Shown piece after piece: positions 1 to 64,000 of a stretch of 64,000 nucleotides of DNA. The stretch lies in IMG/VR virus record IMGVR_UViG_3300042482_000285; one strand, given 5' to 3'. Under the pieces are notes generated by a model. It worked only from the letters and a program-made list of their open reading frames with translations. It searched no databases and had not been told where the DNA came from. Origin of the DNA: a virus. The translations under genes were made by a program, and so were the position numbers. Each line of letters begins with the position of its first letter. Position 1 is the stretch's first letter.

Positions 1-94
1 TGAGTGCAATATTCAAACCTAACAAGAAGAACATGTTGTTCACAGAATCTCGTGGGTTATTTAATAAAGTGAAAAAAAGTAAACTTTTTATATA

Positions 95-2677
95 ATGGCT
101 ATCATTAGGTATACAAAAGATGCTACAATTAGGTATGCATATTTAAATATATTCCCTGATCAGTTCAAAACTGACAAGGAAAAGCAGGATGAGAGTTGGA
201 TAAAGAACACCATGGACTACTTTGCAAACAAGGCATATGCTGAATATGTAAAGAACCGTGACACCTTTGTCAAAAACTATGACTTAATTAAAGGTATTCT
301 GAGGATGGAAGACTTCTATCAAGAACCTCAGGTGAAGAGCTTTACAGATATGATGACAGCTGATCTTCAGCTTCCTGCGTATGTAAAGATGTATTCCATC
401 ATGACCACACCAGTGAACGAGCTGGTAGGTGAAATCACAAAACGCCCTGACACATTCAGGGTGAAAGCGTTTGATGATGACAGTAAAGCTGAAGAGCTAC
501 AATTTAAGACAGACATTCTCCAGCAATATGTAATTGGTCAAGCTAAACAGAAAATTGTTCAGCAGGCTGCAATGCAAGGTGAAGAGATTGATGAAGAAGA
601 GTTGCAACAGCTCACCATGGATCAAGTGAAAGATGTGCTTGACAGCTACACATCTGTAGCTGAGAAATGGGCTAACCACGTACTCACCTGTCAGAAGGCT
701 GAGTTTAACCTGAAGGAAAAGAGCGAAGATGCATTTCGTGATTTGCTAATTTCTGGAAGAGAATTTTACCACATTTATGAAGATAACTCAAAACTTGGAT
801 TTAATATTGAGGTGGCTAACCCCAAGAACACTTGGTTTCTTACAACTCCTGATAGAAAATGGATCTCTGATCCTACAGGTAGAGCTCAGGGTGCTTATGC
901 TGCTGGTACGGTACAGGTTATGGAACTTTCAGAAATCATTGAGAGTATTCCTGACCTAACCAAAGAAGAAATTGATCATCTAAGAAGTTCTCTCCAAGAC
1001 TATGGACTAATTAATGTCCGTGAATCAAATTTGGGTAATCCTGATGCAATACCTGGTACAGATTCAATTATGTACGATACGTTTGATCCACTGGTCCTTC
1101 AAACCCGTATGATTATCGAGAGTGAAATGAAGGAGAACAACGATGGTCTAAAAGACTTCTTAGGACTTACATCTAATGTAAGCTCATTTGGATACAAGTA
1201 TGTTGTTGTTCGTTCTTATTGGATAAGTAAGAAAAAGATTGGTAAGGTCATTTATCTAGATGAACTAGGCAATGAACAATCTGTCCTAGTAGATGAGAAT
1301 TACAAATCTGGCACCATCCCTACACAAGAATCTATTGAATGGGGTTGGATTAACCAGTGGTATCAGGGTACAAAGATTGGACCAGACATCTATCATATCA
1401 AACCGTTCAAGCTTCTTAACTATTGTCCAATCATTGGTACAACATTTGAGGTGAAGAATACAGAGGCAAAGAGTCTGGTTGACTTGATGAAGCCTTTCCA
1501 GGTGTTGTACAACGTATGTATGAACCAGCTTTACAAACTCCTTGAGAAGGAAGTGGGTAAGGTGTATTTGACATCCATCAGGCACATTCCTGTTCCAAAG
1601 GATGGTGATGCTCAAGATGCTCTTGACATCTGGGAAATGGAAGCACGTAACAGAGGTGTTGTCTTTATTGACGATAGCCCTGAGAACTTGAAGAGTCCTT
1701 CTAGCTTCAACCAGTTTAGAGACATTGACCTCACACGTACGCAGGAAATACAATCTCGTTACACACTAGCACAACAACTCAAGAACGAATGTTGGGAGCT
1801 CGTGGGTATGAGTAAGCAACGTATGGGATCTGTGGCAGCTAGTGAATCTGCTACAGGTGTAAATGCAGCTGTTCAACAATCTTATTCTCAAACAGAACCT
1901 CTGTTTGTAGCACACGAATATATCATGGGCCAGCTCTATCAATCAATTATAGATGCTGCTCTATATGTAGAATCCAAGAAGCCTCAATCCACTCTCTCTT
2001 ACATTACAAATGAAGGAGAAGCTGCTTTTGTACAGGTGAATGGATCTGACCTTAAATTCCGTGACCTGAAGGTGTTCTTGACAAATCGTCCTGAAGATAA
2101 GCAAATGTTTGACGAGCTTAGAGGACTTTCTCAGGCTGTTATCCAGAATGGTGGCTCTCTCTACGATGTTATTGAGCTTTACAGCACCAAGTCTATGAGA
2201 GCTATGAAGAAGGTGTTTAAAGAGTTGAGAGACAGACAAATGCAAATGCAAGATCAGCAAATGCAAACTCAACAGCAACAGATTGACCAGCAAAGAGAAA
2301 TTGCAGCTGCTCAGCTTCAACAGGCTCAGCTTCAGAAAGAGCAAGACATTGCTAATGAGAACTATCAGAACGAACTGGACAGAATTAATAAGAAAGAAAT
2401 CGCTCTGATTGCTGCTGAATCAAAAGCAGGTCCTCTCTCTGATGTGGATGAGAGTGGCACCCCTGATGTTCTAGAGATTAACAAACTTGTTGCTGAACAA
2501 TCTCGTACAGCAAGAGACTATGAAATGAAAATGGCAGACATTCAAGGTAAGAATGTCCAGAATCTTCAGAAGCTTGAGATTGAAAGAGAGAAGCTGAAGG
2601 TGGCTAGAGAAAATCAAAAGAACGACCTTGAGATAGCAAAATTGAACGCTAAGAACCGAGGTGCAAAATCTAAATAA
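95..2677 (+). CDS. Putative portal protein (860 aa) with a C-terminal Gln-rich coiled coil
   Basis: First large ORF of a head module, ahead of scaffold-like and capsid-like genes. The size fits the large portals of crAss-like phages. The C-terminal QMQMQDQQMQTQQQQ low-complexity coiled coil is visible. No portal motif could be verified by eye. Confidence 0.5.
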   Translation: MAIIRYTKDATIRYAYLNIFPDQFKTDKEKQDESWIKNTMDYFANKAYAEYVKNRDTFVKNYDLIKGILRMEDFYQEPQVKSFTDMMTADLQLPAYVKMYSIMTTPVNELVGEITKRPDTFRVKAFDDDSKAEELQFKTDILQQYVIGQAKQKIVQQAAMQGEEIDEEELQQLTMDQVKDVLDSYTSVAEKWANHVLTCQKAEFNLKEKSEDAFRDLLISGREFYHIYEDNSKLGFNIEVANPKNTWFLTTPDRKWISDPTGRAQGAYAAGTVQVMELSEIIESIPDLTKEEIDHLRSSLQDYGLINVRESNLGNPDAIPGTDSIMYDTFDPLVLQTRMIIESEMKENNDGLKDFLGLTSNVSSFGYKYVVVRSYWISKKKIGKVIYLDELGNEQSVLVDENYKSGTIPTQESIEWGWINQWYQGTKIGPDIYHIKPFKLLNYCPIIGTTFEVKNTEAKSLVDLMKPFQVLYNVCMNQLYKLLEKEVGKVYLTSIRHIPVPKDGDAQDALDIWEMEARNRGVVFIDDSPENLKSPSSFNQFRDIDLTRTQEIQSRYTLAQQLKNECWELVGMSKQRMGSVAASESATGVNAAVQQSYSQTEPLFVAHEYIMGQLYQSIIDAALYVESKKPQSTLSYITNEGEAAFVQVNGSDLKFRDLKVFLTNRPEDKQMFDELRGLSQAVIQNGGSLYDVIELYSTKSMRAMKKVFKELRDRQMQMQDQQMQTQQQQIDQQREIAAAQLQQAQLQKEQDIANENYQNELDRINKKEIALIAAESKAGPLSDVDESGTPDVLEINKLVAEQSRTARDYEMKMADIQGKNVQNLQKLEIEREKLKVARENQKNDLEIAKLNAKNRGAKSK

Positions 2678-3207
2678 TGTTTGATAGGCTAATTGACCTA
2701 ATCACAGAGTGGATTGAACAGCTGCTTCCCTTCTTTATCGTTAGAGATTTTGAGGAAGCAGTTGTTCTACGCTTTGGTAAGTTCCACAAAACAGTTAAAC
2801 CTGGTTTCCACTGGCGCATCCCGTTTGTGGATCAGCCTATGGAACAGCACGTTGTGGTCACAACCATAAGCCTAGCCCCCCAGAGTCTTTACACTAAAGA
2901 CAAACAGAACATTGTGGTGAAGGGGGTGATTAAGTACAGAATAGCTGATATTCAGACATTTATATTAGAAGTGTATGATGCTCAGGACGCTATATCAGAT
3001 ATGACACAGTCTATTATTAAGAACATCATCATGGACAAAACCCTAGATGAGTGCATAGACACTGAGATAGATAACACCCTCACGAAGAAAGCTAGAGTGG
3101 AAGCTAGAAAATGGGGGGTGGAAATCCAACAGGTAACCCTCACTGACCTAGCCCCAATCCGCTCTTACAGACTTATAAACGACACGGTGATAAACAAACT
3201 TGATTAG
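2677..3207 (+). CDS. SPFH/band-7 (stomatin/prohibitin/HflKC-like) domain protein
   Basis: The N-terminal hydrophobic stretch followed by EAVVLRFGKFHKTVKPGFHWRIPFVDQ ... VVTTISL ... TKDKQNIVVKGVIKYRIADIQ matches the SPFH core pattern (GvvxrfGk...epGlhfkiPfid...v.trdnv.v.vd..v.yrI.d). Its start overlaps the portal stop (ATGA-type coupling). Confidence 0.7.
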   Translation: MFDRLIDLITEWIEQLLPFFIVRDFEEAVVLRFGKFHKTVKPGFHWRIPFVDQPMEQHVVVTTISLAPQSLYTKDKQNIVVKGVIKYRIADIQTFILEVYDAQDAISDMTQSIIKNIIMDKTLDECIDTEIDNTLTKKARVEARKWGVEIQQVTLTDLAPIRSYRLINDTVINKLD

Positions 3208-3327
3208 AGTGATTTACATTAATGCTATATTATATGTGAAAAACATTCATATAGATGCATAACTCTTTGCTATTCAATAATCTCTGACTATTTTTACACG
3301 CGTAAAACCAATTTAAACAAACTACAT

Positions 3328-4620
3328 ATGGCTGAGAACCTAGATACCCCGTCATTCGGTAACTTTAGTATTGAAAATACTATGGAGATGGGACCTGGAG
3401 GTGCAGAGCTCCTCAACGATCTTATGTCTCCTGAGACATCAACAGGCAATCCTGATGATATCCAGAAGATTGTAAAAACTGCTGAGCCCCCTGCTCCAGA
3501 TCCAAAACCCGATGTTCCTAAAGGAAAAGAAGTTGTTCCTAAAGCAGATGGTGAAGAATTCACTGGTCAAGATCTCATATCAAGCTTCCTCGGTGATAAC
3601 ACTGATGGAGAAGAAGATTCAGAAGAGGTTGATCCTCAACCAGTTAAGAAGAAAGCTCCTGCTGCACCAGCAGCTGAAGCTACTCCTGCTGCAGAAGAAA
3701 ACGAGAATGAAGATGGTGAAGGAGAAGAGCAAGTGAGTCAATTCACAGCTTTGTCTCGTGACCTTTTCAAACTTGGTGTGTTTTCACAAGATGAGGATGA
3801 GGAAGATGTAAACATCTCCACTCCTGAAGAGTTCCTTGAACGCTTCCAAAGTGAGAAGAAAAAAGGAGCAGTTGAGATGGTGCAAAACTTCATTGGTCAG
3901 TTTGGCGAGGATTATCAACAAGCGTTCGAGGCTATATTCGTTAAAGGCGTTAGTCCAAAAGAATATTTTGGTACATATAATAACGTGGTGGGCTTTTCTG
4001 AAATGGACCTTTCACAAGAAAGCAATCAAGTGAGAGTGATCAAGCAAGCATTAGCTGACCAGGGTTTTGAAACCGAAGACATTGATACTGAGGTGGAAAG
4101 ACTCAAAAACTATGGTGATCTTGAGAGCGTAGCTACAAAACACCATAAAGTGCTTGTTAAGAAGGAAGCCCAGAAACTTGCTCAAATGGAGCAAAAAGCT
4201 GAACAAGAGCTCCAACAAAAACAAGCAGTAAAAAACCAATACATCCAGAATGTTCAGGGAGTCCTACAGGACAAACTGAAATCTAAGGAGTTTGATGGAA
4301 TACCCATCAATCCCAAGTTGGCAAACGAACTACAAGACTTCCTGCTGGTAGATAAATACAAGACAGCAAGCGGTGAGACCCTCACTGATTTCGACAAAAC
4401 CATCTTGGAATTGAAGAGACCTGAGAACCATGCAACAAAGGTGAAAGTTGCCCTCCTGCTTAAAATCCTAGAAAAAGATCCCACCCTATCTACCATCCAA
4501 AGAACAGGCGTTTCAAAGAAATCAAACGAGCTGTTTGGGGAAGTGGCTAGACAGGTGACTAAAACTAAGACAAGCAGTGTTAGTGGTCAACCAGCCAAAC
4601 AAAATTCATGGTTCTTATAA
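3328..4620 (+). CDS. Acidic, low-complexity protein; candidate scaffolding protein
   Basis: 430 aa, Glu/Asp/Ala/Pro-rich N-terminal half and a coiled-coil-prone C-terminal half (KEAQKLAQMEQKAEQELQQKQ). Sits immediately upstream of the capsid gene. Confidence 0.45.
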   Translation: MAENLDTPSFGNFSIENTMEMGPGGAELLNDLMSPETSTGNPDDIQKIVKTAEPPAPDPKPDVPKGKEVVPKADGEEFTGQDLISSFLGDNTDGEEDSEEVDPQPVKKKAPAAPAAEATPAAEENENEDGEGEEQVSQFTALSRDLFKLGVFSQDEDEEDVNISTPEEFLERFQSEKKKGAVEMVQNFIGQFGEDYQQAFEAIFVKGVSPKEYFGTYNNVVGFSEMDLSQESNQVRVIKQALADQGFETEDIDTEVERLKNYGDLESVATKHHKVLVKKEAQKLAQMEQKAEQELQQKQAVKNQYIQNVQGVLQDKLKSKEFDGIPINPKLANELQDFLLVDKYKTASGETLTDFDKTILELKRPENHATKVKVALLLKILEKDPTLSTIQRTGVSKKSNELFGEVARQVTKTKTSSVSGQPAKQNSWFL

Positions 4621-4646
4621 ATTTTAATAAATAAAAGGATAACAAA

Positions 4647-6200
4647 ATGGCAATTCAAACAATCCCAGGTCTAACTGGCTTCACGTATGCTCGTGTCGCA
4701 TCTATGGACAAGCGTGCTGTGGGTAAGCTAACTGACGCTAACCACCTGGAGAGCTTTCACTCAACTGAGCCTGCTGATTACGATAAGAAAATCATCAGCC
4801 TCTACACACAGAGCTCTCTTTACAGCAACGACTTTCTTGACATGATCAACAAAAGCACGCCTTATTACATTGATAATAATAGCGATGCTTGGAAATGGCA
4901 AGTAGCTGTTCCCTACAAATTCCCTAAGATTATCGACATCCCTGCTGCTACAGCTGAGCTGAGCAAGCCTGGTATCGATGGTCAAGAGTTCCAATTGGTA
5001 ATTGACACAAACGAGTTCTCTAAGAACGCAATCGTTTCTGTTGGTTCTCGCCAATATGGTCCTCGCTTTTACGTTATTAAGGATCCAGTTCCTTGGAACA
5101 TGGGCTTCCTTTATAGCTTCACTTTGGTTACAGACAATCCAACTGTAGACTTCGTTAGCTCTACCTTCTTGCAAGTGGGCATTGAACTTGAGTTGGTTGA
5201 TGCTGCAATTGGTGAGTTCGATCAAGATCTTTTAGGTCTTCCTCGTTTGGGTGAGCAAATCACAATGTTTGAATCTTTGGGTTCTGCATATGGTTTTGAG
5301 CACAAAATCACTGAGTGGGCTGATGACAAAATGATGCGTGACTCTGCAGGTCGTCCTTTGGACATCCTTGTATATGCACCTCAGCGTCGTAACCAACTTC
5401 CTTTAACTCGTAACGATGTTAAATGGGAGCCATTTATTGAGTTCTGGATGCGTAAGTCTATGCTTGAGTTGAAAGTTAAGCGTATGATTTGGTCTCGTCC
5501 TGGTACTGTTAAGACTAACGGTAGCAAGCAAGAACTTAAGCGTACCTCTGCTGGTGTTTACCACAGAATGCGTAATAACGGTAACCTTGTTCAGTACAAC
5601 CGTGGAGAATTCACTGCAAACTTGATTCGTTCAGTGTTTGGTGACTTGTTCTATCGTCGTGTGGATGTTAAGGACCGTCGTGTTAAAATGTACACTAACG
5701 AAGCAGGTTTTGACGTATTCCAACAAGCTTTGAAGACAGACGCTTTGAACAGTGGTCTTACCTTCATGGCTGATTCTGGAAACCGTTACATGCAAGGAGA
5801 AGGACAACACATCACTTACAACTTTGCATTCGATGCAATGGTAACTCGTGAGACTGGTCGTGTTGAACTTATTCACTTGAAAGAACTTGACCTTCCTCAA
5901 ACTAACCTTGAATTCGGTCAGAACAAGAAGAGCACTCCAGTATTTATGGTATTCGACGTGTCTCCAATGTCTGATGGTTCTTTGGTTAATAACATCCGTG
6001 AAGTTCGTATGAAGGGTGCACCTTCTATGACTTGGGGTTATATCGATGGAACTCGCCACCACTTAGGCTTTGCTAAGTCTCAGGGTATGAGCTCTGCGAA
6101 CAAATTCCCAGGATACGAAATCTGGATGAAGGATCGTTGTGATGTATTCATTGAGGACTTGTCTCGTACAGTTCTTATTGAGGAAATCCCACAATTCTAA
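4647..6200 (+). CDS. Putative major capsid protein (517 aa)
   Basis: Position after the scaffold-like gene, size typical of crAss-like/HK97-fold MCPs, and a cluster of strong hairpins immediately downstream (a hallmark of a highly expressed late gene). Confidence 0.55.
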   Translation: MAIQTIPGLTGFTYARVASMDKRAVGKLTDANHLESFHSTEPADYDKKIISLYTQSSLYSNDFLDMINKSTPYYIDNNSDAWKWQVAVPYKFPKIIDIPAATAELSKPGIDGQEFQLVIDTNEFSKNAIVSVGSRQYGPRFYVIKDPVPWNMGFLYSFTLVTDNPTVDFVSSTFLQVGIELELVDAAIGEFDQDLLGLPRLGEQITMFESLGSAYGFEHKITEWADDKMMRDSAGRPLDILVYAPQRRNQLPLTRNDVKWEPFIEFWMRKSMLELKVKRMIWSRPGTVKTNGSKQELKRTSAGVYHRMRNNGNLVQYNRGEFTANLIRSVFGDLFYRRVDVKDRRVKMYTNEAGFDVFQQALKTDALNSGLTFMADSGNRYMQGEGQHITYNFAFDAMVTRETGRVELIHLKELDLPQTNLEFGQNKKSTPVFMVFDVSPMSDGSLVNNIREVRMKGAPSMTWGYIDGTRHHLGFAKSQGMSSANKFPGYEIWMKDRCDVFIEDLSRTVLIEEIPQF

Positions 6201-6209
6201 GGAACCACT

Positions 6210-6352
6210 CTAAGGATAGTATCCTTAGACTCCTATATCGAGAAGAGATTGCCCCCCACATCCCCGTGGGGGAGCTCTTCTCACTTACAGAGTGGTTGGA
6301 CTGGGGTGTCTCCCAATCGCTGTCCCTTCGGTGGGAATCACTCTGCGAATAA
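6210..6352 (+). terminator. Stacked stem-loops after the capsid gene (rho-independent terminator cluster)
   Basis: Perfect palindrome CTAAGGATA/TATCCTTAG (6210-6228). GC-rich hairpin AGAAGAG-CCCCCCAC-loop-GTGGGGG-CTCTTCT (6241-6281). A third imperfect hairpin GAGTG...tcccttcggtggga...CACTC (about 6290-6352). Confidence 0.55.
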
Positions 6353-6373
6353 ACCAAATAAAATAAACTACAT

Positions 6374-7342
6374 ATGGGTAAGTTAGGTAAAATCTCAACT
6401 ATTAAGAAGGAGTATAACAACTCACAACTTCAAACAATGCAAGGCGGTCTTTCACTAAAAGGCCTAACACGTATTCCTGGTACAGGGGTATTTAAGTATC
6501 CTTACAAGGAATTGGATGGACAGTACAGAACAGGACTTGATCCTAATGCTAGTTACATCCGTAGAATCTCTGATCCTCTTGAGAGAGAACTGGAGACTGA
6601 GCGTGTTAAGAATCTTAGAGACAAATTGCAAGCTGCATTGGGGGATGTTGACTTAGGTCCTCGTTCTAGTTTCTGGAACTATGGATTGTCTACATCAACA
6701 AGTGATACACTGCACGTTCAGCCTGTAAAACTTTTGGATGGTGATAACTTCTTCGATCTTTCTATTCCTTTTCAGGAATTAGCCTTCTCATGGCTTCGTG
6801 TTCATCCAACAATTGCAAGCTCTTATCAAGCTTGGGAGCGTGGTGAATATCCAGCTGAAACTCAGTTCTATGTAGCTGATGATGAAATCGAGAATGCTGT
6901 TCTGTTCAAGAAAAAGCAAATGATTAACAAGGCTATTGTTAAGTTTGACGGAATGACTCCTGAAAGAAAAAGAAAAGTGGCACGTTTGTTGGGATTACCT
7001 GTGACTGATGATACTAAAGAGGAAGCAGTTTACAATCTTGTAGACAATGTCCTCAAACAAACCGAGTTTAAAAACGGTAAGTATCAAGGACTCAATCCTG
7101 TTGAAGTGTTCACACGCTTTGCAGATATGAAGGATAACTTACTCCATATCAAAGACTTAGTGAAGCAAGCTATCACCCATTCCATATATAGATCTAAACC
7201 TAACGGTAAAATATATGAAGGTGAGTTTGAAGTAGCTAAGGATGAAGATGATTTGATTAAGATGCTCTCTGACGATGATAACCAGGATCTCCTGTTAACA
7301 CTTGAAGGAAAGCTGAAAACTAAGAAATTAGCTGCAGTATGA
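6374..7342 (+). CDS. Hypothetical virion protein (322 aa)
   Basis: Long ORF in the head-module operon; uniform coding texture; no recognisable motif. Confidence 0.5.
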   Translation: MGKLGKISTIKKEYNNSQLQTMQGGLSLKGLTRIPGTGVFKYPYKELDGQYRTGLDPNASYIRRISDPLERELETERVKNLRDKLQAALGDVDLGPRSSFWNYGLSTSTSDTLHVQPVKLLDGDNFFDLSIPFQELAFSWLRVHPTIASSYQAWERGEYPAETQFYVADDEIENAVLFKKKQMINKAIVKFDGMTPERKRKVARLLGLPVTDDTKEEAVYNLVDNVLKQTEFKNGKYQGLNPVEVFTRFADMKDNLLHIKDLVKQAITHSIYRSKPNGKIYEGEFEVAKDEDDLIKMLSDDDNQDLLLTLEGKLKTKKLAAV

Positions 7343-8070
7343 TACCAGTAGACAGTTTGTTGTACAAGATCGACCAAAAACTAAATAAACTGTCAACCAA
7401 TATTCACCAGCAGATAAACTTAGAAGATAAGATCTTAGCACTCAATGAGGCTCAGATAAAGCTGATAAAACAAAAGGTTGATGGTTTTAGTGTAGTGAGC
7501 GGAATGGGACTTGATGCTTTTAAGAAGCGTTATGAGGACCTTCAAAGCTTGGTCGTAACATACAACCATCAACCTCTTGATCTCACTCTCAAGAATAAAG
7601 AACTAAATCAATGGTTTGCTAATCTGCACCTGCTTGTTCCTAAGTATATGTTCTACATCGATAGTTATATACTTGCTGACAAAGGGGTGTGTAAGGATAG
7701 AAAGATCTGGATAAACAGAGACTTGGCTAAACATGGTGACCTTCAGTTCATTCTGAATAATACCCATTACAAACCAAGCTTTGAATACCAAGAGACTTTC
7801 AACTTCCTTTCGACAGATGAAATATCCATCTTTACAGATGGTACATTCACTCCTAGTAAGATATATATGTCTTATATGAGATATCCAGTGTATATAAATG
7901 CAGAAGGGTATGTCATGCTAGATGGCCAACCATCATTTAATCAAGACTGCGAACTTGAACTCTATCTAGAGGATGAGTTGTTAGACTTGACAGTACAAAA
8001 CCTAGCAATGTACACAGAGAACGCTGCTGCTGTTCAAAGTGCACAGTTCAGGATACAGACAAACGAATAA
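7339..8070 (+). CDS. Hypothetical virion protein (243 aa)
   Basis: ATGA start/stop overlap with the upstream gene (translational coupling). Confidence 0.5.
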   Translation: MIPVDSLLYKIDQKLNKLSTNIHQQINLEDKILALNEAQIKLIKQKVDGFSVVSGMGLDAFKKRYEDLQSLVVTYNHQPLDLTLKNKELNQWFANLHLLVPKYMFYIDSYILADKGVCKDRKIWINRDLAKHGDLQFILNNTHYKPSFEYQETFNFLSTDEISIFTDGTFTPSKIYMSYMRYPVYINAEGYVMLDGQPSFNQDCELELYLEDELLDLTVQNLAMYTENAAAVQSAQFRIQTNE

Positions 8071-8098
8071 TATTTTTAATCACCTAAAATAAAGCAAA

Positions 8099-9271
8099 AT
8101 GGCTGATTTTTCATTAACTACGCTCTTCGTAGTACCAGTAGGGCAAACTGCGCTCCCTAGCTCTGGATCTACGCAAAACTTGAGCGCTGGCCAAGTGGGC
8201 ATTTTCAAAAATGACTACACTCTGGCTACAGCAGCTAACATCGCTGCTGCTCCTTACTTTTATATTGCGCAGGGCCGTACAAACACTTATCTGCAAGGCT
8301 CTAAGCGTTCAGATAAGATTAAAGGCTGTCCTTCTGGTGCTGGTTGTAACAGCAATGTAACTGAGTGGTACAAAGTGGACGGTTGTCCTACTCCTCTCAC
8401 TCAAATTACAGATGTTGTTAACTGGAACGCACAGTGTGGTGATATCATCACTGTTACACTTCGTGCTCACTCTAGCTACCTTGACACCTTGTACTTCAAC
8501 GGTTTCACTCGTTCAGTAACTGTAAACGCACCTTGTTGTGATTGCGGTGGTGATCCTTGTACTAACGTTGATGTACCTGCTTTGATTGATGATGTTATCT
8601 ATCACTTCAATCTTCAAGCTCCTGGTAACAACCCTGACAACATCACTTTCTCTGACTTCTATCAGTTCCAGAGAATTGGTAACGACCAAAACGCATTCTT
8701 GCGTATCACTGGTAAGCCTCTTACCAAATATGGTCAGCCTTGTGATGTGGCAGCATTTCCTTTCGAGTATGACAGAATGTGGTTCCGTACATTCGTGTTC
8801 AGCGGACCTGCAACCACAGCTGACTTCATTGTAGCTGATCCTTGTAACACTGTTGCTGATCCTGTTGTAGTACAGCGTTCTTCTTACGCTTCTGGTACTT
8901 CTGCAGAGATTGCACAATTGGAGAAAAACTTCTACAGCTACCAAGCTGGTTACTTGAAGCATCTCTACAGGATGAATGGTTACAATGAGAACTTTGAAAG
9001 CTGGGTGAGTGATGGTACAACTTATACCACCTACTACATCAAGTTTAATGAGTTCGACAAGTCTGCTTATCAGTGGGGCGATTATATCTATGAAGACAGC
9101 ACAGTAATCCTTGCTGTTGAAAAAGATAGCGCTATGGAAACCGCTCTTGAGGCAGTTCTTGTGGCAGGTCTTGGTGCAGTTGTTTCTCAGAATGGTGCGT
9201 GTGTAACGACCACTTCTACAACAACCACTGTATGGCCTTCTACTACTACAACATCAACCTTGATTCCGTAA
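8099..9271 (+). CDS. Cys-rich protein with a C-terminal poly-Thr/Ser tail; possible capsid decoration or head-fibre protein
   Basis: 390 aa, many Cys (CPSGAGC, CCDCGGDPC). C-terminus TTSTTTTVWPSTTTTSTLIP. Followed by a strong terminator. Confidence 0.5.
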   Translation: MADFSLTTLFVVPVGQTALPSSGSTQNLSAGQVGIFKNDYTLATAANIAAAPYFYIAQGRTNTYLQGSKRSDKIKGCPSGAGCNSNVTEWYKVDGCPTPLTQITDVVNWNAQCGDIITVTLRAHSSYLDTLYFNGFTRSVTVNAPCCDCGGDPCTNVDVPALIDDVIYHFNLQAPGNNPDNITFSDFYQFQRIGNDQNAFLRITGKPLTKYGQPCDVAAFPFEYDRMWFRTFVFSGPATTADFIVADPCNTVADPVVVQRSSYASGTSAEIAQLEKNFYSYQAGYLKHLYRMNGYNENFESWVSDGTTYTTYYIKFNEFDKSAYQWGDYIYEDSTVILAVEKDSAMETALEAVLVAGLGAVVSQNGACVTTTSTTTTVWPSTTTTSTLIP

Positions 9272-9302
9272 TAGTAGGCAAGTAACATAGATTATATAAC
9301 CT

Positions 9303-9350
9303 AAGCCAGAGGTGAGAGGATACTACTCAATCCTCTGGCTTATTTATTTA
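9303..9350 (+). terminator. Rho-independent terminator
   Basis: Perfect 10-bp stem AAGCCAGAGG (9303-9312) / CCTCTGGCTT (9332-9341) followed by a TATTTATTTA run. Confidence 0.6.
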
Positions 9351-9357
9351 AAGCAAC

Positions 9358-9921
9358 ATGGCAGATTTAAAACTAGACATATTAGTAATCCCAACATACA
9401 ATGTGACAACTCTTGGGGTTGCTGATGCTTCCGTTTACCCAACTAATCCACCTGTTGTTTCTGGTGCTACAATTGAAATTACGGTTCCTGGATTTGGAAC
9501 GTTCTTTAAACCATTCAGTGTTAACGACTTCAACATATTTACCACGTCAAACTTAGGAATAAGCCCCGTAGGTGTAGATCAACCTCTACCTGATGGAGTT
9601 TATCGTTTAAAATATTCTGTAGCTCCTGCATACATAAACTTCGTAGAGAAGTCCATCATGCGTGTAGAACAATTACAGGAGAAGTTTGATGGAGCGTTTA
9701 TGAAGCTTGATATGATGGAATGTGATAGAGCTATCAAAACACAAGCATTTGTGGATCTCAACTCTATCAACTTCTTTATGCAGGGGGCCATTGCTGCTGC
9801 AAACAACTGTGCTGATCTTGAAGCAACAAAGCTTTATAATCAGGCAGATATGATGCTGAATAACTTTATAAAAAACAATTGTGGTTGCTCTGGAACCAAC
9901 TACGTAATAAACTTTTACTAA
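9358..9921 (+). CDS. Hypothetical protein (187 aa)
   Basis: ORF with an ATG directly after the terminator; ends CGCSGTNYVINFY. Confidence 0.45.
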   Translation: MADLKLDILVIPTYNVTTLGVADASVYPTNPPVVSGATIEITVPGFGTFFKPFSVNDFNIFTTSNLGISPVGVDQPLPDGVYRLKYSVAPAYINFVEKSIMRVEQLQEKFDGAFMKLDMMECDRAIKTQAFVDLNSINFFMQGAIAAANNCADLEATKLYNQADMMLNNFIKNNCGCSGTNYVINFY

Positions 9922-9922
9922 T

Positions 9923-10075
9923 ATGGCTATGTGTAGAAACTGTGGAGCTAAAGTTGGATGTGGATGTCAATTGATTAACGGTCTTTGTGCAGCATGTAAT
10001 GGTGCTATAAAACAAGGAAGAAAACTTATAGGAAATGTTATCACCCAGGCTTACAAGTTGTCCAGAATGCGCTAG
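9923..10075 (+). CDS. Small Cys-rich protein (50 aa, not in the ORF track)
   Basis: ATG 2 nt after the upstream stop. MAMCRNCGAKVGCGCQLINGLCAACNG has 8 Cys in 30 residues (zinc-ribbon-like). Overlaps the next ORF by 41 nt, so at most one of the two starts is right. Confidence 0.3.
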   Translation: MAMCRNCGAKVGCGCQLINGLCAACNGAIKQGRKLIGNVITQAYKLSRMR

Positions 10076-10301
10076 TATTCCAGCACTGATTGCTGATATA
10101 GATTGTAAACTAGCTTCTCTTGCAAACAACTTATACAACAATGTTGTATTTATGTTGAACCAGCCTGTACCTGGAGGGGCAATGCTGGCTCTTATAAACT
10201 ACAGAAGAATACTTGCTTATAAGTATTGTAACCCCGATTATGCTGCTCCATTCACGGTGAACATGATTGCGAGTAGAGTAAAACTTTTAAAATATAAATA
10301 A
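10035..10301 (+). CDS. Small protein (88 aa) carrying a CP-x-C-A ... L-x-x-L N-terminal motif shared with fibre proteins
   Basis: SCPECASIPALIADIDCKLASLANNLYNNV resembles CPTCAVFENALCILYNGEYLPN of ORF 45906. Its stop abuts the ATG of the tail-collar fibre gene (TAAATG). Confidence 0.35.
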   Translation: MLSPRLTSCPECASIPALIADIDCKLASLANNLYNNVVFMLNQPVPGGAMLALINYRRILAYKYCNPDYAAPFTVNMIASRVKLLKYK

Positions 10302-11405
10302 ATGTCCAACATTTGTTCAAATTGCTATAACGGTTGTGTAGAAACAACATCTGATCAATGTGTAAGATATACGGGTGTAGATGTTCCTATTTTGGGAATC
10401 AAGACAGGAGACTCTCTTTCGTATGTTGAGCAAGCATTGATTACATTTCTCACATCTACGCTTGATGGAAGTGGAATAATCCTACCCATCAACCCTCAAA
10501 TTATTTGCGAGATTGTAAGTAAGAATCTTGTATCATGTGAAGACCTTAGTCTTCCAAACGTAATTAGTGCAATCATCCAAGCTGTATGTGAATTAGACAC
10601 ACGCGTTACTGCTCTAGAGGATGATTTTGCTGCTTTAGAAGCATCTTACAGTGTAGGATGTCTTACAGGTGTAACTGGTTCCTCTGGAACACATGCAATC
10701 CTGCAAGCTGTTATTACAAAGCTTTGTGGCTTAGAAGTGGAGCTTGATGCTCTTGCTCTTGATGTAGACACAAACTACGTTAAGCTTGCTGACCTCAACT
10801 CTCTAATTGCTGCATATTTAGCTAGTGTTGGAACTAGCAGTAAGTATTACAACCGCATGGTTCCTTATGCTGTTGTAGAATACTATGGCACATTGACAGG
10901 TAAGTTTGATGGTACAGGTGCTGGTATAGTTGGAACTGATTGGGAAAAGATTTATCTGTGTAATGGTAACAACGGCACTCCTGATAAAAGAGGACGTGTA
11001 CCAGTTGGTGCTACAACAGGTATGGGTGGAGGAGCTTTCAATCCTGCAGTGGATCCTGGTGTAGCTGGTAATCCTGCTTATGCCTTATTAGGAACTGCTG
11101 GTTCTAATAGTGTAACTCTTTCAGCTACAGAAATTCCTGCTCACTCTCACTTGGCTACAGCCACTGTATCTGATCCTGGACACTTGCATACAATTGCATA
11201 CGCCCATGGACAAGCTGACCAGAATGAACCTGGTGTATATGGTGACCTTATGGATATGAATGGCACAAAGAGTTCGTCCACTAGCACAAACACAGCAGTT
11301 ACAGGAGTTTCTGTGGCAGTGAGTGTTGGTTCTACAGGAGGCGGATTAGCCCACGCTAACTACCAGCCTGGTCTGGGATGTTACTACATTATGTATATTC
11401 CTTAA
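10302..11405 (+). CDS. Tail fibre protein with a phage tail-collar domain
   Basis: TLSATEIPAHSHLATATVSDPGHLHT matches the tail-collar / MdpB motif (L-P-x-H-x-H). Cys-rich N-terminus C-x2-C-x3-C ... Y-x-G ... ALITF, similar to the N-termini of ORF 45906 and the giant fibre. Confidence 0.7.
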   Translation: MSNICSNCYNGCVETTSDQCVRYTGVDVPILGIKTGDSLSYVEQALITFLTSTLDGSGIILPINPQIICEIVSKNLVSCEDLSLPNVISAIIQAVCELDTRVTALEDDFAALEASYSVGCLTGVTGSSGTHAILQAVITKLCGLEVELDALALDVDTNYVKLADLNSLIAAYLASVGTSSKYYNRMVPYAVVEYYGTLTGKFDGTGAGIVGTDWEKIYLCNGNNGTPDKRGRVPVGATTGMGGGAFNPAVDPGVAGNPAYALLGTAGSNSVTLSATEIPAHSHLATATVSDPGHLHTIAYAHGQADQNEPGVYGDLMDMNGTKSSSTSTNTAVTGVSVAVSVGSTGGGLAHANYQPGLGCYYIMYIP

Positions 11406-11426
11406 CAGTTAAACTCTTTATATAAA

Positions 11427-11954
11427 ATGATATACCTTCCACAAAATCCATGCTGTACAACGATTCCAGTTGTTACCTGCGGATGTGATCCTTGTAGTAC
11501 GCCCCTTACACCAACTAACAATGTTACATACAGCGGACCTAATTTATCTTGTACATTAATCGCAACATATGACACAGCAACCGTGGCTTTCCAAAAGATT
11601 GACACTCAAATCTGTAGTCTTAAACAACAGATCTACAATCTTCAGGTGGCCTTAGGTAATTGCTGTCCAACCACTACAACAACATCTACTTCTACAAGTT
11701 CGACAACAACAACCACAACAACCATCGCTTGTCCTTCTTGTTTGTTCTATTCTGTGACTAATTCAACGTTGTCACCTGTTAGTATATCCTACTACCAGTG
11801 TGGAGGAACTCTTGTAAACACTTCTGTAGCGGGTCCTAGCATCATCTATGTATGTGCTTGCGCAGGAACATTAGTTGTGCCTCCTGTACCAGGTGTGTCA
11901 TCAGCTAATCTTGGGGCATGTCCTACAACAACCACTACAACAACTGTAGGGTAA
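11427..11954 (+). CDS. Cys-rich, poly-Thr protein (175 aa)
   Basis: CCTTIPVVTCGCDPC N-terminus; two poly-Thr/Ser tracts (TTTTSTSTSSTTTTTTT; TTTTTTTVG). Confidence 0.5.
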   Translation: MIYLPQNPCCTTIPVVTCGCDPCSTPLTPTNNVTYSGPNLSCTLIATYDTATVAFQKIDTQICSLKQQIYNLQVALGNCCPTTTTTSTSTSSTTTTTTTIACPSCLFYSVTNSTLSPVSISYYQCGGTLVNTSVAGPSIIYVCACAGTLVVPPVPGVSSANLGACPTTTTTTTVG

Positions 11955-11963
11955 AGTAATAAA

Positions 11964-12028
11964 AAAGCTCTGTTTGTTGGTTTTCAGAGCTTCTCCCTAG
12001 GGTTTCTACCCTGGGGAGTTTTTTATTT
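11964..12028 (+). terminator. Tandem rho-independent terminators closing the head/fibre operon
   Basis: AGCTCTG (11966-11972) / CAGAGCT (11985-11991) hairpin. Then CTCCCTAGGG...CCCTGGGGAG (11993-12018) followed by TTTTTTATTT. Confidence 0.55.
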
Positions 12029-12072
12029 ATAACCAACTTGGTTAGAATGGATAACGGGAAAGGTTAAAATAA

Positions 12073-12105
12073 TTTGGAAAATATCAAAAAACCTTCGTAC
12101 CTTTA
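12073..12105 (+). promoter_or_regulatory. Candidate Bacteroidota-type promoter (TTTG -N21- TACCTTTA)
   Basis: TTTG at 12073-12076 and TACCTTTA at 12098-12105, against the consensus TTTG-N19-21-TAnnTTTG (last G replaced by A). It lies 22 nt upstream of the ATG at 12128, right after the terminators. Confidence 0.3.
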
Positions 12106-12127
12106 GGGCAATTTTAATTATAAAAAG

Positions 12128-13384
12128 TTGCAAATGCCTGAAAATCAATCTCTTCTGCAACAGCTGGAGCAAATGCTTCACTGGAAAAAGAGCAAAAAGT
12201 TCTATGCAGACAAACTAAACATCACAGAAAATGAGGTGGATGAGTTACTGAGGGAGTTGAAAGGATCAGAAGAAATACAGAATGACGCTGAGATTTCAAA
12301 CTATATTGGAGAGCTAGAAGACCATGTGGTAAGGTTTTTGGAGGATGTGCAGAAGGGAACAGGTGAGGTGGTGTTCAACTCTAAAGATGAAATCAAAAGC
12401 TTAGATGAGTTAATCGAGAAGTGCAATATTGACACAGAGAAGTGGGAGATAACTAAATACGTACAGAACTACTGGGGTAATGGTAACCAGCCTCACTGGC
12501 AGGTGAAAGCTTGGTTGGGTAAGAAGAAAGATGAGCAAGTGTTTCAGGACAGCTTTGTATCCTTCCTAGAAACCTATCAACCAGCATCTCCAGAAATAAT
12601 GGCTCCCAAATATGAGAAAGGTAAGAAAGATGCTTGCCTAATCATTAACAAACAGGATTCCCATTTAAACAAGCTAGACATAGGAGGAGAGAACGATATA
12701 GACCAACGCTTTGGTGATTTCATCCAGAGGGTGGAAATAATCCTAAATCAATCTTCTCTATCTAACAATCTCACAGACATCAAATACATCATTGGTTCTG
12801 ATGAGTTCAATAGTGAATTCACTAACACAACTACAAAGGGAACTCCCCAACAAAACATCCTTTCATACCACGATGCTTTTCAGGCAATATGTGATCATGA
12901 GGTGAGCGTGATAAACCTGCTCCTTCAGAAAGGAGAAAATGTGGATGTTATATTTGTAGCTGGTAATCATGATGAATATGTAGGATGGCATTTAGCCAGT
13001 TGGTTACAAACCTACTTCAGAAACGAGGAGCGTGTGTTCTTTGACATCTCTCCAAGATATAGGAAGTATGTAAGCTATGGCACCTCAGCATTAATGTTCA
13101 ATCATGGAGATGCTCTGAAGCCTGCAAAGCTTGCTGGTTTATTCCCTATGGAATTTAAAAGTGAGTGGTCAGATCATGAGAATTTCTACATATTTACAGG
13201 TGATAAACACCATGAAATGAGTCTTGATTTCAATGGTATTAAGTTCTATCAGCTCCCTGCATTCTCTACAGCCAAAAGTGGCTGGGATGATAAGAATGGA
13301 TACACCATCACTAAAGGTGAGGTGACTGGGTTCTTGATAGATTTACAAGACGGAATAACGAATATATTCAAACAGTATTTATAA
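12128..13384 (+). CDS. Calcineurin-like metallophosphoesterase (418 aa) with a distinct ~150-aa N-terminal domain
   Basis: Metallophosphatase motifs in order: QDSHL (D-x-H), FGDFIQR (GD...R), VAGNHDE (GNHD/E), FNHGD, TGDKHHE (GxHH-like). Confidence 0.55.
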   Translation: MQMPENQSLLQQLEQMLHWKKSKKFYADKLNITENEVDELLRELKGSEEIQNDAEISNYIGELEDHVVRFLEDVQKGTGEVVFNSKDEIKSLDELIEKCNIDTEKWEITKYVQNYWGNGNQPHWQVKAWLGKKKDEQVFQDSFVSFLETYQPASPEIMAPKYEKGKKDACLIINKQDSHLNKLDIGGENDIDQRFGDFIQRVEIILNQSSLSNNLTDIKYIIGSDEFNSEFTNTTTKGTPQQNILSYHDAFQAICDHEVSVINLLLQKGENVDVIFVAGNHDEYVGWHLASWLQTYFRNEERVFFDISPRYRKYVSYGTSALMFNHGDALKPAKLAGLFPMEFKSEWSDHENFYIFTGDKHHEMSLDFNGIKFYQLPAFSTAKSGWDDKNGYTITKGEVTGFLIDLQDGITNIFKQYL

Positions 13385-14112
13385 TGTCAACTTTTAGGAA
13401 GTTAGTTTCAGATGTACGCTCTATGCACAAGTTGCTCTCCACGGACAACTTGATCACGGATAGAGCTGTCATGTCTGAAATTAAGAACAATGCCTTCCTC
13501 CTGATAAAGCGTGAGACTAATCTGAGGAAGTTATGGGCAACCGATACAGTTTTTACCACCATTCCCTGCTTGGAGATGGTGGAAGTTCCTATTTCTGAGT
13601 GTTGTGATTATGCTGATCCTTGTACAGTGGCTAGAACAAAGTTCAAGCTTCCTAGGATTACAGAGGGTAATTATCAATATGTCATTCAGGGTGTTTATTC
13701 AATTAACGCCATGAGTGGTCAGGGAAAGAAACTTAAGGAAATAACCATCAACCGATACGTAAACTTGCTCAAGCTTCCAATCATTAAGAAGGAAGAATAC
13801 TACTGGATTTCTAATGGGTATCTGTATGTGAACAATCCACTCCTAAAAGCAATCAGATTTGTTGCTCTTTTCGAGGAAGATGTTCCAAATGAGATAATGT
13901 ATCCAGAATGTGGATGTGGCACTCCAGACTATACACCAGAACAACTGTGTGTAAATCCATTAGACAAAGAATCCCCTGTTCCTGGCTACCTGGAAAAGCA
14001 GGTGTTGGAACTCACTTCTCAGAAGCTTCTCTCTACGTATTTCAAATTGAAGACAGACATCACAAGTGATGGAGTTGATGGTCAAGCACCTAACGCTCCA
14101 AACTTGAGATAG
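13384..14112 (+). CDS. Hypothetical protein (242 aa)
   Basis: ATG overlaps the upstream stop (TAATG); contains CGCGTPDYTPEQLC. Confidence 0.45.
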   Translation: MSTFRKLVSDVRSMHKLLSTDNLITDRAVMSEIKNNAFLLIKRETNLRKLWATDTVFTTIPCLEMVEVPISECCDYADPCTVARTKFKLPRITEGNYQYVIQGVYSINAMSGQGKKLKEITINRYVNLLKLPIIKKEEYYWISNGYLYVNNPLLKAIRFVALFEEDVPNEIMYPECGCGTPDYTPEQLCVNPLDKESPVPGYLEKQVLELTSQKLLSTYFKLKTDITSDGVDGQAPNAPNLR

Positions 14113-14114
14113 AC

Positions 14115-14591
14115 ATGAGAATAAAGATAGACTGGAGAAGCGCCAGCAAAGAAAACTACAACAGTTTCTGTAAGAAACATCCGTCCATCAAACTCACTTT
14201 CGATCAATGGAGAAACATCATCTATTCATTTAATGATGCTTTCAAAGAATACATCCTTGAGACAGGAGAACGAGCAAAGCTACCTTTTGGTTTTGGTGAG
14301 TTTGCTATAAACAAGAAAAAGCGCAGGAAGATAAAAGGAGTTGATGGGAAAGAGTTTGTAAACCTTCCTATTGATTGGAAAAAGACAAGGGAGAAAGGCA
14401 AGCGCATCTACAACTTTAACTTTCACACAGAAGGCTTCTTCTTTGGATGGATGTGGTTCAAGACAACAGCTAGATTCAAACATTCTCAGCTGTGGTATTT
14501 TAAACCTTCCAGAAACACGTCTAGGCTTCTTTCACATTACATAAACGCTGATGATAAATATCAGCATCTCTATCACGAATGGAAAAAGTAA
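14115..14591 (+). CDS. Basic hypothetical protein (158 aa)
   Basis: Lys/Arg-rich (NKKKRRKIKGVDGKEF), Trp-rich. Confidence 0.45.
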   Translation: MRIKIDWRSASKENYNSFCKKHPSIKLTFDQWRNIIYSFNDAFKEYILETGERAKLPFGFGEFAINKKKRRKIKGVDGKEFVNLPIDWKKTREKGKRIYNFNFHTEGFFFGWMWFKTTARFKHSQLWYFKPSRNTSRLLSHYINADDKYQHLYHEWKK

Positions 14592-14596
14592 AATAG

Positions 14597-15568
14597 ATGT
14601 CATACTATTACAAATATAATTTCATCAGCCCTGAGCCTGTGTATTCCACTGTAAAGGAGGAATTCAAAAGCTATTTTGATACAGGAGCAGTTGATGATTT
14701 GATGTTCCCCACCTACTTGGATAAGTGTCTAAGGAAGCTGGGTAGAACCACATATGTGATTTCTCAGGAAATCCTACACATTAATGACTATCAGGCTAGA
14801 CTTCCAGACAACTTCTTTGCTGTTCGTGAAGCATGGTTGTGCACAGCTGTAAATGGTTTCCCTTATCAGCAAGCTAATTCATTCTACTCACAAGCTGCTA
14901 CATCTACAACAATTCAGGTGAGCCCTATCACCACAGATTGTGCCATCCCTAGTCCTTGTTGTGGTAATGTAGGATGTGATGGATCTTGTATGCCTGAATT
15001 GGTTCAGACAGTATACAAGACTAACAACCAGGCTCCTGTTCTCTATCAAAGAGAATACTTACTAAAACCTGGTAATATATCCGCACAAGGTAACTGTGGT
15101 GTAGACTATACCAACAACTGGGAGTTTTATGCACAGGCACCTCCTATTAATGAGTTCACTCCTGGTTCCTCTTGGTATGACTCATTTGACATTAGAGACA
15201 ATAAGTTTGTCACCAACTTCCGTAATGGCGTGGTGCATCTTCTTTTCTACGCTACAGAGTATGACGCTGGTGGAAATCAGCTGATTCCTGACAACTATCG
15301 TATCAGAGAGTTTATTGAGGCTTTCATCAAATACAAAGTGATTGAGACCCTCACTAACCAAACTAACGATGAGACGTTCAACCAGCTTCAGACCAAGCTT
15401 GCGTTCTACAAACAACAGGCTGATGAGGCATTTATCATGGCTGATATTGAGATCAAGAAGCAAGATCCTTGGACTAAGCAACGTAGGATTAAGAACGACC
15501 TTAACAGATTTAATATGTATGAACTCCCCAATCGTACCAATAGATATGGTTGGAGACGTAATAACTAA
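14597..15568 (+). CDS. Hypothetical structural protein (323 aa)
   Basis: Contains the Cys cluster CAIPSPCCGNVGCDGSC. Confidence 0.45.
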   Translation: MSYYYKYNFISPEPVYSTVKEEFKSYFDTGAVDDLMFPTYLDKCLRKLGRTTYVISQEILHINDYQARLPDNFFAVREAWLCTAVNGFPYQQANSFYSQAATSTTIQVSPITTDCAIPSPCCGNVGCDGSCMPELVQTVYKTNNQAPVLYQREYLLKPGNISAQGNCGVDYTNNWEFYAQAPPINEFTPGSSWYDSFDIRDNKFVTNFRNGVVHLLFYATEYDAGGNQLIPDNYRIREFIEAFIKYKVIETLTNQTNDETFNQLQTKLAFYKQQADEAFIMADIEIKKQDPWTKQRRIKNDLNRFNMYELPNRTNRYGWRRNN

Positions 15569-15573
15569 CAGTA

Positions 15574-18500
15574 ATGGCTGAACAGGAACAAGGCAATATT
15601 AGACAGGAGTATAACAATGCTACCACAGGTCTTAACATGGACCAAACCCCTAACCAAATTGCGAAGGGGAAATTAACGTATGCATTAAATGCTGCTGTTG
15701 AGAATTATGATGCTAATTCTGTAAACTATCAGAATGAGCCTGGGAACGAACTTTGTGTTACGTTCCCTTCTGGCTTTGTGCTTATAGGTAACCACTTCAT
15801 CCAAGAGAAGAGCAAACATATATTCTTCATCACCAATCCTGATACAGGAGATAGTCAGATTGGATATATGGAGAACAACGACTGTATTTATCGTGTGGTT
15901 GTAAATGCTCCTTGCCTCAACTTTAGTACCAACTATCCCATCCACAAGGTGGCGCATAAGATAACTAATTGCACCACAGAGATTTATTGGACAGATGGAT
16001 TCAATCCTAGGAGATATTTGGACATTGACAACATTCCAAAAGTTCTAAAATCTGGAACTCCTTTCTGCGATCCGAAATATACAGATGATCTGGATTGTAA
16101 CCAGCTCAAACTTCAACCCAACTTTAACATCCCTCAACTGGAGGTAACTGATGTTGCTAGCACAGGAAACCTGATTGCTGGTACATACCAGTTTGCTATT
16201 CAGTATTCTGACGCTCAGGGTAATCCCTACACTTCCTATTATTCTGTTACCAACCCAACACCTATTGCTGATAAGTTCATTACATCAGTGAACTTCAACT
16301 ATGCTGTTGGAAAGTCCATCATCCTCAATATAAGTAACCTTGAGGACACTGGATTGTATCAGTATTTCAACCTAGCAGTGATTAAGACAGTGAATGACAT
16401 CACTTCTGTTGAGTTGGTTGGCACTTATTACATTGATGCTGTTCAGAAGGAAATCACATACACTGGTCAGAACGTTACACAAATCAGACTAACCATCAAT
16501 GATATATTCGAGAAGTTCCCTTATTACGACATTGCACAAGATCTCACTGTTGCACAGGATGTCTTGATATGGGACAACCTTACATCTATTGATCGTATCA
16601 ACTACCAAAGCATTGCTAGTCAAATTCCTCTGTTATGGGAAAGCTGGAGAATTCCTGCTGACCAAAACTATGCAGATGAATTGAATGCCACTAACCTCAG
16701 AGGTTATCTGAGAGATGAAGTGTATGCTTTTGAGATAGTGTTCTTACTTAAGAACGGTAAACAAACTGATGGGTTTCATATTCCTGGTAGAATCAAAGGT
16801 CCTGCAGAGAACCTGCAACCCGATGTACCAGACACCAACCCAGACTTTATAGGCATTCCTGATTACACATCTGGGGGAGTGGGATATAGCCCGTATTGGA
16901 AAATCTACAATACAGGATCTGTACTTGGTACAAGTCCTGGATATTCTCCAGCTCCTGACTACAGAGGTGCTTATCAATATGGTGAGTTTGGTTATTGGGA
17001 ATCAGCTGACACCTACCCATGTAACAAAGATGTATGGGGCGATCTTGCTGGCCAACCTATCAGACACCACAAGTTCCCTGATATAAATGTAAGTCCTGCT
17101 TACGAATCTAAGATATTTACAGGACCTTCAGGTATGGTGATGGGTAATGATGCTGTGTTCCCTATTGGTGTACAGATTGATGTACAACTAGTGAGCTCAC
17201 TCATTCAGACATCCAACCTTACACCAGAGCAAAAAGATGATATTGTAGCATTCAAAATCATCCGTGCTGATCGTGGTACAAACAAATCTATTGTTGCTAA
17301 AGGCATCCTTAGGAACGTAAACACATATGAGAGGGAAGAAGAAACTTACTACTACCCTAACTACCCATACAACGATCTTAACTCAGATCCATTCCTCAAT
17401 ACAGCAAACAATGCCTATTCACAAATCTGTGATGGGTACACTGTATTTATAGATACACTTGTTGTAGACCCTGCAGGTGGACCTTCTTTTGCTGAGGTGG
17501 AATACACTGATTGTAACACAAACAAAGCAACAAAGAAGAAATACTTTGCAATAGATCAATATCCACTTTGTTCAATTGGCAAACCTAGAATCCTTGGTCC
17601 TGCAACAGGAAGGGTGGGACTTTCTACATATGAAGTGTGGACAGCTCAGGTTTGTAATCCTAGCCCTTTTGCATTTGCCAGAGGTGGTAGAATTGAATGG
17701 AATGACATCTATACAGGCATCACTACACAATGGATAAATGGATGGCCCACTTCTCCAGTGTATACATTATATGTAGTTCCTGGCACAGGTGGTCCTGTAC
17801 AGATTGAAGGCCCTGGTGAAATATGTTTCACTGGACCTACATTAGTGACAGGAGCTAATTGTAAAGCTGAAACTCCTCAACCTGGATTTACAGAGAAGTA
17901 CAGACAGATATTCAACTCTCCTGAAACTTCTTTTGGACAGCCATTCTTAGGTGGTGTTCTGAAGCTTGAGAGTGTAATGTTTGGTAGAGGTAAGGGTCAC
18001 TTTGTTGAGGTGAGAGATAACGCCAAGTATAAACTCTTAACAGAAGAAGCTCAGCGTGATGCTCTTGAAAGTGCTGAAGAACTAGGTGATGTAACCACAC
18101 CGTTTAATGCCACTGCTATGTTCACAGCATATCAGGCGTATTTAACCATCTATGTGAATGGTATCACGAGGAAGAACTATGCCTACTCTTTCAACTCTAT
18201 AGGTGATTATAACTATGGAGTGGGAGTTCCTGATAATCAAGGGATTAAGCAAAGAACTCTTGACATCGCTAGATATTTGATTCCTGGAGTGCAGAACGTT
18301 GGTGATCTATACAACATCAACAACTTCCAGAGAGAATCATCTGTCTACCTGAGAACCGATCTTAACAAGACAGCGCTTCCTTTCCCAGACCAAAGTCCTA
18401 ACATGTTGTCTGCAGGAAGCCCAATAGTTACAGACATATCAAGATTCACTATATCAGAAAGAAGCAAATGTCAAGCTCCTGCTAAGGAAGAAGACATGTC

Positions 18501-21189
18501 TGTTGTTTCTTATTACGCATCTCTTAAGAATGTATTTGTTAATCAATACGGACAAATCTATTCTTATAGCACGGTGGACACTGGTTTCCAAGTGCTTGTG
18601 GATGATACCACTCCCGACATACAAACAGTGTTTGGTGGTGATACATTCATCAGCAGGTTTGCATTCAAGACCAAGCTTCCATTCTTTATTGACAACCGTG
18701 TGAATGCTCCTGATGACAGTGATATATTCTATGATGAGATAGGTAACATAGCCTATCCAAAATACTGGCATTCAGCACGTTCTATTCTTAGAGACTACAG
18801 CATCACAGGTGTGGGTGTATTGTCAAACATTATTTCATACAAGGCTCACAACTTTGATTGTCCAAACAGTCAGTTTGTAGCTCCTGGACAGCCTAAGGAT
18901 AGCAATCCTGGAAGAACTTTCTACGACGGATATTTCTATTTGTTTGCATACGGTATTCCTAATTTCTATTGTGAGAGCTCTTACAACGTAGACCTACGTC
19001 AAGCTTTCAACAATAGAGAAGGAGACTTCTGGCCTCACGTGAGTACAGGAATTCCTGATGACTGGGTGCAGCAAAGTTATGTTCCTATTGTTCAGGATAA
19101 TACATACTACTACAATGTCACATATTCTAAGCAGAATAGAGAAAACACATTTACAAATCTACCTATCGACTGGGGTAAACCTTGCTTCACATACTACCCT
19201 TTCAGAGCTATCTATTCTGATTCTCAGAATATCGACTCTGATAACAGGGTGAATAGCTGGTTGATTTACAGAGCCATATCTTATTATGACTTCCCACAGA
19301 ACTATGGAAATCTTATATCCCTAGATGGAATTCAGAACAAGGCAGTGCTTGCTCGTTTTGAGAACAAGACGCTTCTGTACAACAACCTCCTTACGATAGA
19401 TACAAGTAACCCTCAGGCAGCGTATGTGGGTAATCCTCAGTTCTTTAGATCAGCTCCTCCGATTGACTTCGCAGAAACTGATTTGGGATATGTAGGAACC
19501 CAAAACAAGATGTTGCTGAAGATTCCACAAGGACAAGTGTCTGTGGATGCTAAACGTGGTCAGGTGTTCTTAATCTCTGGTACACAGGCTGTAGACCTGT
19601 CAGGGTTTGGTTCAGGACTTAATAGGTTCTTTACAGACCATCTGGCATTTGAAATCCTGCGTTACTTCCCAGAGGTGCCTACAGATAACCACTTCACAGG
19701 AATTGGTCTGCATGGTGTGTTTGATAGTAAGTATGACAGGGTGCTCATCACTAAGCTTGACTATGTTCCAAAGAGCAAGGATGTTAAATACGATGCTGTA
19801 AAGAGAGAGTTTTATATTGAAACTCAATATAGAATGCCTTCAGAAGATCTCATCTACAGTGTTGTTCGTGAGAGAGTTTATTTGACAGATGAGAAATACT
19901 TCTGCAACAAGAGCTGGACAGTGTCTTTCAACTTCAATACTAAGAGCTGGATAAGCTTCCATAGCTACATTCCTAACTGGTATATTGGTGAGAACAACTT
20001 CTTCTACTCTGGTCTTAATGGATGTTGTGATGACTTTGATGTGATTGTTGGTGTTCCTGGACCTATTCCAACCACCACCACCACTTCTAGTACATCTACC
20101 ACTTCTACAAGCTCTACCACCACTACAACCACTACATTGAATTGTAATCTTGTAGGAACTGTTAGAGAAACAAACTGTACCATATCAGGAACAGCTGTAG
20201 TGACAGTACCACCACCAATACCTCCTTGCGAAAGACCTGAAGGTTTGATAGAAGATGTGTTCTTTACAGGATACAACATCATCTCTCCTCCTAGCAATGT
20301 AGATTCTACAGGAAGTCAATCAGATGCATGTAATGCTGTTGCCTACCTGAATACATTTGGGGAAGAATATGTAAACGTTGTACCTACATTCCTCACTATC
20401 GAATACCAAGGACTGTATGTTGGATCTAAAGTGTTTGTAACCAATGGTACAACTGATTGTACAACAATCCCTGATGGTTGGTATTTCACAGGAGCTTCTC
20501 AATCGCTTAATGTAGTGTTTGAAGTGGTAGACGGAGAGATTGTATACATCACTAGTTGTACAACCACAACAACTTCTACAAGTAGCACAACTACTAGTAC
20601 AACCAGCACAACATCTACAACCAGTACAACTAGTAGTACAACGTCTACAACTACTAGCTCTACTAGTACAACAACCACTAGTACATCATCTACAACAACC
20701 ACTACAACTACAGCTATACCTGTAACCACTACCACTACTTCTAGTAGTAGTACAACTACAACAACAACAACAGGTACACCACCACCAACTACCACTACTA
20801 CAAGTTCTAGTAGCACCACTACTACATCAACTAGTAGCACTAGCACTACGTCTACTAGTAGTACAACAACTACTACCACTACTGCAGCACCTATTACTTG
20901 TAATAATTACAACATAGAAGGTGCCCCATCAATAGATGTTGAATGGTTAGAGTGTGATGGTACACCAAATTCCGCTACAGTAACAACCGCAATAGTTATT
21001 TGTGCTCAGACAGGTAGTGTTTCTCAGACAGGAGGATCAGGAAACATAACACAACTTGGTTCTTGTACATCACCAACCACAACAACATCTACAACTAGCA
21101 GCACATCTACAACCACAACAACCACCACAGCTGCACCTGATTGTTCACTTGCTGGAACAGCTGTTGAAGGAGAACCATCACTACCATAA
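15574..21189 (+). CDS. Large (1871 aa) multidomain virion/tail protein with mucin-like poly-Thr/Ser linkers
   Basis: About 1480 aa of globular sequence. Then domains separated by TTTTSSTSTTSTSSTTTTTTT (about 20056-20140), a roughly 115-aa TS-rich stretch (about 20560-20900) and TTTTSTTSSTSTTTTTTT (about 21070-21130). Small Cys-containing domains lie between the linkers. Confidence 0.6.
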   Translation: MAEQEQGNIRQEYNNATTGLNMDQTPNQIAKGKLTYALNAAVENYDANSVNYQNEPGNELCVTFPSGFVLIGNHFIQEKSKHIFFITNPDTGDSQIGYMENNDCIYRVVVNAPCLNFSTNYPIHKVAHKITNCTTEIYWTDGFNPRRYLDIDNIPKVLKSGTPFCDPKYTDDLDCNQLKLQPNFNIPQLEVTDVASTGNLIAGTYQFAIQYSDAQGNPYTSYYSVTNPTPIADKFITSVNFNYAVGKSIILNISNLEDTGLYQYFNLAVIKTVNDITSVELVGTYYIDAVQKEITYTGQNVTQIRLTINDIFEKFPYYDIAQDLTVAQDVLIWDNLTSIDRINYQSIASQIPLLWESWRIPADQNYADELNATNLRGYLRDEVYAFEIVFLLKNGKQTDGFHIPGRIKGPAENLQPDVPDTNPDFIGIPDYTSGGVGYSPYWKIYNTGSVLGTSPGYSPAPDYRGAYQYGEFGYWESADTYPCNKDVWGDLAGQPIRHHKFPDINVSPAYESKIFTGPSGMVMGNDAVFPIGVQIDVQLVSSLIQTSNLTPEQKDDIVAFKIIRADRGTNKSIVAKGILRNVNTYEREEETYYYPNYPYNDLNSDPFLNTANNAYSQICDGYTVFIDTLVVDPAGGPSFAEVEYTDCNTNKATKKKYFAIDQYPLCSIGKPRILGPATGRVGLSTYEVWTAQVCNPSPFAFARGGRIEWNDIYTGITTQWINGWPTSPVYTLYVVPGTGGPVQIEGPGEICFTGPTLVTGANCKAETPQPGFTEKYRQIFNSPETSFGQPFLGGVLKLESVMFGRGKGHFVEVRDNAKYKLLTEEAQRDALESAEELGDVTTPFNATAMFTAYQAYLTIYVNGITRKNYAYSFNSIGDYNYGVGVPDNQGIKQRTLDIARYLIPGVQNVGDLYNINNFQRESSVYLRTDLNKTALPFPDQSPNMLSAGSPIVTDISRFTISERSKCQAPAKEEDMSVVSYYASLKNVFVNQYGQIYSYSTVDTGFQVLVDDTTPDIQTVFGGDTFISRFAFKTKLPFFIDNRVNAPDDSDIFYDEIGNIAYPKYWHSARSILRDYSITGVGVLSNIISYKAHNFDCPNSQFVAPGQPKDSNPGRTFYDGYFYLFAYGIPNFYCESSYNVDLRQAFNNREGDFWPHVSTGIPDDWVQQSYVPIVQDNTYYYNVTYSKQNRENTFTNLPIDWGKPCFTYYPFRAIYSDSQNIDSDNRVNSWLIYRAISYYDFPQNYGNLISLDGIQNKAVLARFENKTLLYNNLLTIDTSNPQAAYVGNPQFFRSAPPIDFAETDLGYVGTQNKMLLKIPQGQVSVDAKRGQVFLISGTQAVDLSGFGSGLNRFFTDHLAFEILRYFPEVPTDNHFTGIGLHGVFDSKYDRVLITKLDYVPKSKDVKYDAVKREFYIETQYRMPSEDLIYSVVRERVYLTDEKYFCNKSWTVSFNFNTKSWISFHSYIPNWYIGENNFFYSGLNGCCDDFDVIVGVPGPIPTTTTTSSTSTTSTSSTTTTTTTLNCNLVGTVRETNCTISGTAVVTVPPPIPPCERPEGLIEDVFFTGYNIISPPSNVDSTGSQSDACNAVAYLNTFGEEYVNVVPTFLTIEYQGLYVGSKVFVTNGTTDCTTIPDGWYFTGASQSLNVVFEVVDGEIVYITSCTTTTTSTSSTTTSTTSTTSTTSTTSSTTSTTTSSTSTTTTSTSSTTTTTTTAIPVTTTTTSSSSTTTTTTTGTPPPTTTTTSSSSTTTTSTSSTSTTSTSSTTTTTTTAAPITCNNYNIEGAPSIDVEWLECDGTPNSATVTTAIVICAQTGSVSQTGGSGNITQLGSCTSPTTTTSTTSSTSTTTTTTTAAPDCSLAGTAVEGEPSLP

Positions 21190-21208
21190 CTTTTAAATAT
21201 CATATAAA

Positions 21209-21811
21209 ATGACAGTATTAATAACATTAACAACAGCTGGGACAGACACAGGTCCTTTCAACCTCTACTCGAATGTGGATGGTTATGTTTCAGCATTTGA
21301 AACAGGTGTGTCTAAAGCTGCACTTGTATCAGGTTATTCATCTGCACTTGTTCCTAATGGTACAGCAACCATAAGAATAAAGTCTACGGGCACTTGTGTA
21401 AACTACATAGATGTTACAGTGGTTACAACTACTACCACCACATCAAGCACAACATCTACGTCTAGTACCACAACAACCACGTCTAGTACTACACCACCTA
21501 CTGAGCTATTTGTTTATGCAAAATATATAAATGCTGCATCTCCTGGTGATTTACAATTTAGTATAAACTCAGGACCAAACTTCAACGCTGGTGCTATAGC
21601 AACATCATCTTGTAATTATATGTTTACAATAAGTGGAATCACTGCAGGAGATAGCATTTCGTTTACTGACTCAAACAGTCAGGCAATTGCAGGAAGCACA
21701 TCTGTTTGTCCTTCAGGACCTGGTGGATTTGGCTGTACGTACAACTACTCTGTATTAGTGTCTGGTCCACAAACTGCATACATTTCTGTTGACGGAACTA
21801 CCGCTTGTTAA
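21209..21811 (+). CDS. Hypothetical protein (200 aa) with a paralogous N-terminal domain and a poly-Thr linker
   Basis: The N-terminus TAGTDTGPFNLYSNVDGYVSAFETGVSKAALVSGYS...STGTC parallels the N-terminus of ORF 21823. Linker TTTTTTSSTTSTSSTTTTTSSTTPP. Confidence 0.5.
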   Translation: MTVLITLTTAGTDTGPFNLYSNVDGYVSAFETGVSKAALVSGYSSALVPNGTATIRIKSTGTCVNYIDVTVVTTTTTTSSTTSTSSTTTTTSSTTPPTELFVYAKYINAASPGDLQFSINSGPNFNAGAIATSSCNYMFTISGITAGDSISFTDSNSQAIAGSTSVCPSGPGGFGCTYNYSVLVSGPQTAYISVDGTTAC

Positions 21812-21822
21812 AATAAATAAGA

Positions 21823-22689
21823 ATGGCTAAGACAATCATCATAAAATTAACTAGCTCAGGACCCACAGCGGGACCCTTTACAATCATTGACCAACTTGGA
21901 AACACTCTAGCAACGGGTGTTTCCAAGGAGGACTTGATTTCTGGGGTGAGCTATGTTGTGGATGATGCTGTTAATGTCATCACTGTAGAATCTACAGGTA
22001 AGTGCAAAAGCAAGAAAAACTTCCCTGTCACTACAGTTAATCCTGTAAGTTTAGCAGCTACCACGTATAACCAAATATCAACAGCTTGTATCTGGAGGCA
22101 CTTGAAGAACCCAGTGGTGTATAACTACTTCTATGGAAACATAGAACCTTACATCATCGAGTATCCATTTGCCTATCAGTATCAGGATGAAATCCTACAA
22201 TCTGTTCAGGATTACACCAAGGCATATAGATACTTCTCTGATCCAGATGGTGTGTCTGATGACAACCGCAAGATAGAAACTGACAATGCTTGGTTTAATA
22301 AGGCTGTCCTTTACAATGGTCAACAGAGTACAGGTGTGCTTGAGTTGGTTCCTAAACCAATCAACAACCTGAAGGAATACTTAAAGTATCCAATATATAA
22401 CGCTGATAGTAAGACAATTACATTCACAAAGAGTGATAACTTCTATCAATACAATACGTTCTGGAGTCTTGTAAAGAACAAACAAGAACCTCTGTTCATA
22501 CGCACGTGCGAGAGCTTGTCTTTGGACAAGGTGGTGAACCAGGCTAATATGGACTACGGAAAGAGATCTTTCAAGAAGGAACCTCTGAGAGCTAAGGAGC
22601 TTAAGGTGAGACACATCCTTGATAACCGCAGCGATGCACACCTGGTTTCTCAGTTTATTTACACACCTGCTCAAATCTCTTACAAGTAA
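21823..22689 (+). CDS. Hypothetical protein (288 aa), paralogous N-terminal domain
   Basis: N-terminus SSGPTAGPFTIIDQLGNTLATGVSKEDLISGVS...STGKC, the same pattern as ORF 21209. Confidence 0.5.
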   Translation: MAKTIIIKLTSSGPTAGPFTIIDQLGNTLATGVSKEDLISGVSYVVDDAVNVITVESTGKCKSKKNFPVTTVNPVSLAATTYNQISTACIWRHLKNPVVYNYFYGNIEPYIIEYPFAYQYQDEILQSVQDYTKAYRYFSDPDGVSDDNRKIETDNAWFNKAVLYNGQQSTGVLELVPKPINNLKEYLKYPIYNADSKTITFTKSDNFYQYNTFWSLVKNKQEPLFIRTCESLSLDKVVNQANMDYGKRSFKKEPLRAKELKVRHILDNRSDAHLVSQFIYTPAQISYK

Positions 22690-23738
22690 TGAACAATTGG
22701 TTAGACAAATATGAACAAGGAGGATTGGTCTTGAAACAAAAGACCAAGGATAACTATGGGAAGAAAGCCAACCCAAACAATCCTGATGTATCATTTCCTC
22801 CAGGGTTCAAGGGATGGGCATATAACACCAAAGGACGTAATTACAGTCCTGCATGGGGTGGACAGTTTAAAGATGGTGGTAACTTGATGCCTGCTATGGC
22901 TGGAGCCAACCAAACTGTTCCTATGGCTCAGAACGGATTAACATTCTTAGAACCTACAAGCAAGAAACTTCCTAAGGGATATGTTATTCCTTTTAACACC
23001 CCTAGTACAGAACTTGCAATGTCTATAGGTGGTGAACAAGGAGAACCTGCATATCTTATACCATCTTTTAAATATGGTAAACCATTAAAAGATCCTGTAG
23101 CTGAGTTTAGAAAAACAGGAGAACATCTTGGTGGTCCATTTAAAACATATCAAGAAGCTGATGAGTGGGAAAGAACAGTGAGACATCCTTATGTTGAGAA
23201 AGGTCAGTCTATTCCTGCTCCTTTAAAAAGATGGGGAAAAGACTTTGCAATGGGAGGCAGCCTTCCTGGTGCTGTAGGATTCATGTACGCACGTACAGCA
23301 GGAGCTGCTCCTAGCAATGGTCCTTATGCTAAGAAGACAAAGGCTAGTGCACAGAATGGTAAGGAGATGAAATACTACCAAGAAGGTTTGGATTTCAAAC
23401 CTAAGACCATTAGTCAAGATGGCACTGTGATAGATCCTGAAGGATATTGGAACCCTGAGAACTGGGGCAACCCTGTAATCATCCCATCCACAGATATCAC
23501 TATGGAGGGTGTGGATGTTCCATTGATTGGTATATCTGACACAGGAGATGTACAATACATGCAACCTGGAGAAGACTATGAATTTGATGGTGAATATGTA
23601 ACAGAGTATCCTGTTGCTAAAGATGGTGTTAGTGTGAATAATGCTGATGCTCAACCTATTAAAAAGTTAGACCAATTACTTAACTTTACAAACTATAACA
23701 AACCAACCAAGGGTGGCTGGTTAGATAAATATAACTGA
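22689..23738 (+). CDS. Hypothetical virion protein (349 aa) with a WLDKY motif at both termini
   Basis: MNNWLDKYEQGG at the N-terminus and KGGWLDKYN at the C-terminus, encoded by about 17-nt imperfect direct repeats at 22698-22716 and 23718-23735. Confidence 0.5.
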   Translation: MNNWLDKYEQGGLVLKQKTKDNYGKKANPNNPDVSFPPGFKGWAYNTKGRNYSPAWGGQFKDGGNLMPAMAGANQTVPMAQNGLTFLEPTSKKLPKGYVIPFNTPSTELAMSIGGEQGEPAYLIPSFKYGKPLKDPVAEFRKTGEHLGGPFKTYQEADEWERTVRHPYVEKGQSIPAPLKRWGKDFAMGGSLPGAVGFMYARTAGAAPSNGPYAKKTKASAQNGKEMKYYQEGLDFKPKTISQDGTVIDPEGYWNPENWGNPVIIPSTDITMEGVDVPLIGISDTGDVQYMQPGEDYEFDGEYVTEYPVAKDGVSVNNADAQPIKKLDQLLNFTNYNKPTKGGWLDKYN

Positions 23739-23739
23739 T

Positions 23740-26700
23740 ATGAAAGCAAAAATGCTCAAAATCGCTGGTGTTAAGTCTGAGAAGGAATTCTACAAGAAGT
23801 ATCCTACAGAAGAAGCATTCATGGCTAAACATGGTAAAGCCTTAAAGAAAGCCCAGATCGGTTCATACATTGGTGGTGAGTCAGGTGCAGGTTTTCAACC
23901 TATGAACTTCCAAGAGATTTACGACAATGTTGATTATGGTATTACAGGATCTACAGATGAAATGCGTAAGGAGGAAGAACTCAGAAAAGCACAGATTAAA
24001 TCTGCTCAAGAAGAATCTGGCAAAGGAGGTGGTGGAGGACTTGGTGATATTGCCAATGTTCTTCAGAGCAAAGAATTTGCAGATGCCCTTACTAGCGCAG
24101 CTGGTGGTGCTAGAAAAGGTAAGACTATTAAGAAAGCACAAGCTGGAGATCAGATTGAAGTGGAAGAGAAACCAGGTGGAGACTTTTTTAAACAAGCATC
24201 TAAATATGCAGGTCCTGCAGGTAAGCTTATAGAAGGGTTCCAACAATTAAAAGCAGAGAAAGAAGCACTCAAAAGTGCTCAGCAGATGCAAGGGGTAAGT
24301 GATGTTGTAAGACAAGCTGCAAATACACGTCCTGAAGAAACACAACGTAGATATCTTCGTCCTGAGAATATTAAAAATACAGGAGAAGAGTTCTTCCCAA
24401 TATATGGTGTAGGTACGAATGTTCTTGCAAGGAACGGAGCTTCTGTTGGTGGTGGAGAAATCATGAACACGTTTGCTCCAAATACACTTTACGATGATCT
24501 TGGATATGAGCCTTTGAATGATAGCGAACGCTATAAGCAGTTTATGCATGGTGGTAAAATGCACAAAGCTGCAACTGGCTTAGAAATGTTTGCTGAAGCT
24601 GGTGGTGGAGATATTGCAAGTAAACTACTAACTGGTATCACTGGTGAGAATGCTGGTGGTAACATAGGTGGAACTATTGGTAAAACTGCTGGAATGTTCT
24701 TTGGACCAGTGGGAAGTATGGTAGGTCAAGCAGCTGGTCAACTTATTGGTACAGCCCTTGACAGAAAACCCCAACAAATTAAAAAGGCTAAAGCTGCTAC
24801 AGAGAAGAATATCAAAGCTACAGCTCTTCAATCAGGGTTTCAGGGTGGACAGGCACAAAATTCATCATTCATGGAGAATGGTGGAACAACCTCTCCATAT
24901 GAATGGGTGAGTCATACATGGCAACCTCAGGTGATTGCTACCTTCGGAGAACACAAAGTGAAAGACCTGCTCACACCTCCAAAGGATGCTGATATGCTAA
25001 GAGCTGGTGGTCATCTAAAAGAATACACTCCTCCTAGTGCAAGAGCTATGTCTACAGAAAGACCTGACTTCCAGATGGGTGGTGAGCTTCAGACACATTG
25101 GGGTGGATATGCAGAGTCTATGTCTCAGAATCCATACCTGCCAGATGGTGGAGAAACAATCATGTTCAGAGGTCAGTCTCACGATGAGAGTGATGGTAAG
25201 GGTAACACAGGTATTGGTATCACTTATGGTGACAACCCTGTAGAGGTGGAAAGAGGTGAACCAGCTATCAAGATGAGAGATGGGTCTGGTGGTGACTCTA
25301 GCCTTGTAGTATTTGGTAACTTAAAGATTCCAAAGCTGCTAGGTGATCCTAAGGCAGAAGGTAAAAACTTCAAGAGATATGTAGAAGGTTTGTCAAAAAA
25401 TGAAAACAAACAGAACACACTTGTTAATAAATCTATCACAGAGATTGACGAAATGGATGTACAAACTCCTTTTGATAGATTGAAATTCAACTCTTTACAA
25501 GCAAACGTTATGGGTGGTAATTTAAAACTTAAAGACATAGCTCAAAAGAAAATGGATGCTGCCGCTCTTCAAACTGCTATGAATGACACTATTGAACAGT
25601 TCGGTCTGAAAACCACAGACAAGGGTAACATCATGGCTAAACTTGGTGCAAACATTCTAAAGGCACAAACAGGTAAAGATCTTCCTAAGCTAGAACAAAA
25701 GGATTACGAATACTTGCAAGGGTTATATGATGTTGCTGAAAGAGAAAAAACAGGACCTACAGTTCTAAAGTTCCAGAAAGAGTTTCACAGACTAGCAAAG
25801 CCTTATGCTGAAAAGGTGATTTCTGAAGAACCCACAACTTCCTTTGGAAAGAAAATGGGGTATCCTGCAACTGATATAAGAAGTAATGAGGACAAGATAT
25901 TTGGAAAGAGAACAGTGAAATATATGTCAGCTCTAAAGGATGCCATGAAATCCCCAACACCCCCTGAAAAAGAATCAGGACTTCCTCCTATTACACTTAC
26001 AACCAAGAAGAGCGAAACTGTTCCAGAAAAAGAAAAAGAAGGAGAAGAACCAGTTTATCCAAAACGTCCTGGTATCATAAACGTTATAAACGAAGTGCTT
26101 CCTTATCTAAGACCTACGGATGTAGAAGATCTAGATCCTAATCAACTTACTGGTGAGATGTATGCATTGGCTACCAATCAGTTAGAACCTGTAGCTGCAC
26201 AAACAATTCAGCCTCAGCTAACCATCCCTTATGACATCTCTCTTCAAGACATTCTAAATGAGAACAGGGCTTCCTTGAGATCACAACAGAGACTTGTGGG
26301 ATACAATCCTGCTTTACAAAGTCAACTTGGGGCACAAGAATATGCTGCTAATCAGAGAGTGCTAGGTGAGCAATTCCGTATGAATCAGGCATTTAAGAAC
26401 CAGATTTACAAAGAGAATAGGGATAAGCTTGATCAGTTTGGCTTGAAGAATCTTGAGATTCTTGACCGTCAATATCTTCGTCAGGCTGAAGCTAAGAGCA
26501 AGACCAAGGCCACCACTCAGGCTGCTCTTAATTCTATTGCTGCCAAATATGCTCAGAACAAGTTGGAAAACAGAACATTACAGGTGTATGAGAACCTTTA
26601 CAATTATCGTTTTGATCCTAGATTTAGGGCTACAAATATGAATCCTCTGGTGGATTTTGAAGCAATGATTGCTAATGCTAGCCCTTCTCAGATAGCAGAA

Positions 26701-26790
26701 TACAAGAAAGCTCTTGAGTCAAAGTCTAAAAAGTCTGACAGTGGGTCTTCCAAAAATGGATCTATTGTAAGGTCTCTTAAAAATATCTAA
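23740..26790 (+). CDS. Gly-rich large virion protein (1016 aa); possible internal/ejection (cargo) protein
   Basis: Glycine-zipper-like tracts (GGGGGLGD; GGGDIASKLLTGITGENAGGNIGGTIGKTAGMFFGPVGSMVGQAAGQLIG). Long, lies in the cargo-gene block. Confidence 0.5.
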   Translation: MKAKMLKIAGVKSEKEFYKKYPTEEAFMAKHGKALKKAQIGSYIGGESGAGFQPMNFQEIYDNVDYGITGSTDEMRKEEELRKAQIKSAQEESGKGGGGGLGDIANVLQSKEFADALTSAAGGARKGKTIKKAQAGDQIEVEEKPGGDFFKQASKYAGPAGKLIEGFQQLKAEKEALKSAQQMQGVSDVVRQAANTRPEETQRRYLRPENIKNTGEEFFPIYGVGTNVLARNGASVGGGEIMNTFAPNTLYDDLGYEPLNDSERYKQFMHGGKMHKAATGLEMFAEAGGGDIASKLLTGITGENAGGNIGGTIGKTAGMFFGPVGSMVGQAAGQLIGTALDRKPQQIKKAKAATEKNIKATALQSGFQGGQAQNSSFMENGGTTSPYEWVSHTWQPQVIATFGEHKVKDLLTPPKDADMLRAGGHLKEYTPPSARAMSTERPDFQMGGELQTHWGGYAESMSQNPYLPDGGETIMFRGQSHDESDGKGNTGIGITYGDNPVEVERGEPAIKMRDGSGGDSSLVVFGNLKIPKLLGDPKAEGKNFKRYVEGLSKNENKQNTLVNKSITEIDEMDVQTPFDRLKFNSLQANVMGGNLKLKDIAQKKMDAAALQTAMNDTIEQFGLKTTDKGNIMAKLGANILKAQTGKDLPKLEQKDYEYLQGLYDVAEREKTGPTVLKFQKEFHRLAKPYAEKVISEEPTTSFGKKMGYPATDIRSNEDKIFGKRTVKYMSALKDAMKSPTPPEKESGLPPITLTTKKSETVPEKEKEGEEPVYPKRPGIINVINEVLPYLRPTDVEDLDPNQLTGEMYALATNQLEPVAAQTIQPQLTIPYDISLQDILNENRASLRSQQRLVGYNPALQSQLGAQEYAANQRVLGEQFRMNQAFKNQIYKENRDKLDQFGLKNLEILDRQYLRQAEAKSKTKATTQAALNSIAAKYAQNKLENRTLQVYENLYNYRFDPRFRATNMNPLVDFEAMIANASPSQIAEYKKALESKSKKSDSGSSKNGSIVRSLKNI

Positions 26791-26829
26791 CTAACTCAGT
26801 TATAGCGATTTACCAAAACTCGTTATAGC

Positions 26830-26862
26830 TCTTGGAAATTATAATTATTCATATTACATTTG
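26830..26862 (+). promoter_or_regulatory. Candidate promoter box TACATTTG (TAnnTTTG) with an upstream CTTG
   Basis: TACATTTG at 26855-26862, 16 nt before the ATG at 26878. CTTG at 26831-26834 (20-nt spacing). Direct repeat GTTATAGC at about 26803 and 26823 upstream. Confidence 0.3.
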
Positions 26863-26877
26863 CTAACTTAATGTACA

Positions 26878-29523
26878 ATGGCTTCATTTACAGACCTCAT
26901 ACCGCAATTTAACCCCTACATCCAGCAGCTTCCTGTGGAAGCTATGGTGACCGTAGGTATGGAGAAACAGAAGCGCTATGATGAGGGTTTACAGAAAATT
27001 CAGTCCCAAATTGAAAGGGTTGCTGGTCTAGATCTCTACAGAGATACGGACAAAGCATACCTACAGTCTAAACTGAATGAGCTTGGAAACAACCTAAAAG
27101 TCGTGGCTGCTGGTGACTTCTCTAACTTCCAATTGGTTAATTCTGTTTCTGGAATGACTAATCAGGTGGGGAAAGACCCTATTGTCCAGAACGCAGTTAC
27201 CTCTACAGCCAGACTTAGAAGAGAGTTTGCTTCCATGGAAGAATATAAAAAGAAGGGGAAGTCTGATAAAAACAACGAAGAGTTCTTCATGAATAAGGTG
27301 GTAAGACCTTATCTAGACGGACCACTTGATGCTTCTTTTACTGGAGAGTATTCTCCATACACCGACATCATGGGGTTGATTAGTGAGAACATAAAGGCTG
27401 CTGGAATAGACAAGTCAGTGGTACAGCAGATGTACCAAACTGACAATCAAGGCAGATTGATATTTGGAAAAAACGGTGAACCCCTCCCTGCTAGAACCAT
27501 GACTGAGATTGAGACATCAACCAACATGAAGCAGGTGAAGTCAATTGTAGAGAATGTGCTTAGCAGAGGAGATGTACAGAATCAACTTAATATCGATGGT
27601 TGGGCAAATACAAGAGGTATATCTCCACAGTCTGTCATAGATAACTATCGTGTAGAGTATAGTAAGAAGATAGGAGATGCTGATTCTGACATGTTAGAAA
27701 TCAACACCCTTCTTACAGGAAAGATGAATGGTGCTGAGAGGATGGTTCTGGATGAAAAGCTTAAGACTCTTAAGGACGTTAAACAGAAATACAAAGATCA
27801 ATACTTAGCTCTTGGTGAACTTGCACAGTCCAATCCTGATGCTTTTAAACAGGCATATTATAAAACTAACTACGAGAACAATCTTCTTGAACAGTTTACA
27901 AAATACGAAAGAAGCGAGAAGAACTTAAAGAGTCCTCTTACAGAACAACTTAACTGGGAAGCTGATTATGCCTTCAAAGAAAGGAAAGAAGCATTTGACC
28001 AGAAAATGGCTGTTCGTAAACAACAACTAGAGGAGAGTAAGTTTCAACTAGAAGGGTTCAAGTTTGAAGCTGATTATGAGTTTGATCAGTCTACAGGTAA
28101 GTGGAAAAAGAAACCAGATCCAAATAAACCATCTGATGGTTCACTACTTCGTCTCACTGCTGATGTTCCTGGAGAAGAGAACAGAAGCGCTGTACAAAGA
28201 CAAGAGGCCCAGATTCGTGGTATAGAACAAACCAATAGACAAAACGGAATGGATCTCATGTACAATTATTTGTACAAGTTGAATGATGGTAAAGATAGTA
28301 ACGGTCAACCTCTCACAAAAGCTGGTGTTGTTAAAACAGTTGAGAAGTTTGCAAAAGACAACAATGAAACTACAGATCAATTCTTAACCAGATGGATCTT
28401 GACTCTGAACAATAAAGCAAAAGAAAACGGTGTTAAAATGTCTGCCACAGACACAGAGTCTATTAACAACTTCAAAAGAAACCACTACAACTACACCACT
28501 CTACTAGCACTTGGAAAGATTGCTGACAATGAAGCATTTAAAGCCACTGGTATAGATCTTAACGATTATACCAAAACGCTTAGTCCAGTGAACGTTAAGT
28601 TGAAAGATGGTAGAAGTGTAACAATCAGTAAAGAAGACATCCTTGACTACATGCTCCTTATTAAGAATGATGATAAGGGTGCTGAAGATAGAATTGTAGC
28701 TAAGTATGGGTCTCTCAAAGACTTCCCTTTAAATACATACAAGGCACCTGGAATTCCCAATAGTGAGTTGGAAACTAGAAAAAACTTACAAAAGCTATCT
28801 GGCATGTTCTCAATCTATACAAAGGATTGGGATAAGTTCAAACAAGCTTCAAAGGCGAAGAACGACTATCTTGCTAAGGTGGTGAATACAGATGAGATGT
28901 TTTCTTTTGGTGAGGATGATGAAAAAGGAATGAAGTCTGCAAAGAATAAAGCTTCTGCGTTTATATCAGGAGCATCATCTTTGACAGGAAAGAATTATGA
29001 TAAGAGCAAGGCTTTAACAGCTTTAGCAGATCCTAATTCAAAAATATCTTTCAGGGCAAGTGCACCTTTTGAAGAAGGTGGACAATGGAAAGGTACAATG
29101 ATTATAACCACTGACAAGGGTGAAGTGATTGAGGCTGAGGTTCCTGTTCAAAAAGATTTTGAACAACTCACTGGATCTAAGTTCAATCCTTATAAATTCA
29201 ATCCCCTGAAAGCAAGAGCTTCAGTTAGTAAGTTTGGATCTACAAATCTTGGCGCTTTCACCACAGACTCTAGAGCTTGGGAAAGTGCTGCTATTGGATC
29301 TGAGGGTCTTGTCTCAATGAAAGATTCAAAGAAATATATTCCATTAGGTGCAGATCTAAATGTACTTCCTAATGGTGGATATACAGTGACAGCTTATTTT
29401 AAAGATAGGGCTACTGGTAAAATTTTAAATCCAGAGTTTAGTCGTATATACACTGTGGAAGAACAGGCTCAAGCTGACCTAGCTTTACTTACCGAATCTA
29501 TGCTTGATAAGGAGTTAAAATAA
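26878..29523 (+). CDS. Large virion protein (881 aa), coiled-coil rich
   Basis: Long ORF in the cargo block; no recognisable catalytic motif. Confidence 0.5.
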   Translation: MASFTDLIPQFNPYIQQLPVEAMVTVGMEKQKRYDEGLQKIQSQIERVAGLDLYRDTDKAYLQSKLNELGNNLKVVAAGDFSNFQLVNSVSGMTNQVGKDPIVQNAVTSTARLRREFASMEEYKKKGKSDKNNEEFFMNKVVRPYLDGPLDASFTGEYSPYTDIMGLISENIKAAGIDKSVVQQMYQTDNQGRLIFGKNGEPLPARTMTEIETSTNMKQVKSIVENVLSRGDVQNQLNIDGWANTRGISPQSVIDNYRVEYSKKIGDADSDMLEINTLLTGKMNGAERMVLDEKLKTLKDVKQKYKDQYLALGELAQSNPDAFKQAYYKTNYENNLLEQFTKYERSEKNLKSPLTEQLNWEADYAFKERKEAFDQKMAVRKQQLEESKFQLEGFKFEADYEFDQSTGKWKKKPDPNKPSDGSLLRLTADVPGEENRSAVQRQEAQIRGIEQTNRQNGMDLMYNYLYKLNDGKDSNGQPLTKAGVVKTVEKFAKDNNETTDQFLTRWILTLNNKAKENGVKMSATDTESINNFKRNHYNYTTLLALGKIADNEAFKATGIDLNDYTKTLSPVNVKLKDGRSVTISKEDILDYMLLIKNDDKGAEDRIVAKYGSLKDFPLNTYKAPGIPNSELETRKNLQKLSGMFSIYTKDWDKFKQASKAKNDYLAKVVNTDEMFSFGEDDEKGMKSAKNKASAFISGASSLTGKNYDKSKALTALADPNSKISFRASAPFEEGGQWKGTMIITTDKGEVIEAEVPVQKDFEQLTGSKFNPYKFNPLKARASVSKFGSTNLGAFTTDSRAWESAAIGSEGLVSMKDSKKYIPLGADLNVLPNGGYTVTAYFKDRATGKILNPEFSRIYTVEEQAQADLALLTESMLDKELK

Positions 29524-29528
29524 AACAA

Positions 29529-32500
29529 ATGCCAGAGTTACCTATTAATCTTTCAGGCACACCAACGTACAAGAGAGCAGCAGGAGCTTCTCCTGATAAC
29601 CTTTCTGTTGCTAATCGTGAATACAATCCATTGAACGATACATCTCTGAACTATGTAACACCAAAGAAATCAGGGTATGATGCTTCTAGCATAACTATGG
29701 CTGAAGCTGCTGCAGACAGAACTGGTAGATACAAAACCGTAATGTACGGTTATGATAATGAGGAAGCTGCTGCTCAACGTCAAAGCATCCTAGATAAAGG
29801 TGCTAATGGTATATTGAAAGGTGTAAACCTCACAGCCACTACTATCGCTGGAGGCTTTGGTATGTTATATGGGGCAGCTAGAGCTCCCTTCTCAGGAAGA
29901 CTTGCTGACATATGGGATAATAGTGTAATGAGAGGTTTGGATGAGTGGAACAAAGAAGTGGATGATAAAATCCTTCCAAACTACTATACAAAGGCTGAAA
30001 GAGATTCAGCTTGGTATTCTCCAGATAACTGGTTCACTGCTAATTTCCTTTTTGATAAACTAATCAAAAACTCAGGATATGCTGTAGGAGCAATGCTTAG
30101 CGGCAACATTGCGAATGCTGGACTTCTTAGAGCTGGTGCAGCTTTAGGGAGAGTGGCATCTGCTGGTGCTGTTGCTGCTGAATCATCTCAAGCATTCAAG
30201 ATATTTTCACCCTTGTTGAGAAATACATCAAGGGCTTTTAGTGCTGGTAAGAACATTGAAGCTGCTGCTGTTTTAGAGAAACAACTGTCCTCTATTGCAG
30301 ATGTCACTGCTAGGAGTTCTGAGCTTGCAAAGATTGCAAAGACTACAGGCACTTTTGCAGAGTTTGGTAATTCTGCTCGTAGAACAGCTATTGCTGCCTA
30401 CTCATCTGCTGGCGAAGCTTCCTTTGAAGCTTTACAAACAGGCAATCAGTTTAGAGATTCTCTGATTCAGGAATACGTAGATAAGTATGGTGAACAACCA
30501 GCTGGTGATGTTCTGGAAGAAATAAACAAAAGAGCTGACCAGGTTGGTAAAACATCATTCTTTGGTAACCTTGCACTTCTTGGTGCTACAGAATACGTAC
30601 AGCTTCCATATCTGTTAGGCTCATCCTACAGAAACACAAGACAGGCAGCTGGTGTATTTGCTGGAAAGGTGGACGATGTTCTTACAAAAACCCCTAGCAC
30701 TAAGCTAGGTAAGGTGTATGAAAAAGCCACAAGTGTTGGTAGATATGTATTTGATCCTAAGGAAGCAGGACAAGAGGTAGGTCAGTATGCCCTTCAAGTG
30801 GGTACACAAAACTACTTTAGCAAAGCAGCAGAGTCTGATGATGCTGATGTTTGGGTAGATGGGTTTCTGTATGGGTTTGTTGGTAAAGATGAAGAAGGAA
30901 AGGGAGAAGGTGCTCTTGTATCTAAAGAAGGTATGGAGAGTTTTCTTCTTGGTGGTCTTACAGGTGGACCTCTACAAGCTAGAGCAAAAGCCCAAGAAAA
31001 ACGTGCTAAAACTGAAAACACACAACGTTTTCTAGATCAAATTGGTAGAGCTCCTTCTTTTAAAGAAGCATTCCAAGACAGAATGAGTTCTGTAAACAGA
31101 GGTGTTGTTCTTCAACAACAACATGAAGCTGCTATTGTTACAGGTAATGAGCTTGAAGCTCGTGACTTGAAAACAGACATGATGCACAACTACTTGGCTC
31201 CTAGAATCAAGTATGGCAGATTTGATATGGTTATGGAGGACATTAGTGAACTTCGTGAAATGTCTTCCTCAGAAACTAACCTTGCAGAACTAAAAGCGCA
31301 AGGTATTGCTAACGTTAATGATACAGTTGATAGTTTCCAAAAGAGACTAAACAACTATGAGCGTGTAGCTAAGAACACGAACGAGATATACAACGGTTTG
31401 TACATAAGGTATTCTGGTGAAAGATTGGAAGATGGAAATCCTAAATACTCTCCTTATGTACTAGATAAGATGGCGTACGCAGCTAGTAAGATAGCTGACT
31501 ATGACCTTCGCATTCCACAGCTCAACAACATCCTAACAGAAAAAAGTATTATTGTTGGTAATCTATTGGATGATGTATTGAAAGGTAAAAGACCATCAAG
31601 ACAAGCTACAGCAGAGATACTTAACAACATAAATGACCTTTCTACAACCTCTGATGTTAAGGACGGTTTAAAAACTGCTTTACAAGACATCATTAGTCTT
31701 GGTGAGCGTAGGAGAATATTCATGGATGAGTATGAGGACATCAAACAAAACCCTCTCAACTATGAAACCGATCCTGAGTTTAATATAGGAGACAAGGTTG
31801 AAATTCCTGTAAGCGTAGGAGAGCCTGAGAAAAAGGTTGAGATTGGTAAAGAATACTCTCTCGATAAGTCAATGATGAAAGAGGGAAGTGCGCTTTACAT
31901 GGCTCCAAAGCTAACTGTGCTTTCTCAAACTCTTGGTGGTGAACTAGAAGTGAAGATGCCTGGAGGAAAGATTAAGTTCATTGCTCCTGAGGATCTAAAA
32001 GGCTACAACCTATCAGAAGAAGATAACACATCAAAAGAACTGGCAGACATTATGGATGAATCCATAGATGCTGTTCTTAAGAAGGAAGAGTATAAAGATC
32101 TTCCTGAGATGAAAGATGGCGACAGTAAACTTGGTTATATAAACTCTCTGGCAGATCAGGCTCTTACAGATGATGTAGAAGCTGAGTTCAATAGAAGAAC
32201 AGAAGAGTTTGTAAAACGTAAGGAAGAGGAAAGAAAGCAACAAGAAGAGCTTATTAAAAACAGAGCTGCTCTTGAGAAACAACAGACTGAGCTTGAAGCT
32301 AAGTCTGGTACAATAGCCACACCTCCTCCTCCCACTCCTGAAGAACTTCAAACATTAGCTGCTACACAGGGTAAGCTGAAGTCTGCTTTTAAACTATTCA
32401 TATCTGGCACCACTCCTACAGAGCGTGCTGATGAACCCGTACACATTAGAAACTCTAGAGAGTTCTTAAATAATGTAAAGAACTTTAAGAACAAAGGTAA

Positions 32501-35500
32501 TCTTGCAGCTATTCTTGTTACACCAAATCAAGAGGCAGCTCTAGGTTTGTCTGGTCTTACAGCATTATCTTATGGAACAGAAGATTCTAGTGATGCTACA
32601 AACGTAGAGACTGGTCTTGTAGCACAAGTGTTTGTAGAACAAGAGAATGGTAAAACATATTTTGTAAATAAGAACGGTGAGCGTATTGGTGAGATTGGTA
32701 AACCTGTTGATATTCAACAAGTTATATTCCAAACCATGCCCACCCCATCTTTATATGATAGATCTGGCAAGCCTAGGTTTAGAGCTGATGAGATGGCAGA
32801 TGCTGAAGCTGCTTCTAAAGGCTGGGCAGCTAAGAGAGTGGAGATATTTGAATCTCCTGCATTCCCTGTAAAAGCATATCGCTTTTCTATATCTAGAGGA
32901 ATTCCTGTTCTTAATGTTGTAGATGGTAGATATGAAAGAAACCAGATTGGAGATATCCTCATCCCTGAGAGCAAGATTGCTACACAGGAAGGATTGTTAC
33001 AAGTTGTTACACAGGGTAGCGTTGTTCACAACGGTGAGAACATTAAGTTTAACAATGGTCTTACAGTGTTGCAATATGGTGACACACTGCAGATTGTAAA
33101 CAACAACCGCCTTGGTGATAAGAAAGCCAACGCTGTCTACCTTGCTATAAAAACTATGATGGATGAGTTTCAGCAAACAAAGAAACTCAATCCAAACTTG
33201 GCTTCATATATTCAGAATGTTCTATTCTGGAGAAAGACTGCCACCACTTCTGGAAACCAAATCTTTATAAACACCTCCTCTGGAGAAGTGTCATTAGGAG
33301 GTAAGAATTACACTCCTGCAGATCTGGTAAATAAGAAAGATGAGATTGTGGACATGCTCAAAGAAGCATTCCATTCAATCAACAACTCTACACTTAGAGA
33401 TAGATTCTATGAACCTTTCTATGAATACAGCGTAGAAAATGACAAACTGGTTGAACAAGAATGGCCTAACTATCAGTCCTACCTTTTGAGCAAGAAGGGT
33501 AGAAGTGCTGATCAAACTCCACTTGTCACTTCTGTAGCTAAACCTACAGAGGCCATCCCTTATTCATACAAGCAGAAGTATGCTACACTCATTGACTTTG
33601 AACTCCCAATGATACAAGCCCCAGCTCCTGCAGCTGCTACAAAGGAAGCTGTAGCTGAGGGTAAAGCAACTCTTGGTGACTTTGTAATGGATGGTGAGAC
33701 AAAGAACACCTTTACAGGTTTCAAGACTGGTCCTATTGATTTCACAGGAACAATAGATGACAAGGGTGATATATCAGTGGATGTTCTGTCAAACGACACT
33801 ATTATAAATGCTGCTAAGAACGGTAAGCTTGTAAACGAAACAGTGGTTCCTGCTCTTAAAGAAGCTAATCAGTTTGATGCTTCTGCAGATGACATAGAGC
33901 TTGTTACAATGTTTGTAGCAGGTAAGCTTGCTATTGAACTTAAGGCTCTACAACCAGTTGCTGAAGTTAAAGAAGCAGCTCCTGTTTCTACAGATGCTAA
34001 AGCTGATATAAATAGAATAGTAGATGCATTTAATCCAGAGGATAATTTTAAAAGTCCAGTAGATGCGTGGAGCGTTGTTATTGAAGATGATAAAGGTAAT
34101 TTAGTAAAACCTGAAATAATTGTAGAAATAAAAGGAATCGATTATACTAAAAAAGAATTATTAGATATTGAAGATCCTGAAAACCCTGCTGTAGAAGAAA
34201 CTTTAAATGAAATTGACAGGCTTCAAAAATTACTTGAAGCAGAACTAGCTGCTTTAGAAGGAGCTAAACCTGCTGAAGGAACTTATAATCCAGAAGGAAC
34301 AGGTGCTCCTCAGGATGACTATATGAGAGTGGGAGTGAAAGAGGCTGGTGCTGAAATGCTTACAGGTGCACAGATAGAACTGTTCAAGATTTGGGCTGCA
34401 GAAAAGGTTCCTGGTATTCCATACGAGGTGTTAGACAATATTGTTAACACATATGACAACCAGAAAGCATGGGGTGTATTTGAGAACAATGTAGCCAAGT
34501 TCTACAAGGGTGCTCCTGGCACCACTCCATACCATGAAGTGTTTGAAGGTATATGGAAAGGTTTCCTCACTCCTGAACAAAGACAACTTATCCTTGATGA
34601 GTTCAAGTCTAAGACTGGTCAGTTTACAGACAGAGCCTCTGGCAAGAAGATAAACTATGCTGATGCTACAGATCAACAAGCTAAGGAAAGAATAGCTGAT
34701 GACTTTGGTGCATTTAGAGTGGGTAGACTTCCTGCACGTAGCTTGGGAGAAAGAGTGCTTAGATTTTTTAAAGACATCATAGAGTTCTTCAAGTCCTTTG
34801 TACAGAAACCTTCTATGAAGGAAGAGCTGTTCAAGGCTATTGAGGCTGGTAAGTTTAAAGATGCCATCCTCCCTGCTTCTATTGCTGCATCCACTCCTGA
34901 ATACATGCGCATCCCTGGACTTACAGAAACTCAAGCTTATGAGTTTGTTCAGGATATGACAGCTCGTGTAGCCAATTATATATTTGGAGACAGCAAGAAG
35001 TCTCTCTACGATATTAAGAAAATCACTGGCAAAGAAATCTTTGACAAGATTAAAGAAGCTTACGCAAGTAAAGCTGAGAACAAATATGAAAAGCTTGGCG
35101 AAGAGCGTTTCAACCAGTTGGTTATCAGAACAAAAGAAAAGCTTCGTACACTGGGTATCAACTTTAATGATGAGGACACAGTGGATATAAATGATGAGAA
35201 TGTTTCTAACAGAGACTATGCTCCTGAGCCATTCTCTACAGACTGGAAGAAGACATCTCCTTTCCCAGTTAAACTTGTAGCAGCTACCCTCCCTGAGGTA
35301 AAGCCTACAAACCAGCAAACTGAATCATCTCTAAAACTTCCTGAGCGTCAGACATCAAGTGTGTTGGGATTGAAACTGGCAAGTTTTGGTAGAGTGTTCA
35401 ATACATTGTTGGATAAGGTTTCTAATACAACCAATGTTAATTTGGTAAAGAACAAGCTTGTTGACCTTGCTAAAAGCGATGGTACATTTGTTCGTTTCTT

Positions 35501-38500
35501 CCAACGTATAGGTGGTGATTTAAATAATATGGACTTCAAACTCTCTAGTAGAGAGGACTGGAGACTATTTATTAATTTCTACCAGACATTTACCAAGCAG
35601 AAACCTAATGCTGACATCCAATACTTTGATGGCAACAGTGTATATACAGCTCCTGCTAACCAGTTCACTGCCAGCAAACTTTTACAAAGTGAGTGGTTTG
35701 AGAACATGAAGGCTTTGGCTGATGACCCATCATCTATTATAAAGAGGAAGAAGCAAAACTTTGAAGTGGACAAGAGTAAGTTACCTGGCGCAGTTCCTAA
35801 ACAACCTGAGGCAATGGTTAACTTCCTTGCAGATCTTGGTGTAAGTTTCCCTCTTAGTGCATACACATCCTTGAATCGTAATCAGAAAGATGATTTTGGT
35901 AAAGCTGTTGGAGGAATATACACATACATACAGAAGAACACTGAGGTGGGTACAGTTACAGGTAAGACACTTGGAATCAATCCTCAGTTGTCTGACCTAG
36001 CCAATCTCTACATCAAAGTGACCAATCCTTCTCAGGACACTACATATTTTGGTGTTGAGAACCAACGCATTCAATCTTACGCTGAGAATAACGTTCCTTC
36101 TGTAATGGAGAATGAGTTCAACAGTGTTGAGACAGTTGAAGAACTGAAGCAGCTCAGACCAGAACTTAACGATGTATTCTCTACAAACAGCATCACTCTT
36201 AAAGATGGTGGCAACTTCTACAATCTAGAAGGACAGAGATACAAAACAATCAAGGTTGGATACATCCAGGGTAGAAAGACAGTGGACACTGATAAAGGTG
36301 TTACCACTAGCAAGCTTACCCTTGGTGATCGTTTCACACAAGAGATTAATGAGAACCTGAATGGTGACTACTATATTCTGGTTCCTGCTGATGGATCTAC
36401 AGAATGGAAGATAAACCTAGGTAACCATATGTCATTTGTTGACATAGCTGGCGGAAGGGCTTGGAATAAGATTTACAGTATATTTAAAGGATATCTGCAG
36501 GATGAGGTGGCTCTTGCTCTTGATTATGAGAACAGAGAGAAACTTAAGAATGTTGGAGACAAGGCAAAACAACTTCGCTTCTTTAAGGAAATCTTAAAGG
36601 AAAAGAACGTTACTGCCATTGAGAAAATGATCGCTAATGGTTCTACACAGGACCAGATCAATGAGTATATTGATAAAAACATTGATGACATCAATGCTGC
36701 TGTAGCTGACTTCATCAATAATACAGTGGAAGAAACAACAACTCTTCTTATAAACAACAATCAGATATCTCAAGTTAAGGAAGGTCAATATAGCTATCCT
36801 GGGCTACAAGATAAGTTTGCAACAGCAAACGATATTAATAAGTTTAATATGTCTGAGCAGGACGTTAAGAATCTCTTAACGTTTGTAAATGCAAACTATG
36901 TCATCAACAACATAGAGTTGCATAAGTTTATATTTGGTGACCCATATGAGTTTGCTATAAAGAACGGTAAACTTGATGAGACCAAACGTATCAAAAGCTT
37001 CTTGTCTCCACGTAGGATTACATTTGACAGTCCTGAGTACAATAGCTTCCTTAATGATGACTACAATACAGCTAGTGGTGTTAAGCTCACTCCTAACGAT
37101 CCTGGTTATCATTTACATAAGTCTTACACAAACACTATAACACTGGCTGACATCAACCTGTCTAGCGAACTCTATCCTAAGATCAATGAAGCAGATGCTG
37201 CTTCGTTCATCATGGACACCACCTATAGAGAGGTGAAGCTGAAGAATGGTCAGTGGATTGATGAGATTTCAGAACCTTGGCATCAATGGCAAATGGCTTA
37301 TACAAGAAATAAGCTGGCTGCTAAAGGTGAATACACATACACAAGTGATAGATTACAAAAGGCTGATGCTGAATTAATTAGCAAACCTGAGCCTGCATTT
37401 GTAACAGAGGTTCTCAAACCTATCGTATCTGGTGTAAAAGCTGCTGAGACAAAGATTGACAATGTTCTAGACAAGTTCTCTCAAATGCCTCTATATTATA
37501 AAGACGTTGAGGGTAGAAATCTTGAGAAGCTCTACATCAAAATGTGGAAAGAGAACATTGGGTATGCTGTGTTTGAGAGCGGTAGAAAGCTGGGTGCTAC
37601 AGAATTGTACAGTTTGTATAACAGTAATGGAGACATCAACGATAAACCTTTCACCAAAGAACAGATTGTAAAGGTGCCTTGGAAGGCATATGGTATACAG
37701 GTGGAGAATGCATATGAGAACCCTAAGGATCAAACTCGTGGTTCTCAGTTGACAAAACTTTCTAGTCTTGATTTGTTTAGTGATGGTAAAGGTACAGAAC
37801 AAGCTAAGAAGGCTTACGAACGTAACCTTAAAGCTTTGAATGCTTTGCATGAGGACGGTTATAAAACTCTTCTTGACAAACTTGGCATTGAGGACTTGGG
37901 TGATGGTTTCCGTCTTGTAGATCCTGCAGCTGTTCAGGAAACTCTTGAGTATGAACTACTTAGAAGAGAGATGGCTGAGAATGCTAAAGACACAATCAAG
38001 CGTGATGAGAACGGTCAGTTTATTATTCCTTTTGAAGCTTCTCCTGCCTACAAACAAATAAAGGACATTCTGTTCTCAATAGTTAACAAGTCTCTTGTTA
38101 GTCCTAAGATGAACGGTGCTCCTAAGGTGCAGGTTCCTGTAACAGGATGGGAGAAACAAAATAGAAAGTCTGGCAAACCAAACCCAGAGCTGAAGTTCTA
38201 CACTAAGGAAGATCCTTATATGGAAGTGTTGCTTCCTCATTGGTTTAGAGGTAAGTTCAATAAGAAGAAGTTCCCTAACGACGAGGCTATTCTTAAATAC
38301 CTAAACACTAGTCCAGAGGGTAAGTCTATCCTCAGCGGTGTTGGCTTCCGTATTCCTACACAGTCTATGTCCTCTATTGAGGTGTTTAGAGTGAAAGGGT
38401 TCTTGCCACAATCTATGGGTGACACTATAGTGGTTCCTTCTGAAGTGACAGCAAAAGCTGGATCTGACTTTGATATAGATAAAATGAACACCTATCTCAA

Positions 38501-41141
38501 GTCTACATACATAGACAAGAATGGTGATATTAAACTGGTTAAATACCAAGGGTCTGAAGAAAGTACAAAAGAGTTCTTTGGTAAGGTGTTTGATGCTGCA
38601 CTTGACAAGCAGAAGGTGAACAAAGCTGAACTTCTTGAAGCTGTGCAAATTCTTTCCCTTGGACTAGAGGATTCAAATAACTTATTAGACAAATACGCAA
38701 ACCTTCTTGATGTTCTTCTAGAGGATGTGAAAGACTCCTCAGAGTTTGAGAACAAGGTGATGCAAGAACTTGAAAGACTGGGAGACGCTAACTTACAAGC
38801 TAAGTTGAAAAACAGGTTTGTAAATGATATGTACAAGCGCTCTTTAGAGAACGAGTATTACAATGCTCTTGAGGAAATGATCACCCTCCCTGAAAACTTT
38901 AGTCGTCTAATTGCTCCTGTAAACGATGCTGGTCTTTCTGATCTAGCTACAGAGCTTGATACTCTTAGAAAAGAAGATGAAACCACCATACCAGGTAGAT
39001 TGCTCAACCGCAACTACATGACTCCTCTTAGAAATGCATTTGTCACTGCTAAGAAGTGGGTGGGTATTTCTGCTGTAAACATTACAGGTCAGTCTCTTAC
39101 ACAGAAGGCTGAGGTGTATGTTGACCCTGCTAGAATTGAAGGATTGCCTGATTTTGACAAGAAGATACTTGGAGATGGTAAGGTGCTGCTTCCTCACAAC
39201 AAGGTGGTTGTTGATGGTAATGAGTACATATCTATCTCTGGTAAGATGACTGAAGATGGTACACAGTACATATCTGATAGGCTCTCTGGATATGCCACAT
39301 CATTTGTGGATGTAGCCAAAGATCCTTACATCATGAAGATCATTGGTTCTAATTCTGTTGTAGGCACATTCATGTTCCTTGAGAGAATAGGCGTTGGTGA
39401 AAACACCATATGGTTCCTTAACCAACCTATCATCAGAGAATACCTAAGCTACCTAGATAGCATTGGTAAGAAAGGATTGTTTGGTAAAAAGGATGGTGAA
39501 TACATCAGAAGCATGTTCCCAACATCTGTAAAAGATGCAACATTTGATCCTAGTACACTAAAAGAGAACATCAGCAAGTATTACGATAAGCAGTTCAATA
39601 ATGAGGACAATGCTACTCAACAAGCAATATTCACTGAGTTCCTGAAGTATGCTAAAATGGCTGAGTATAGCTTTAAGCTTACACAGGCTTCCAACTATGA
39701 CACTACTAAATTTAGGAGTGGTGATGAGTTTAGTAGGAAACAAACCAGAACAGCAACAGCTAGAGACAAAAACATTTTCTCATCTGTAGATAAGGTGTTA
39801 GACTCTTCCTTTATAGGAAACCAGGCTAAGTTTATTGACAGCGCTATGTCATCCTTGGGAGAGATTATCAAAACTGAGAAGGATGACTTTACTATCATCA
39901 CAAACGATGTTATTAAACCATTCCTAGAGAACGAGTTCCTTAGTGCAGAAGACTTTAACAAGGTGGCTAGCAAAGCTAAGACATCGTTCATTGACTATAT
40001 TGTGCAGACACAGAGTTCTTTGAACACAGAGATAGAAGCTCTTGTTGTGTCAAACAGTTCTGTAGCAGACCAATTGGCTCAAGCTAAGAAAAGACGTCCT
40101 GAGATGAAACTTCTTAATGAGCTACAGGTGGTAAGTTCTGATAGAACTGGAGGAGCTAAAAGCATAAGGCTTAGAGCTAATCTGAAGGATGCTTTTGATA
40201 CAGACATGTATACAGACATGATGAGAGAGTTGAAACTGGTAGAACCAGAGTTGTACAACGGTCTTGTTAAACTGTCTCTGCTTCAGGGTACATATCAAAC
40301 AGCTATATCTATTAGAAATATTATACCTGTAGAGGATTTGTCTCCAATGATTAAACCTGTAATTGATTCTCTCACATCTACAGAAGAGGTGAAGAACTTT
40401 ACCAAAGGAGCGTTCTACAGAAATAACTGGAAGGACAATACAATTGTACCTTTTGCACAGCCTAAATTCTTTGCAGCTTCTGAAACACCTTTAGGAGAAG
40501 ATCCTTCTGGTAATGAGATATATCAATACTATTCACCTCTGTTTCCTAACATAGAATACTTTGGTATACAATCTTCAGATCGTAAAGTGTTGTTACTCAG
40601 TGAGATATACAATTCTGCTGAAGTGAAGTATGACTTTGTAAAGGTACCTCGTGTTGTAACGGACAAGAAAACTGGTGAGATGATTGACATGGTAACTGGT
40701 CAAACTGTAACCCGTGCAATGTTTGCTAGACAAAAAGCCCAAGGTGATTTGTCTCTGAAGGATGTGTTTGGTTATCAAAAGGTGAAATACGCTAACGGTG
40801 AACCTCTTGTAACATTTAAAGGTGACCATGTATACAAACTGGTAAACCTGTATGGTGATGGTCAGCTTGTTTCTGAATACTATCTAGAGAGCAAACCTTC
40901 TGTTCTGAACAACGGCACTATAAAAGTGGATAACGAAATTCCTGATGCTGAATTGATAAAGTTCTTTGGCGCTGAGGAAGTTGTTGTACCTTTACAAGAT
41001 ACTAAGGTGACTACACCATCTGGGAACTTAAAGCTGAAAGATGGTAACGAATATCCAATATCAGATATAAACGCACAACTATTGGAGAAGATTGGGTATA
41101 CACCTAAAGAAATTGGTAAACTTTTAAAAGCAATCTGTTAA
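29529..41141 (+). CDS. Giant (3870 aa) multidomain virion protein containing a two-barrel RNA-polymerase-like catalytic motif (candidate virion RNAP)
   Basis: AGSDFDIDKMNTYL (D2980-F-D-I-D at nt 38466-38480) matches the universal DPBB catalytic loop NADFDGD(E/Q)MN of beta-prime/Rpb1. The size and location among structural genes match the RNAP-containing giant proteins of crAss-like phages. Confidence 0.6.
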   Translation: MPELPINLSGTPTYKRAAGASPDNLSVANREYNPLNDTSLNYVTPKKSGYDASSITMAEAAADRTGRYKTVMYGYDNEEAAAQRQSILDKGANGILKGVNLTATTIAGGFGMLYGAARAPFSGRLADIWDNSVMRGLDEWNKEVDDKILPNYYTKAERDSAWYSPDNWFTANFLFDKLIKNSGYAVGAMLSGNIANAGLLRAGAALGRVASAGAVAAESSQAFKIFSPLLRNTSRAFSAGKNIEAAAVLEKQLSSIADVTARSSELAKIAKTTGTFAEFGNSARRTAIAAYSSAGEASFEALQTGNQFRDSLIQEYVDKYGEQPAGDVLEEINKRADQVGKTSFFGNLALLGATEYVQLPYLLGSSYRNTRQAAGVFAGKVDDVLTKTPSTKLGKVYEKATSVGRYVFDPKEAGQEVGQYALQVGTQNYFSKAAESDDADVWVDGFLYGFVGKDEEGKGEGALVSKEGMESFLLGGLTGGPLQARAKAQEKRAKTENTQRFLDQIGRAPSFKEAFQDRMSSVNRGVVLQQQHEAAIVTGNELEARDLKTDMMHNYLAPRIKYGRFDMVMEDISELREMSSSETNLAELKAQGIANVNDTVDSFQKRLNNYERVAKNTNEIYNGLYIRYSGERLEDGNPKYSPYVLDKMAYAASKIADYDLRIPQLNNILTEKSIIVGNLLDDVLKGKRPSRQATAEILNNINDLSTTSDVKDGLKTALQDIISLGERRRIFMDEYEDIKQNPLNYETDPEFNIGDKVEIPVSVGEPEKKVEIGKEYSLDKSMMKEGSALYMAPKLTVLSQTLGGELEVKMPGGKIKFIAPEDLKGYNLSEEDNTSKELADIMDESIDAVLKKEEYKDLPEMKDGDSKLGYINSLADQALTDDVEAEFNRRTEEFVKRKEEERKQQEELIKNRAALEKQQTELEAKSGTIATPPPPTPEELQTLAATQGKLKSAFKLFISGTTPTERADEPVHIRNSREFLNNVKNFKNKGNLAAILVTPNQEAALGLSGLTALSYGTEDSSDATNVETGLVAQVFVEQENGKTYFVNKNGERIGEIGKPVDIQQVIFQTMPTPSLYDRSGKPRFRADEMADAEAASKGWAAKRVEIFESPAFPVKAYRFSISRGIPVLNVVDGRYERNQIGDILIPESKIATQEGLLQVVTQGSVVHNGENIKFNNGLTVLQYGDTLQIVNNNRLGDKKANAVYLAIKTMMDEFQQTKKLNPNLASYIQNVLFWRKTATTSGNQIFINTSSGEVSLGGKNYTPADLVNKKDEIVDMLKEAFHSINNSTLRDRFYEPFYEYSVENDKLVEQEWPNYQSYLLSKKGRSADQTPLVTSVAKPTEAIPYSYKQKYATLIDFELPMIQAPAPAAATKEAVAEGKATLGDFVMDGETKNTFTGFKTGPIDFTGTIDDKGDISVDVLSNDTIINAAKNGKLVNETVVPALKEANQFDASADDIELVTMFVAGKLAIELKALQPVAEVKEAAPVSTDAKADINRIVDAFNPEDNFKSPVDAWSVVIEDDKGNLVKPEIIVEIKGIDYTKKELLDIEDPENPAVEETLNEIDRLQKLLEAELAALEGAKPAEGTYNPEGTGAPQDDYMRVGVKEAGAEMLTGAQIELFKIWAAEKVPGIPYEVLDNIVNTYDNQKAWGVFENNVAKFYKGAPGTTPYHEVFEGIWKGFLTPEQRQLILDEFKSKTGQFTDRASGKKINYADATDQQAKERIADDFGAFRVGRLPARSLGERVLRFFKDIIEFFKSFVQKPSMKEELFKAIEAGKFKDAILPASIAASTPEYMRIPGLTETQAYEFVQDMTARVANYIFGDSKKSLYDIKKITGKEIFDKIKEAYASKAENKYEKLGEERFNQLVIRTKEKLRTLGINFNDEDTVDINDENVSNRDYAPEPFSTDWKKTSPFPVKLVAATLPEVKPTNQQTESSLKLPERQTSSVLGLKLASFGRVFNTLLDKVSNTTNVNLVKNKLVDLAKSDGTFVRFFQRIGGDLNNMDFKLSSREDWRLFINFYQTFTKQKPNADIQYFDGNSVYTAPANQFTASKLLQSEWFENMKALADDPSSIIKRKKQNFEVDKSKLPGAVPKQPEAMVNFLADLGVSFPLSAYTSLNRNQKDDFGKAVGGIYTYIQKNTEVGTVTGKTLGINPQLSDLANLYIKVTNPSQDTTYFGVENQRIQSYAENNVPSVMENEFNSVETVEELKQLRPELNDVFSTNSITLKDGGNFYNLEGQRYKTIKVGYIQGRKTVDTDKGVTTSKLTLGDRFTQEINENLNGDYYILVPADGSTEWKINLGNHMSFVDIAGGRAWNKIYSIFKGYLQDEVALALDYENREKLKNVGDKAKQLRFFKEILKEKNVTAIEKMIANGSTQDQINEYIDKNIDDINAAVADFINNTVEETTTLLINNNQISQVKEGQYSYPGLQDKFATANDINKFNMSEQDVKNLLTFVNANYVINNIELHKFIFGDPYEFAIKNGKLDETKRIKSFLSPRRITFDSPEYNSFLNDDYNTASGVKLTPNDPGYHLHKSYTNTITLADINLSSELYPKINEADAASFIMDTTYREVKLKNGQWIDEISEPWHQWQMAYTRNKLAAKGEYTYTSDRLQKADAELISKPEPAFVTEVLKPIVSGVKAAETKIDNVLDKFSQMPLYYKDVEGRNLEKLYIKMWKENIGYAVFESGRKLGATELYSLYNSNGDINDKPFTKEQIVKVPWKAYGIQVENAYENPKDQTRGSQLTKLSSLDLFSDGKGTEQAKKAYERNLKALNALHEDGYKTLLDKLGIEDLGDGFRLVDPAAVQETLEYELLRREMAENAKDTIKRDENGQFIIPFEASPAYKQIKDILFSIVNKSLVSPKMNGAPKVQVPVTGWEKQNRKSGKPNPELKFYTKEDPYMEVLLPHWFRGKFNKKKFPNDEAILKYLNTSPEGKSILSGVGFRIPTQSMSSIEVFRVKGFLPQSMGDTIVVPSEVTAKAGSDFDIDKMNTYLKSTYIDKNGDIKLVKYQGSEESTKEFFGKVFDAALDKQKVNKAELLEAVQILSLGLEDSNNLLDKYANLLDVLLEDVKDSSEFENKVMQELERLGDANLQAKLKNRFVNDMYKRSLENEYYNALEEMITLPENFSRLIAPVNDAGLSDLATELDTLRKEDETTIPGRLLNRNYMTPLRNAFVTAKKWVGISAVNITGQSLTQKAEVYVDPARIEGLPDFDKKILGDGKVLLPHNKVVVDGNEYISISGKMTEDGTQYISDRLSGYATSFVDVAKDPYIMKIIGSNSVVGTFMFLERIGVGENTIWFLNQPIIREYLSYLDSIGKKGLFGKKDGEYIRSMFPTSVKDATFDPSTLKENISKYYDKQFNNEDNATQQAIFTEFLKYAKMAEYSFKLTQASNYDTTKFRSGDEFSRKQTRTATARDKNIFSSVDKVLDSSFIGNQAKFIDSAMSSLGEIIKTEKDDFTIITNDVIKPFLENEFLSAEDFNKVASKAKTSFIDYIVQTQSSLNTEIEALVVSNSSVADQLAQAKKRRPEMKLLNELQVVSSDRTGGAKSIRLRANLKDAFDTDMYTDMMRELKLVEPELYNGLVKLSLLQGTYQTAISIRNIIPVEDLSPMIKPVIDSLTSTEEVKNFTKGAFYRNNWKDNTIVPFAQPKFFAASETPLGEDPSGNEIYQYYSPLFPNIEYFGIQSSDRKVLLLSEIYNSAEVKYDFVKVPRVVTDKKTGEMIDMVTGQTVTRAMFARQKAQGDLSLKDVFGYQKVKYANGEPLVTFKGDHVYKLVNLYGDGQLVSEYYLESKPSVLNNGTIKVDNEIPDAELIKFFGAEEVVVPLQDTKVTTPSGNLKLKDGNEYPISDINAQLLEKIGYTPKEIGKLLKAIC

Positions 41142-44100
41142 TGGCAACCTGTCCAAATACAAATCTTGACTCTTGGAAAGAACTAGTGGCTTCTAAAGGA
41201 GAGGATCTTGCCTACTATCTGTGGGACAAGTATGATGGTAATATTCCTGAGGATGCAACTGTGCCCACTCCTGATTCTCCTGTAGCATCTCCTAAGACCA
41301 TTGCGTTGATCAAAGACTTCATCAAGCGCATTGGTGTGGACATTAAGGTGTTGAAACAGATTGAGGTGAATGGTGTGAAGTATGATGACAAGGGTGCTGC
41401 ACTTGTGATGCAGAAACTAATACAAGTGGTTGAAGGTAAAGAGGCTGAAGCTCTTCCTGAGGAAGCAATGCACTTTGCTGTGTCAATTATCAAACAGACC
41501 AACCCAGCATTATACAAGAAACTACTAGGTGAAATTAACAACTATCGCATTCTAAAGGATGTATTTGCTACATATAGCAAAGATCCAAACTACCAAATAG
41601 ATGGTAAACCTGATGTTGTCAAACTGAAGGAAGAAGCTATTGCTAAGGTGTTGACACAGGTAGTTATAGATAAGAACGAGGGTAACACTGAAACCCTTCA
41701 GAAGATAGCTAATGTAGAAAGCTGGTGGCAACAGATTATAAGAGCCATCAAGAATCTATTTGCTAAAAGTGGATTTGACCAACTCGCTATAGACATCATG
41801 TCTGGTAATGAGATTGGTACAGCTGAGGATATCAGAGAGGAGCAAGACGCTATATTTTTCTCAAAGAATCCTCAAGAATCTATATTCGATAGGATTAGAG
41901 AGGTGTCTGGAAGAATTGAGAAGAAGGAGGATGGTTATTACATTGATGGTAAGAAGATAAACAGAAGGGTTACAGACATTGTAAAAGATTGGTATTCTAG
42001 AAGGTTTAACGATAAAGATCTTACCAAAAGTGAATATGCTAAAGCTGTAGATGATTTAAAGCGTGAGAAGGGTACAGCTGGACACGCTGATATAGAGAAC
42101 ATGTTCAAGGTGTTTGTAGATGAGAACGGTTACCTAAGAGAAACTCCTTTGGATGACTCTACGTATGTATCTCAGCTCAACCCATCTAATAGAGACATGT
42201 ACAACTCTCTAAAGGAAAATATGGAAGCTAGACTTAAGTCTTTCCCTCAGGGTACAAGATTTATGTCTGAGATAACTGTGTACGATGCTAAACGTGGACT
42301 GGCTGGTACAATAGACTTCCTTGCAGTGACACCAACAGGTGAGACTAGCATATTAGACTGGAAGTTCATGGATCTGAATGTAAACAAGTATACAGACATT
42401 CCTTGGTATAAGGTGAATGCTTGGAGACAGCAGATGGAGCAATATAAACTCATCCTACAAAATGTCTATGGTGTTAAACCTCAGGACTTCAGACAAACCA
42501 GGATGATTCCTATACAGGCTGTGTATTCACAGGGTAATGCCAAAATTAACATTCTACCTCAGTTGCTTAGCGTTAAGATAGGAGATGTGAATGTTAAGAA
42601 CATTGCAGATGACTACTTGCTTCCTGTAGGACTGGAAGGTGAAAAGACTGGTAATAAAAAGATTGATGCATTGATTGAGAAACTCAATGCTGTATATAAG
42701 AAGTTCTCTGAGAAGAAAGTGCTTCCTTCAGAGAAGTTAAGTAAGGCTGAGCAACTTAATGAGCTGTTTACAGCTATCAGGCAGTTGCAAATTAAGGGCA
42801 ACCTTAAACCTTTGCTTAGACAGGCTAAGATATTGAACAAGCAAATCCAGAAAACTATAGAAACTTACAACAGTAAGTTTGCTGGTCAAGATCCTTCACA
42901 GTTTAGCCAGAAAGAAATAAACAGTTTTGCTGAGGAATTACAGACAGCTCAGGATGCTATCAACACTTACGTTAATCTCGACACAGACCTTAGAGGTCTA
43001 TTTGTAGGAGAATTATCTGAGGAAGATAGAAAACTTAAGGATGATTTAAGAGATGCTGCTGATGATGCCAGAGATATACAATCAACTTTGAATGACATCC
43101 TTAATGATTACACTTCTGAGATTATTGCTAAGAGTGAAGGGGTGGATAGTTTACTGTCTCCTGAAAAGATTGTAAAGGGTATTACAAAACTGTTTGCATC
43201 TACAGCCACCATACAGCTAAAAGCTATGGAAGTGTTGTACAAGAAAGCAAATAAAGCGTTTGCTCTTGCAGGTTATGATACACTAACAGAAAGCAAAAAG
43301 CTACAATCTCTGAAAGAGGCCTATGATAAATGGGCTGCTTCAAAAGGACTTTCACAGAAAGACTACTTTAACATTATTAAGAAGAAGAAGAGTAACGAAC
43401 TGATTGATGAATTCAATCCTGAGTTCTATTCCACCCTTAAGAAGAACATAGAAGAGAAAGATTCTCAGTGGGTTAGGGACAACATCAATGTGTCTGAGTA
43501 CAATGAGTTCTTAAAGAAAAAGTTAGAAGAGGAGTTTGAGAGAATAGAGAACAAGCACAGAGTGGGTACAGAAGTGGAAATTAATTCTGAAATCACTCGT
43601 GAGAAGAATCAGGCAAAGTTGCTCTACAATACATCCACTACAGAAAGTGCTGGATGGTTGCTATACGACTTTGTGAAACTGTTCCCTAAACGTGAGACCT
43701 GGGAGTCTAAAGAATGGAAAGAGCTTAATAATCCTGCCAATAAACCTGCTCTAGATTTCTACAACTACATCAAAGAGAGAAACGAAATCTACCGTGAGTT
43801 GGGATATATAGGAAGAGCTGAGGCTCGTACATTCCTTCCATTTGTAAGAAAGAGTCTTGTAGAGAAACTTATTACAGGAGGGAACGTAAGACTTGGCGAA
43901 CAGTTCTTTAGAGATATATCAATCGATGAGGGTGATATAGGATATGGAAAGATTGATCCTCTAACAGGTAAACCTATAGATGCGCTTCCTAAGTATTTCA
44001 CAAAAGAAGTGGAAGGGGAAGTGAGTGATGACTTGTTTAGAACTATGGCTATGTACAATGAGTCTGCCATCAGATACCAATATCTCAGTGAGATTGAGGA

Positions 44101-45829
44101 TCAGGTGAGAGCACTTGTAGCTGTAGAAAGAAATAAAAAGGCAATCGCTACATCTGTATTTGGTAGAACTGAATATAAAGATGGCGTTCTTCAATACACC
44201 CCAGACAACAACGAGAACACAAAGCTTGTTGAAGACATGATGAAATCCATCATCTATGGTCAGAAGTTTGTACAGAGTGAAACCTTTGACCAGCTTCTAG
44301 GTAACCTTGGTAAATGGGGTGAAACATTGAACACTAAACTAGGTATGAAGGTGTTCCCAGAAAACCTAGACGGTAGACAACTGAGTGTTAATAAGATAAT
44401 CAATCAGCTTAACAACACCTTCCAGATCACTACATTAGGATTGAACGTACTGTCTGCAACCTCCAACTTCTTTGGTGGTAATGCTCAGTCTGTAATCAAT
44501 TCTGGTAAGTATTTTACCAAGACAGACTATCTATCTTCTGAGGCAATGCTGTTTGTTAACAAGTTTGCTAACGTTGATGATCAAAAGAAACTGATTGGTG
44601 CTCTTGAATACTTCCTTCCTCTGACAGAAAACTACAACAGGGATGTGGCTAACAGCCTATCTCTCAATAAGTTAAACCAACAGAACCTACAGGACTTCTT
44701 GATGGTGCTCATGAGGAAGTCTGACTGGGCTGTACAGACAGCTAACTTCTACTCCTTCCTCAAGAACACAATTGTACAAGATGGAGAGGTGGTGAATGCA
44801 AGAGAATTCTTGAGATCTCAACCTAAGTATGCAGAGAAATATGCTGGTACAGTGGAAGATAGGAAAGCTTTTGAACAAGAGTTTGAGGCTGAAGTGAAGA
44901 GTCTTGTAGAAGAGAAGGGTATACTAAAGGTTGCACAAATCGTTGATAATGAATTTGTTATACCTGGTGTAGAAAGAAAATCCGACAGTGTTGTTAGGCT
45001 CAGAAGGAACGTACAACAACTTACAAAGGATGCTCTTGGTAACCTGTCTGAGGATGATTTGAGAAAGATCAACCTCACTATATACGGTAAGTCATTCATG
45101 ATATTCAAGAACTGGATCCCTCGTCTGGTAGATGTACGTATGGGTAACCTTAAGTATAATAATGCTTCAGATGCCTATGAGTGGGGAAGGATGAGAATGG
45201 TGTTCCGCATGTTGTCAGAAGACCTGATAGGAAGCCTTAATAATCTGTACGGCTCCCTTGTAGCTAATCAGAAGGGTGTTGATTTCATGAGAGAGCTATT
45301 TGAAAAGAAAAGAGCTGATTATGAAAAGGATACAGGCAAAACTCTAGATATGACAGAGGCTGAGTTCATGGACCTGGTGAGAAATAACCTCAGAAGTCAA
45401 ATGTACGATGTTATATTCCTAACAACTATGTTCATCCTCGTAGCTTCTCTCAAGGCAAACATGCCTGATGATGAAGAGGATGCAGCTACTAAGGCTAGAT
45501 ATAGATTTATGGTGAAGGCTGCTGATAAGTTTAAGGATGAATTGGCATACTTCTATGACCCCACTAGCTTCCAAAACCTCGTATCTAGTGGCATATTCCC
45601 ATCCTTAGGACTTGTAGACAACTTTAAAAAGGGCACCGTGAACTTCTTTAAAGAAAACTGGGCTCTTGCTACAGGGGATGATGAAGCTGTTGAAGAAATC
45701 AAGGTTATTAAATACTGGCTGAAGACATTCCCATTCACAAATCAGATGGCTGGATATCTCCCAATGTTCTATCCTGAACTAGCTAAAGACCTTGGTTTGA
45801 GAGTTCAATCTAACTACGGAATTAGATAG
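41141..45829 (+). CDS. Large virion protein (1562 aa); cargo/ejection protein candidate
   Basis: TAATG stop/start overlap with the giant gene. Acidic/basic coiled-coil-rich sequence; no motif recognised. Confidence 0.55.
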   Translation: MATCPNTNLDSWKELVASKGEDLAYYLWDKYDGNIPEDATVPTPDSPVASPKTIALIKDFIKRIGVDIKVLKQIEVNGVKYDDKGAALVMQKLIQVVEGKEAEALPEEAMHFAVSIIKQTNPALYKKLLGEINNYRILKDVFATYSKDPNYQIDGKPDVVKLKEEAIAKVLTQVVIDKNEGNTETLQKIANVESWWQQIIRAIKNLFAKSGFDQLAIDIMSGNEIGTAEDIREEQDAIFFSKNPQESIFDRIREVSGRIEKKEDGYYIDGKKINRRVTDIVKDWYSRRFNDKDLTKSEYAKAVDDLKREKGTAGHADIENMFKVFVDENGYLRETPLDDSTYVSQLNPSNRDMYNSLKENMEARLKSFPQGTRFMSEITVYDAKRGLAGTIDFLAVTPTGETSILDWKFMDLNVNKYTDIPWYKVNAWRQQMEQYKLILQNVYGVKPQDFRQTRMIPIQAVYSQGNAKINILPQLLSVKIGDVNVKNIADDYLLPVGLEGEKTGNKKIDALIEKLNAVYKKFSEKKVLPSEKLSKAEQLNELFTAIRQLQIKGNLKPLLRQAKILNKQIQKTIETYNSKFAGQDPSQFSQKEINSFAEELQTAQDAINTYVNLDTDLRGLFVGELSEEDRKLKDDLRDAADDARDIQSTLNDILNDYTSEIIAKSEGVDSLLSPEKIVKGITKLFASTATIQLKAMEVLYKKANKAFALAGYDTLTESKKLQSLKEAYDKWAASKGLSQKDYFNIIKKKKSNELIDEFNPEFYSTLKKNIEEKDSQWVRDNINVSEYNEFLKKKLEEEFERIENKHRVGTEVEINSEITREKNQAKLLYNTSTTESAGWLLYDFVKLFPKRETWESKEWKELNNPANKPALDFYNYIKERNEIYRELGYIGRAEARTFLPFVRKSLVEKLITGGNVRLGEQFFRDISIDEGDIGYGKIDPLTGKPIDALPKYFTKEVEGEVSDDLFRTMAMYNESAIRYQYLSEIEDQVRALVAVERNKKAIATSVFGRTEYKDGVLQYTPDNNENTKLVEDMMKSIIYGQKFVQSETFDQLLGNLGKWGETLNTKLGMKVFPENLDGRQLSVNKIINQLNNTFQITTLGLNVLSATSNFFGGNAQSVINSGKYFTKTDYLSSEAMLFVNKFANVDDQKKLIGALEYFLPLTENYNRDVANSLSLNKLNQQNLQDFLMVLMRKSDWAVQTANFYSFLKNTIVQDGEVVNAREFLRSQPKYAEKYAGTVEDRKAFEQEFEAEVKSLVEEKGILKVAQIVDNEFVIPGVERKSDSVVRLRRNVQQLTKDALGNLSEDDLRKINLTIYGKSFMIFKNWIPRLVDVRMGNLKYNNASDAYEWGRMRMVFRMLSEDLIGSLNNLYGSLVANQKGVDFMRELFEKKRADYEKDTGKTLDMTEAEFMDLVRNNLRSQMYDVIFLTTMFILVASLKANMPDDEEDAATKARYRFMVKAADKFKDELAYFYDPTSFQNLVSSGIFPSLGLVDNFKKGTVNFFKENWALATGDDEAVEEIKVIKYWLKTFPFTNQMAGYLPMFYPELAKDLGLRVQSNYGIR

Positions 45830-45869
45830 TACATAACGCTATATTATATCACTTATTTTCTCATAACTC

Positions 45870-45900
45870 ATTGAAAATACATTACTAACAACTAATTTTG
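45870..45900 (+). promoter_or_regulatory. Candidate promoter box TAATTTTG (TAnnTTTG)
   Basis: TAATTTTG at 45893-45900 with ATTG ending at 45873 (19-nt spacing). It lies 5 nt before the ATG at 45906, implying a near-leaderless transcript. Confidence 0.3.
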
Positions 45901-45905
45901 CTAAT

Positions 45906-46301
45906 ATGCGTACCGCTGCAATTTGCCCAACATGTGCTGTTTTTGAGAATGCTTTGTGCATCCTCTATAACGGTGAATATTTGCCCAATATTGACGTAAA
46001 CCCCCTAGACTCTCTAGAGGTGGCATTGGAAAAGATAAATGACAATCTAGTTCCTGTAACAGGATCTGGTGCTCCTACAGCTGGAGCCATCTATCTTGGA
46101 CAACTTTACGTGAGAACTTCTGTATCTCCAAACCTGTATTTTGCTAAGTCAGTGGGTACAGGTGCCTTGGATTGGAGGATTCTTCTTTCTATTCCTTACA
46201 CAGGAGCCCCTGAGTATGCTGACAATGCAGCTGCTATTGCTGGTGGTTTAACAAATGGTCAAGTTTACCGTACAGGTGACGTGTTGAAAATCGTACATTA
46301 A
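45906..46301 (+). CDS. Small fibre-associated protein (131 aa) sharing the N-terminal Cys/ALEKI adapter motif
   Basis: CPTCAVFENALCILYNGEYLPNIDVNPLDSLEVALEKINDNL parallels residues ~113-160 of the giant fibre (CPITLNATCVFYEGPNLIYTKINTNDNLQTALEKIEAAI). Confidence 0.5.
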   Translation: MRTAAICPTCAVFENALCILYNGEYLPNIDVNPLDSLEVALEKINDNLVPVTGSGAPTAGAIYLGQLYVRTSVSPNLYFAKSVGTGALDWRILLSIPYTGAPEYADNAAAIAGGLTNGQVYRTGDVLKIVH

Positions 46302-46309
46302 TCTAAGAC

Positions 46310-49300
46310 ATGAACGTACTTCCTAACATACTACAGTATGGAAGTAGTGGTACATCTGGTACATCAGGTGAATCACAGACTTCTGACTACGTAAATAATT
46401 TCCCAGTTTATATAGATCCAGTGGTTCCTGTGGAGCCACCACCTAGTGAATTATCATCTAGTCAGCCCTCCTTTTTGTCCAAGCTCTATGGTAGGACTCT
46501 TGTTCAGGAGACCCCTATTATTACTAGCGAGCCACTTATTTACGTTGCTGCTCCTGATCCAGTGGATCCAGCAGACAACCAATCGTTCATGTCTAAGCTA
46601 TTTGCTAATGCAAATAACAATACAGCTTTCACAAGCAGCCCAGTAGTATGTGCTGCTAATCCTTGTCCTATCACATTGAACGCCACCTGTGTGTTCTATG
46701 AAGGACCCAATTTGATCTATACAAAGATCAACACAAATGACAACCTCCAGACAGCTCTTGAGAAGATAGAGGCAGCTATTGCTGACGAACTTGCAGGAAG
46801 CTCTGGTACGAGTGGCACTTCTGGCACCTCAGGAACGTCTGGTACAGCAGGTACTTCAGGTACCACTGGCACCAGCGGAACTTCAGGCACAAGTGCTACA
46901 GCAGGTACTAGTGGCACCTCAGGTAGCTCTGGCACATCTGGTACAACAGGAACAAGCGGTACGAGTGGTACTGACGGTAGTGGAGGAACCTCTGGAACCT
47001 CTGGGACGTCTGGAACATCTGGTACTAGTGGCACTGCTGGAACCAGTGGCACCTCTGGTACTACGGGTACAAGTGGCACATCAGGTACAGATGGTAGTGG
47101 TGGCACATCAGGCACTTCGGGTACATCTGGAACCAGTGGTACAGCTGGCACCTCAGGTACAAGCGGAACCACAGGAACTAGTGGCACTAGTGGGACAACT
47201 GGTACCTCAGGTACATCAGGCACCCATGGTACATCAGGTACAACTGGTACTAGCGGTACGTCTGGGACAACTGGAACTTCTGGAACCTCAGGCACTACAG
47301 GTACGTCTGGTACCTCAGGCACTTCTGCAACGAGTGGTACGAGCGGAACCAGTGGTACAGATGGAACAGGAGGTACGAGCGGTACATCTGGTACATCAGC
47401 CACTAGTGGAACTAGTGGTACAACAGGAACTAGTGGGTCAAGTGGCACCAGTGGAACCTCTGGAACATCAGGAACTGATGGCTCAGGAGGTACTTCTGGC
47501 ACATCGGGTACATCTGGTACAGATGGAACTAGTGCAACATCAGGAACTTCTGGTTCTTCTGGAACATCAGGAACCTCTGCAACTAGTGGAACTACAGGTA
47601 CTTCTGGTACGTCAGGTACTGACGGAACAGGAGGAACTAGTGGTACGTCAGGTACATCTGCCACCTCTGGATCATCAGGCTCTTCTGGAACTGATGGAAC
47701 AGGAGGCACATCAGGTACCAGTGGAACCAGTGCGACCAGTGGTACGTCTGGAACTACAGGAACCTCAGGTAGTAGTGGTACAACTGGTACGTCTGGTACG
47801 AGTGGGACCGCTGGTACAAGTGGAACAGATGGTTCTGCAGGTACATCAGGTACAAGTGCAACGAGTGGAACAAGTGGTACAAGTGCTACATCAGGCACGT
47901 CTGGAACAAGCGGAACTACTGGTACATCTGGTAGCTCTGGTTTGAGTGGAGATAGATTTGCTACAACATCAAGTACAACATATACATTAGGAGGTGTTGG
48001 TTCCTCAGGAACTATCACAGTGGGGACAGGACTAGCCTACACAGTGGGTCAGTCTATCATTGTTGCCTACGATGCTAATAATCACGTAGAAGCTGAGGTG
48101 ACTTCATACAATCCAGCAACTGGCGTATTGAGCTTCACTGTATTTAGACTTACAGGGTCTGGTACATATAGTTCATGGCAAGTAAACTTGGATGGTGCTA
48201 CAGGTGGTGATGGTTCTAGTGGATCATCAGGAACTAGTGGTACATCTGCAACAGCTGGTACCTCTGGTACGACAGGTACATCAGGTTCAAGTGGTACGTC
48301 TGCTACGTCAGGTAGCTCAGGTACTACAGGAACTAGTGGAACTGACGGTACAAGTGGAACCAGCGGCACCACAGGCACATCTGGCTCAAGCGGTAGTAGT
48401 GGATCTTCAGGAAGCAGTGGTTCTAGTGGAACATCTGCCACTTCTGGAACTTCTGGTACATCAGCTACAGATGGTACAGGGGGCACTAGTGGAACTAGTG
48501 GGTCCTCAGGATCAAGCGGTAGTGCTGGAACAAGTGGTACAGCAGGTAGTCCTGGTACGTCTGGAACTAGTGGTAGTTCTGGAACAGCAGGATCGTCAGG
48601 AACCACAGGTACATCTGGAACTTCTGGAACAACAGGTACCAGTGGTACTAGTGGTGTATCTGGAACCTCTGGAACTAGTGGTACAAACGGTACAGGTGGA
48701 ACATCTGGCACCTCTGGAAGCAGTGGAACATCTGGGTCTAGCGGTACAGCAGGTTCATCTGGTACTAGTGGAACATCAGGTACAGCAGGTACTAATGGTA
48801 GTCCAGGAACCTCTGGCACAAGTGGATCAAGTGGATCTAGTGGTACAAGCGGTACGACAGGTACCAGTGGAACCTCAGGTTCTTCTGGATCTAGTGGTAT
48901 AAACGTTGGATCAAGTGCTGTAATTGTACTTGGTGCAGGTGCTTGTTCTTCTGTTAGATGTGGCGTTAGCAATAGTGCAACAGGTGGTTACACAGGTAAC
49001 TTGGCAGGTACAAGTAACACCATGAGTGGATGCTGTTACAACGTTATAGTTGGTGGATTTAACAGTACTGCAAGCGGAACATATTATGCGTTTATAGGTA
49101 ATGGTAGTACAAACACGGCAAGTGGCAGTGTTTCATTTATAGGTACAGGTGGGAGCAACATCGCTTCAGCAGATTATGCTTTTATTGGTAATGGTGCAGG
49201 AAATACAGCTTCAGGTAGTTTTGCAACTATTGTAGGAGGTACAGTTAATACGGCATCAGGAACATGTTCTTTTATTGGTGGAGGTTTTTGTAATACTGCT

Positions 49301-52300
49301 TCAGGAACACATGATGTTGTTGTGGGTGGATTATACAATAGGGCAACATCTTCTGCCCAATCATTTATAGGAGGTGGTTGCTACAACTATATTTCAACAG
49401 GTGTTTGGAATACCATCACGGGTGGTATTTGTAACTGTATTACAGCAGGAGGATATGGATTTATTGGTGGTGGATATAGAAACTGCCTGATAAATAGCGC
49501 AACAGAATCTGCTGTAGTTGTTGGAGGTACTAATACTGTATCTGCCTCTTATTCAGGTATTCTTTCAGGAGCTTTAAATAGTGTATCAGGCGCACGTTCT
49601 TCTGTTTCAGGAGGTTGCCAAGTTACAGCGAGTGGCGCATTCAGCCATGTTGGAGGTGGTTGTTTAAATACAGCATCAGGAACAACAGCAGGTGTGTTGA
49701 GTGGTAGAGGTAATGCCGCAGGAGGTAATTGGTCTTCTGTAAGTGGTGGTTATAATAACTCAGCAGGCGGTAATGAATCTCATGTAGGTGGAGGTAATGC
49801 AAACTCTGCTTCAGGATGTATGTCATTGGTTGGTGCAGGTTTTGGTAACACTGCATCAGGTTTAAGGTCAGGTATTGGTTCAGGTCAATGTAACACAGCA
49901 TCAGGTAACTATTCTTTTGTTGGAGGTGGTGTTAGCAATTTAGCTTGTGGTGTTTACTCTACAGTGACAGGCGGTATAGTAAACGAAGCAAGAAGTACAG
50001 GAGCTGTAGCGGGTGGTTATGCCAACACTGCAAGTAATAGATATTCAGCAGCTCATGGTGGATTGTCTAACGTTGCTCAGGGTATTTCATCTGTTATCGC
50101 AGGTGGTCAATCTAACTATGTTTGTAACTCAACATCAGGATGCCTTGCTTATGGAGCAGTTGTCACAGGTGGTGTTGGTAATAATACCACGGGTGGGACT
50201 TGGAGTTTAGCTTCCTGTGCGTTTACGGTAGCACCAACTCCTTGTAATGTAGGACAATACTCTTTCATAGGCGGCGGATTTCAGAATAGAGCAGGAGGAA
50301 ATTATAATTCAGTAGTAGGAGGATTTTGTAATAGTACAGGTACAAGTGGATACACCGCAATTGCAGGTGGTTTTTGTAACACAGCTTCTGCAAACTATAA
50401 CTTTATAGGAGCAGGTCAAAATAACTGTATTATTTCTACAGGAGGAATGTCTATACTTGTTGGTGGCTATCTAAATACAGTTAGTAGCACATATAGCTTT
50501 TTAGGAGGAGGTAGAAGTAACTTAGTCTCAGGAGCTTGTTCTGTAATAGTTGGAGGTAAAAGTAATACAGCATCAGGATATATTTCAGCAATAGGTGGTG
50601 GTCAGTCAAATATAACATCAGGAAGTTTTACTTTTGTCGGTGGTGGTAATGGGGTGTGTGCCACATCTTGTTTGGCAACAGCTGTTGGAGGAGCAAATAA
50701 TAGAGCATCGGGAGCAAGAGCGTTTGTAGGTGGTGGTTCAGCCAACACTTCTTCAGGATATATTTCAGTAGTAGTTGGTGGTGATTCGAATACATCAAAT
50801 GATAGATATGGTGTTATAAGTGGGGGGGCTGTCAATACTGCATCGAACACTTATGCAACGGTGTCGGGAGGTCTAAGTAATACAGCTTCAGCGAGTAGAG
50901 GAACAGTAGCAGGTGGTACAGGAAACACAGCAAGTGGATATGCAGCTTTTGTTGTAGGTCAAAACAACACAGCAAGCGGGAATAGAGCTACAATTAGTGG
51001 AGGTAGAAATAATACATCATCAAGCACATATTCGACAGTCTCAGGCGGTTATAGAAACAGGGCTACACAATATGCTACAACTGTGAGTGGTGGATATGGT
51101 AACTATTCATGTGTTACACAAGGAACTGTTGGGGGCGGTATATGTAATAATCTTTGCAGTAGCGTAAGTGCTTCTTGCGGAGCAGGAGCAACGATTGCAG
51201 GTGGTGTTGGTAACAACACAACAGGTGGTACATTTAATCCTGCAACAGGTCAGTTTTCTGTTGCACCAACCGCAATATGCAACGCAGGTCAATTCTCTTT
51301 CATAGGAGGAGGATTTTCAAATGTAGCTACAGGAGCATATTCTGTTTTAAGTGGTGGGCAATGCAACACTGCAAGTGGATATAGGAGTTTTGTAGGTTCA
51401 GGTTATCAAACTGTAGCATTAGGTTGTCATAGTGTAGCTGTTGGAGGTTTGTTTAACTGTGCAAGTAACTGTGCAGTAGTGGTAGGTGGTTGTGTTAATA
51501 CAGCTTCAGGTGCTTATTCTTTTATTGGAGGTGGTAGAACACACACAGCAAGTGGTACTTGGTCTACCATTTCAGGTGGATATGGTAACCTTGCAAGTGG
51601 ACAAATATCAGTAGTTGCAGGAGGTTATGGAAGTAGTGCAACAGGTTGTCGTGCTGCAACCTTGGGGGGTCAATCAAATGGTGCATCAGGCGCATGGGCT
51701 ACAGCAGGTGGTGGAATTAGTAATGTTGCATCAGGAGAATCATCAGTGGTAAGTGGTGGTGATAGTAACACAGCAAGTGGTATTCGTGCAGCAATAGGTG
51801 GCGGTTTAGCAAATACAGCAACACAATGTGTATCTACTGTAGCAGGTGGAGACTATAATGATGCTACAGCAAACAGAGCATTCATAGGTGGTGGATATAA
51901 TAATACAGCTTCTTCAAGCTATACCACTGTATCAGGTGGTTATCAAAATACGGCATCTGCTACAAGGGCTACTGTTGCAGGTGGTCAGTTCAATTTTGCC
52001 ACAGGTAGCCAATCGATAGTTGGCGGGGGTATATGTAACTGTGCAACCACTTCAAATTCACATATTGGTGGCGGTCTTAGAAACTGTGTTGTAGGAAGCA
52101 TGGAAGCATCCACAATAAGTGGAGGTTATGGTAATATAGTTTGTGGTTCAGGTTGTGAAGCAACTATTGGAGGTGGTCGTGGAAACCGTACTGTTGGTTG
52201 GTGGACATTTGTAGGAGGTGGTGTTGGAAACGTGGCTTCTGCTGAAAGTTCTATTAGTGGCGGTGCATTAAACACAGCATCAGGATATAGGTCTTCTGTA

Positions 52301-55300
52301 TCAGGTGGTTGGTGTAACGTTACATCAGGTTGTCAAGCGGGTGTTTTGAGTGGATGTGGTAATACAGCATCAGGATATAGAGCAGTTGCTGTTGGTGGCG
52401 GTTCAAATATATCTTCAAATAGTTGGTCAACAGTAGGTGGAGGTAGAAATAACACAGCTTCAGGTTGCATGTCCTTTATAGGTGGTGGCTGTGGAAACAC
52501 TGTTTCGGGTGGTTATGCTTCTTCTCTTTTAGGTGGATGTGGTAACACAGCATCGGGAACAAGGTCTACCGTAGGTGGTGGAATGTTGAATACAGTAACA
52601 GGAGCATCAGGAACAATAGCAGGTGGAGAATATAACTGTATTTGTAGTGCAGGCATATTTGGAATCATATCAGGTGGATATTGTAGCATAGTTTCAGGAT
52701 GTTCTGCATCAATATTAGGTGGTAGAGCTAATTTAGCATCAGGAGATTGTTCAACAGTGGGTGGCGGTCAAGCAAACTGTGCAACAGGTGCTTTTTCAGC
52801 AATAGTGGGAGGAGACCAACATGCTGCCACAGCTTCAAGAGCATTTATAGGTGGTGGTTATGACAATACCGTAAGTAACGGTTATGGAGCTATAACAGGA
52901 GGTTATCAAAACAATGCTTCTTACATGGCTTTTGTAGGTGGAGGTAGAGGAAGCACAGCATCAGGAAACTATTCAACAGTAGCAGGGGGACAGTCTAACA
53001 CTGCTTCAGGAACTGTATCAACAGTTGGTGGAGGTGCAGGGCATACAGCTTCAGGATATCGTTCTGTTATCAGTGGTGGACACGCAAATTATGCTACAGC
53101 ATCTTGTTCCGCAGTAGGAGGTGGATATAACAACATTTCTTCAGGAGGATTTGCTTTTGTTGGTGCAGGTACAGGTAACACCTCTTCAAGTTCAGCAACA
53201 TTTATTGGAGGTGGTTATTATAATGTTGCAAACTGTGGATATGCTTCAGTGGCAGGAGGACAACAGAACACAGCAAGTGGAAGATATTCATTTGCAGGTG
53301 GTGGTCTTTGCAACCTTTCCAATGGTGATATGTCAACTATTGGTGGAGGTTCATGGAATAAAATAATTAGTTCAATAGCTACTTGTTGTGCAACAGGAGC
53401 TACTATTGCAGGCGGTGTAGGTAACAATACATGTGGTGGAACATTTAATAACTATGGTGTTCCAACTGTAAACCCAACAGTTGTATCAGCAGGTATTTAT
53501 TCTACAATAGGAGGTGGTTTTCAGAATAGGGCAGTGGGAGAATACTCTGTAGTTTCAGGCGGTATTTTTAATGTTGCAAACACAATATATTCATTTGTTG
53601 GTGGTGGGTATGGACACCTTGCTTCAGGTCAAGCTGCAATGATAGGTGGAGGTCGCTCCCATACAACATCTAATACTTATGCTACAGTACTAAGTGGATA
53701 TAACAGCACTGCAACGGGTTACGCTTCAACAATTTCAGGAGGTTATCAAAACATTGCTTCGGGTACTGATGCTGCAATATCAGGTGGTCGTGCTAATACA
53801 GCAACAGCCTTAGCAGCTTATGTTGGAGGAGGAAGATATAATGATGCAACAAATAATGTAGCCACTATAGCAGGTGGATATGATAACACAGCTTCAGGTG
53901 GATACTCAACTGTAGGTGGTGGATTAGGTAACTGTGCTACAGGATGTATATCTGCTGTAGTGGGTGGTAGACAAAGTTGTGCTACAGGTTGTTATGCTTT
54001 TGCAGGAGGTGGTTACAATAGTAAAGCTACAGCTTTTGCAACTACAACAAGCGGTGGATATGGAAACTTAGCTTCAGGAAATTCATCAACAGTATCAGGT
54101 GGTAGAATAAATACAGCTTCTAATGGTTATGCTACAGTTGCGGGAGGTTATCAAAACACTGCGAGTGGTGCTTATGCTTTTGTAGGTGCAGGTAGTATAA
54201 GTTCAGCAGGTGGTGACTGTGCTGTAATGGTAGGTGGTAAAGCAAATGCCGCAAGTGGTAATATATCATTTCTTGGTGGAGGATGTACAAACACCGCATC
54301 GGGACAAAATTCAGTTGTTGTTGGGGGATGTAATAACACATCAAGTGGTAATACATCAAGTATTTTAGGAGGTAGAGGTAACTCTACGTCTACTGCTTGT
54401 AATAGTATAAGCGGTGGATATGGTAATATAATTACAGCTTCAACAGGTCGTTCTTCAATTGTTGGTGGTAGTTCTAACTGTATAGGAGGTTCAGGTCTTG
54501 CATTTATTGGAGGAGGTAATACAAACACTATATCAGGTAGTTATTATGGAACTATAGCAGGTGGTGTAGGAAACACTACCTCAGCTTGGGCAAACTTTAT
54601 TGGAGCAGGTACATTCAATGTCGTTTCAGGAGGTTGTGGTGCAGTTGCAGGTGGTAATGGGAACACTGCTTCGGGGGGAGCATCTGCTATAGGTGGTGGT
54701 AGAGGTAATACGGCTTCAGGCACTTATTCTAAAGTCGGAGGAGGATGTTCAAATACTGCATCAGCTTCAAGGTCAACAGTAGTAGGTGGATTCCAAAATA
54801 CTGCATCATTTTATGCTTCATTTGTTGGAGGAGGTAGTTTTAACACAGCAAGTTGCTATTGTTCTTTTGTTGGTGCAGGTAATGGTAACGTAGCTTCAGG
54901 TAATGGTTCTGCGGTTGTAGGAGGTCAATCAAATTCTGCATCCAATCTAAATTCATTTGTAGGTGGAGGTAGAGCAAACTGCGCTTATGGAATTTGTTCA
55001 ACAGTTGGAGGAGGTTATAATAATAGGGCAAACCTATACAGCACTGCTGCGGGAGGTCTAAGTAATAATGCTACAGGTACTACTTCAACCGTAAGTGGTG
55101 GTTATAGTAACACAGCAAGTGGTACATACGATGCTTCTATTGGAGGTGGTGCATCGAATAGTGCAAGTGGAAATAAGTCAAGAGTAGGAGGTGGACAATC
55201 TAACGGTGCTACGGGTACAGCTTCTTTTGTAGGAGGTGGTTGTGCTAACACTGCGTCAGGCTATCGTTCAACAGTAAGTGGTGGTTTATCTAATGTAGCT

Positions 55301-56482
55301 TCAGGAGATAGAGCAACGGTAGGTGGTGGTGGTGCAAACTGTGCTACAAATACAGGAGATACTATTTCAGGTGGTATTAATAGTAGAGCAGGTGGTGCTT
55401 ATGGTACAGTTTCAGGTGGTTACAATAATAGTGCTACAGGATATATGGCTGTTATTGGTGGTGGTTGTATAAACTCATCAACATCAAACGCATCAACAGT
55501 TAGTGGAGGTCAGCAAAATTCAGCATCAGGTGCATGTTCCACTGTGGGTGGTGGTATTACAAATAGTGCATCTGGTACAAAATCTACCATTGCAGGTGGT
55601 CAAACAAACACTGCATCAGGATATAACTCATTTATCGGAGGTGGATATGCTAACCAAGCAACACAAACATATAGCTTTGTTGGTGGTGGAGACGAAAATA
55701 TTATTTCATCAGGTGCAAGAGGTGTAATTAGTGGTGGTCAAGGTAATAGAATATGTGGTACATCATCAGGATGTAATACAATTGGTGGTGGATATTTAAA
55801 CTGTATCACTACAGGATTTGTAAATACAATTGGTGGTGGTTATAACAATAGAATAGTAGGTGGCTCTTACCACGTCATAGCAGGTGGTTATAGTAACCAA
55901 ATATCATCAAATACAGAATCAGGTATATTAACAGGTGGTGCTAATACAGTATCAGGTACATACTCAGTAGTAGTTGGTGGTCAAGCAAACACAGCATCAG
56001 GGATATGCTCAGGGGTGTTAGGAGGTAGAAGTAACACAGCTTCAGGAAATCATTCTTCAGTACTTGGTGGATGCGGTAATGTAATATCAGGAAATTGTTC
56101 AGGTGGTGGAGGTGTAGGAATATCAGGAACTTGCTCATCTACTTTTTATTGGAATAACTTTTGTGCAACGTCTTGTATGTGGGCAGTTGCATATTTTGAA
56201 TCTTCTGACGAGCGTTTGAAGGATATTCATTGCACTGTAGGATCTTGTGACTCCATCAATCCTATCTATTTCAAATGGAAAGAAGGTGACGCAAGTGTTA
56301 TTAACATAGGATATTCTGCACAGAACGTGAAGGAAGTGCTTCCTCATACAATCAGAACAGATGAGAAGGGCTACTATAACGTAGACTACCATCAGGTGCA
56401 CATCTATAAAATAACTAAACTTGAGGAACGCATCACACAGCTTGAGGATATAATCAAAAAACTATCATCATGTCTTGGGTAG
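46310..56482 (+). CDS. Giant tail fibre (3390 aa): N-terminal adapter, two collagen-like GXY tracts, Hep_Hag/YadA-like beta-roll repeat array, C-terminal S74 intramolecular chaperone domain
   Basis: Two tracts of (G-T/S-S/T/A)n triplets. About 160 copies of a 14-15-aa repeat S-x-V-G-G-G-x-x-N-T-A-S-G-x-x. C-terminal ...YFESSDERLKDIH... matches the S-D-x-x-x-K Ser-Lys dyad of endosialidase-type intramolecular chaperone (peptidase S74) domains. Confidence 0.8.
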   Translation: MNVLPNILQYGSSGTSGTSGESQTSDYVNNFPVYIDPVVPVEPPPSELSSSQPSFLSKLYGRTLVQETPIITSEPLIYVAAPDPVDPADNQSFMSKLFANANNNTAFTSSPVVCAANPCPITLNATCVFYEGPNLIYTKINTNDNLQTALEKIEAAIADELAGSSGTSGTSGTSGTSGTAGTSGTTGTSGTSGTSATAGTSGTSGSSGTSGTTGTSGTSGTDGSGGTSGTSGTSGTSGTSGTAGTSGTSGTTGTSGTSGTDGSGGTSGTSGTSGTSGTAGTSGTSGTTGTSGTSGTTGTSGTSGTHGTSGTTGTSGTSGTTGTSGTSGTTGTSGTSGTSATSGTSGTSGTDGTGGTSGTSGTSATSGTSGTTGTSGSSGTSGTSGTSGTDGSGGTSGTSGTSGTDGTSATSGTSGSSGTSGTSATSGTTGTSGTSGTDGTGGTSGTSGTSATSGSSGSSGTDGTGGTSGTSGTSATSGTSGTTGTSGSSGTTGTSGTSGTAGTSGTDGSAGTSGTSATSGTSGTSATSGTSGTSGTTGTSGSSGLSGDRFATTSSTTYTLGGVGSSGTITVGTGLAYTVGQSIIVAYDANNHVEAEVTSYNPATGVLSFTVFRLTGSGTYSSWQVNLDGATGGDGSSGSSGTSGTSATAGTSGTTGTSGSSGTSATSGSSGTTGTSGTDGTSGTSGTTGTSGSSGSSGSSGSSGSSGTSATSGTSGTSATDGTGGTSGTSGSSGSSGSAGTSGTAGSPGTSGTSGSSGTAGSSGTTGTSGTSGTTGTSGTSGVSGTSGTSGTNGTGGTSGTSGSSGTSGSSGTAGSSGTSGTSGTAGTNGSPGTSGTSGSSGSSGTSGTTGTSGTSGSSGSSGINVGSSAVIVLGAGACSSVRCGVSNSATGGYTGNLAGTSNTMSGCCYNVIVGGFNSTASGTYYAFIGNGSTNTASGSVSFIGTGGSNIASADYAFIGNGAGNTASGSFATIVGGTVNTASGTCSFIGGGFCNTASGTHDVVVGGLYNRATSSAQSFIGGGCYNYISTGVWNTITGGICNCITAGGYGFIGGGYRNCLINSATESAVVVGGTNTVSASYSGILSGALNSVSGARSSVSGGCQVTASGAFSHVGGGCLNTASGTTAGVLSGRGNAAGGNWSSVSGGYNNSAGGNESHVGGGNANSASGCMSLVGAGFGNTASGLRSGIGSGQCNTASGNYSFVGGGVSNLACGVYSTVTGGIVNEARSTGAVAGGYANTASNRYSAAHGGLSNVAQGISSVIAGGQSNYVCNSTSGCLAYGAVVTGGVGNNTTGGTWSLASCAFTVAPTPCNVGQYSFIGGGFQNRAGGNYNSVVGGFCNSTGTSGYTAIAGGFCNTASANYNFIGAGQNNCIISTGGMSILVGGYLNTVSSTYSFLGGGRSNLVSGACSVIVGGKSNTASGYISAIGGGQSNITSGSFTFVGGGNGVCATSCLATAVGGANNRASGARAFVGGGSANTSSGYISVVVGGDSNTSNDRYGVISGGAVNTASNTYATVSGGLSNTASASRGTVAGGTGNTASGYAAFVVGQNNTASGNRATISGGRNNTSSSTYSTVSGGYRNRATQYATTVSGGYGNYSCVTQGTVGGGICNNLCSSVSASCGAGATIAGGVGNNTTGGTFNPATGQFSVAPTAICNAGQFSFIGGGFSNVATGAYSVLSGGQCNTASGYRSFVGSGYQTVALGCHSVAVGGLFNCASNCAVVVGGCVNTASGAYSFIGGGRTHTASGTWSTISGGYGNLASGQISVVAGGYGSSATGCRAATLGGQSNGASGAWATAGGGISNVASGESSVVSGGDSNTASGIRAAIGGGLANTATQCVSTVAGGDYNDATANRAFIGGGYNNTASSSYTTVSGGYQNTASATRATVAGGQFNFATGSQSIVGGGICNCATTSNSHIGGGLRNCVVGSMEASTISGGYGNIVCGSGCEATIGGGRGNRTVGWWTFVGGGVGNVASAESSISGGALNTASGYRSSVSGGWCNVTSGCQAGVLSGCGNTASGYRAVAVGGGSNISSNSWSTVGGGRNNTASGCMSFIGGGCGNTVSGGYASSLLGGCGNTASGTRSTVGGGMLNTVTGASGTIAGGEYNCICSAGIFGIISGGYCSIVSGCSASILGGRANLASGDCSTVGGGQANCATGAFSAIVGGDQHAATASRAFIGGGYDNTVSNGYGAITGGYQNNASYMAFVGGGRGSTASGNYSTVAGGQSNTASGTVSTVGGGAGHTASGYRSVISGGHANYATASCSAVGGGYNNISSGGFAFVGAGTGNTSSSSATFIGGGYYNVANCGYASVAGGQQNTASGRYSFAGGGLCNLSNGDMSTIGGGSWNKIISSIATCCATGATIAGGVGNNTCGGTFNNYGVPTVNPTVVSAGIYSTIGGGFQNRAVGEYSVVSGGIFNVANTIYSFVGGGYGHLASGQAAMIGGGRSHTTSNTYATVLSGYNSTATGYASTISGGYQNIASGTDAAISGGRANTATALAAYVGGGRYNDATNNVATIAGGYDNTASGGYSTVGGGLGNCATGCISAVVGGRQSCATGCYAFAGGGYNSKATAFATTTSGGYGNLASGNSSTVSGGRINTASNGYATVAGGYQNTASGAYAFVGAGSISSAGGDCAVMVGGKANAASGNISFLGGGCTNTASGQNSVVVGGCNNTSSGNTSSILGGRGNSTSTACNSISGGYGNIITASTGRSSIVGGSSNCIGGSGLAFIGGGNTNTISGSYYGTIAGGVGNTTSAWANFIGAGTFNVVSGGCGAVAGGNGNTASGGASAIGGGRGNTASGTYSKVGGGCSNTASASRSTVVGGFQNTASFYASFVGGGSFNTASCYCSFVGAGNGNVASGNGSAVVGGQSNSASNLNSFVGGGRANCAYGICSTVGGGYNNRANLYSTAAGGLSNNATGTTSTVSGGYSNTASGTYDASIGGGASNSASGNKSRVGGGQSNGATGTASFVGGGCANTASGYRSTVSGGLSNVASGDRATVGGGGANCATNTGDTISGGINSRAGGAYGTVSGGYNNSATGYMAVIGGGCINSSTSNASTVSGGQQNSASGACSTVGGGITNSASGTKSTIAGGQTNTASGYNSFIGGGYANQATQTYSFVGGGDENIISSGARGVISGGQGNRICGTSSGCNTIGGGYLNCITTGFVNTIGGGYNNRIVGGSYHVIAGGYSNQISSNTESGILTGGANTVSGTYSVVVGGQANTASGICSGVLGGRSNTASGNHSSVLGGCGNVISGNCSGGGGVGISGTCSSTFYWNNFCATSCMWAVAYFESSDERLKDIHCTVGSCDSINPIYFKWKEGDASVINIGYSAQNVKEVLPHTIRTDEKGYYNVDYHQVHIYKITKLEERITQLEDIIKKLSSCLG
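46796..47950 (+). repeat. Collagen-like Gly-X-Y tract 1 (~128 triplets), about 9-nt periodic DNA
   Basis: Uninterrupted G-[TSA]-[STAG] triplets (GTSGTSGTAGTSGTTG...). Nucleotide repeat unit ggtac(a/t)tc(t/a)gg(a/t)ac. Confidence 0.85.
48201..48900 (+). repeat. Collagen-like Gly-X-Y tract 2 (~78 triplets)
   Basis: GDGSSGSSGTSGTSATAGTSG...SSGSSG, separated from tract 1 by a roughly 85-aa globular insert. Confidence 0.85.
48901..56110 (+). repeat. Ser-rich 14-15-aa beta-roll (Hep_Hag/YadA-head-like) repeat array, about 2400 aa
   Basis: Periodic GG(G)xxNTASGxxSxV units, many containing Cys (GGGFCNTASG, GGICNCITAGG); no stop for 7.2 kb. Confidence 0.7.
56201..56482 (+). other. C-terminal intramolecular chaperone / auto-proteolysis domain (peptidase S74-like), predicted to be cleaved off
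   Basis: SSDERLKDI at nt 56201-56227. Hydrophobic/charged alternation and a terminal coiled coil (ITKLEERITQLEDIIKKL), as in K1F endosialidase, T5 pb1 and phi29 gp12 C-termini. Confidence 0.6.
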
Positions 56483-57246
56483 GAATAGCAAATAACCAAA
56501 CTGTATCGTTTAACAATCTGCAGGATGCTGTGACAAATGGTTATTTTGTTGCTCTTGCAGCTATTCCTGCAAGCCAAGAACAAATCACCAAAACAGATGC
56601 TTCCACATATGCAAATATTGATACCGCATATGGTCCATATGCAGCTAAAGCAAGCAACCAGCTTGTTGTAAAAAGCAACCTCAGACCAATAAGTTATGCC
56701 TACACCATCTACTACGAGGAAGCTTGTTACTATGATGGATTTTATATTGAGGGAGGTGCTGCAAGTGGTGACATAGCGTGTGGTAACACTCTCACTATAA
56801 CACTATACAGTCCTGTTTCATCATTTGCAAACGGGATGAAACTATTCTATGATTCAGCATGTAGCAATCCTTGGTATGGAGATACAGGAGGATGTGGTCA
56901 GTATTATAAAGTGATTATTGCTGGATCTTCATACTCGTTCACCTATCCAAACTCAGGCTCAACTGTTCAGAATTTAACACCTTGCGCTCTCCCATGTGAA
57001 TGTTATGTTCTTTACAACGATGACAATATTGATATTTCAATATCTTTCTACGAGTGTGGTGGAAGCACAACAACTCCTGAATGTTTAACTTGTGCTGCGG
57101 CTTCTCAAATATATATATGTGTACAGGGAGGTCAAGGTAATAACTACTTCGTTAGCTATGGTACAAACTGTGCAGGTGGTCCTGTTCCTGCTTTTACACT
57201 TGTAGCTTTAGGAACAAACTGTACAACAGGCGGTGATTGTATCTAA
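56470..57246 (+). CDS. Hypothetical fibre-associated protein (258 aa), Cys-rich C-terminus
   Basis: ATG embedded in the last 13 nt of the fibre gene (translational coupling); contains CECYVLYND...CLTCAAAS. Confidence 0.5.
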   Translation: MSWVGIANNQTVSFNNLQDAVTNGYFVALAAIPASQEQITKTDASTYANIDTAYGPYAAKASNQLVVKSNLRPISYAYTIYYEEACYYDGFYIEGGAASGDIACGNTLTITLYSPVSSFANGMKLFYDSACSNPWYGDTGGCGQYYKVIIAGSSYSFTYPNSGSTVQNLTPCALPCECYVLYNDDNIDISISFYECGGSTTTPECLTCAAASQIYICVQGGQGNNYFVSYGTNCAGGPVPAFTLVALGTNCTTGGDCI

Positions 57247-57292
57247 ATAATTCAAAACTTTTTAATAACTTTGTAAAATAAAACAATAAACA

Positions 57293-57667
57293 ATGGCAAA
57301 TTCTTGGAACACTCTTCACATTTTCGGTTTTGGAACTGTGCAAGCAATCTCTGACACACAGAACGTACAGGCTCCTATATCAGCTTTTCAGGCTGAAGTG
57401 GATGCTGTAGTGAATGATGTATGGAACAACAAACCTGCAGGATATACAGGTCCTAAAACTTTCCATGCTATCAACAACTTTGATGGTCTTTTCTCTGACT
57501 GGCTTCCTAATGAACCTAACGTAGAATCATTCAGAGTTCAGGCAGCTGACTTAGATCAATCTTTGTTAGATGCATTGGCAGATGGCGTACTTGCTTATGT
57601 TCCTCCTACCACAACGACCACTACCACTAAGAATATCACTACCACTAGCACAACAACGGCTAAATAA
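57293..57667 (+). CDS. Small protein (124 aa) with a C-terminal poly-Thr tail
   Basis: Ends PPTTTTTTTKNITTTSTTTAK; candidate TAACTTTG box 20 nt upstream (57266-57273). Confidence 0.45.
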   Translation: MANSWNTLHIFGFGTVQAISDTQNVQAPISAFQAEVDAVVNDVWNNKPAGYTGPKTFHAINNFDGLFSDWLPNEPNVESFRVQAADLDQSLLDALADGVLAYVPPTTTTTTTKNITTTSTTTAK

Positions 57668-57674
57668 ACATTAA

Positions 57675-57706
57675 TTTGGAAGTGTAATCTGTAGGTTTTA
57701 CCTTTG
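57675..57706 (+). promoter_or_regulatory. Candidate Bacteroidota-type promoter of the glycosylation operon (TTTG -N20- TACCTTTG)
   Basis: TTTG at 57675-57678 and TACCTTTG at 57699-57706, a perfect match to TTTG-N19-21-TAnnTTTG. It lies 15 nt upstream of the ATG at 57721 and is embedded in an imperfect hairpin GTAGGTTTTA/TAAACCCTAC (57691-57718). Confidence 0.4.
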
Positions 57707-57720
57707 TATAAACCCTACAT

Positions 57721-58602
57721 ATGAACATTATATTCCAAATCAATGGTGGTATAGGAAAGTGCATACTGGCAACATCTGTATGTGAAGCTATCAAGGCGCA
57801 ACATCCTGATAGTCAATTAATTGTAATGAGCGGTTACCCAGAGGTGTTTTTAAACAACCCCTTTGTGGACCGCTCATTTGCATTTGGTCAAGCCCAATAC
57901 TTCTATCAAGACTTTATTGAGAACAAGGAGTTCAAGGTGCTTGCACACGATCCCTACCTAGAAACAGCACATCTATTGCAGAATGAACATTTGTCCAAAA
58001 CCTGGGCAGAGATGTTTAACATCAAGGCTCCTGAGGATGTCACACCAAAGATATACATCACAGAAAGAGAGAAAACATTCTTCTCTAGTAAGTTTAACTC
58101 TGATGCCCCCATCCTCCTTATACAAACTAATGGTGGTGCGCAGGGACAAGAGCTTAGATATTCATGGGCTAGGGATATTCCTACAAACATTGTACAGGCT
58201 GTTATAGAAGAGTTTAAGAACACACATAACATTGTACACATAAGGCGTGAGGATCAAATAGGATATGAATTTACCACTCCTGTTACAGATAACTTCAGAG
58301 CGCTAGCTGTTCTTGTATCTCTCAGTGACAAACGTTTGCTCATGGACAGCTTTGGTCAGCACACAGCTGCTGCTCTAAACAAACCTTCTACAGTGCTTTG
58401 GGTAGCTAACACACCTGTGGTGTTTGGATATGATGTACATGATAACATTCTAGCCAACCCATTTACCAAAAGACCTGAGCTTAAACATTCTTATTTTCAG
58501 AAGTTTGACATCTCTGGAAACCTATTGGAGTTTCCTTACAACAATGAGTCTGAGATGTTTGACGTTGATAAGGTGATTGCATCTATTAAAAACCAAAAAT
58601 AA
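57721..58602 (+). CDS. GT9-family (LPS heptosyltransferase-like) glycosyltransferase
   Basis: N-terminus IIFQINGGIGKCILATSVCEAIKAQHPDSQLIVMS resembles the GT9 opening (ILVIrlsslGDvilttP.l.alk..yP.a.i..l). C-terminal MDSFGQHTAAALNKPSTVLW resembles the GT9 GnDSGpmHLAaAlg.P.V.lfG motif. Confidence 0.6.
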   Translation: MNIIFQINGGIGKCILATSVCEAIKAQHPDSQLIVMSGYPEVFLNNPFVDRSFAFGQAQYFYQDFIENKEFKVLAHDPYLETAHLLQNEHLSKTWAEMFNIKAPEDVTPKIYITEREKTFFSSKFNSDAPILLIQTNGGAQGQELRYSWARDIPTNIVQAVIEEFKNTHNIVHIRREDQIGYEFTTPVTDNFRALAVLVSLSDKRLLMDSFGQHTAAALNKPSTVLWVANTPVVFGYDVHDNILANPFTKRPELKHSYFQKFDISGNLLEFPYNNESEMFDVDKVIASIKNQK

Positions 58603-58603
58603 T

Positions 58604-59422
58604 ATGGAGAAGATATTCTATCAGAGCTCACTTCCAAGAGCTGGGTCTACGTTATTGCAGAACATATTAGCACAGAACCCAGACGTATATGCTACACCTA
58701 CAAGTGGTGTGCTTGAGCTTGTGTTTGCAGCCAGGGCTAATTACACAGACTCTCCTGAGTTTCAAGCACAAGATCCAGAGGTAATGAAAACAGCTTTTCA
58801 AGCTTTCTGTAAACATGGCATGGACGCTTATTACAATGCTATTACAGATAAGAAGTATGTTGTTGATAAATCTCGTGGATGGGGTATACACTATGACTTC
58901 CTTAACTTTGTTCAACCTGATCCAAAGATCATATGCATGGTGAGAGACCTCAGAGATGTATTTGCTTCTATGGAAAACAACTATAGAAAGCATCCTGATA
59001 AGGCTAATGCTATTCTCAACTGGGCACAGATGACTGGAACAACAGTTCCTAAACGTATAGACATCTGGGCACAATCTCAACCTATTGGTCTTGCTATCGA
59101 GAGGTTGGGTGAGCTCTTTAGACTAGGATATGCAGACAAAATACTCTTTGTTAAGTTTGAAGACCTATGTCTCTATCCTGAGACAGAGATGACAAGGATA
59201 TATCAATACCTTGGCATCCCATATTTCAAGCACGACTTTGACAACATTGAGCAAGTGACTAAGGAAGATGATGAAGTGTATGGTCAGTTTGGTGACCACG
59301 TGATTAGAAAGAAACTTGAGCCTGTACAGTCTAGAGCTAAGCAGCTCCTTGGTAAGGATGTAACAGATTGGATTTACACAAACTACAAATGGTTCTTTGA
59401 TCAATTCAGATATAGCAAATGA
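58604..59422 (+). CDS. PAPS-dependent sulfotransferase
   Basis: 5'-PSB motif LPRAGSTLLQNIL (P-K/R-x-G-S/T-T). 3'-PB motif MVRDLRDVFASM (R-D/N-P/L-R-D...S). The ATG at 58604 directly follows the upstream stop, so the track start at 58577 was rejected. Confidence 0.7.
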   Translation: MEKIFYQSSLPRAGSTLLQNILAQNPDVYATPTSGVLELVFAARANYTDSPEFQAQDPEVMKTAFQAFCKHGMDAYYNAITDKKYVVDKSRGWGIHYDFLNFVQPDPKIICMVRDLRDVFASMENNYRKHPDKANAILNWAQMTGTTVPKRIDIWAQSQPIGLAIERLGELFRLGYADKILFVKFEDLCLYPETEMTRIYQYLGIPYFKHDFDNIEQVTKEDDEVYGQFGDHVIRKKLEPVQSRAKQLLGKDVTDWIYTNYKWFFDQFRYSK

Positions 59423-59847
59423 TTATAGTATTATTCGGACAGCCACACAGTGGTAAGACAACATTAGCAAACCAGTTTGCAGGTCATGTTAACATTGATG
59501 GAGACCAACTTAGAAAGATTTTTGAAAACAAAGACTACTCTAGGGAAGGAAGAATCAAGAACCTAAATAGGGCTAGTGACATTGCTCACTATCTCAACAG
59601 TGTAGGTAAGAGTGTAACCCTATCTCTAGTCTATCCTTATAAAGAAGCTAGAGACTACCTGAACAGTTTAACACCTAATGTAAGATGGGTATATTTACAC
59701 TATGATGGTGAGAGAGGAAGAGAAGGATTCCATGTAGGAGATTTTGATAAACCTGGAGATGATGAACAGGTTATGCAACTTAACACCTCTGCTACGTCTG
59801 TAAAAGAATGTTATACCACAATATACAATTGGGCATATGGTGAATAA
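59419..59847 (+). CDS. cysC: Adenylylsulfate (APS) kinase-like P-loop kinase
   Basis: P-loop LFGQPHSGKTTLA followed by NIDGDQLRKIF...REGRIKNLNRASDIAHYLNSVGKSVTLSLVYPYKEAR. This parallels the CysC pattern LDGDNVRHGL...DRKENIRRVGEVAKL..AG.VVL.AFISPhR.eR. Overlaps the upstream stop (ATGA). Confidence 0.65.
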   Translation: MIIVLFGQPHSGKTTLANQFAGHVNIDGDQLRKIFENKDYSREGRIKNLNRASDIAHYLNSVGKSVTLSLVYPYKEARDYLNSLTPNVRWVYLHYDGERGREGFHVGDFDKPGDDEQVMQLNTSATSVKECYTTIYNWAYGE

Positions 59848-60202
59848 CGTTCATGAGTGTCCTGAGTGTAAGATAGCCAAGGGTTGGGGACATGAGCTTA
59901 TTATTCATAACTCTGAAAAGTATTGTGGTAAGCTACTAGTATTCAAGGCTGGATGTAAGTTCTCTATGCATTATCACCTACTCAAACAGGAGACATGGTA
60001 TGTAAACAAAGGAACATTCATCTACCGATGGATAGATACTAATCAGGGGACAGAGCTTTCCACTCGTTTGGCTGTTGGAGATGTTGTTACACAATACCCA
60101 GGACAACCACATCAGCTTGAGGCTCTAAAGGATGGGGAGATATTTGAGGTGAGCACACAACACTTTGACTCAGACAGCTATAGAATATGGAAGGGAGATT
60201 AA
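59837..60202 (+). CDS. Cupin-fold small protein (121 aa); candidate sugar-phosphate isomerase or epimerase
   Basis: Two-motif cupin signature: G-x5-H-x-H (WGHELIIH...MHYH) and G...Q.P..H.LE. 11-nt overlap with the upstream gene. Confidence 0.45.
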   Translation: MVNNVHECPECKIAKGWGHELIIHNSEKYCGKLLVFKAGCKFSMHYHLLKQETWYVNKGTFIYRWIDTNQGTELSTRLAVGDVVTQYPGQPHQLEALKDGEIFEVSTQHFDSDSYRIWKGD

Positions 60203-60489
60203 CAATATATGTAGACATTGATGGCACAATATGCCACACAGATGGTAATAAATACAGTGAATGTGTTCCCATCCATGAGAACATAGCTAAGATAAATAAA
60301 CTGTATGATGAGGGACATGAGATAGTATATTACACAGCTAGAGGTCAAAGGTCAGATGTTGATTATACAAAGCTGACAACCAAACAGCTGTACGATTGGA
60401 ACTGTAAATACTCAAAGGTGGTGATGAATCATAAACCTGCCTACGACCTAATGATATGTGATAAAACAAAAAGAATAGAAGAGATATGA
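60187..60489 (+). CDS. Minimal HAD-like phosphatase (100 aa); candidate heptose-1,7-bisphosphate phosphatase (GmhB role)
   Basis: HAD motif I IYVDIDGTI (DxDGT). Later YYTARGQ (motif II Thr), HKPAYDLMICDKT (Lys and Asp of motifs III/IV). Unusually short. Overlaps the upstream gene by 16 nt. Confidence 0.4.
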   Translation: MEGRLTIYVDIDGTICHTDGNKYSECVPIHENIAKINKLYDEGHEIVYYTARGQRSDVDYTKLTTKQLYDWNCKYSKVVMNHKPAYDLMICDKTKRIEEI

Positions 60490-60887
60490 GAATATGGGTG
60501 AATGGAGCTTTTGACATCCTGCATATAGGACACATTAAGCTTCTTAAACATGCAGCAGCTATGGGCTACCTTAGAGTGGGGATAGATACAGACAAGAGAA
60601 TAAAAGAGCTAAAGGGTCCCAACAGACCCTTTAATTGTTTTAGCACAAGAAAGGAAATGTTAGAATCTCTACGCTTTGTAGACGAGGTGGTGGGGTTTGG
60701 TGGTGAGCAGGAGCTCATAGATGAGATTAAACTTTATCAACCAGATGTGATGGTGATTGGATCTGACTACAGGAATAAGAGGATTGTTGGATCGGAATTT
60801 ATAAACAAAATTGTTTACTTTGACAGGGTGGAGAATATGTCCACCACATCAATACTAGAATATGAAAAAGATAGTGGTAATAGGTGA
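60486..60887 (+). CDS. hldC: D-glycero-beta-D-manno-heptose 1-phosphate adenylyltransferase (HldE domain II / HldC-like cytidylyltransferase fold)
   Basis: WVNGAFDILHIGHIKLLKHAAAMG...LRVGIDTDKRIKELKGPNRP...EVVGFGGEQELIDEIKLYQPDVMVIGSDY matches the RfaE-II consensus (vftNGcFDilHaGHv.yL..Ar.lGd.LiVgvNsD.Sv.rlKG..RPv...VD.Vv.F.e.TP..Li....PdvlVKGgDY). ATGA overlap with the upstream gene. Confidence 0.8.
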   Translation: MRIWVNGAFDILHIGHIKLLKHAAAMGYLRVGIDTDKRIKELKGPNRPFNCFSTRKEMLESLRFVDEVVGFGGEQELIDEIKLYQPDVMVIGSDYRNKRIVGSEFINKIVYFDRVENMSTTSILEYEKDSGNR

Positions 60888-61599
60888 GCTCTGCCATGAT
60901 GTGTTTGTATATGGGGAATGCAAAAGGCTGAGCCCAGAAGCACCCGTTCCTGTATTCAATCCTATACATAGTGTAGAGAATCTAGGAATGGCTGGGAATG
61001 TTGTGGCTAACATCAACACTATTGATTCTAACATAGGAATATCTTTCTATCACAGCCTAGAGAAGATAACCAAGACTAGGTATGTAGATAAGAAAACCAA
61101 CCATCTATTCCTTAGGGTGGATGATGAACCACGTGTGAACAGAATACATATATCAGAGACACTTATTTCTGAGATAAAGGAAGCAGATGCTGTAGTGGTT
61201 AGTGATTACAACAAAGGGTTTCTGTCTGAAGATGACCTGTATACAATATCAAAACTTGCAAGATTTGCAATAGTTGACACTAAGAAGAGGATGAATCCCA
61301 TCCACCTATCACATTTCAACTTCATCAAAATAAATGAACATGAGGCTAATCAGGGAGTTGCTGATGAACTTAAAGAAAAGACTATTGTAACACTTGGTCC
61401 AAAAGGAGCAATGTATATGGATACATTATACCCATCTCCACACCCTAAGGAAACTATAGATGTGTCAGGAGCTGGTGATACATTCCTAGCAGCATTTGTC
61501 ACTAAGTATTTGGAGACAGAAGATGTTAATATTTCTATTACCTTTGCAAATAAGATGAGCGCTATTGTTGTATCAAAAAGAGGCGTAGCTACACCATGA
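60862..61599 (+). CDS. hldA: PfkB-family sugar kinase, HldE domain I-like (D-glycero-beta-D-manno-heptose 7-phosphate kinase)
   Basis: The N-terminus KKIVVIGELCHDVFVYGECKRLSPEAPVPVF parallels HldE (ilVvGDvmLDrY..G...RiSPEAPVPVv). PfkB anion-hole/catalytic motif DVSGAGDTFLAAF. 26-nt overlap with hldC. Confidence 0.7.
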   Translation: MKKIVVIGELCHDVFVYGECKRLSPEAPVPVFNPIHSVENLGMAGNVVANINTIDSNIGISFYHSLEKITKTRYVDKKTNHLFLRVDDEPRVNRIHISETLISEIKEADAVVVSDYNKGFLSEDDLYTISKLARFAIVDTKKRMNPIHLSHFNFIKINEHEANQGVADELKEKTIVTLGPKGAMYMDTLYPSPHPKETIDVSGAGDTFLAAFVTKYLETEDVNISITFANKMSAIVVSKRGVATP

Positions 61600-62456
61600 A
61601 AGTATTGATTACAGGAACTAAAGGATTTATAGGAGGCAATCTCTGGAAGCATTTTGATGACCCGTTGGTGATTAATGAAAACTTTTTTCTTGAACCAGAA
61701 TGGCCTGGGCTTTTACATAAAGCATTGAACAACCATTCACCAGATGTTGTGTTCCACGTAGGCGCTTGTTCCAACACTCTAGAGACAGATGTTAATTACA
61801 TCATGAATCTAAACTTCCAATGTACAAAGCTACTGATGGATTGGTGCAAACGTGGTGGTAAACCTATGATATATTCATCCTCTGCAGCATCCTATGGAAC
61901 AAATGGACAATACCCATCCAACCTATATGGCTGGAGTAAGTATGTAGCTGAGCAATATGTAATTAGCAACGGTGGTGTAGCACTTAGATACTTCAATGTA
62001 TATGGACCAGGAGAAGAGCACAAGGGTAACATGGCTTCTATGGTCTACCAGATGTTTAAAGCAGGAGAAGCTAAGCTATTTCCTGGTGAGCCTCAACGTG
62101 ATTTCATATATGTGGATGATGTTGTACTTGCCAACCTACATGCATTGGCACACTATGATGTGCTATCAGGAAAGAAATATGATGTAGGACTTGGAGAAGC
62201 ACACACCTTTGAGTATATTGCAAATGTATTAGAGATTCCATACACATACCATGACTCATCAGCTATACCAGAAGGATATCAATTCTACACATGTAGCAAT
62301 CCTAGAAACTGGATGCCTGGTTGGGCACCAGAATATTCAATAAAAACAACACTACAATTATGCAAAACGTATTGGCAAAAGCTGCTCACAAATCAGGACA
62401 ATGGGCAATGTTCATCGGAAGATGGCAACCGTGGCACGAAGGACACAGATGGTTAA
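61596..62456 (+). CDS. hldD: ADP-L-glycero-D-manno-heptose 6-epimerase
   Basis: Rossmann [22 protein letters not shown]...[21 protein letters not shown] (YxxxK) and [22 protein letters not shown]...[16 protein letters not shown] align near-identically in pattern with E. coli HldD (HEGACSST...[43 protein letters not shown]...LFEGSENFKRDFVYVGDV). Confidence 0.85.
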   Translation: [286 protein letters not shown]

Positions 62457-62746
62457 TTGACCAAGCATTTAACGAGGATAAGAAAGTGCTCCTCTGTATA
62501 AGAGATGTACCTGTGGATGAGAAGAATCCTTGGTCTGCTATTGAGGTGATGATGAACCTCACTAACGAATTAATAGACTTAATTGAAGAAGGAAGACTTA
62601 AAATTATTATTATACCTGATATTGAATCTATCAATATTGGTAGGGGTATTGGTTATGATGTTATAGAACATGTACCGCCTCAAGATATACATGATATATC
62701 TGCTACAAAGATTCGTGAACAAATGAAAGCTGAGGGTAAGTTATGA
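62360..62746 (+). CDS. NadM/NMNAT-like (HxGH) nucleotidyltransferase, about 128 aa
   Basis: AMFIGRWQPWHEGHRWLIDQAF...KVLLCI matches the archaeal-type NMNAT / cytidylyltransferase signature GRFQPFHKGH followed by EIIIGIGSA. The track ORF begins at 62321 inside hldD. Internal ATGs at 62360 or 62408 are more plausible starts. Confidence 0.45.
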   Translation: MQNVLAKAAHKSGQWAMFIGRWQPWHEGHRWLIDQAFNEDKKVLLCIRDVPVDEKNPWSAIEVMMNLTNELIDLIEEGRLKIIIIPDIESINIGRGIGYDVIEHVPPQDIHDISATKIREQMKAEGKL

Positions 62747-62967
62747 TGGTAGAAAGGAAACGACATATAGCTAAGACTATTAGTTATCGTCTCATCAGTA
62801 CACTCATTGGTGTGCTCACTATGTTTATTGTAACAGGATCTATGAAAGCAGGAGCTGCATTTGGTGTAGCTGAGCTGTTGTGGAAGCCTGTACAATACTA
62901 CATCCACGAACGTATTTGGTATAAGTGGATTAGATATGGCTTAAAAGGGCAAAAACAACCTGACTAG
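62743..62967 (+). CDS. DUF2061-like small membrane protein (74 aa)
   Basis: RKRHIAKTISYRLISTLIGVLTMFIVTGSMKAGAAFGVAELLWKPVQYYIHERIWYKW fits the DUF2061 pattern as I recall it (K.ISWR..GTL.TF.I...vTGS...a.......e...K.vlYYlHER.W). This family is often adjacent to or fused with APS kinase. The 3' end overlaps the convergent minus-strand gene by 38 nt. Confidence 0.4.
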   Translation: MMVERKRHIAKTISYRLISTLIGVLTMFIVTGSMKAGAAFGVAELLWKPVQYYIHERIWYKWIRYGLKGQKQPD

Positions 62968-63982
62968 CATCTATCTTCTGGTGGCATTCAAACTGTCTGT
63001 CTGTTCCCTTGTGTTCAGGACACCAGTCCCAATCTCCTGGATCAAACTTATATTCAGCTTTGTTCCAACATCCGTGGCATACATTCTTGTTGTCAATCCT
63101 AATGCATTGAAACTCATGGTCTGCTTCTGTGAAGTTGGAGATCATCACCACCTTCTTGTCAAGAGCCCAGGCTAACCAGCTAAGTCCACTAGACAGTCCT
63201 ATGAATATCTTACTGTGATGGATAATGTTCATGGTGTTCTCTATGGATGTATCCTCTATCTGCTCACAGTTGTCAAAAGGATTCTTCTCCTTAGATACAT
63301 TAATCACCTTGTATCCTTTCTCATGCAGGAAGTTTATCACTAGCTGCCATCCCTCTTTGGTCCAGAACTTACAACCAGTTGTAGAATTGGTGGCTATTGT
63401 AACATATTTACCATATAAATTGTTACCAGGAGTGAATGCAATTCTTGGTTTAAGTTCTTGAAACTCAAGACCTAAGATGTTGGTAGCTGCCTCTTGGAGC
63501 TTTACAGTGTTACACAAAGCTGGTTCCTTGTCAGGATTGTAAAACCAACCTATGTTATACATACCAAATATACCATCAGCCTTCTGACCAGGTTCAATAA
63601 ACTCAATCTCTGGGTAGACATCTTTGAACAAGAAGTTCTTAAACGTACTCACTATTACATGGCAGTTGTGCTTCTTCTTAAACTCAAGAACATATGGCAT
63701 CCATGCTATACTATCTCCTAGAGACTTGCTGTCAAATGCTATGTACACACGCTTACCTGTGTAGTCTAGGGTGTATTCGTAATAGGGCTCATCATCTTTC
63801 CATATCTTAATGGTCCACTTGGTAAACCACCTCCTGTTGAGCTTAATCCAATTCTGCACACCTATTGTGTTCCTATAGTGACACACACCTTCCTCATCAT
63901 GATATTCCACCCTGAACTTGCTCTTAGACCTTCCCTTGATTTCAAGAAACGGTTCTAGAATAAAGTTGTGATCAATTGTCAC
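62930..63982 (-). CDS. TibC/AAH-like autotransporter-adhesin-type protein O-heptosyltransferase (BAHT family), probably N-terminally incomplete at the window edge
   Basis: SLGDSIAWMPYVLEFKKKHNCHV parallels TibC TLGDLLGWFPYAERFQSLHKCRL. IGLSSGLSWLAWALDKKVVMISNFTEADHEF parallels IGLPSGLSWLAWATRIPVVLISGFSLPNSEF. CHGCWNKAEYKFDPGDWDWCPEHKGTDRQFECHQ parallels the TibC iron-finger CYGCWDD...FLWCPRHKNTDRQFEC (TibC sequence recalled from memory). It is the only credible minus-strand gene. The first in-window codon is GTG and the frame stays open to nt 64000. Confidence 0.8.
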   Translation of the reverse strand: MTIDHNFILEPFLEIKGRSKSKFRVEYHDEEGVCHYRNTIGVQNWIKLNRRWFTKWTIKIWKDDEPYYEYTLDYTGKRVYIAFDSKSLGDSIAWMPYVLEFKKKHNCHVIVSTFKNFLFKDVYPEIEFIEPGQKADGIFGMYNIGWFYNPDKEPALCNTVKLQEAATNILGLEFQELKPRIAFTPGNNLYGKYVTIATNSTTGCKFWTKEGWQLVINFLHEKGYKVINVSKEKNPFDNCEQIEDTSIENTMNIIHHSKIFIGLSSGLSWLAWALDKKVVMISNFTEADHEFQCIRIDNKNVCHGCWNKAEYKFDPGDWDWCPEHKGTDRQFECHQKIDASQVVFALLSHI

Positions 63983-64000
63983 ATGTTCGTTAGATTGTAC

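What the first reader, a model, noticed from the sequence alone, without database searches (positions are those of the whole stretch)
58604..62967. PAPS sulfation module (sulfotransferase + APS kinase + DUF2061) embedded in the heptose operon
A sulfotransferase with canonical 5'-PSB (PRAGSTLL) and 3'-PB (RDLRDVFAS) motifs is followed, with ATGA coupling, by a compact APS kinase (P-loop plus DGDxxR and downstream CysC-like blocks). A DUF2061 membrane protein, a family known to associate with APS kinases, lies a few genes downstream in the same operon. The phage could convert host APS to PAPS and sulfate a glycan or protein. Sulfated heptose or sulfated fibre glycans would be highly unusual for a phage and would create a polyanionic, mucin-like virion surface.
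Basis: partly seen in the sequence, partly recalled or inferred. Interest (0 to 1): 0.72.

Follow-up and report, generated by a model that had tools for sequence, protein, structure and literature searches.

The report
Phage operon for making and using PAPS

Summary

- In all 77 evaluable related phage loci the kinase lies immediately upstream of the NT. The heptose cassette between them here is a minority insertion.
- Relatives of the NT are fused to APS kinase domains in both orders (35 of 46 long representatives).
- The pair sits next to four different Pfam sulfotransferase families in phages, Marinimicrobia, Acidobacteriota and a Methanosarcinales MAG, there with a CysQ-like phosphatase.
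- A canonical ATP sulfurylase is adjacent in only one locus.

I infer that the NT is a compact ATP sulfurylase and that the phage makes PAPS from sulfate. This is not shown biochemically.

A TibC-like protein heptosyltransferase (E 5e-49) and a Ser-rich 3,390-aa fibre next door make sulfated, heptosylated fibres plausible but unproven.

The parts
57721..58602 (+). Conserved 293-aa protein of unknown function that travels with the sulfotransferase
   Evidence: No Pfam, NCBIfam, PDB or PADLOC match; only phrog_8954, of unknown function. A homologue is present in 44 of 80 related phage loci, always near the sulfotransferase or kinase. Its stop lies 1 nt before the sulfotransferase ATG.
58604..59422 (+). 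PAPS-dependent sulfotransferase (272 aa), acceptor unknown
   Evidence: PF13469 76.8 bits, PF00685 52 bits. phrog_27463, E 1.9e-42. The PRAGSTLL and VRDLRDVFAS segments align to TPST1. NoeE model 35.9 bits, far below its cut-off. Cyanophage 'sulfotransferase' genes are 27-29% identical.
59419..59847 (+). Compact APS kinase (142 aa) with the lid segment deleted
59837..60202 (+). Cupin (121 aa), first gene of the inserted heptose cassette. Possibly replaces the GmhA isomerase.
   Evidence: Cupin_2 25.5 bits and weak mannose-6-P isomerase and lyxose isomerase matches. phrog_7851, E 1e-36. Found only in loci that also carry the heptose genes. The isomerase role is inferred, not tested.
60187..60489 (+). 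Minimal HAD phosphatase (100 aa): heptose bisphosphate phosphatase, or possibly a PAP 3'-phosphatase
   Evidence: HAD_PNKP 20.7 bits; capsule phosphatase TIGR01689 24.9 bits. It is 34% identical to a 112-aa HAD that in other phage loci sits between kinase and NT, or between NT and DUF2061.
60486..60887 (+). Heptose 1-phosphate adenylyltransferase (HldE domain II-like)
   Evidence: TIGR02199 101.5 bits (below the equivalog cut-off); PF01467 49.5 bits.
60862..61599 (+). Heptose 7-phosphate kinase (HldE domain I-like, PfkB family)
   Evidence: TIGR02198 120.6 bits; PF00294 62.5 bits.
61596..62456 (+). ADP-glycero-manno-heptose 6-epimerase-like SDR
   Evidence: TIGR02197 168 bits; PF01370 102 bits.
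62360..62746 (+). 128-aa HxGH/ISxTxxR nucleotidyltransferase (NT), the obligate partner of the kinase and a proposed compact ATP sulfurylase
   Evidence: Homologues are 128 aa, which sets the start at ATG 62360. PF01467 23.2 bits. NMNAT models score 38 and 31 bits against cut-offs of 127 and 181.

The kinase is directly upstream in 64 of 80 phage loci, with the heptose cassette between them in 5 and a HAD ORF between them in 8. The other 3 loci are cut at a contig edge.

62743..62967 (+). DUF2061 small membrane protein (74 aa), a frequent accessory of the kinase-NT pair
   Evidence: PF09834 53.8 bits. Present in 65 of 80 loci, and within 1 kb downstream of the NT in 60. Also lies directly upstream of a fused kinase-NT gene in L093-95. 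Found in a Mesorhizobium nod locus with nodH, nodP and nodQ.
62930..63982 (-). TibC-like protein O-heptosyltransferase (BAHT family), convergent with the operon
   Evidence: PDB 4rap (TibC) E 5.1e-49, 300 residues aligned, including the CxxC...C...C segment. PF01075 34.1 bits. In relatives it is the C-terminal part of 721- to 1139-aa multidomain glycosyltransferases.
46310..56482 (+). 3,390-aa fibre protein, candidate acceptor (context; inferred)
   Evidence: Ser+Thr 30%, Gly 23%. Six collagen-like G-x-y runs. 122 GGxxN and 81 NxA[ST] motifs with a modal spacing of 15 residues. It lies two small ORFs upstream of the module on the same strand.

Best explanation
The region is a phage-encoded sulfation module whose core is four genes: sulfotransferase, compact APS kinase, a small HxGH nucleotidyltransferase (NT) and DUF2061. 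In this phage a five-gene ADP-heptose cassette has been inserted between the kinase and the NT.

Proposed mechanism:
1. The NT adenylylates sulfate (ATP + sulfate gives APS + PPi).
2. The kinase phosphorylates the 3'-OH of APS to give PAPS.
3. The sulfotransferase transfers the sulfo group to an acceptor.

The acceptor is most plausibly a glycan built on a phage fibre protein. The operon also makes ADP-heptose. It is flanked on one side by a TibC-like protein O-heptosyltransferase and on the other, two small ORFs upstream, by a giant Ser-rich repeat fibre gene.

What is shown: gene content and order, family membership of the sulfotransferase and kinase, the near-invariant kinase-NT linkage and their fusions, and the association with several sulfotransferase families.

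What is inferred: the ATP sulfurylase activity of the NT (about 0.55-0.6 on its own), the role of DUF2061 (unknown; perhaps membrane anchoring), and the acceptor (fibre glycan about 0.35-0.4).

The claim that kinase plus sulfotransferase form a PAPS-dependent sulfation module stands at about 0.85.
For: Sulfotransferase and kinase identity:
- Pfam scores above the curated cut-offs.
- The kinase family profile finds APS kinases as its 11 best PDB matches.
- Catalytic and APS-site residues align with canonical CysC.

Linkage of the NT to the kinase:
- The kinase is immediately upstream of the NT in all 77 evaluable IMG/VR loci. The same holds in Marinimicrobia chromosomes.
- 35 of 46 long NT-family representatives are fused to APS kinase domains, 25 as kinase-NT and 10 as NT-kinase. 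Many have full-length CysC domains of 140-230 bits.
- Xylella phage Salvo gp32 is such a fusion.

Association of the pair with sulfotransferases of different families:
- Sulfotransfer_1/_3 in the window, Sulfotransfer_1 in L074 and Sulfotransfer_2 directly after a fusion in a phage, L097.
- Sulfotransfer_5 within 10 kb in 16 Marinimicrobia-type loci.
- Glycosyltransferase-sulfotransferase fusions in an Acidobacteriota MAG.
- A Methanosarcinales operon reads NT-APS kinase, CysQ-like phosphatase (154 bits), then a weak sub-threshold sulfotransferase-like domain (PF00685 18.3 bits, cut-off 22) fused to a glycosyltransferase.

The sulfurylase slot is otherwise empty. CysD/CysN occur next to the pair in one locus only, and no Sat signature (RNPxHxxH) occurs in 1.92 Mb of loci.

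Fibre link: TibC homologue at E 5e-49, a complete heptose cassette, and a Ser-rich 15-residue-repeat fibre two small ORFs upstream.
Against: - No biochemical data exist for any component.
- The NT's nearest sequence and fold relatives are NMN adenylyltransferases. It does not reach the Pfam ATP-sulfurylase threshold and has no QxRN sulfate motif.
- In the Acidobacteriota locus L096 a canonical cysD-cysN pair sits beside the NT-kinase fusion, so there the NT is at best redundant.
- In 9 jumbo-phage loci, and in Salvo-like phages, no recognisable sulfotransferase lies within about 6 kb of the pair. The small PRxGST ORFs found beside the pair in other loci could not be confirmed as sulfotransferases.
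- The compact kinase lacks the lid of canonical APS kinases and fails the NCBIfam equivalog cut-offs. Gluconate kinase is nearly as close in fold.
- The NT model is poor (pLDDT below 50) exactly over its family-specific region, residues 92-115.
- Nothing shows that the fibre is the acceptor. The sulfotransferase's best solved relatives are tyrosylprotein sulfotransferases.
Confidence: 0.6

Rival explanations
1. The kinase merely converts host-made APS to PAPS for the sulfotransferase. The small nucleotidyltransferase does something else, for example a regulatory or scaffolding partner of the kinase, or adenylylation of another small phosphate compound.
For: In L096 a canonical CysDN sulfurylase sits next to the NT-kinase fusion, so APS supply there does not need the NT. 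The NT does not reach the PF01747 threshold and resembles NMNAT most. Many hosts make APS themselves (general knowledge).
Against: - The obligate adjacency (77 of 77) and the two independent fusion orders argue for consecutive steps of one pathway.
- CysDN or Sat is absent beside the pair in all other loci.
- In the Methanosarcinales operon every other PAPS-cycle step is encoded except the sulfurylase.
- The catalytic motifs of the NT are invariant, which argues against a pure scaffold.
Confidence: 0.2
2. The acceptor is not the virion. The module, together with the heptose genes and glycosyltransferases, remodels a host envelope glycan (LPS core or capsule) during infection, for example to block superinfection.
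For: - GT9 enzymes and ADP-heptose are classically LPS-core functions (general knowledge; PF01075 hit).
- In cellular genomes the kinase-NT pair lies in polysaccharide loci with Wzm/Wzt-type ABC exporters and glycosyltransferases.
- Related phage loci add FkbM methyltransferases and carbamoyltransferases typical of polysaccharide decoration.
Against: - The heptosyltransferase is specifically TibC-like (E 5e-49), against 0.58 for LPS heptosyltransferase WaaC. TibC is a protein-modifying enzyme.
- The operon sits at the end of the structural module, two small ORFs downstream of a Ser-rich repeat fibre gene on the same strand.
Confidence: 0.3
3. The kinase is an auxiliary metabolic gene (phage 'cysC') that boosts host assimilatory sulfate reduction. 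This is how phage cysC genes are currently read in the literature.
For: Freshwater phage cysC genes are reported, are highly transcribed, and are interpreted in this way (PMC10914622). Some fused kinase-NT genes lie among unrelated metabolic genes (Fe-S assembly, adenylosuccinate synthetase-like) without a confirmed sulfotransferase.
Against: - No PAPS reductase (cysH) or sulfite reductase is present in this operon or in the related loci inspected.
- The kinase overlaps the sulfotransferase stop codon here.
- It is linked to sulfotransferases of several families elsewhere.
Confidence: 0.05
4. Kinase and nucleotidyltransferase are unrelated to sulfate. Either they form a NadR-like NAD salvage pair (nicotinamide riboside kinase + NMNAT), or the kinase is a gluconate/shikimate-type small-molecule kinase and the sulfotransferase uses host PAPS.
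Against: - NT relatives are fused to full-length CysC domains, and never to Nudix or RNK domains in the 20 multidomain representatives scanned with Pfam.
- The NT fails the NMNAT family cut-offs by a wide margin and lacks about 62 residues of NMNAT.
- No other NAD genes are nearby.
Confidence: 0.05

Closest known systems
Bifunctional PAPS synthases (animal PAPSS1/2; Aquifex Sat-CysC; bacterial CysNC/NodQ with CysD/NodP)
   Different: The presumed sulfurylase is a 110- to 130-aa HxGH nucleotidyltransferase of NMNAT ancestry. It is neither the roughly 400-aa PUA + Sat enzyme nor the GTPase-coupled CysDN. It does not reach PF01747. The kinase is shortened to 142 aa with the lid deleted. In this window the two genes are separated by five heptose genes.
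Rhizobial Nod-factor sulfation genes nodP, nodQ and nodH (and NoeE)
   Same: A dedicated PAPS supply is encoded beside a carbohydrate sulfotransferase in a glycan-decoration locus. A DUF2061 gene lies in the Mesorhizobium nod locus with nodH, nodP and nodQ. NoeE is the only NCBIfam model the phage sulfotransferase touches. Related phage loci also carry NodU-like carbamoyltransferases and methyltransferases.
   Different: NodPQ is a CysDN/CysC-type enzyme. The phage sulfotransferase scores far below the NoeE cut-off (35.9 bits against 500). The setting is a phage structural module, not a symbiosis island.
Archaeal-type NMN adenylyltransferase (NadM / MJ0541 / MTH150)
   Same: It shares the GRxQPxHxGH and ISxTxxR motifs and is the best sequence and fold match to the NT.
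   Different: The NT lacks about 24 residues between the PDIE strand and the ISxT motif, and about 38 C-terminal residues. It has its own invariant residues R48 and G94-R95-x-V-G98-Y99. It scores 38 and 31 bits against cut-offs of 127 and 181. It is never seen with Nudix or NAD genes, and is seen constantly with APS kinase.
TibC/AAH bacterial autotransporter heptosyltransferases with their ADP-heptose supply
   Same: The convergent 350-aa gene aligns to TibC over 300 residues (E 5e-49), including the Cys-rich segment. The operon encodes the ADP-heptose pathway. A Ser-rich repeat protein is encoded nearby.
   Different: It is encoded by a phage. The presumed substrate is a fibre, not an autotransporter. 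To my knowledge no sulfation is known in the TibC/AIDA systems. No paper in the searched library links TibC-type enzymes to phages.
Phage 'cysC' auxiliary metabolic genes and orphan phage sulfotransferases
   Same: Phage-encoded APS kinases are reported in freshwater phages (PMC10914622). Sulfotransferases are annotated in cyanophages and OM43 phages.
   Different: Those reports treat cysC as an assimilatory sulfate reduction gene, and state that the role of phage sulfotransferases 'remains unclear'. The coupling of sulfotransferase, kinase, NT and DUF2061 is not described in the searched literature.

Membership tests
APS kinase (CysC, PF01583, EC 2.7.1.25) | Pfam gathering score reached | tested here: met
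   36.9 bits against a cut-off of 21.1, but only profile positions 4-105 of 152 are covered.
APS kinase (CysC, PF01583, EC 2.7.1.25) | NCBIfam equivalog or subfamily cut-offs (TIGR00455, PRK05541) | tested here: not met
   33.2 bits against 138.7, and 47.4 bits against 127. The protein is a divergent, shortened member.
APS kinase (CysC, PF01583, EC 2.7.1.25) | Walker A P-loop, DGDxxR, and the aromatic-S-x-x-x-R-x-x-N block that lines the APS site in solved APS kinases | tested here: met
   GQPHSGKT, IDGDQLR and DYSREGRIKNLNR align to the corresponding CysC segments. G12, K13, D27, G28, D29, R32, R45 and P73 are invariant with canonical CysC domains. The assignment of these residues to APS binding rests on published APS kinase structures (from memory), not on a test here.
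APS kinase (CysC, PF01583, EC 2.7.1.25) | Mobile lid segment (KGLYKKARAGEIxxFTGID) | tested here: not met
   About 20 residues of this segment are deleted in the window kinase and in the Marinimicrobia and jumbo-phage homologues.
APS kinase (CysC, PF01583, EC 2.7.1.25) | Fold closest to solved APS kinases | tested here: met
APS kinase (CysC, PF01583, EC 2.7.1.25) | Phosphorylates APS to PAPS | not testable with these tools
   Needs an enzyme assay or cysC complementation.
PAPS-dependent sulfotransferase (PF13469 / PF00685) | Pfam gathering scores, 5'-PSB loop and 3'-PB Arg/Ser motif | tested here: met
   76.8 and 52 bits. PRAGSTLL and VRDLRDVFAS align to the TPST1 motifs.
PAPS-dependent sulfotransferase (PF13469 / PF00685) | Known acceptor class (carbohydrate or tyrosine) | tested here: inconclusive
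   Best PDB hits are TPST1/2 at E 3.5e-5. The only NCBIfam hit is NoeE, at 35.9 bits against 500.
ATP sulfurylase, Sat type (PF01747) | Pfam gathering score | tested here: not met
   No PF01747 hit for the window NT at E up to 0.1. Fused homologues give 15.8-21.6 bits against a cut-off of 24.3. The NT is therefore not filed as a Sat family member, only as a possible functional analogue.
ATP sulfurylase, Sat type (PF01747) | HxxH nucleotidyltransferase motif and shared fold | tested here: met
ATP sulfurylase, Sat type (PF01747) | QxRNPxHxxH sulfate-binding signature | tested here: not met
   The NT has GRWQPWHEGH. No RNPxHxxH occurs in any locus.
ATP sulfurylase (function) | Forms APS from ATP and sulfate | not testable with these tools
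   Supported only by gene linkage, fusions and the absence of another sulfurylase.
NMN adenylyltransferase, archaeal/NadM type (TIGR01527, PRK01153) | Family cut-offs and a full-length match | tested here: not met
   31.1 bits against 181.2, and 38.4 bits against 127. Only residues 17-90 and 113-126 align; about 24 internal and about 38 C-terminal residues are absent.
NMN adenylyltransferase, archaeal/NadM type (TIGR01527, PRK01153) | Association with NAD salvage partners (Nudix, NadV, RNK) | tested here: not met
   None in the window or related loci. Of the 46 long representatives, 35 are fused to an APS kinase domain. Of the 20 long representatives scanned with Pfam, the non-kinase ones carry a methyltransferase, DUF6717 or no second domain.
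DUF2061 (PF09834) | Pfam gathering score | tested here: met
   53.8 bits against 23.1.
Bacterial autotransporter heptosyltransferase (TibC/AAH) | Full-length similarity to TibC, including the Cys-rich segment | tested here: met
   E 5.1e-49, residues 43-342 aligned to TibC 61-379. CHGCW...WCPEHKGTDRQFEC aligns to CYGCW...WCPRHKNTDRQFEC.
Bacterial autotransporter heptosyltransferase (TibC/AAH) | Heptosylates serine residues of a protein substrate | not testable with these tools
   The candidate substrate is the fibre at 46310-56482. Inference only.

The most novel reading that the evidence does not exclude
The 110- to 130-aa HxGH nucleotidyltransferase family is a third, so far unrecognised class of ATP sulfurylase. 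Together with a lid-less APS kinase it would form the smallest known PAPS synthase.

The family is widespread. More than 6,000 protein clusters at 90% identity match the NT, and the related fused kinase-NT proteins match over 2,600. They occur in freshwater and marine phages and also in Marinimicrobia (SAR406), Acidobacteriota, Omnitrophota and Methanosarcinales.

In this phage it would supply PAPS to sulfate heptose residues that a TibC-like enzyme places on a giant Ser-rich fibre, giving a polyanionic virion appendage. Phage 'cysC' genes, now read as sulfur-assimilation AMGs, would then largely be glycoconjugate-sulfation genes.
Probability: 0.45. Interest if true: 0.85.

Novelty: new variant of a known kind. 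Interest (0 to 1): 0.75.

Why it matters
- **A new ATP sulfurylase type.** Sulfate activation is textbook biochemistry with two known ATP sulfurylase types. A third, miniature type derived from NMNAT-like transferases would change how sulfate activation is annotated in thousands of viral and microbial genomes. It would also provide a very compact two-protein PAPS generator for biotechnology.
- **Reading of phage genes.** It would recast abundant, highly transcribed phage 'cysC' genes from sulfur-assimilation helpers into suppliers for macromolecule sulfation. It would also give the first functional context for phage sulfotransferases, whose role the literature calls unclear.
- **Virion chemistry.** If the acceptor is the fibre, this would to my knowledge be the first phage with a self-encoded pathway for heptosylated and sulfated virion proteins, with consequences for adsorption and host range.
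- **Testability.** Each step can be tested directly with small, easily expressed proteins.

Tried and rejected
- **Nucleotide search.** Searching 56400-64000 against GenBank phages found nothing. No isolated phage carries the split kinase / NT arrangement; only fused versions (Salvo-like phages) and NadM genes turned up.
- **A retracted inference.** I first read a tblastn hit of the epimerase C-terminus in heptose-free loci L006-9 as a deletion scar. I withdrew this. The hit is the conserved 5' part of the NT gene read in another frame, because the epimerase ORF overlaps the NT by 97 nt.
- **Iterative HMM search.** Starting from the window sulfotransferase, it converged on its own family only (58 ORFs) and could not detect other sulfotransferase families.
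- **Small PRxGST ORFs.** Small ORFs with an N-terminal PRxGST motif, plus an R...S motif in one of the two groups, lie beside the kinase-NT pair in L024/25/38/48/73/78/90/93. They gave no Pfam hit and only spurious PDB hits, so they are not counted as sulfotransferases.
- **Promoter and terminator scans.** No better than shuffled sequence.
- **Other libraries.** PADLOC gave nothing meaningful. The BFVD viral fold library gave only weak NMNAT and cytidylyltransferase hits. The afdb50 library was unavailable.
- **The 293-aa ORF.** No hit in Pfam, NCBIfam or PDB, as a single sequence or as a profile, and no BLASTP similarity to the TibC-like gene. My impression that its N-terminus looks GT9-like is untested and was dropped.
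- **NMN-binding residues.** A literature search for the NMN-binding residues of archaeal NMNAT found nothing usable. The claim that the NT lacks the NMN pocket therefore rests only on the deletions seen in the alignment.

Full report
**Observation**

The window is the structural arm of a large tailed phage. Its portal is 25-29% identical to those of crAss-like, Flavobacterium and Leptolyngbya phages, it has a major head protein, and it has several giant fibre ORFs. It has no nucleotide-level relative among GenBank phages.

From 57721 to 62967 ten + strand genes abut or overlap. In order they are:
- a 293-aa ORF of unknown function;
- a 272-aa sulfotransferase, 58604-59422;
- a 142-aa kinase, 59419-59847, with an ATGA overlap;
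- a cupin, a 100-aa HAD phosphatase, an HldE-domain-II-like adenylyltransferase, an HldE-domain-I-like PfkB kinase and an ADP-heptose 6-epimerase-like gene;
- a small nucleotidyltransferase;
- a 74-aa DUF2061 protein, 62743-62967.

Pfam places the sulfotransferase (PF13469 76.8 bits, PF00685 52 bits), the kinase (PF01583 36.9 bits against a cut-off of 21.1) and DUF2061 (53.8 bits) above their curated thresholds.

**Is the kinase an APS kinase?**

- Sequence. The single sequence, and more strongly a profile of 39 family members, find APS kinases as the 11 best PDB matches. The best is 2yvu at E 4e-12, followed by Aquifex Sat/CysC, Methanothermococcus, Arabidopsis and human PAPSS. No gluconate or shikimate kinase appears below E 0.1.
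- Residues. Aligned with canonical CysC domains, the P-loop, DGD, R32, R45, P73 and R99 are invariant, and the block DYSREGRIKNLNR matches GFSxEDRxENIRR.
- Departures. The protein lacks about 20 residues of the lid (KGLYKK...FTGID) and the N-terminal extension. It fails the NCBIfam equivalog cut-offs.

I therefore file it as a divergent, shortened member of the APS kinase family. Its activity is inferred.

PHROG family 10255 ('kinase', 230 positions) matched the kinase ORF over profile positions 2-85. It also matched the small nucleotidyltransferase ORF over positions 134-229. So in other phages the two are one protein. Xylella phage Salvo gp32 (248 aa) is such a fusion: PF01583 37.4 bits plus PF01467 21.4 bits. 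The fused family comprises more than 2,600 clusters.

The window's nucleotidyltransferase (NT) has 128-aa homologues, which sets its start at ATG 62360. It carries GRWQPWHEGH and ISATKIR, the two signatures of the HxGH nucleotidyltransferase superfamily. ATP sulfurylase also belongs to that superfamily (general knowledge).

**Linkage of kinase and NT**

I fetched 80 IMG/VR loci through the NT and located homologues of every window gene.

| Arrangement of kinase and NT | Loci (of 80) |
|---|---|
| Kinase directly upstream of NT (gap under 150 nt) | 64 |
| Separated by the heptose cassette, as in the window | 5 |
| Separated by one HAD ORF | 8 |
| Not evaluable (NT at a contig edge) | 3 |

This gives 77 of 77 evaluable loci with the kinase upstream of the NT. 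The metagenomic loci L006-9 show the contiguous form sulfotransferase - 293-aa homologue - kinase - NT - DUF2061 with no heptose genes. The heptose cassette is therefore an insertion into a sulfation module, not the other way round.

DUF2061 follows in 65 of 80 loci. The window-type sulfotransferase is present in 48 of 80, or 31 of the 51 loci with at least 3 kb of flank on both sides.

**Fusions**

An exhaustive search of 1.84 billion representative proteins found 432 NT-family clusters at E of 1e-10 or better. Among the best 150, 46 are at least 185 aa long.
- 35 of these carry an APS kinase domain: 25 as kinase-NT and 10 as NT-kinase.
- Many have full-length canonical CysC domains of 140-230 bits.
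- Of the 20 long representatives scanned with Pfam, none carries a Nudix or ribosylnicotinamide kinase domain. The non-kinase ones among them carry a methyltransferase, DUF6717 or no second domain.

Two independent fusion orders are classic evidence for consecutive steps in one pathway.

**Context beyond this phage**

- The pair lies in Marinimicrobia (SAR406) chromosomes. The NT is 57-64% identical and the compact kinase is directly upstream. A Sulfotransfer_5 gene (165 bits) lies within 10 kb in 16 loci.
- In a Pyrinomonadaceae chromosome a canonical CysC (137 bits) overlaps the NT, beside a Sulfotransfer_3-like gene (26.3 bits, just under the cut-off).
- In a Methanosarcinales MAG the operon reads NT-CysC fusion (180 bits), CysQ-like inositol-monophosphatase-family protein (154 bits), then a weak sulfotransferase-like domain (PF00685 18.3 bits, below its cut-off of 22) fused to a glycosyltransferase. 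Every step of a PAPS cycle is encoded except a recognisable sulfurylase.
- In another phage a CysC-NT fusion is followed directly by a Sulfotransfer_2 gene. Phage loci L074-77 carry a Sulfotransfer_1 gene instead of the window type.
- Across 1.92 Mb of loci that hold the pair, CysD/CysN occur once (L096) and the Sat signature RNPxHxxH never occurs.

**What the NT is and is not**

It fails the NMNAT family cut-offs by a wide margin. It aligns to NMNAT only over residues 17-90 and 113-126, so about 24 internal and about 38 C-terminal residues are missing.

Over 95 diverse members the invariant residues are G20, R21, H26, G28, H29, S114, T116 and R119, which are the catalytic core. The family-specific invariants are R48, P57, D87, G94, R95, G98 and Y99. 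The family-specific loop is exactly where the AlphaFold model is unreliable (pLDDT below 50 over residues 92-115), so no pocket can be read from it.

The NT does not reach the Pfam ATP-sulfurylase threshold. Fused homologues give 15.8-21.6 bits against 24.3. I therefore do not file it as a member of the Sat family. I propose that it works like one, on the basis of linkage, fusion, the empty sulfurylase slot and the retained adenylyl-transfer machinery.

The main counter-evidence has two parts. In L096 a cysD-cysN pair sits beside the NT-CysC fusion. And a set of jumbo-phage and Salvo-like contexts show no confirmed sulfotransferase nearby.

**Acceptor**

The convergent gene 62930-63982 is a close homologue of TibC, the heptosyltransferase that O-glycosylates serines of the TibA autotransporter. 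The match is E 5e-49 over 300 aligned residues with the Cys-rich segment conserved. LPS heptosyltransferase WaaC scores only E 0.58.

The operon encodes the ADP-heptose pathway. Two small ORFs upstream lies a 3,390-aa fibre with 30% Ser+Thr, collagen-like G-x-y runs and about 120 copies of a 15-residue Gly/Ser/Asn repeat. A heptosylated fibre whose glycan is then sulfated is a coherent reading, but nothing here tests it.

The sulfotransferase's nearest solved relatives are tyrosylprotein sulfotransferases (weak). The cellular homologues of the module sit in exported-polysaccharide loci. A host envelope glycan or a protein tyrosine therefore remain open as acceptors.

**Literature**

- Phage cysC genes have been reported in freshwater phages and read as assimilatory sulfate reduction genes, without mention of sulfotransferases (PMC10914622).
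- A paper on OM43 phages states that the function of phage sulfotransferases 'remains unclear' (PMC10580990).
- DUF2061 is noted, without comment, inside a Mesorhizobium nod locus with nodH, nodP and nodQ (bioRxiv 10.1101/2022.04.26.489235).
- Searches combining ATP sulfurylase or APS kinase with cytidylyltransferase-like or NMNAT terms, phage with PAPS or virion sulfation, and TibC with phage found nothing relevant.
- The library does not cover subscription journals, so prior description cannot be excluded.

**Verdict**

The finding is real, and richer than reported. The sulfotransferase plus APS kinase assignment is well supported (about 0.85). The most interesting result is the obligate kinase partner, which I propose is a compact ATP sulfurylase (about 0.55-0.6). 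Sulfated heptosylated fibres are plausible (about 0.35-0.4).

I rate it a new variant of a known kind: PAPS synthesis plus sulfotransfer, with a non-canonical first enzyme and a viral, fibre-adjacent setting.

Noticed in passing
window 62930-63982 (-): A 350-aa homologue of TibC, the autotransporter protein O-heptosyltransferase (PDB 4rap, E 5e-49, Cys-rich segment conserved). It is convergent with the operon and overlaps the DUF2061 3' end by 38 nt. In related loci it is the C-terminal part of 721- to 1139-aa multidomain glycosyltransferase/methyltransferase proteins.
   Followed up: partly
window 46310-56482 (+): A 3,390-aa fibre ORF with 30% Ser+Thr and 23% Gly. It has six long collagen-like G-x-y (GTS) runs and about 120 copies of a 15-residue GGxxNxASG-type repeat. 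GC content and GC skew are raised over this gene. It is a possible heptosylation substrate.
   Followed up: partly
window 59837-60202 (+): A 121-aa cupin occupies the position where the SIS-type isomerase GmhA would be expected in the heptose cassette, and occurs only in loci that carry the heptose genes. Its PHROG family is labelled 'cysteine dioxygenase', which looks like a carried-over name.
   Followed up: no
window 60187-60489 (+); L070-L078 about 9666-10004; L012, L016, L017, L021, L022, L027, L028 just after the NT: A minimal PNKP-like HAD phosphatase (100-112 aa) recurs inside the module. It lies between kinase and NT, or between NT and DUF2061, even in loci without heptose genes. It is 34% identical to the window's HAD. 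It could be a PAP 3'-phosphatase (a CysQ analogue) rather than, or as well as, the heptose bisphosphate phosphatase.
   Followed up: partly
window 58604-63982 compared with L006-L011: The operon is mosaic. The NT, DUF2061 and TibC-like genes are 89-95% identical to L006-L010, while the kinase is 67% and the sulfotransferase 49% identical. In L011 the sulfotransferase is 95% but the kinase only 65% identical. This points to recombination breakpoints inside the operon. The NT is the most conserved gene of the set, with a median of 78%.
   Followed up: partly
window 62321-62456: The epimerase ORF runs 97 nt into the NT gene in another frame. The NT has three possible starts: TTG 62321, ATG 62360 and ATG 62384. 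The homologue length of 128 aa favours 62360.
   Followed up: partly
L001 4989-5735 (Xylella phage Salvo gp32); L090-92; L093-95: Fused kinase-NT genes in cultured Xylella, Stenotrophomonas and Xanthomonas phages are annotated only as 'kinase' or 'hypothetical'. In L090-92 the fusion overlaps an adenylosuccinate-synthetase-like gene and lies near Fe-S assembly, IMPDH-like and radical SAM genes. In L093-95 DUF2061 lies directly upstream, and a 188-aa gene with a faint QueC/PP-loop hit lies directly downstream.
   Followed up: partly
L024/25/38/39/48/73/78/90/93 (e.g. L073 10399-10998, L090 8952-9572): Small ORFs (184-242 aa) with an N-terminal PRxGST-type motif lie beside the kinase-NT pair in loci that lack a recognisable sulfotransferase. 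One group also has a conserved R...S pair. They have no Pfam or PDB match and may be a minimal, undescribed sulfotransferase family.
   Followed up: partly
L099-L115, L124 (Marinimicrobia and related genome contigs): The compact kinase-NT pair is chromosomal in SAR406/Marinimicrobia. It sits in polysaccharide loci next to a conserved pair of genes, a class IV aminotransferase and a Sulfotransfer_5 protein. The phage and Marinimicrobia NTs are 57-64% identical, but the kinases only 39-45%.
   Followed up: partly
L079-L087 (contigs of 109-321 kb): In jumbo-phage contigs the kinase-NT pair is followed by an N6/N4 DNA methyltransferase. There is no DUF2061 and no sulfotransferase within about 6 kb. 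The role of the pair there is open.
   Followed up: no
window 57721-58602 (+): A 293-aa ORF with about 60 invariant residues across homologues that are 36-71% identical. It has no match in Pfam, NCBIfam, PDB or PADLOC, and it always accompanies the sulfotransferase or kinase.
   Followed up: partly

Follow-up and report, generated by a model that had tools for sequence, protein, structure and literature searches.

A Thumb-less TibC-Type Module in a Four-Domain Phage Enzyme Encoded Beside a Collagen-Like Fibre Gene

Introduction

At the end of the window (the whole stretch of viral DNA analysed, 64,000 nucleotides in length), one gene runs against all the others and encodes a protein resembling the bacterial protein heptosyltransferases TibC and AAH, which raises the question of what such an enzyme would do in a phage. 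To our knowledge, enzymes of the BAHT family have been described only from Gram-negative pathogens, as virulence factors that are stand-alone proteins, form dodecamers and hyper-heptosylate autotransporter adhesins, and the members we know of modify beta-helical autotransporter passengers rather than collagen-like chains. TibC and AAH (PDB 4RAP, 4RB4) are composed of an N-terminal beta-barrel, an atypical GT-B domain and a Cys4 '1Fe-0S' iron finger (eLife 2014, PMC4358343). TibC protomers join hand in hand in the dodecamer through a beta-hairpin thumb, the tip of which is hydrophobic (F265/V266; PMC4358343).

Results

The Flagged ORF Is the C-Terminal Part of a 1139-aa Enzyme

The ORF seen in the window (62930..63982, minus strand) comprises 350 aa and ends with a stop codon at 62930-62932. 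The earlier note had given its in-window start as GTG in a frame still open to nt 64000, and both are seen in the translation, the residues VQSNEH preceding the GTG in the same frame. It had further supposed a protein of TibC size (~406 aa), of which the window would lack a few dozen residues. The last 10 kb of the window (54001..64000) are 100% identical to a metagenome contig, L001, and extension on this contig placed the N-terminus outside the window, as expected, but in a protein far larger than TibC. The ORF runs on for 2,349 nt beyond the window end (L001 12406..14754), adding 783 codons, and the full enzyme is a four-domain protein of 1139 aa encoded by one continuous ORF on L001. The window edge falls at the linker preceding the TibC-like module, and essentially the whole module lies inside the window, including the N-terminal beta-barrel, the GT-B catalytic domain and the Cys4 iron finger (Table 1).

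All other minus-strand ORFs of at least 90 aa are nested within longer plus-strand ORFs, those of 433 aa and 296 aa being antisense frames of collagen-repeat DNA. The flagged ORF is thus the only credible minus-strand gene in the window, in line with its description as the sole such gene in 64 kb. It converges on the last plus-strand gene, encoding a small DUF2061 membrane protein, and the two share 38 nt at the 3' end of the enzyme gene, as the coordinates had indicated; the relatives L009 and L010 show the same convergent overlap, of 32 nt. Sugar-nucleotide genes and a repeat-rich fibre gene were found beside it by profile searches.

Table 1. Window coordinates of the enzyme module, its key residues and the neighbouring genes.
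Feature	Position	Strand	Basis
Fibre protein, 3390 aa, candidate acceptor	46310..56482	+	Collagen E 1.1e-52; Peptidase_S74 E 0.0028 (weak)
Conserved 293-aa protein, no assigned function	57721-58602	+	sulfation cassette
Sulfotransferase	58601-59422	+	sulfation cassette
APS-kinase-like protein	59419-59847	+	sulfation cassette
ADP-heptose cassette, five genes	59837..62456	+	profile best matches
Cupin	59837-60202	+	ADP-heptose cassette
Small HAD phosphatase	60187-60489	+	ADP-heptose cassette
Heptose-1-P adenylyltransferase-like	60486-60887	+	rfaE_dom_II E 3.5e-29
Heptose-7-P kinase-like	60862-61599	+	rfaE_dom_I E 7.2e-35
ADP-glyceromanno-heptose 6-epimerase-like	61596-62456	+	heptose_epim E 2.5e-49
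Cytidylyltransferase-like gene	62321-62746	+	sulfation cassette
DUF2061 small membrane-protein gene, last plus-strand gene	62743..62967	+	Pfam PF09834, E 2.6e-14
C-terminal TibC/AAH-like module (residues 784-1139 of 1139 aa)	62930..64000	-	TIGR04414, TibC 4RAP, L001 continuity, domain searches, AF2 model
Iron-finger segment	62984..63079	-	four Cys aligned to TibC
C1122 codon	62986-62984	-	aligns with TibC C370
C1110 codon	63022-63020	-	aligns with TibC C358
C1094 codon	63070-63068	-	aligns with TibC C342
C1091 codon	63079-63077	-	aligns with TibC C339
Codon GAT, Asp879 (TibC catalytic base Asp110, in SLGDSIAW)	63713..63715	-	alignment

The Module Belongs to the TibC/AAH Family

On sequence comparison, the similarity of the module to TibC/AAH is far beyond chance. 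The module scored 276.1 bits (E 4.2e-82) against positions 26-368 of the 374 positions of TIGR04414 (NCBIfam 'autotransporter strand-loop-strand O-heptosyltransferase'), for which the curated equivalog cut-off is 200 bits. Query residues 49-348 matched residues 61-379 of TibC (4RAP) with an E-value of 5.2e-49 as a single sequence, and the match reached 5.7e-65 with the family profile. These data confirm the membership that the earlier note had proposed from three signature blocks, all of which are present in the translation as SLGDSIAWMPY, IGLSSGLSWLAWA and CHGCW...WCPEHKGTDRQFEC. The models of LPS heptosyltransferases (WaaC/WaaF/WaaQ, GT9) gave only 13-29 bits against cut-offs of 135-569, below equivalog level, and the Pfam GT9 match (E 2.4e-8) denotes the generic domain only. 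A search of PHROGs assigned no family to the module.

The comparison of a predicted structure with TibC was carried out on the AF2 model of P0121, a protein 90% identical to the window protein (mean pLDDT 88). TibC chains were its top matches in the PDB, beta-barrel included (E 2.4e-30, TM 0.84, rmsd 2.3 Å). Over the TibC chains, the TM (target) ranged from 0.81 to 0.85 and the rmsd from 2.2 to 3.4 Å, with ~368 of 381 residues aligned. The protomer fold of the model consists of an N-terminal flattened beta-barrel and a GT-B-like catalytic domain.

Active-Site Residues Are Conserved and the Thumb Is Lost

In an alignment of 127 clade members (107 fusion proteins and 20 stand-alone homologues), the Asp at the position of TibC Asp110 was invariant (127/127), as were T226, K230 and W305 in TibC numbering (127/127); F368 was also conserved. 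The four Cys ligands of TibC, C339/C342/C358/C370, all align with Cys residues that are invariant in the 127 relatives, as anticipated, and the Cys4 iron finger of the module is a predicted metal site. The invariance of the Asp, T226, K230, W305 and the Cys4 set holds down to ~55% identity, which argues for purifying selection on the active site.

Three of the four residues in the sugar-binding set Thr226/Lys230/Arg286/Trp305 were kept. The window protein has Thr at the Arg286 position (Thr1039), as do 100 of the 107 fusion members; the remainder have Val or Ala. Arg286 is a sugar-binding residue of TibC, the mutation of which abolished or largely diminished activity (PMC4358343); its replacement by Thr suggests that the donor or its binding mode may differ in the phage enzyme. 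At the stereoselectivity position, Pro300 in TibC, the clade has Ser as AAH does (Ser1053 here), so that the enzyme is expected to accept ADP-L,D- as well as ADP-D,D-heptose.

The beta-hairpin thumb is absent. A 10-residue deletion falls exactly at TibC ~259-268, where the tip residues F265/V266 lie, in the window protein and in 127/127 clade members, and no hairpin was found at 1015-1053 in the secondary structure of the P0121 model. Since the thumb is missing, a TibC-type dodecameric ring is probably not formed, and the 783-residue N-terminal extension likewise argues against a dodecamer. A dimer held together by the iron finger is conceivable. Superposition on the TibC dodecamer, which the earlier note had envisaged, is of limited use for a clade that has deleted the element building it.

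A Four-Domain Fusion with a Conserved Inverted Orientation

The domains of the enzyme follow the order SAM-methyltransferase, GT-A-fold glycosyltransferase, GT4 glycosyltransferase and TibC-like module, and Pfam detected methyltransferase, GT1/GT4 and GT9 domains in the 1139-aa protein. The second domain gave no match in the PDB by sequence-profile search; its likeness to a GT-A fold, resembling GT6/GT8 enzymes, comes from fold comparison alone, with a moderate TM of ~0.5. It carries an invariant DxD motif (D266-x-D268). The fusion architecture recurs, at 56-90% identity, in over 100 cluster representatives with lengths of 1127-1167 aa. In one relative, the protein is split into genes for 761 aa and 371 aa exactly at the boundary of the TibC-like module, and some phages encode the module as a separate protein of 367-382 aa.

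Relatives are encoded on at least 590 IMG/VR viral contigs, and only 6 MAG contigs with a relative were found among 185,579 species genomes. Megablast of the last 8 kb of the window against 50,697 phage records returned no match; the capsid protein matched only a protein of Leptolyngbya phage Lbo-JY46, at 25% identity, and no cultured close relative was found. Our literature search found no account of TibC-like enzymes in phages, though its coverage was incomplete and such a paper may exist. Enzymes of this kind are carried by hundreds of uncultured aquatic phages, beside genes for Ser/Thr-rich collagen-like fibres.

The enzyme gene is almost always the lone gene on its strand, and 93% of flanking long-ORF residues lay on the opposite strand across 80 viral loci. 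The earlier note had read this orientation as a sign of separate acquisition or of antisense interplay. Separate acquisition is unlikely, because inversion of the gene is conserved throughout the family; nor was there any sign of a recent event in the GC content, which is unremarkable (0.398, versus ~0.40 for the window). As to antisense interplay, a strong terminator-like hairpin on the bulk strand, just past the 5' end of the enzyme gene, was present in 3/3 loci in the first scan, and a stricter scan found it in 6/45 further loci on the bulk strand versus 2/45 on the enzyme strand. This difference was too weak to support a conserved antisense-termination design, and the interplay is still speculation.

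The Fibre Gene and the Neighbouring Cassettes

The fibre protein contains ~155 Gly-Thr-Ser collagen-like triplets (aa 163-865), followed at aa ~1020-3290 by ~150 copies of a 15-residue repeat, GGxxNxASGxxSxV (lag-15 autocorrelation 0.33), and its C-terminus resembles an endosialidase-chaperone (S74) domain in a weak match. It holds 567 Ser and 451 Thr (17% and 13%), as compared with ~5-8% of each in the other giant proteins of 3870 aa and 1562 aa. The 15-residue repeats align with the UspA1 head (3PR7; E 1.7e-13), a trimeric-autotransporter structure that also repeats every 15 residues; no autotransporter was found among the neighbours, these repeats only resembling a trimeric-autotransporter head.

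Sequence of at least 8 kb beyond the enzyme stop was available for 39 viral loci. A Ser/Thr-rich GXY tract (at least 10 triplets, convergent strand) was found downstream in 33 of them, as compared with 1 of 47 loci in the upstream control, and 35/39 had either such a tract or a fibre marker. The compared loci belong to related phages, so these counts are not independent events, and the synteny of the enzyme and fibre genes could partly reflect shared ancestry. We considered the 15-residue repeats as the main acceptor, following the logic of TibC. They occurred in only 6/39 loci and tracked the sulfation cassette (6/11 loci with the cassette versus 0/28 without; Fisher p 1.4e-4, loci not independent), and the collagen-like tract is thus the better candidate for a general acceptor.

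No more than 2.5 kb separates the enzyme gene from the kinase-, adenylyltransferase- and epimerase-like genes. The models rfaE_dom_I, rfaE_dom_II and heptose_epim were the best match for each protein, yet below the NCBIfam equivalog cut-offs, and we presume that the ADP-heptose cassette furnishes the donor of the TibC-like module. The full five-gene cassette was present in 3/80 loci; being confined to the closest relatives, ADP-heptose genes are not a general requirement. No SIS-type GmhA (sedoheptulose-7-P isomerase) was found in the window or in L001 with an E. coli query sequence. What we term the sulfation cassette, present in 11/39 related loci, consists of the 293-aa protein, the sulfotransferase, the APS-kinase-like and cytidylyltransferase-like proteins and DUF2061. 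An N-terminal motif had suggested the 293-aa protein as a second GT9-like transferase, which found no support from Pfam, NCBIfam or hhalign against the enzyme family.

Comparison with Known Systems

The phage module shares with TibC/AAH the fold, Asp110, T226, K230, W305, F368 and the four Cys, has Ser at position 300 as AAH does, and is likewise encoded beside the gene of a very large, repeat-rich surface-fibre protein. TibC and AAH are stand-alone proteins of ~400 aa, whereas the phage module is the C-terminal part of a 1139-aa four-domain fusion, phage-encoded, without the thumb and with Thr for Arg286. The bacterial enzymes lie beside their autotransporter substrates (AIDA-I, TibA), whereas the phage neighbour is a collagen-like fibre without an autotransporter translocator domain. 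In the Burkholderia virulence locus, BimC, a stand-alone BAHT-family protein, is paired with the trimeric autotransporter BimA. The pairing of a TibC-family protein with a trimeric fibre-like surface protein is common to both systems, the phage 15-residue repeats resembling the UspA1 head; they differ in that the universal partner in the phage family is the collagen-like tract, with autotransporter-like repeats at only the 6 loci mentioned above.

Mycobacteriophage glycosyltransferases decorate the phage's own structural proteins, capsid and tail-tube, in the cytoplasm before assembly. Those systems differ in using other glycosyltransferase families, and are not known to include a TibC-like module or a phage supply of ADP-heptose or PAPS. 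BclA of Bacillus and BclA3/SgtA of C. difficile offer a likeness to the proposed acceptor in working, not in family membership: they are Gly-X-Thr/Ser filaments bearing O-glycans on Thr/Ser, some with methylated sugars, and glycosyltransferases are encoded adjacent (PMC7157674, PMC8968730). Their enzymes are unrelated to the TibC family and involve no heptose, and the filaments are part of the spore surface, not of a virion.

The cultured Microcystis phage Mel-JY01 encodes a 1226-aa multi-domain protein, WWT39291 (PP395634), with a C-terminal TibC-like domain of 40% identity and the same signature blocks. A tract of 149 collagen-like G-S/T-S triplets lies ~2.5 kb from its gene. It differs in the order and type of its N-terminal domains, and its gene is co-oriented with the neighbours. 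WWT39291 is annotated as 'methyltransferase FkbM', and its relationship to TibC is not recognised in the record.

Discussion

We consider it probable that this phage enzyme first attaches O-linked heptose to the virion fibre as a primer and afterwards elongates and methylates the resulting glycan. During infection, the enzyme would be expressed from a transcription unit of its own, opposite in strand to every other gene. The TibC-like module, with Asp879 as the catalytic base and a fold stabilised by the Cys4 metal site, would move heptose from ADP-heptose onto the giant fibre protein of the same phage, at Ser/Thr hydroxyls. The likeliest target would be the (Gly-Thr-Ser)n collagen-like tracts, with the trimeric-autotransporter-like repeats as possible further targets in this phage. 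ADP-heptose might be topped up by the adjacent phage kinase, phosphatase, adenylyltransferase and epimerase, and both the L,D and D,D forms may be tolerated, given the AAH-like Ser. The GT-A and GT4 modules would lengthen the glycan, the methyltransferase would cap it, and the separate sulfotransferase and APS kinase may add sulfate. All this would probably proceed without a TibC-type ring, given the missing thumb. We infer both acceptor and donor from gene neighbourhood only.

An alternative, which we regard as unlikely, is that the enzyme remodels the host surface, placing heptose glycans on the LPS core, O-antigen or host adhesins and thereby blocking superinfection or changing a receptor. 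GT9 consists mainly of LPS heptosyltransferases, to which the module has weak GT9/WaaC-type matches; the literature reads phage heptosyltransferases as LPS-modifying auxiliary genes, and multi-domain glycosyltransferase proteins occur in capsule synthesis too (8qoy among the fold-search matches). However, the module scores as an equivalog of the protein-specific TibC/AAH enzymes and far below the LPS cut-offs, and two TibC-specific features, the beta-barrel and the iron finger, are retained. Beside the enzyme we saw neither a membrane segment nor a lipid-carrier enzyme, and its conserved site, where the structural module ends, converges on the fibre gene.

It is likewise improbable that the fibre link is conserved gene order and that the enzyme acts on another phage target (capsid decoration, tail, or the 3870-aa or 1562-aa proteins) or on a free or virion-attached polysaccharide. 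The Ser/Thr contents of the other giant proteins are ordinary beside that of the fibre, and the pairing with G-S/T-S triplets recurs in Mel-JY01, so distant that only the TibC-like domain aligns. These observations weigh against the points that the loci are related, with synteny that may be inherited rather than functional, and that the virion glycosylation described for mycobacteriophages falls on capsid and tail proteins. That the module is no active heptosyltransferase at all, serving as a binding or scaffold domain or using another nucleotide sugar while the GT-A and GT4 domains carry out catalysis, would fit the clade-wide loss of Arg286 and the thumb and the absence of ADP-heptose genes from most relatives, but appears very unlikely in view of the invariant catalytic residues and Cys4, the separate 367-382 aa proteins and the ADP-heptose cassette adjoining the enzyme gene in this phage.

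Beyond the priming and extension of a fibre glycan, we put forward tentatively, as a possibility that we would not yet call probable, a self-contained 'virion glyco-factory' in uncultured aquatic phages that form a large group of worldwide distribution. A thumb-less, non-dodecameric TibC-type O-heptosyltransferase, two more glycosyltransferases and a methyltransferase on one polypeptide, with phage supply of ADP-heptose and PAPS in some lineages, might convert collagen-like (Gly-Thr-Ser)n fibres to heptoglycan brushes that resemble mucins or proteoglycans and are possibly sulfated and methylated.

The BAHT catalytic module with its iron finger thus occurs in at least 590 viral contigs, thumb-less, fused to three tailoring domains and encoded beside genes for Ser/Thr-rich collagen-like fibres. 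The names 'autotransporter strand-loop-strand O-heptosyltransferase' (JGI, NCBI) and 'methyltransferase FkbM' (Mel-JY01) are misleading for the four-domain phage enzyme. The system is directly testable in E. coli, an ADP-heptose producer. If the function we favour is true, phage virion glycosylation would have a second case, distinct in mechanism, and nature would have provided a test of whether processive protein heptosylation depends on ring assembly. Fibre glycosylation could help to account for the very long, soluble and protease-resistant fibres of abundant freshwater and marine phages. If the 'virion glyco-factory' is real, the BAHT family would extend to a new acceptor class, collagen-like chains, and to a new setting, virus particles.

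A TibC-Type Module in a Four-Domain Phage Enzyme

The minus-strand frame at the end of the window, which has a GTG start and remains open up to nt 64000, had been assigned in an earlier note to the TibC/AAH autotransporter heptosyltransferases on the basis of three signature blocks, all of which we found in the translation (SLGDSIAWMPY, IGLSSGLSWLAWA and CHGCW...WCPEHKGTDRQFEC). The NCBIfam model TIGR04414 (autotransporter strand-loop-strand O-heptosyltransferase) matched at E 4.2e-82, its 276.1 bits exceeding the cut-off of 200, and LPS heptosyltransferase models scored just 13-29 bits. A phmmer search against the PDB recovered TibC (4RAP, 4RB4) with E 5e-49, query residues 49-348 corresponding to TibC 61-379, and the match reached E 5.7e-65 with the family profile. 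The homology is thus borne out at the level of a module.

With the exact product of the neighboring epimerase gene as the query, we retrieved metagenome contigs including L001 (JGI 3300042890, 20.5 kb), in which 2406..12405 is 100% identical to window 54001..64000. In this contig the frame runs on, free of stops, so that the start does lie beyond the window edge as previously noted, but far more is missing than the few dozen residues that a total of 406 aa would imply: the window carries residues 784-1139 of the enzyme, and the gene extends another 2,349 nt past nt 64000. The window ends in the linker immediately ahead of the TibC-like β-barrel.

An AlphaFold2 model was made on P0121, a related protein 90% identical to the enzyme, using an alignment of 103 homologues. 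The mean pLDDT was 88.3 and the pTM 0.46; therefore, the domains are reliable and their arrangement relative to each other is not. The top PDB matches in Foldseek were TibC chains (E 2.4e-30, TM 0.84, rmsd 2.3 Å, ~368 columns), followed by the GT4 enzymes WbnH, BshA and PglA. The second domain, modelled separately (pLDDT 90.4, pTM 0.91), was closest to retaining GT-A transferases (E ~1e-7, TM ~0.5), namely GT6 blood-group transferases, α-1,3-GalT and GT8 glycogenin, and contains an invariant D266-x-D268 motif. The polypeptide joins a methyltransferase, a GT-A-fold transferase and a GT4 domain to the TibC-type module. In a related phage (L009, L010) the enzyme is encoded by two genes with a 4-nt overlap, split at the TibC-like module boundary into a 761-aa methyltransferase/GT-A/GT4 protein and a 371-aa TibC-like protein. 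The split shows that the module can function as a polypeptide of its own.

In TibC, the catalytic base is Asp110, the sugar-binding residues are Thr226, Lys230, Arg286 and Trp305, the iron-finger is formed by Cys339/342/358/370, and residues 1-97 form the N-terminal β-barrel; the dodecamer needs a β-hairpin thumb with the tip residues Phe265/Val266, and the stereoselectivity residue is Pro300, corresponding to Ser294 in AAH, which accepts both heptose epimers (PMC4358343). Our alignment placed the window protein, together with 107 members of the fusion family and 20 environmental homologues that stand alone, against TibC 61-379. D110, T226, K230, W305 and the four Cys showed no variation across both groups, in agreement with the iron-finger postulated earlier. 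Position 300 is Ser throughout, the position of Arg286 is occupied by Thr in 100 of the 107 fusion-family members, and the thumb is deleted (10 residues) in all aligned sequences. This deletion, together with others in loops and a reduced C-terminal tail, accounts for the smaller size of the module compared with TibC. Its identity as a TibC-type module is nearly certain, sequence, fold and active site all place it in the TibC/AAH family, and with its Cys4 site it appears catalytically intact. Unlike TibC/AAH, the phage enzyme lacks the thumb and hence the dodecamer contact, does not keep Arg286, and is neither stand-alone nor paired with an autotransporter.

Positions of the enzyme, its domains and neighboring features
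Feature	Position	Strand	Remark
ORF in window	window 62930..63982	-	350 aa
Full-length ORF	L001 14754 to 11335	-	1139 codons
Methyltransf_11	enzyme 27-106		Pfam
Glycos_transf_1	enzyme 626-737		Pfam
GT9	enzyme 980-1078		Pfam
Methyltransferase	P0121 1-166		AlphaFold2
α/β domain	P0121 171-450		AlphaFold2
GT-B domain	P0121 453-781		AlphaFold2
β-barrel, then catalytic domain	P0121 789-874, 875-1139		AlphaFold2
Split enzyme genes	L009 7719-11116; L010 1-2915		761 + 371 aa
Giant structural-region ORFs	window 15574-21189; 29529-41141; 41141-45829		1871; 3870; 1562 aa
Fiber	window 46310..56482	+	3390 aa; Pfam Collagen, E 1.1e-52
ORFs within fiber gene	window 46717-48018; 48082-48972	-	433; 296 aa
Sulfation cassette	window 57721-59847 + 62321-62967		293-aa protein, sulfotransferase, APS-kinase-like, cytidylyltransferase-like, DUF2061
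Cupin	window 59837-60202		121 aa
Heptose-1-P adenylyltransferase			best NCBIfam match E 3.5e-29, below equivalog cut-off
Heptose-7-P kinase			best NCBIfam match E 7.2e-35, below equivalog cut-off
ADP-glyceromanno-heptose 6-epimerase			best NCBIfam match E 2.5e-49, below equivalog cut-off
DUF2061	window 62743..62967	+	PF09834, E 2.6e-14
Hairpin	L001 14860-14895 (window-equivalent 66455-66490); L007 9909-9875; L009 7615-7586		11-16 bp stem + T-run
PAS protein	L001 16590-17705 (~4.2-5.3 kb past window end)		371 aa
Mel-JY01 regions	L091 1-2298; 4750-8430		
Mel-JY01 annotated CDS	L091 739-2298	-	translates to (VPE/LVP)n

Fiber, Sugar and Lysis Genes around the Enzyme

The window comes from an uncultured phage and represents its structural region, with a portal protein (PHROG, E 5.8e-98), a major head protein (E 8e-31) and tail proteins; the sole match of the capsid protein in a cultured phage is 25% identical. 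Three further giant proteins are encoded here, all of ordinary Ser/Thr content, and a Pfam scan of the 1562-aa one found no domain. The fiber contains 567 Ser and 451 Thr, ~155 Gly-Thr-Ser collagen-like triplets, a 15-residue repeat, GGxxNxASGxxSxV, present in ~150 copies (lag-15 autocorrelation 0.33), and a weak endosialidase-chaperone match at its C-terminus. The 15-residue units match the head of UspA1, a trimeric autotransporter adhesin (3PR7; E 1.7e-13, with high compositional bias), the period being 15 in both, and the fiber looks as if it were built from an extraordinarily long β-roll of the bacterial adhesin type.

The fiber gene is followed by genes for 258-, 124- and 293-aa proteins without assigned function, a sulfotransferase, an APS-kinase-like protein, a cupin, a small HAD phosphatase, the three proteins with heptose-enzyme matches, a second cytidylyltransferase-like protein and DUF2061, whose 3' end overlaps the enzyme gene by the 38 nt reported earlier. 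The enzyme gene is, as also claimed, the sole minus-strand gene, every other minus-strand ORF of at least 90 aa lying inside a longer plus-strand ORF. Two long ones within the fiber gene are antisense frames of GGT-ACT-TCT-type repeat DNA, not genes, and such frames would mislead an ORF caller.

The complete ADP-heptose cassette was found only in the three closest relatives. A SIS-type GmhA was looked for in the window and L001 and not found. The cupin occurs in just those three relatives that have the heptose kinase, phosphatase and adenylyltransferase; speculatively, it could serve as a non-orthologous sedoheptulose-7-P isomerase, just as there are cupin-type phosphomannose isomerases. Eleven of 39 related loci keep the sulfation cassette together as a conserved block. 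UspA1-like repeats occur in 6 of the 39, always alongside this cassette (6/11 with it versus 0/28 without), a co-occurrence suggesting that sulfation is tied to the 15-residue-repeat part of the fiber.

On the far side of the enzyme, past the window, L001 carries a gene for a Peptidase_M15 lysin, among other small genes, and the inverted enzyme gene therefore lies between the fiber/sugar genes and the lysis region. Just after the lysin gene is a protein with tandem PAS domains, a sensor type unusual for a phage. Directly past the 5' end of the enzyme gene, a strong terminator-like hairpin is located on the strand of the bulk of the genes, in 3/3 loci of a first scan and in 6/45 further loci under a stricter one. 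Given this position, plus-strand transcripts would traverse the entire enzyme gene antisense before terminating.

Distribution and Conserved Gene Order

The full-length architecture (1127-1167 aa) is present in more than 100 cluster representatives at 56-90% identity, the contigs reaching 110-155 kb, and at least 590 viral contigs in IMG/VR encode a relative. Among 185,579 species genomes, just six short MAG contigs carried the enzyme, which are probably mis-binned phage contigs; four were binned as Bacteroidota, a weak hint at the host phylum. The bacterial records (contigs L092-L097 and protein P0144) include Sediminibacterium, Chitinophaga, Saprospirales and Cytophagia bins.

In 80 viral loci, the strand opposite the enzyme holds 93% of flanking long-ORF residues (>80% in 70 loci), indicating that the enzyme gene has long been kept as the only inverted one. 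We then counted Ser/Thr-rich GXY tracts (at least 10 triplets, convergent strand) in the 39 loci that extend 8 kb or more beyond the enzyme's stop. A downstream tract was present in 33 loci, and a tract or fiber marker in 35, compared with 1/47 in the upstream control (downstream versus upstream tract, nominal Fisher p 1.5e-16, the loci being related). The position of the enzyme gene beside collagen-like fiber genes is conserved; a 58%-identical relative converges on fiber genes despite having no sugar-nucleotide genes.

The cultured Microcystis phage Mel-JY01 (L091, PP395634) encodes a 1226-aa protein, annotated as "methyltransferase FkbM", whose C-terminal domain is TibC-like (40% identity) and had gone unrecognised; it lies 2.5 kb from a 149-triplet G-S/T-S tract. 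Opposite an annotated minus-strand CDS, the plus strand encodes this type of long collagen-like protein, and the CDS is therefore probably annotated on the wrong strand.

Proposed Function

We infer the fiber as the acceptor from synteny among related genomes, and consider glycosylation of the fiber a reasonably probable function; that the donor is a heptose seems equally or slightly more probable. The TibC-like module would prime fiber Ser/Thr with heptose from ADP-heptose, the supply of which the phage genes may raise in this lineage; phage-encoded heptose genes are absent from most relatives. Ser1053 predicts that both heptose epimers would be accepted, in keeping with the adjoining epimerase. 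Lengthening of the glycan would fall to the other two transferases and capping to the methyltransferase; sulfate may be added by the sulfotransferase and APS kinase, which are encoded separately. With the thumb lost and further domains fused at the N-terminus, the enzyme is predicted to be non-dodecameric, and the Thr in place of Arg286 may imply another donor or a different way of binding it.

Our literature search found no description of phage TibC-like enzymes, and databases automatically label the fusion proteins as autotransporter heptosyltransferases. The proposed system would functionally resemble phage virion glycosylation and glycosylated collagen-like BclA-type filaments (PMC7157674, PMC8968730). 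The TibC-type module had been correctly recognised; the architecture and the biological setting are new.
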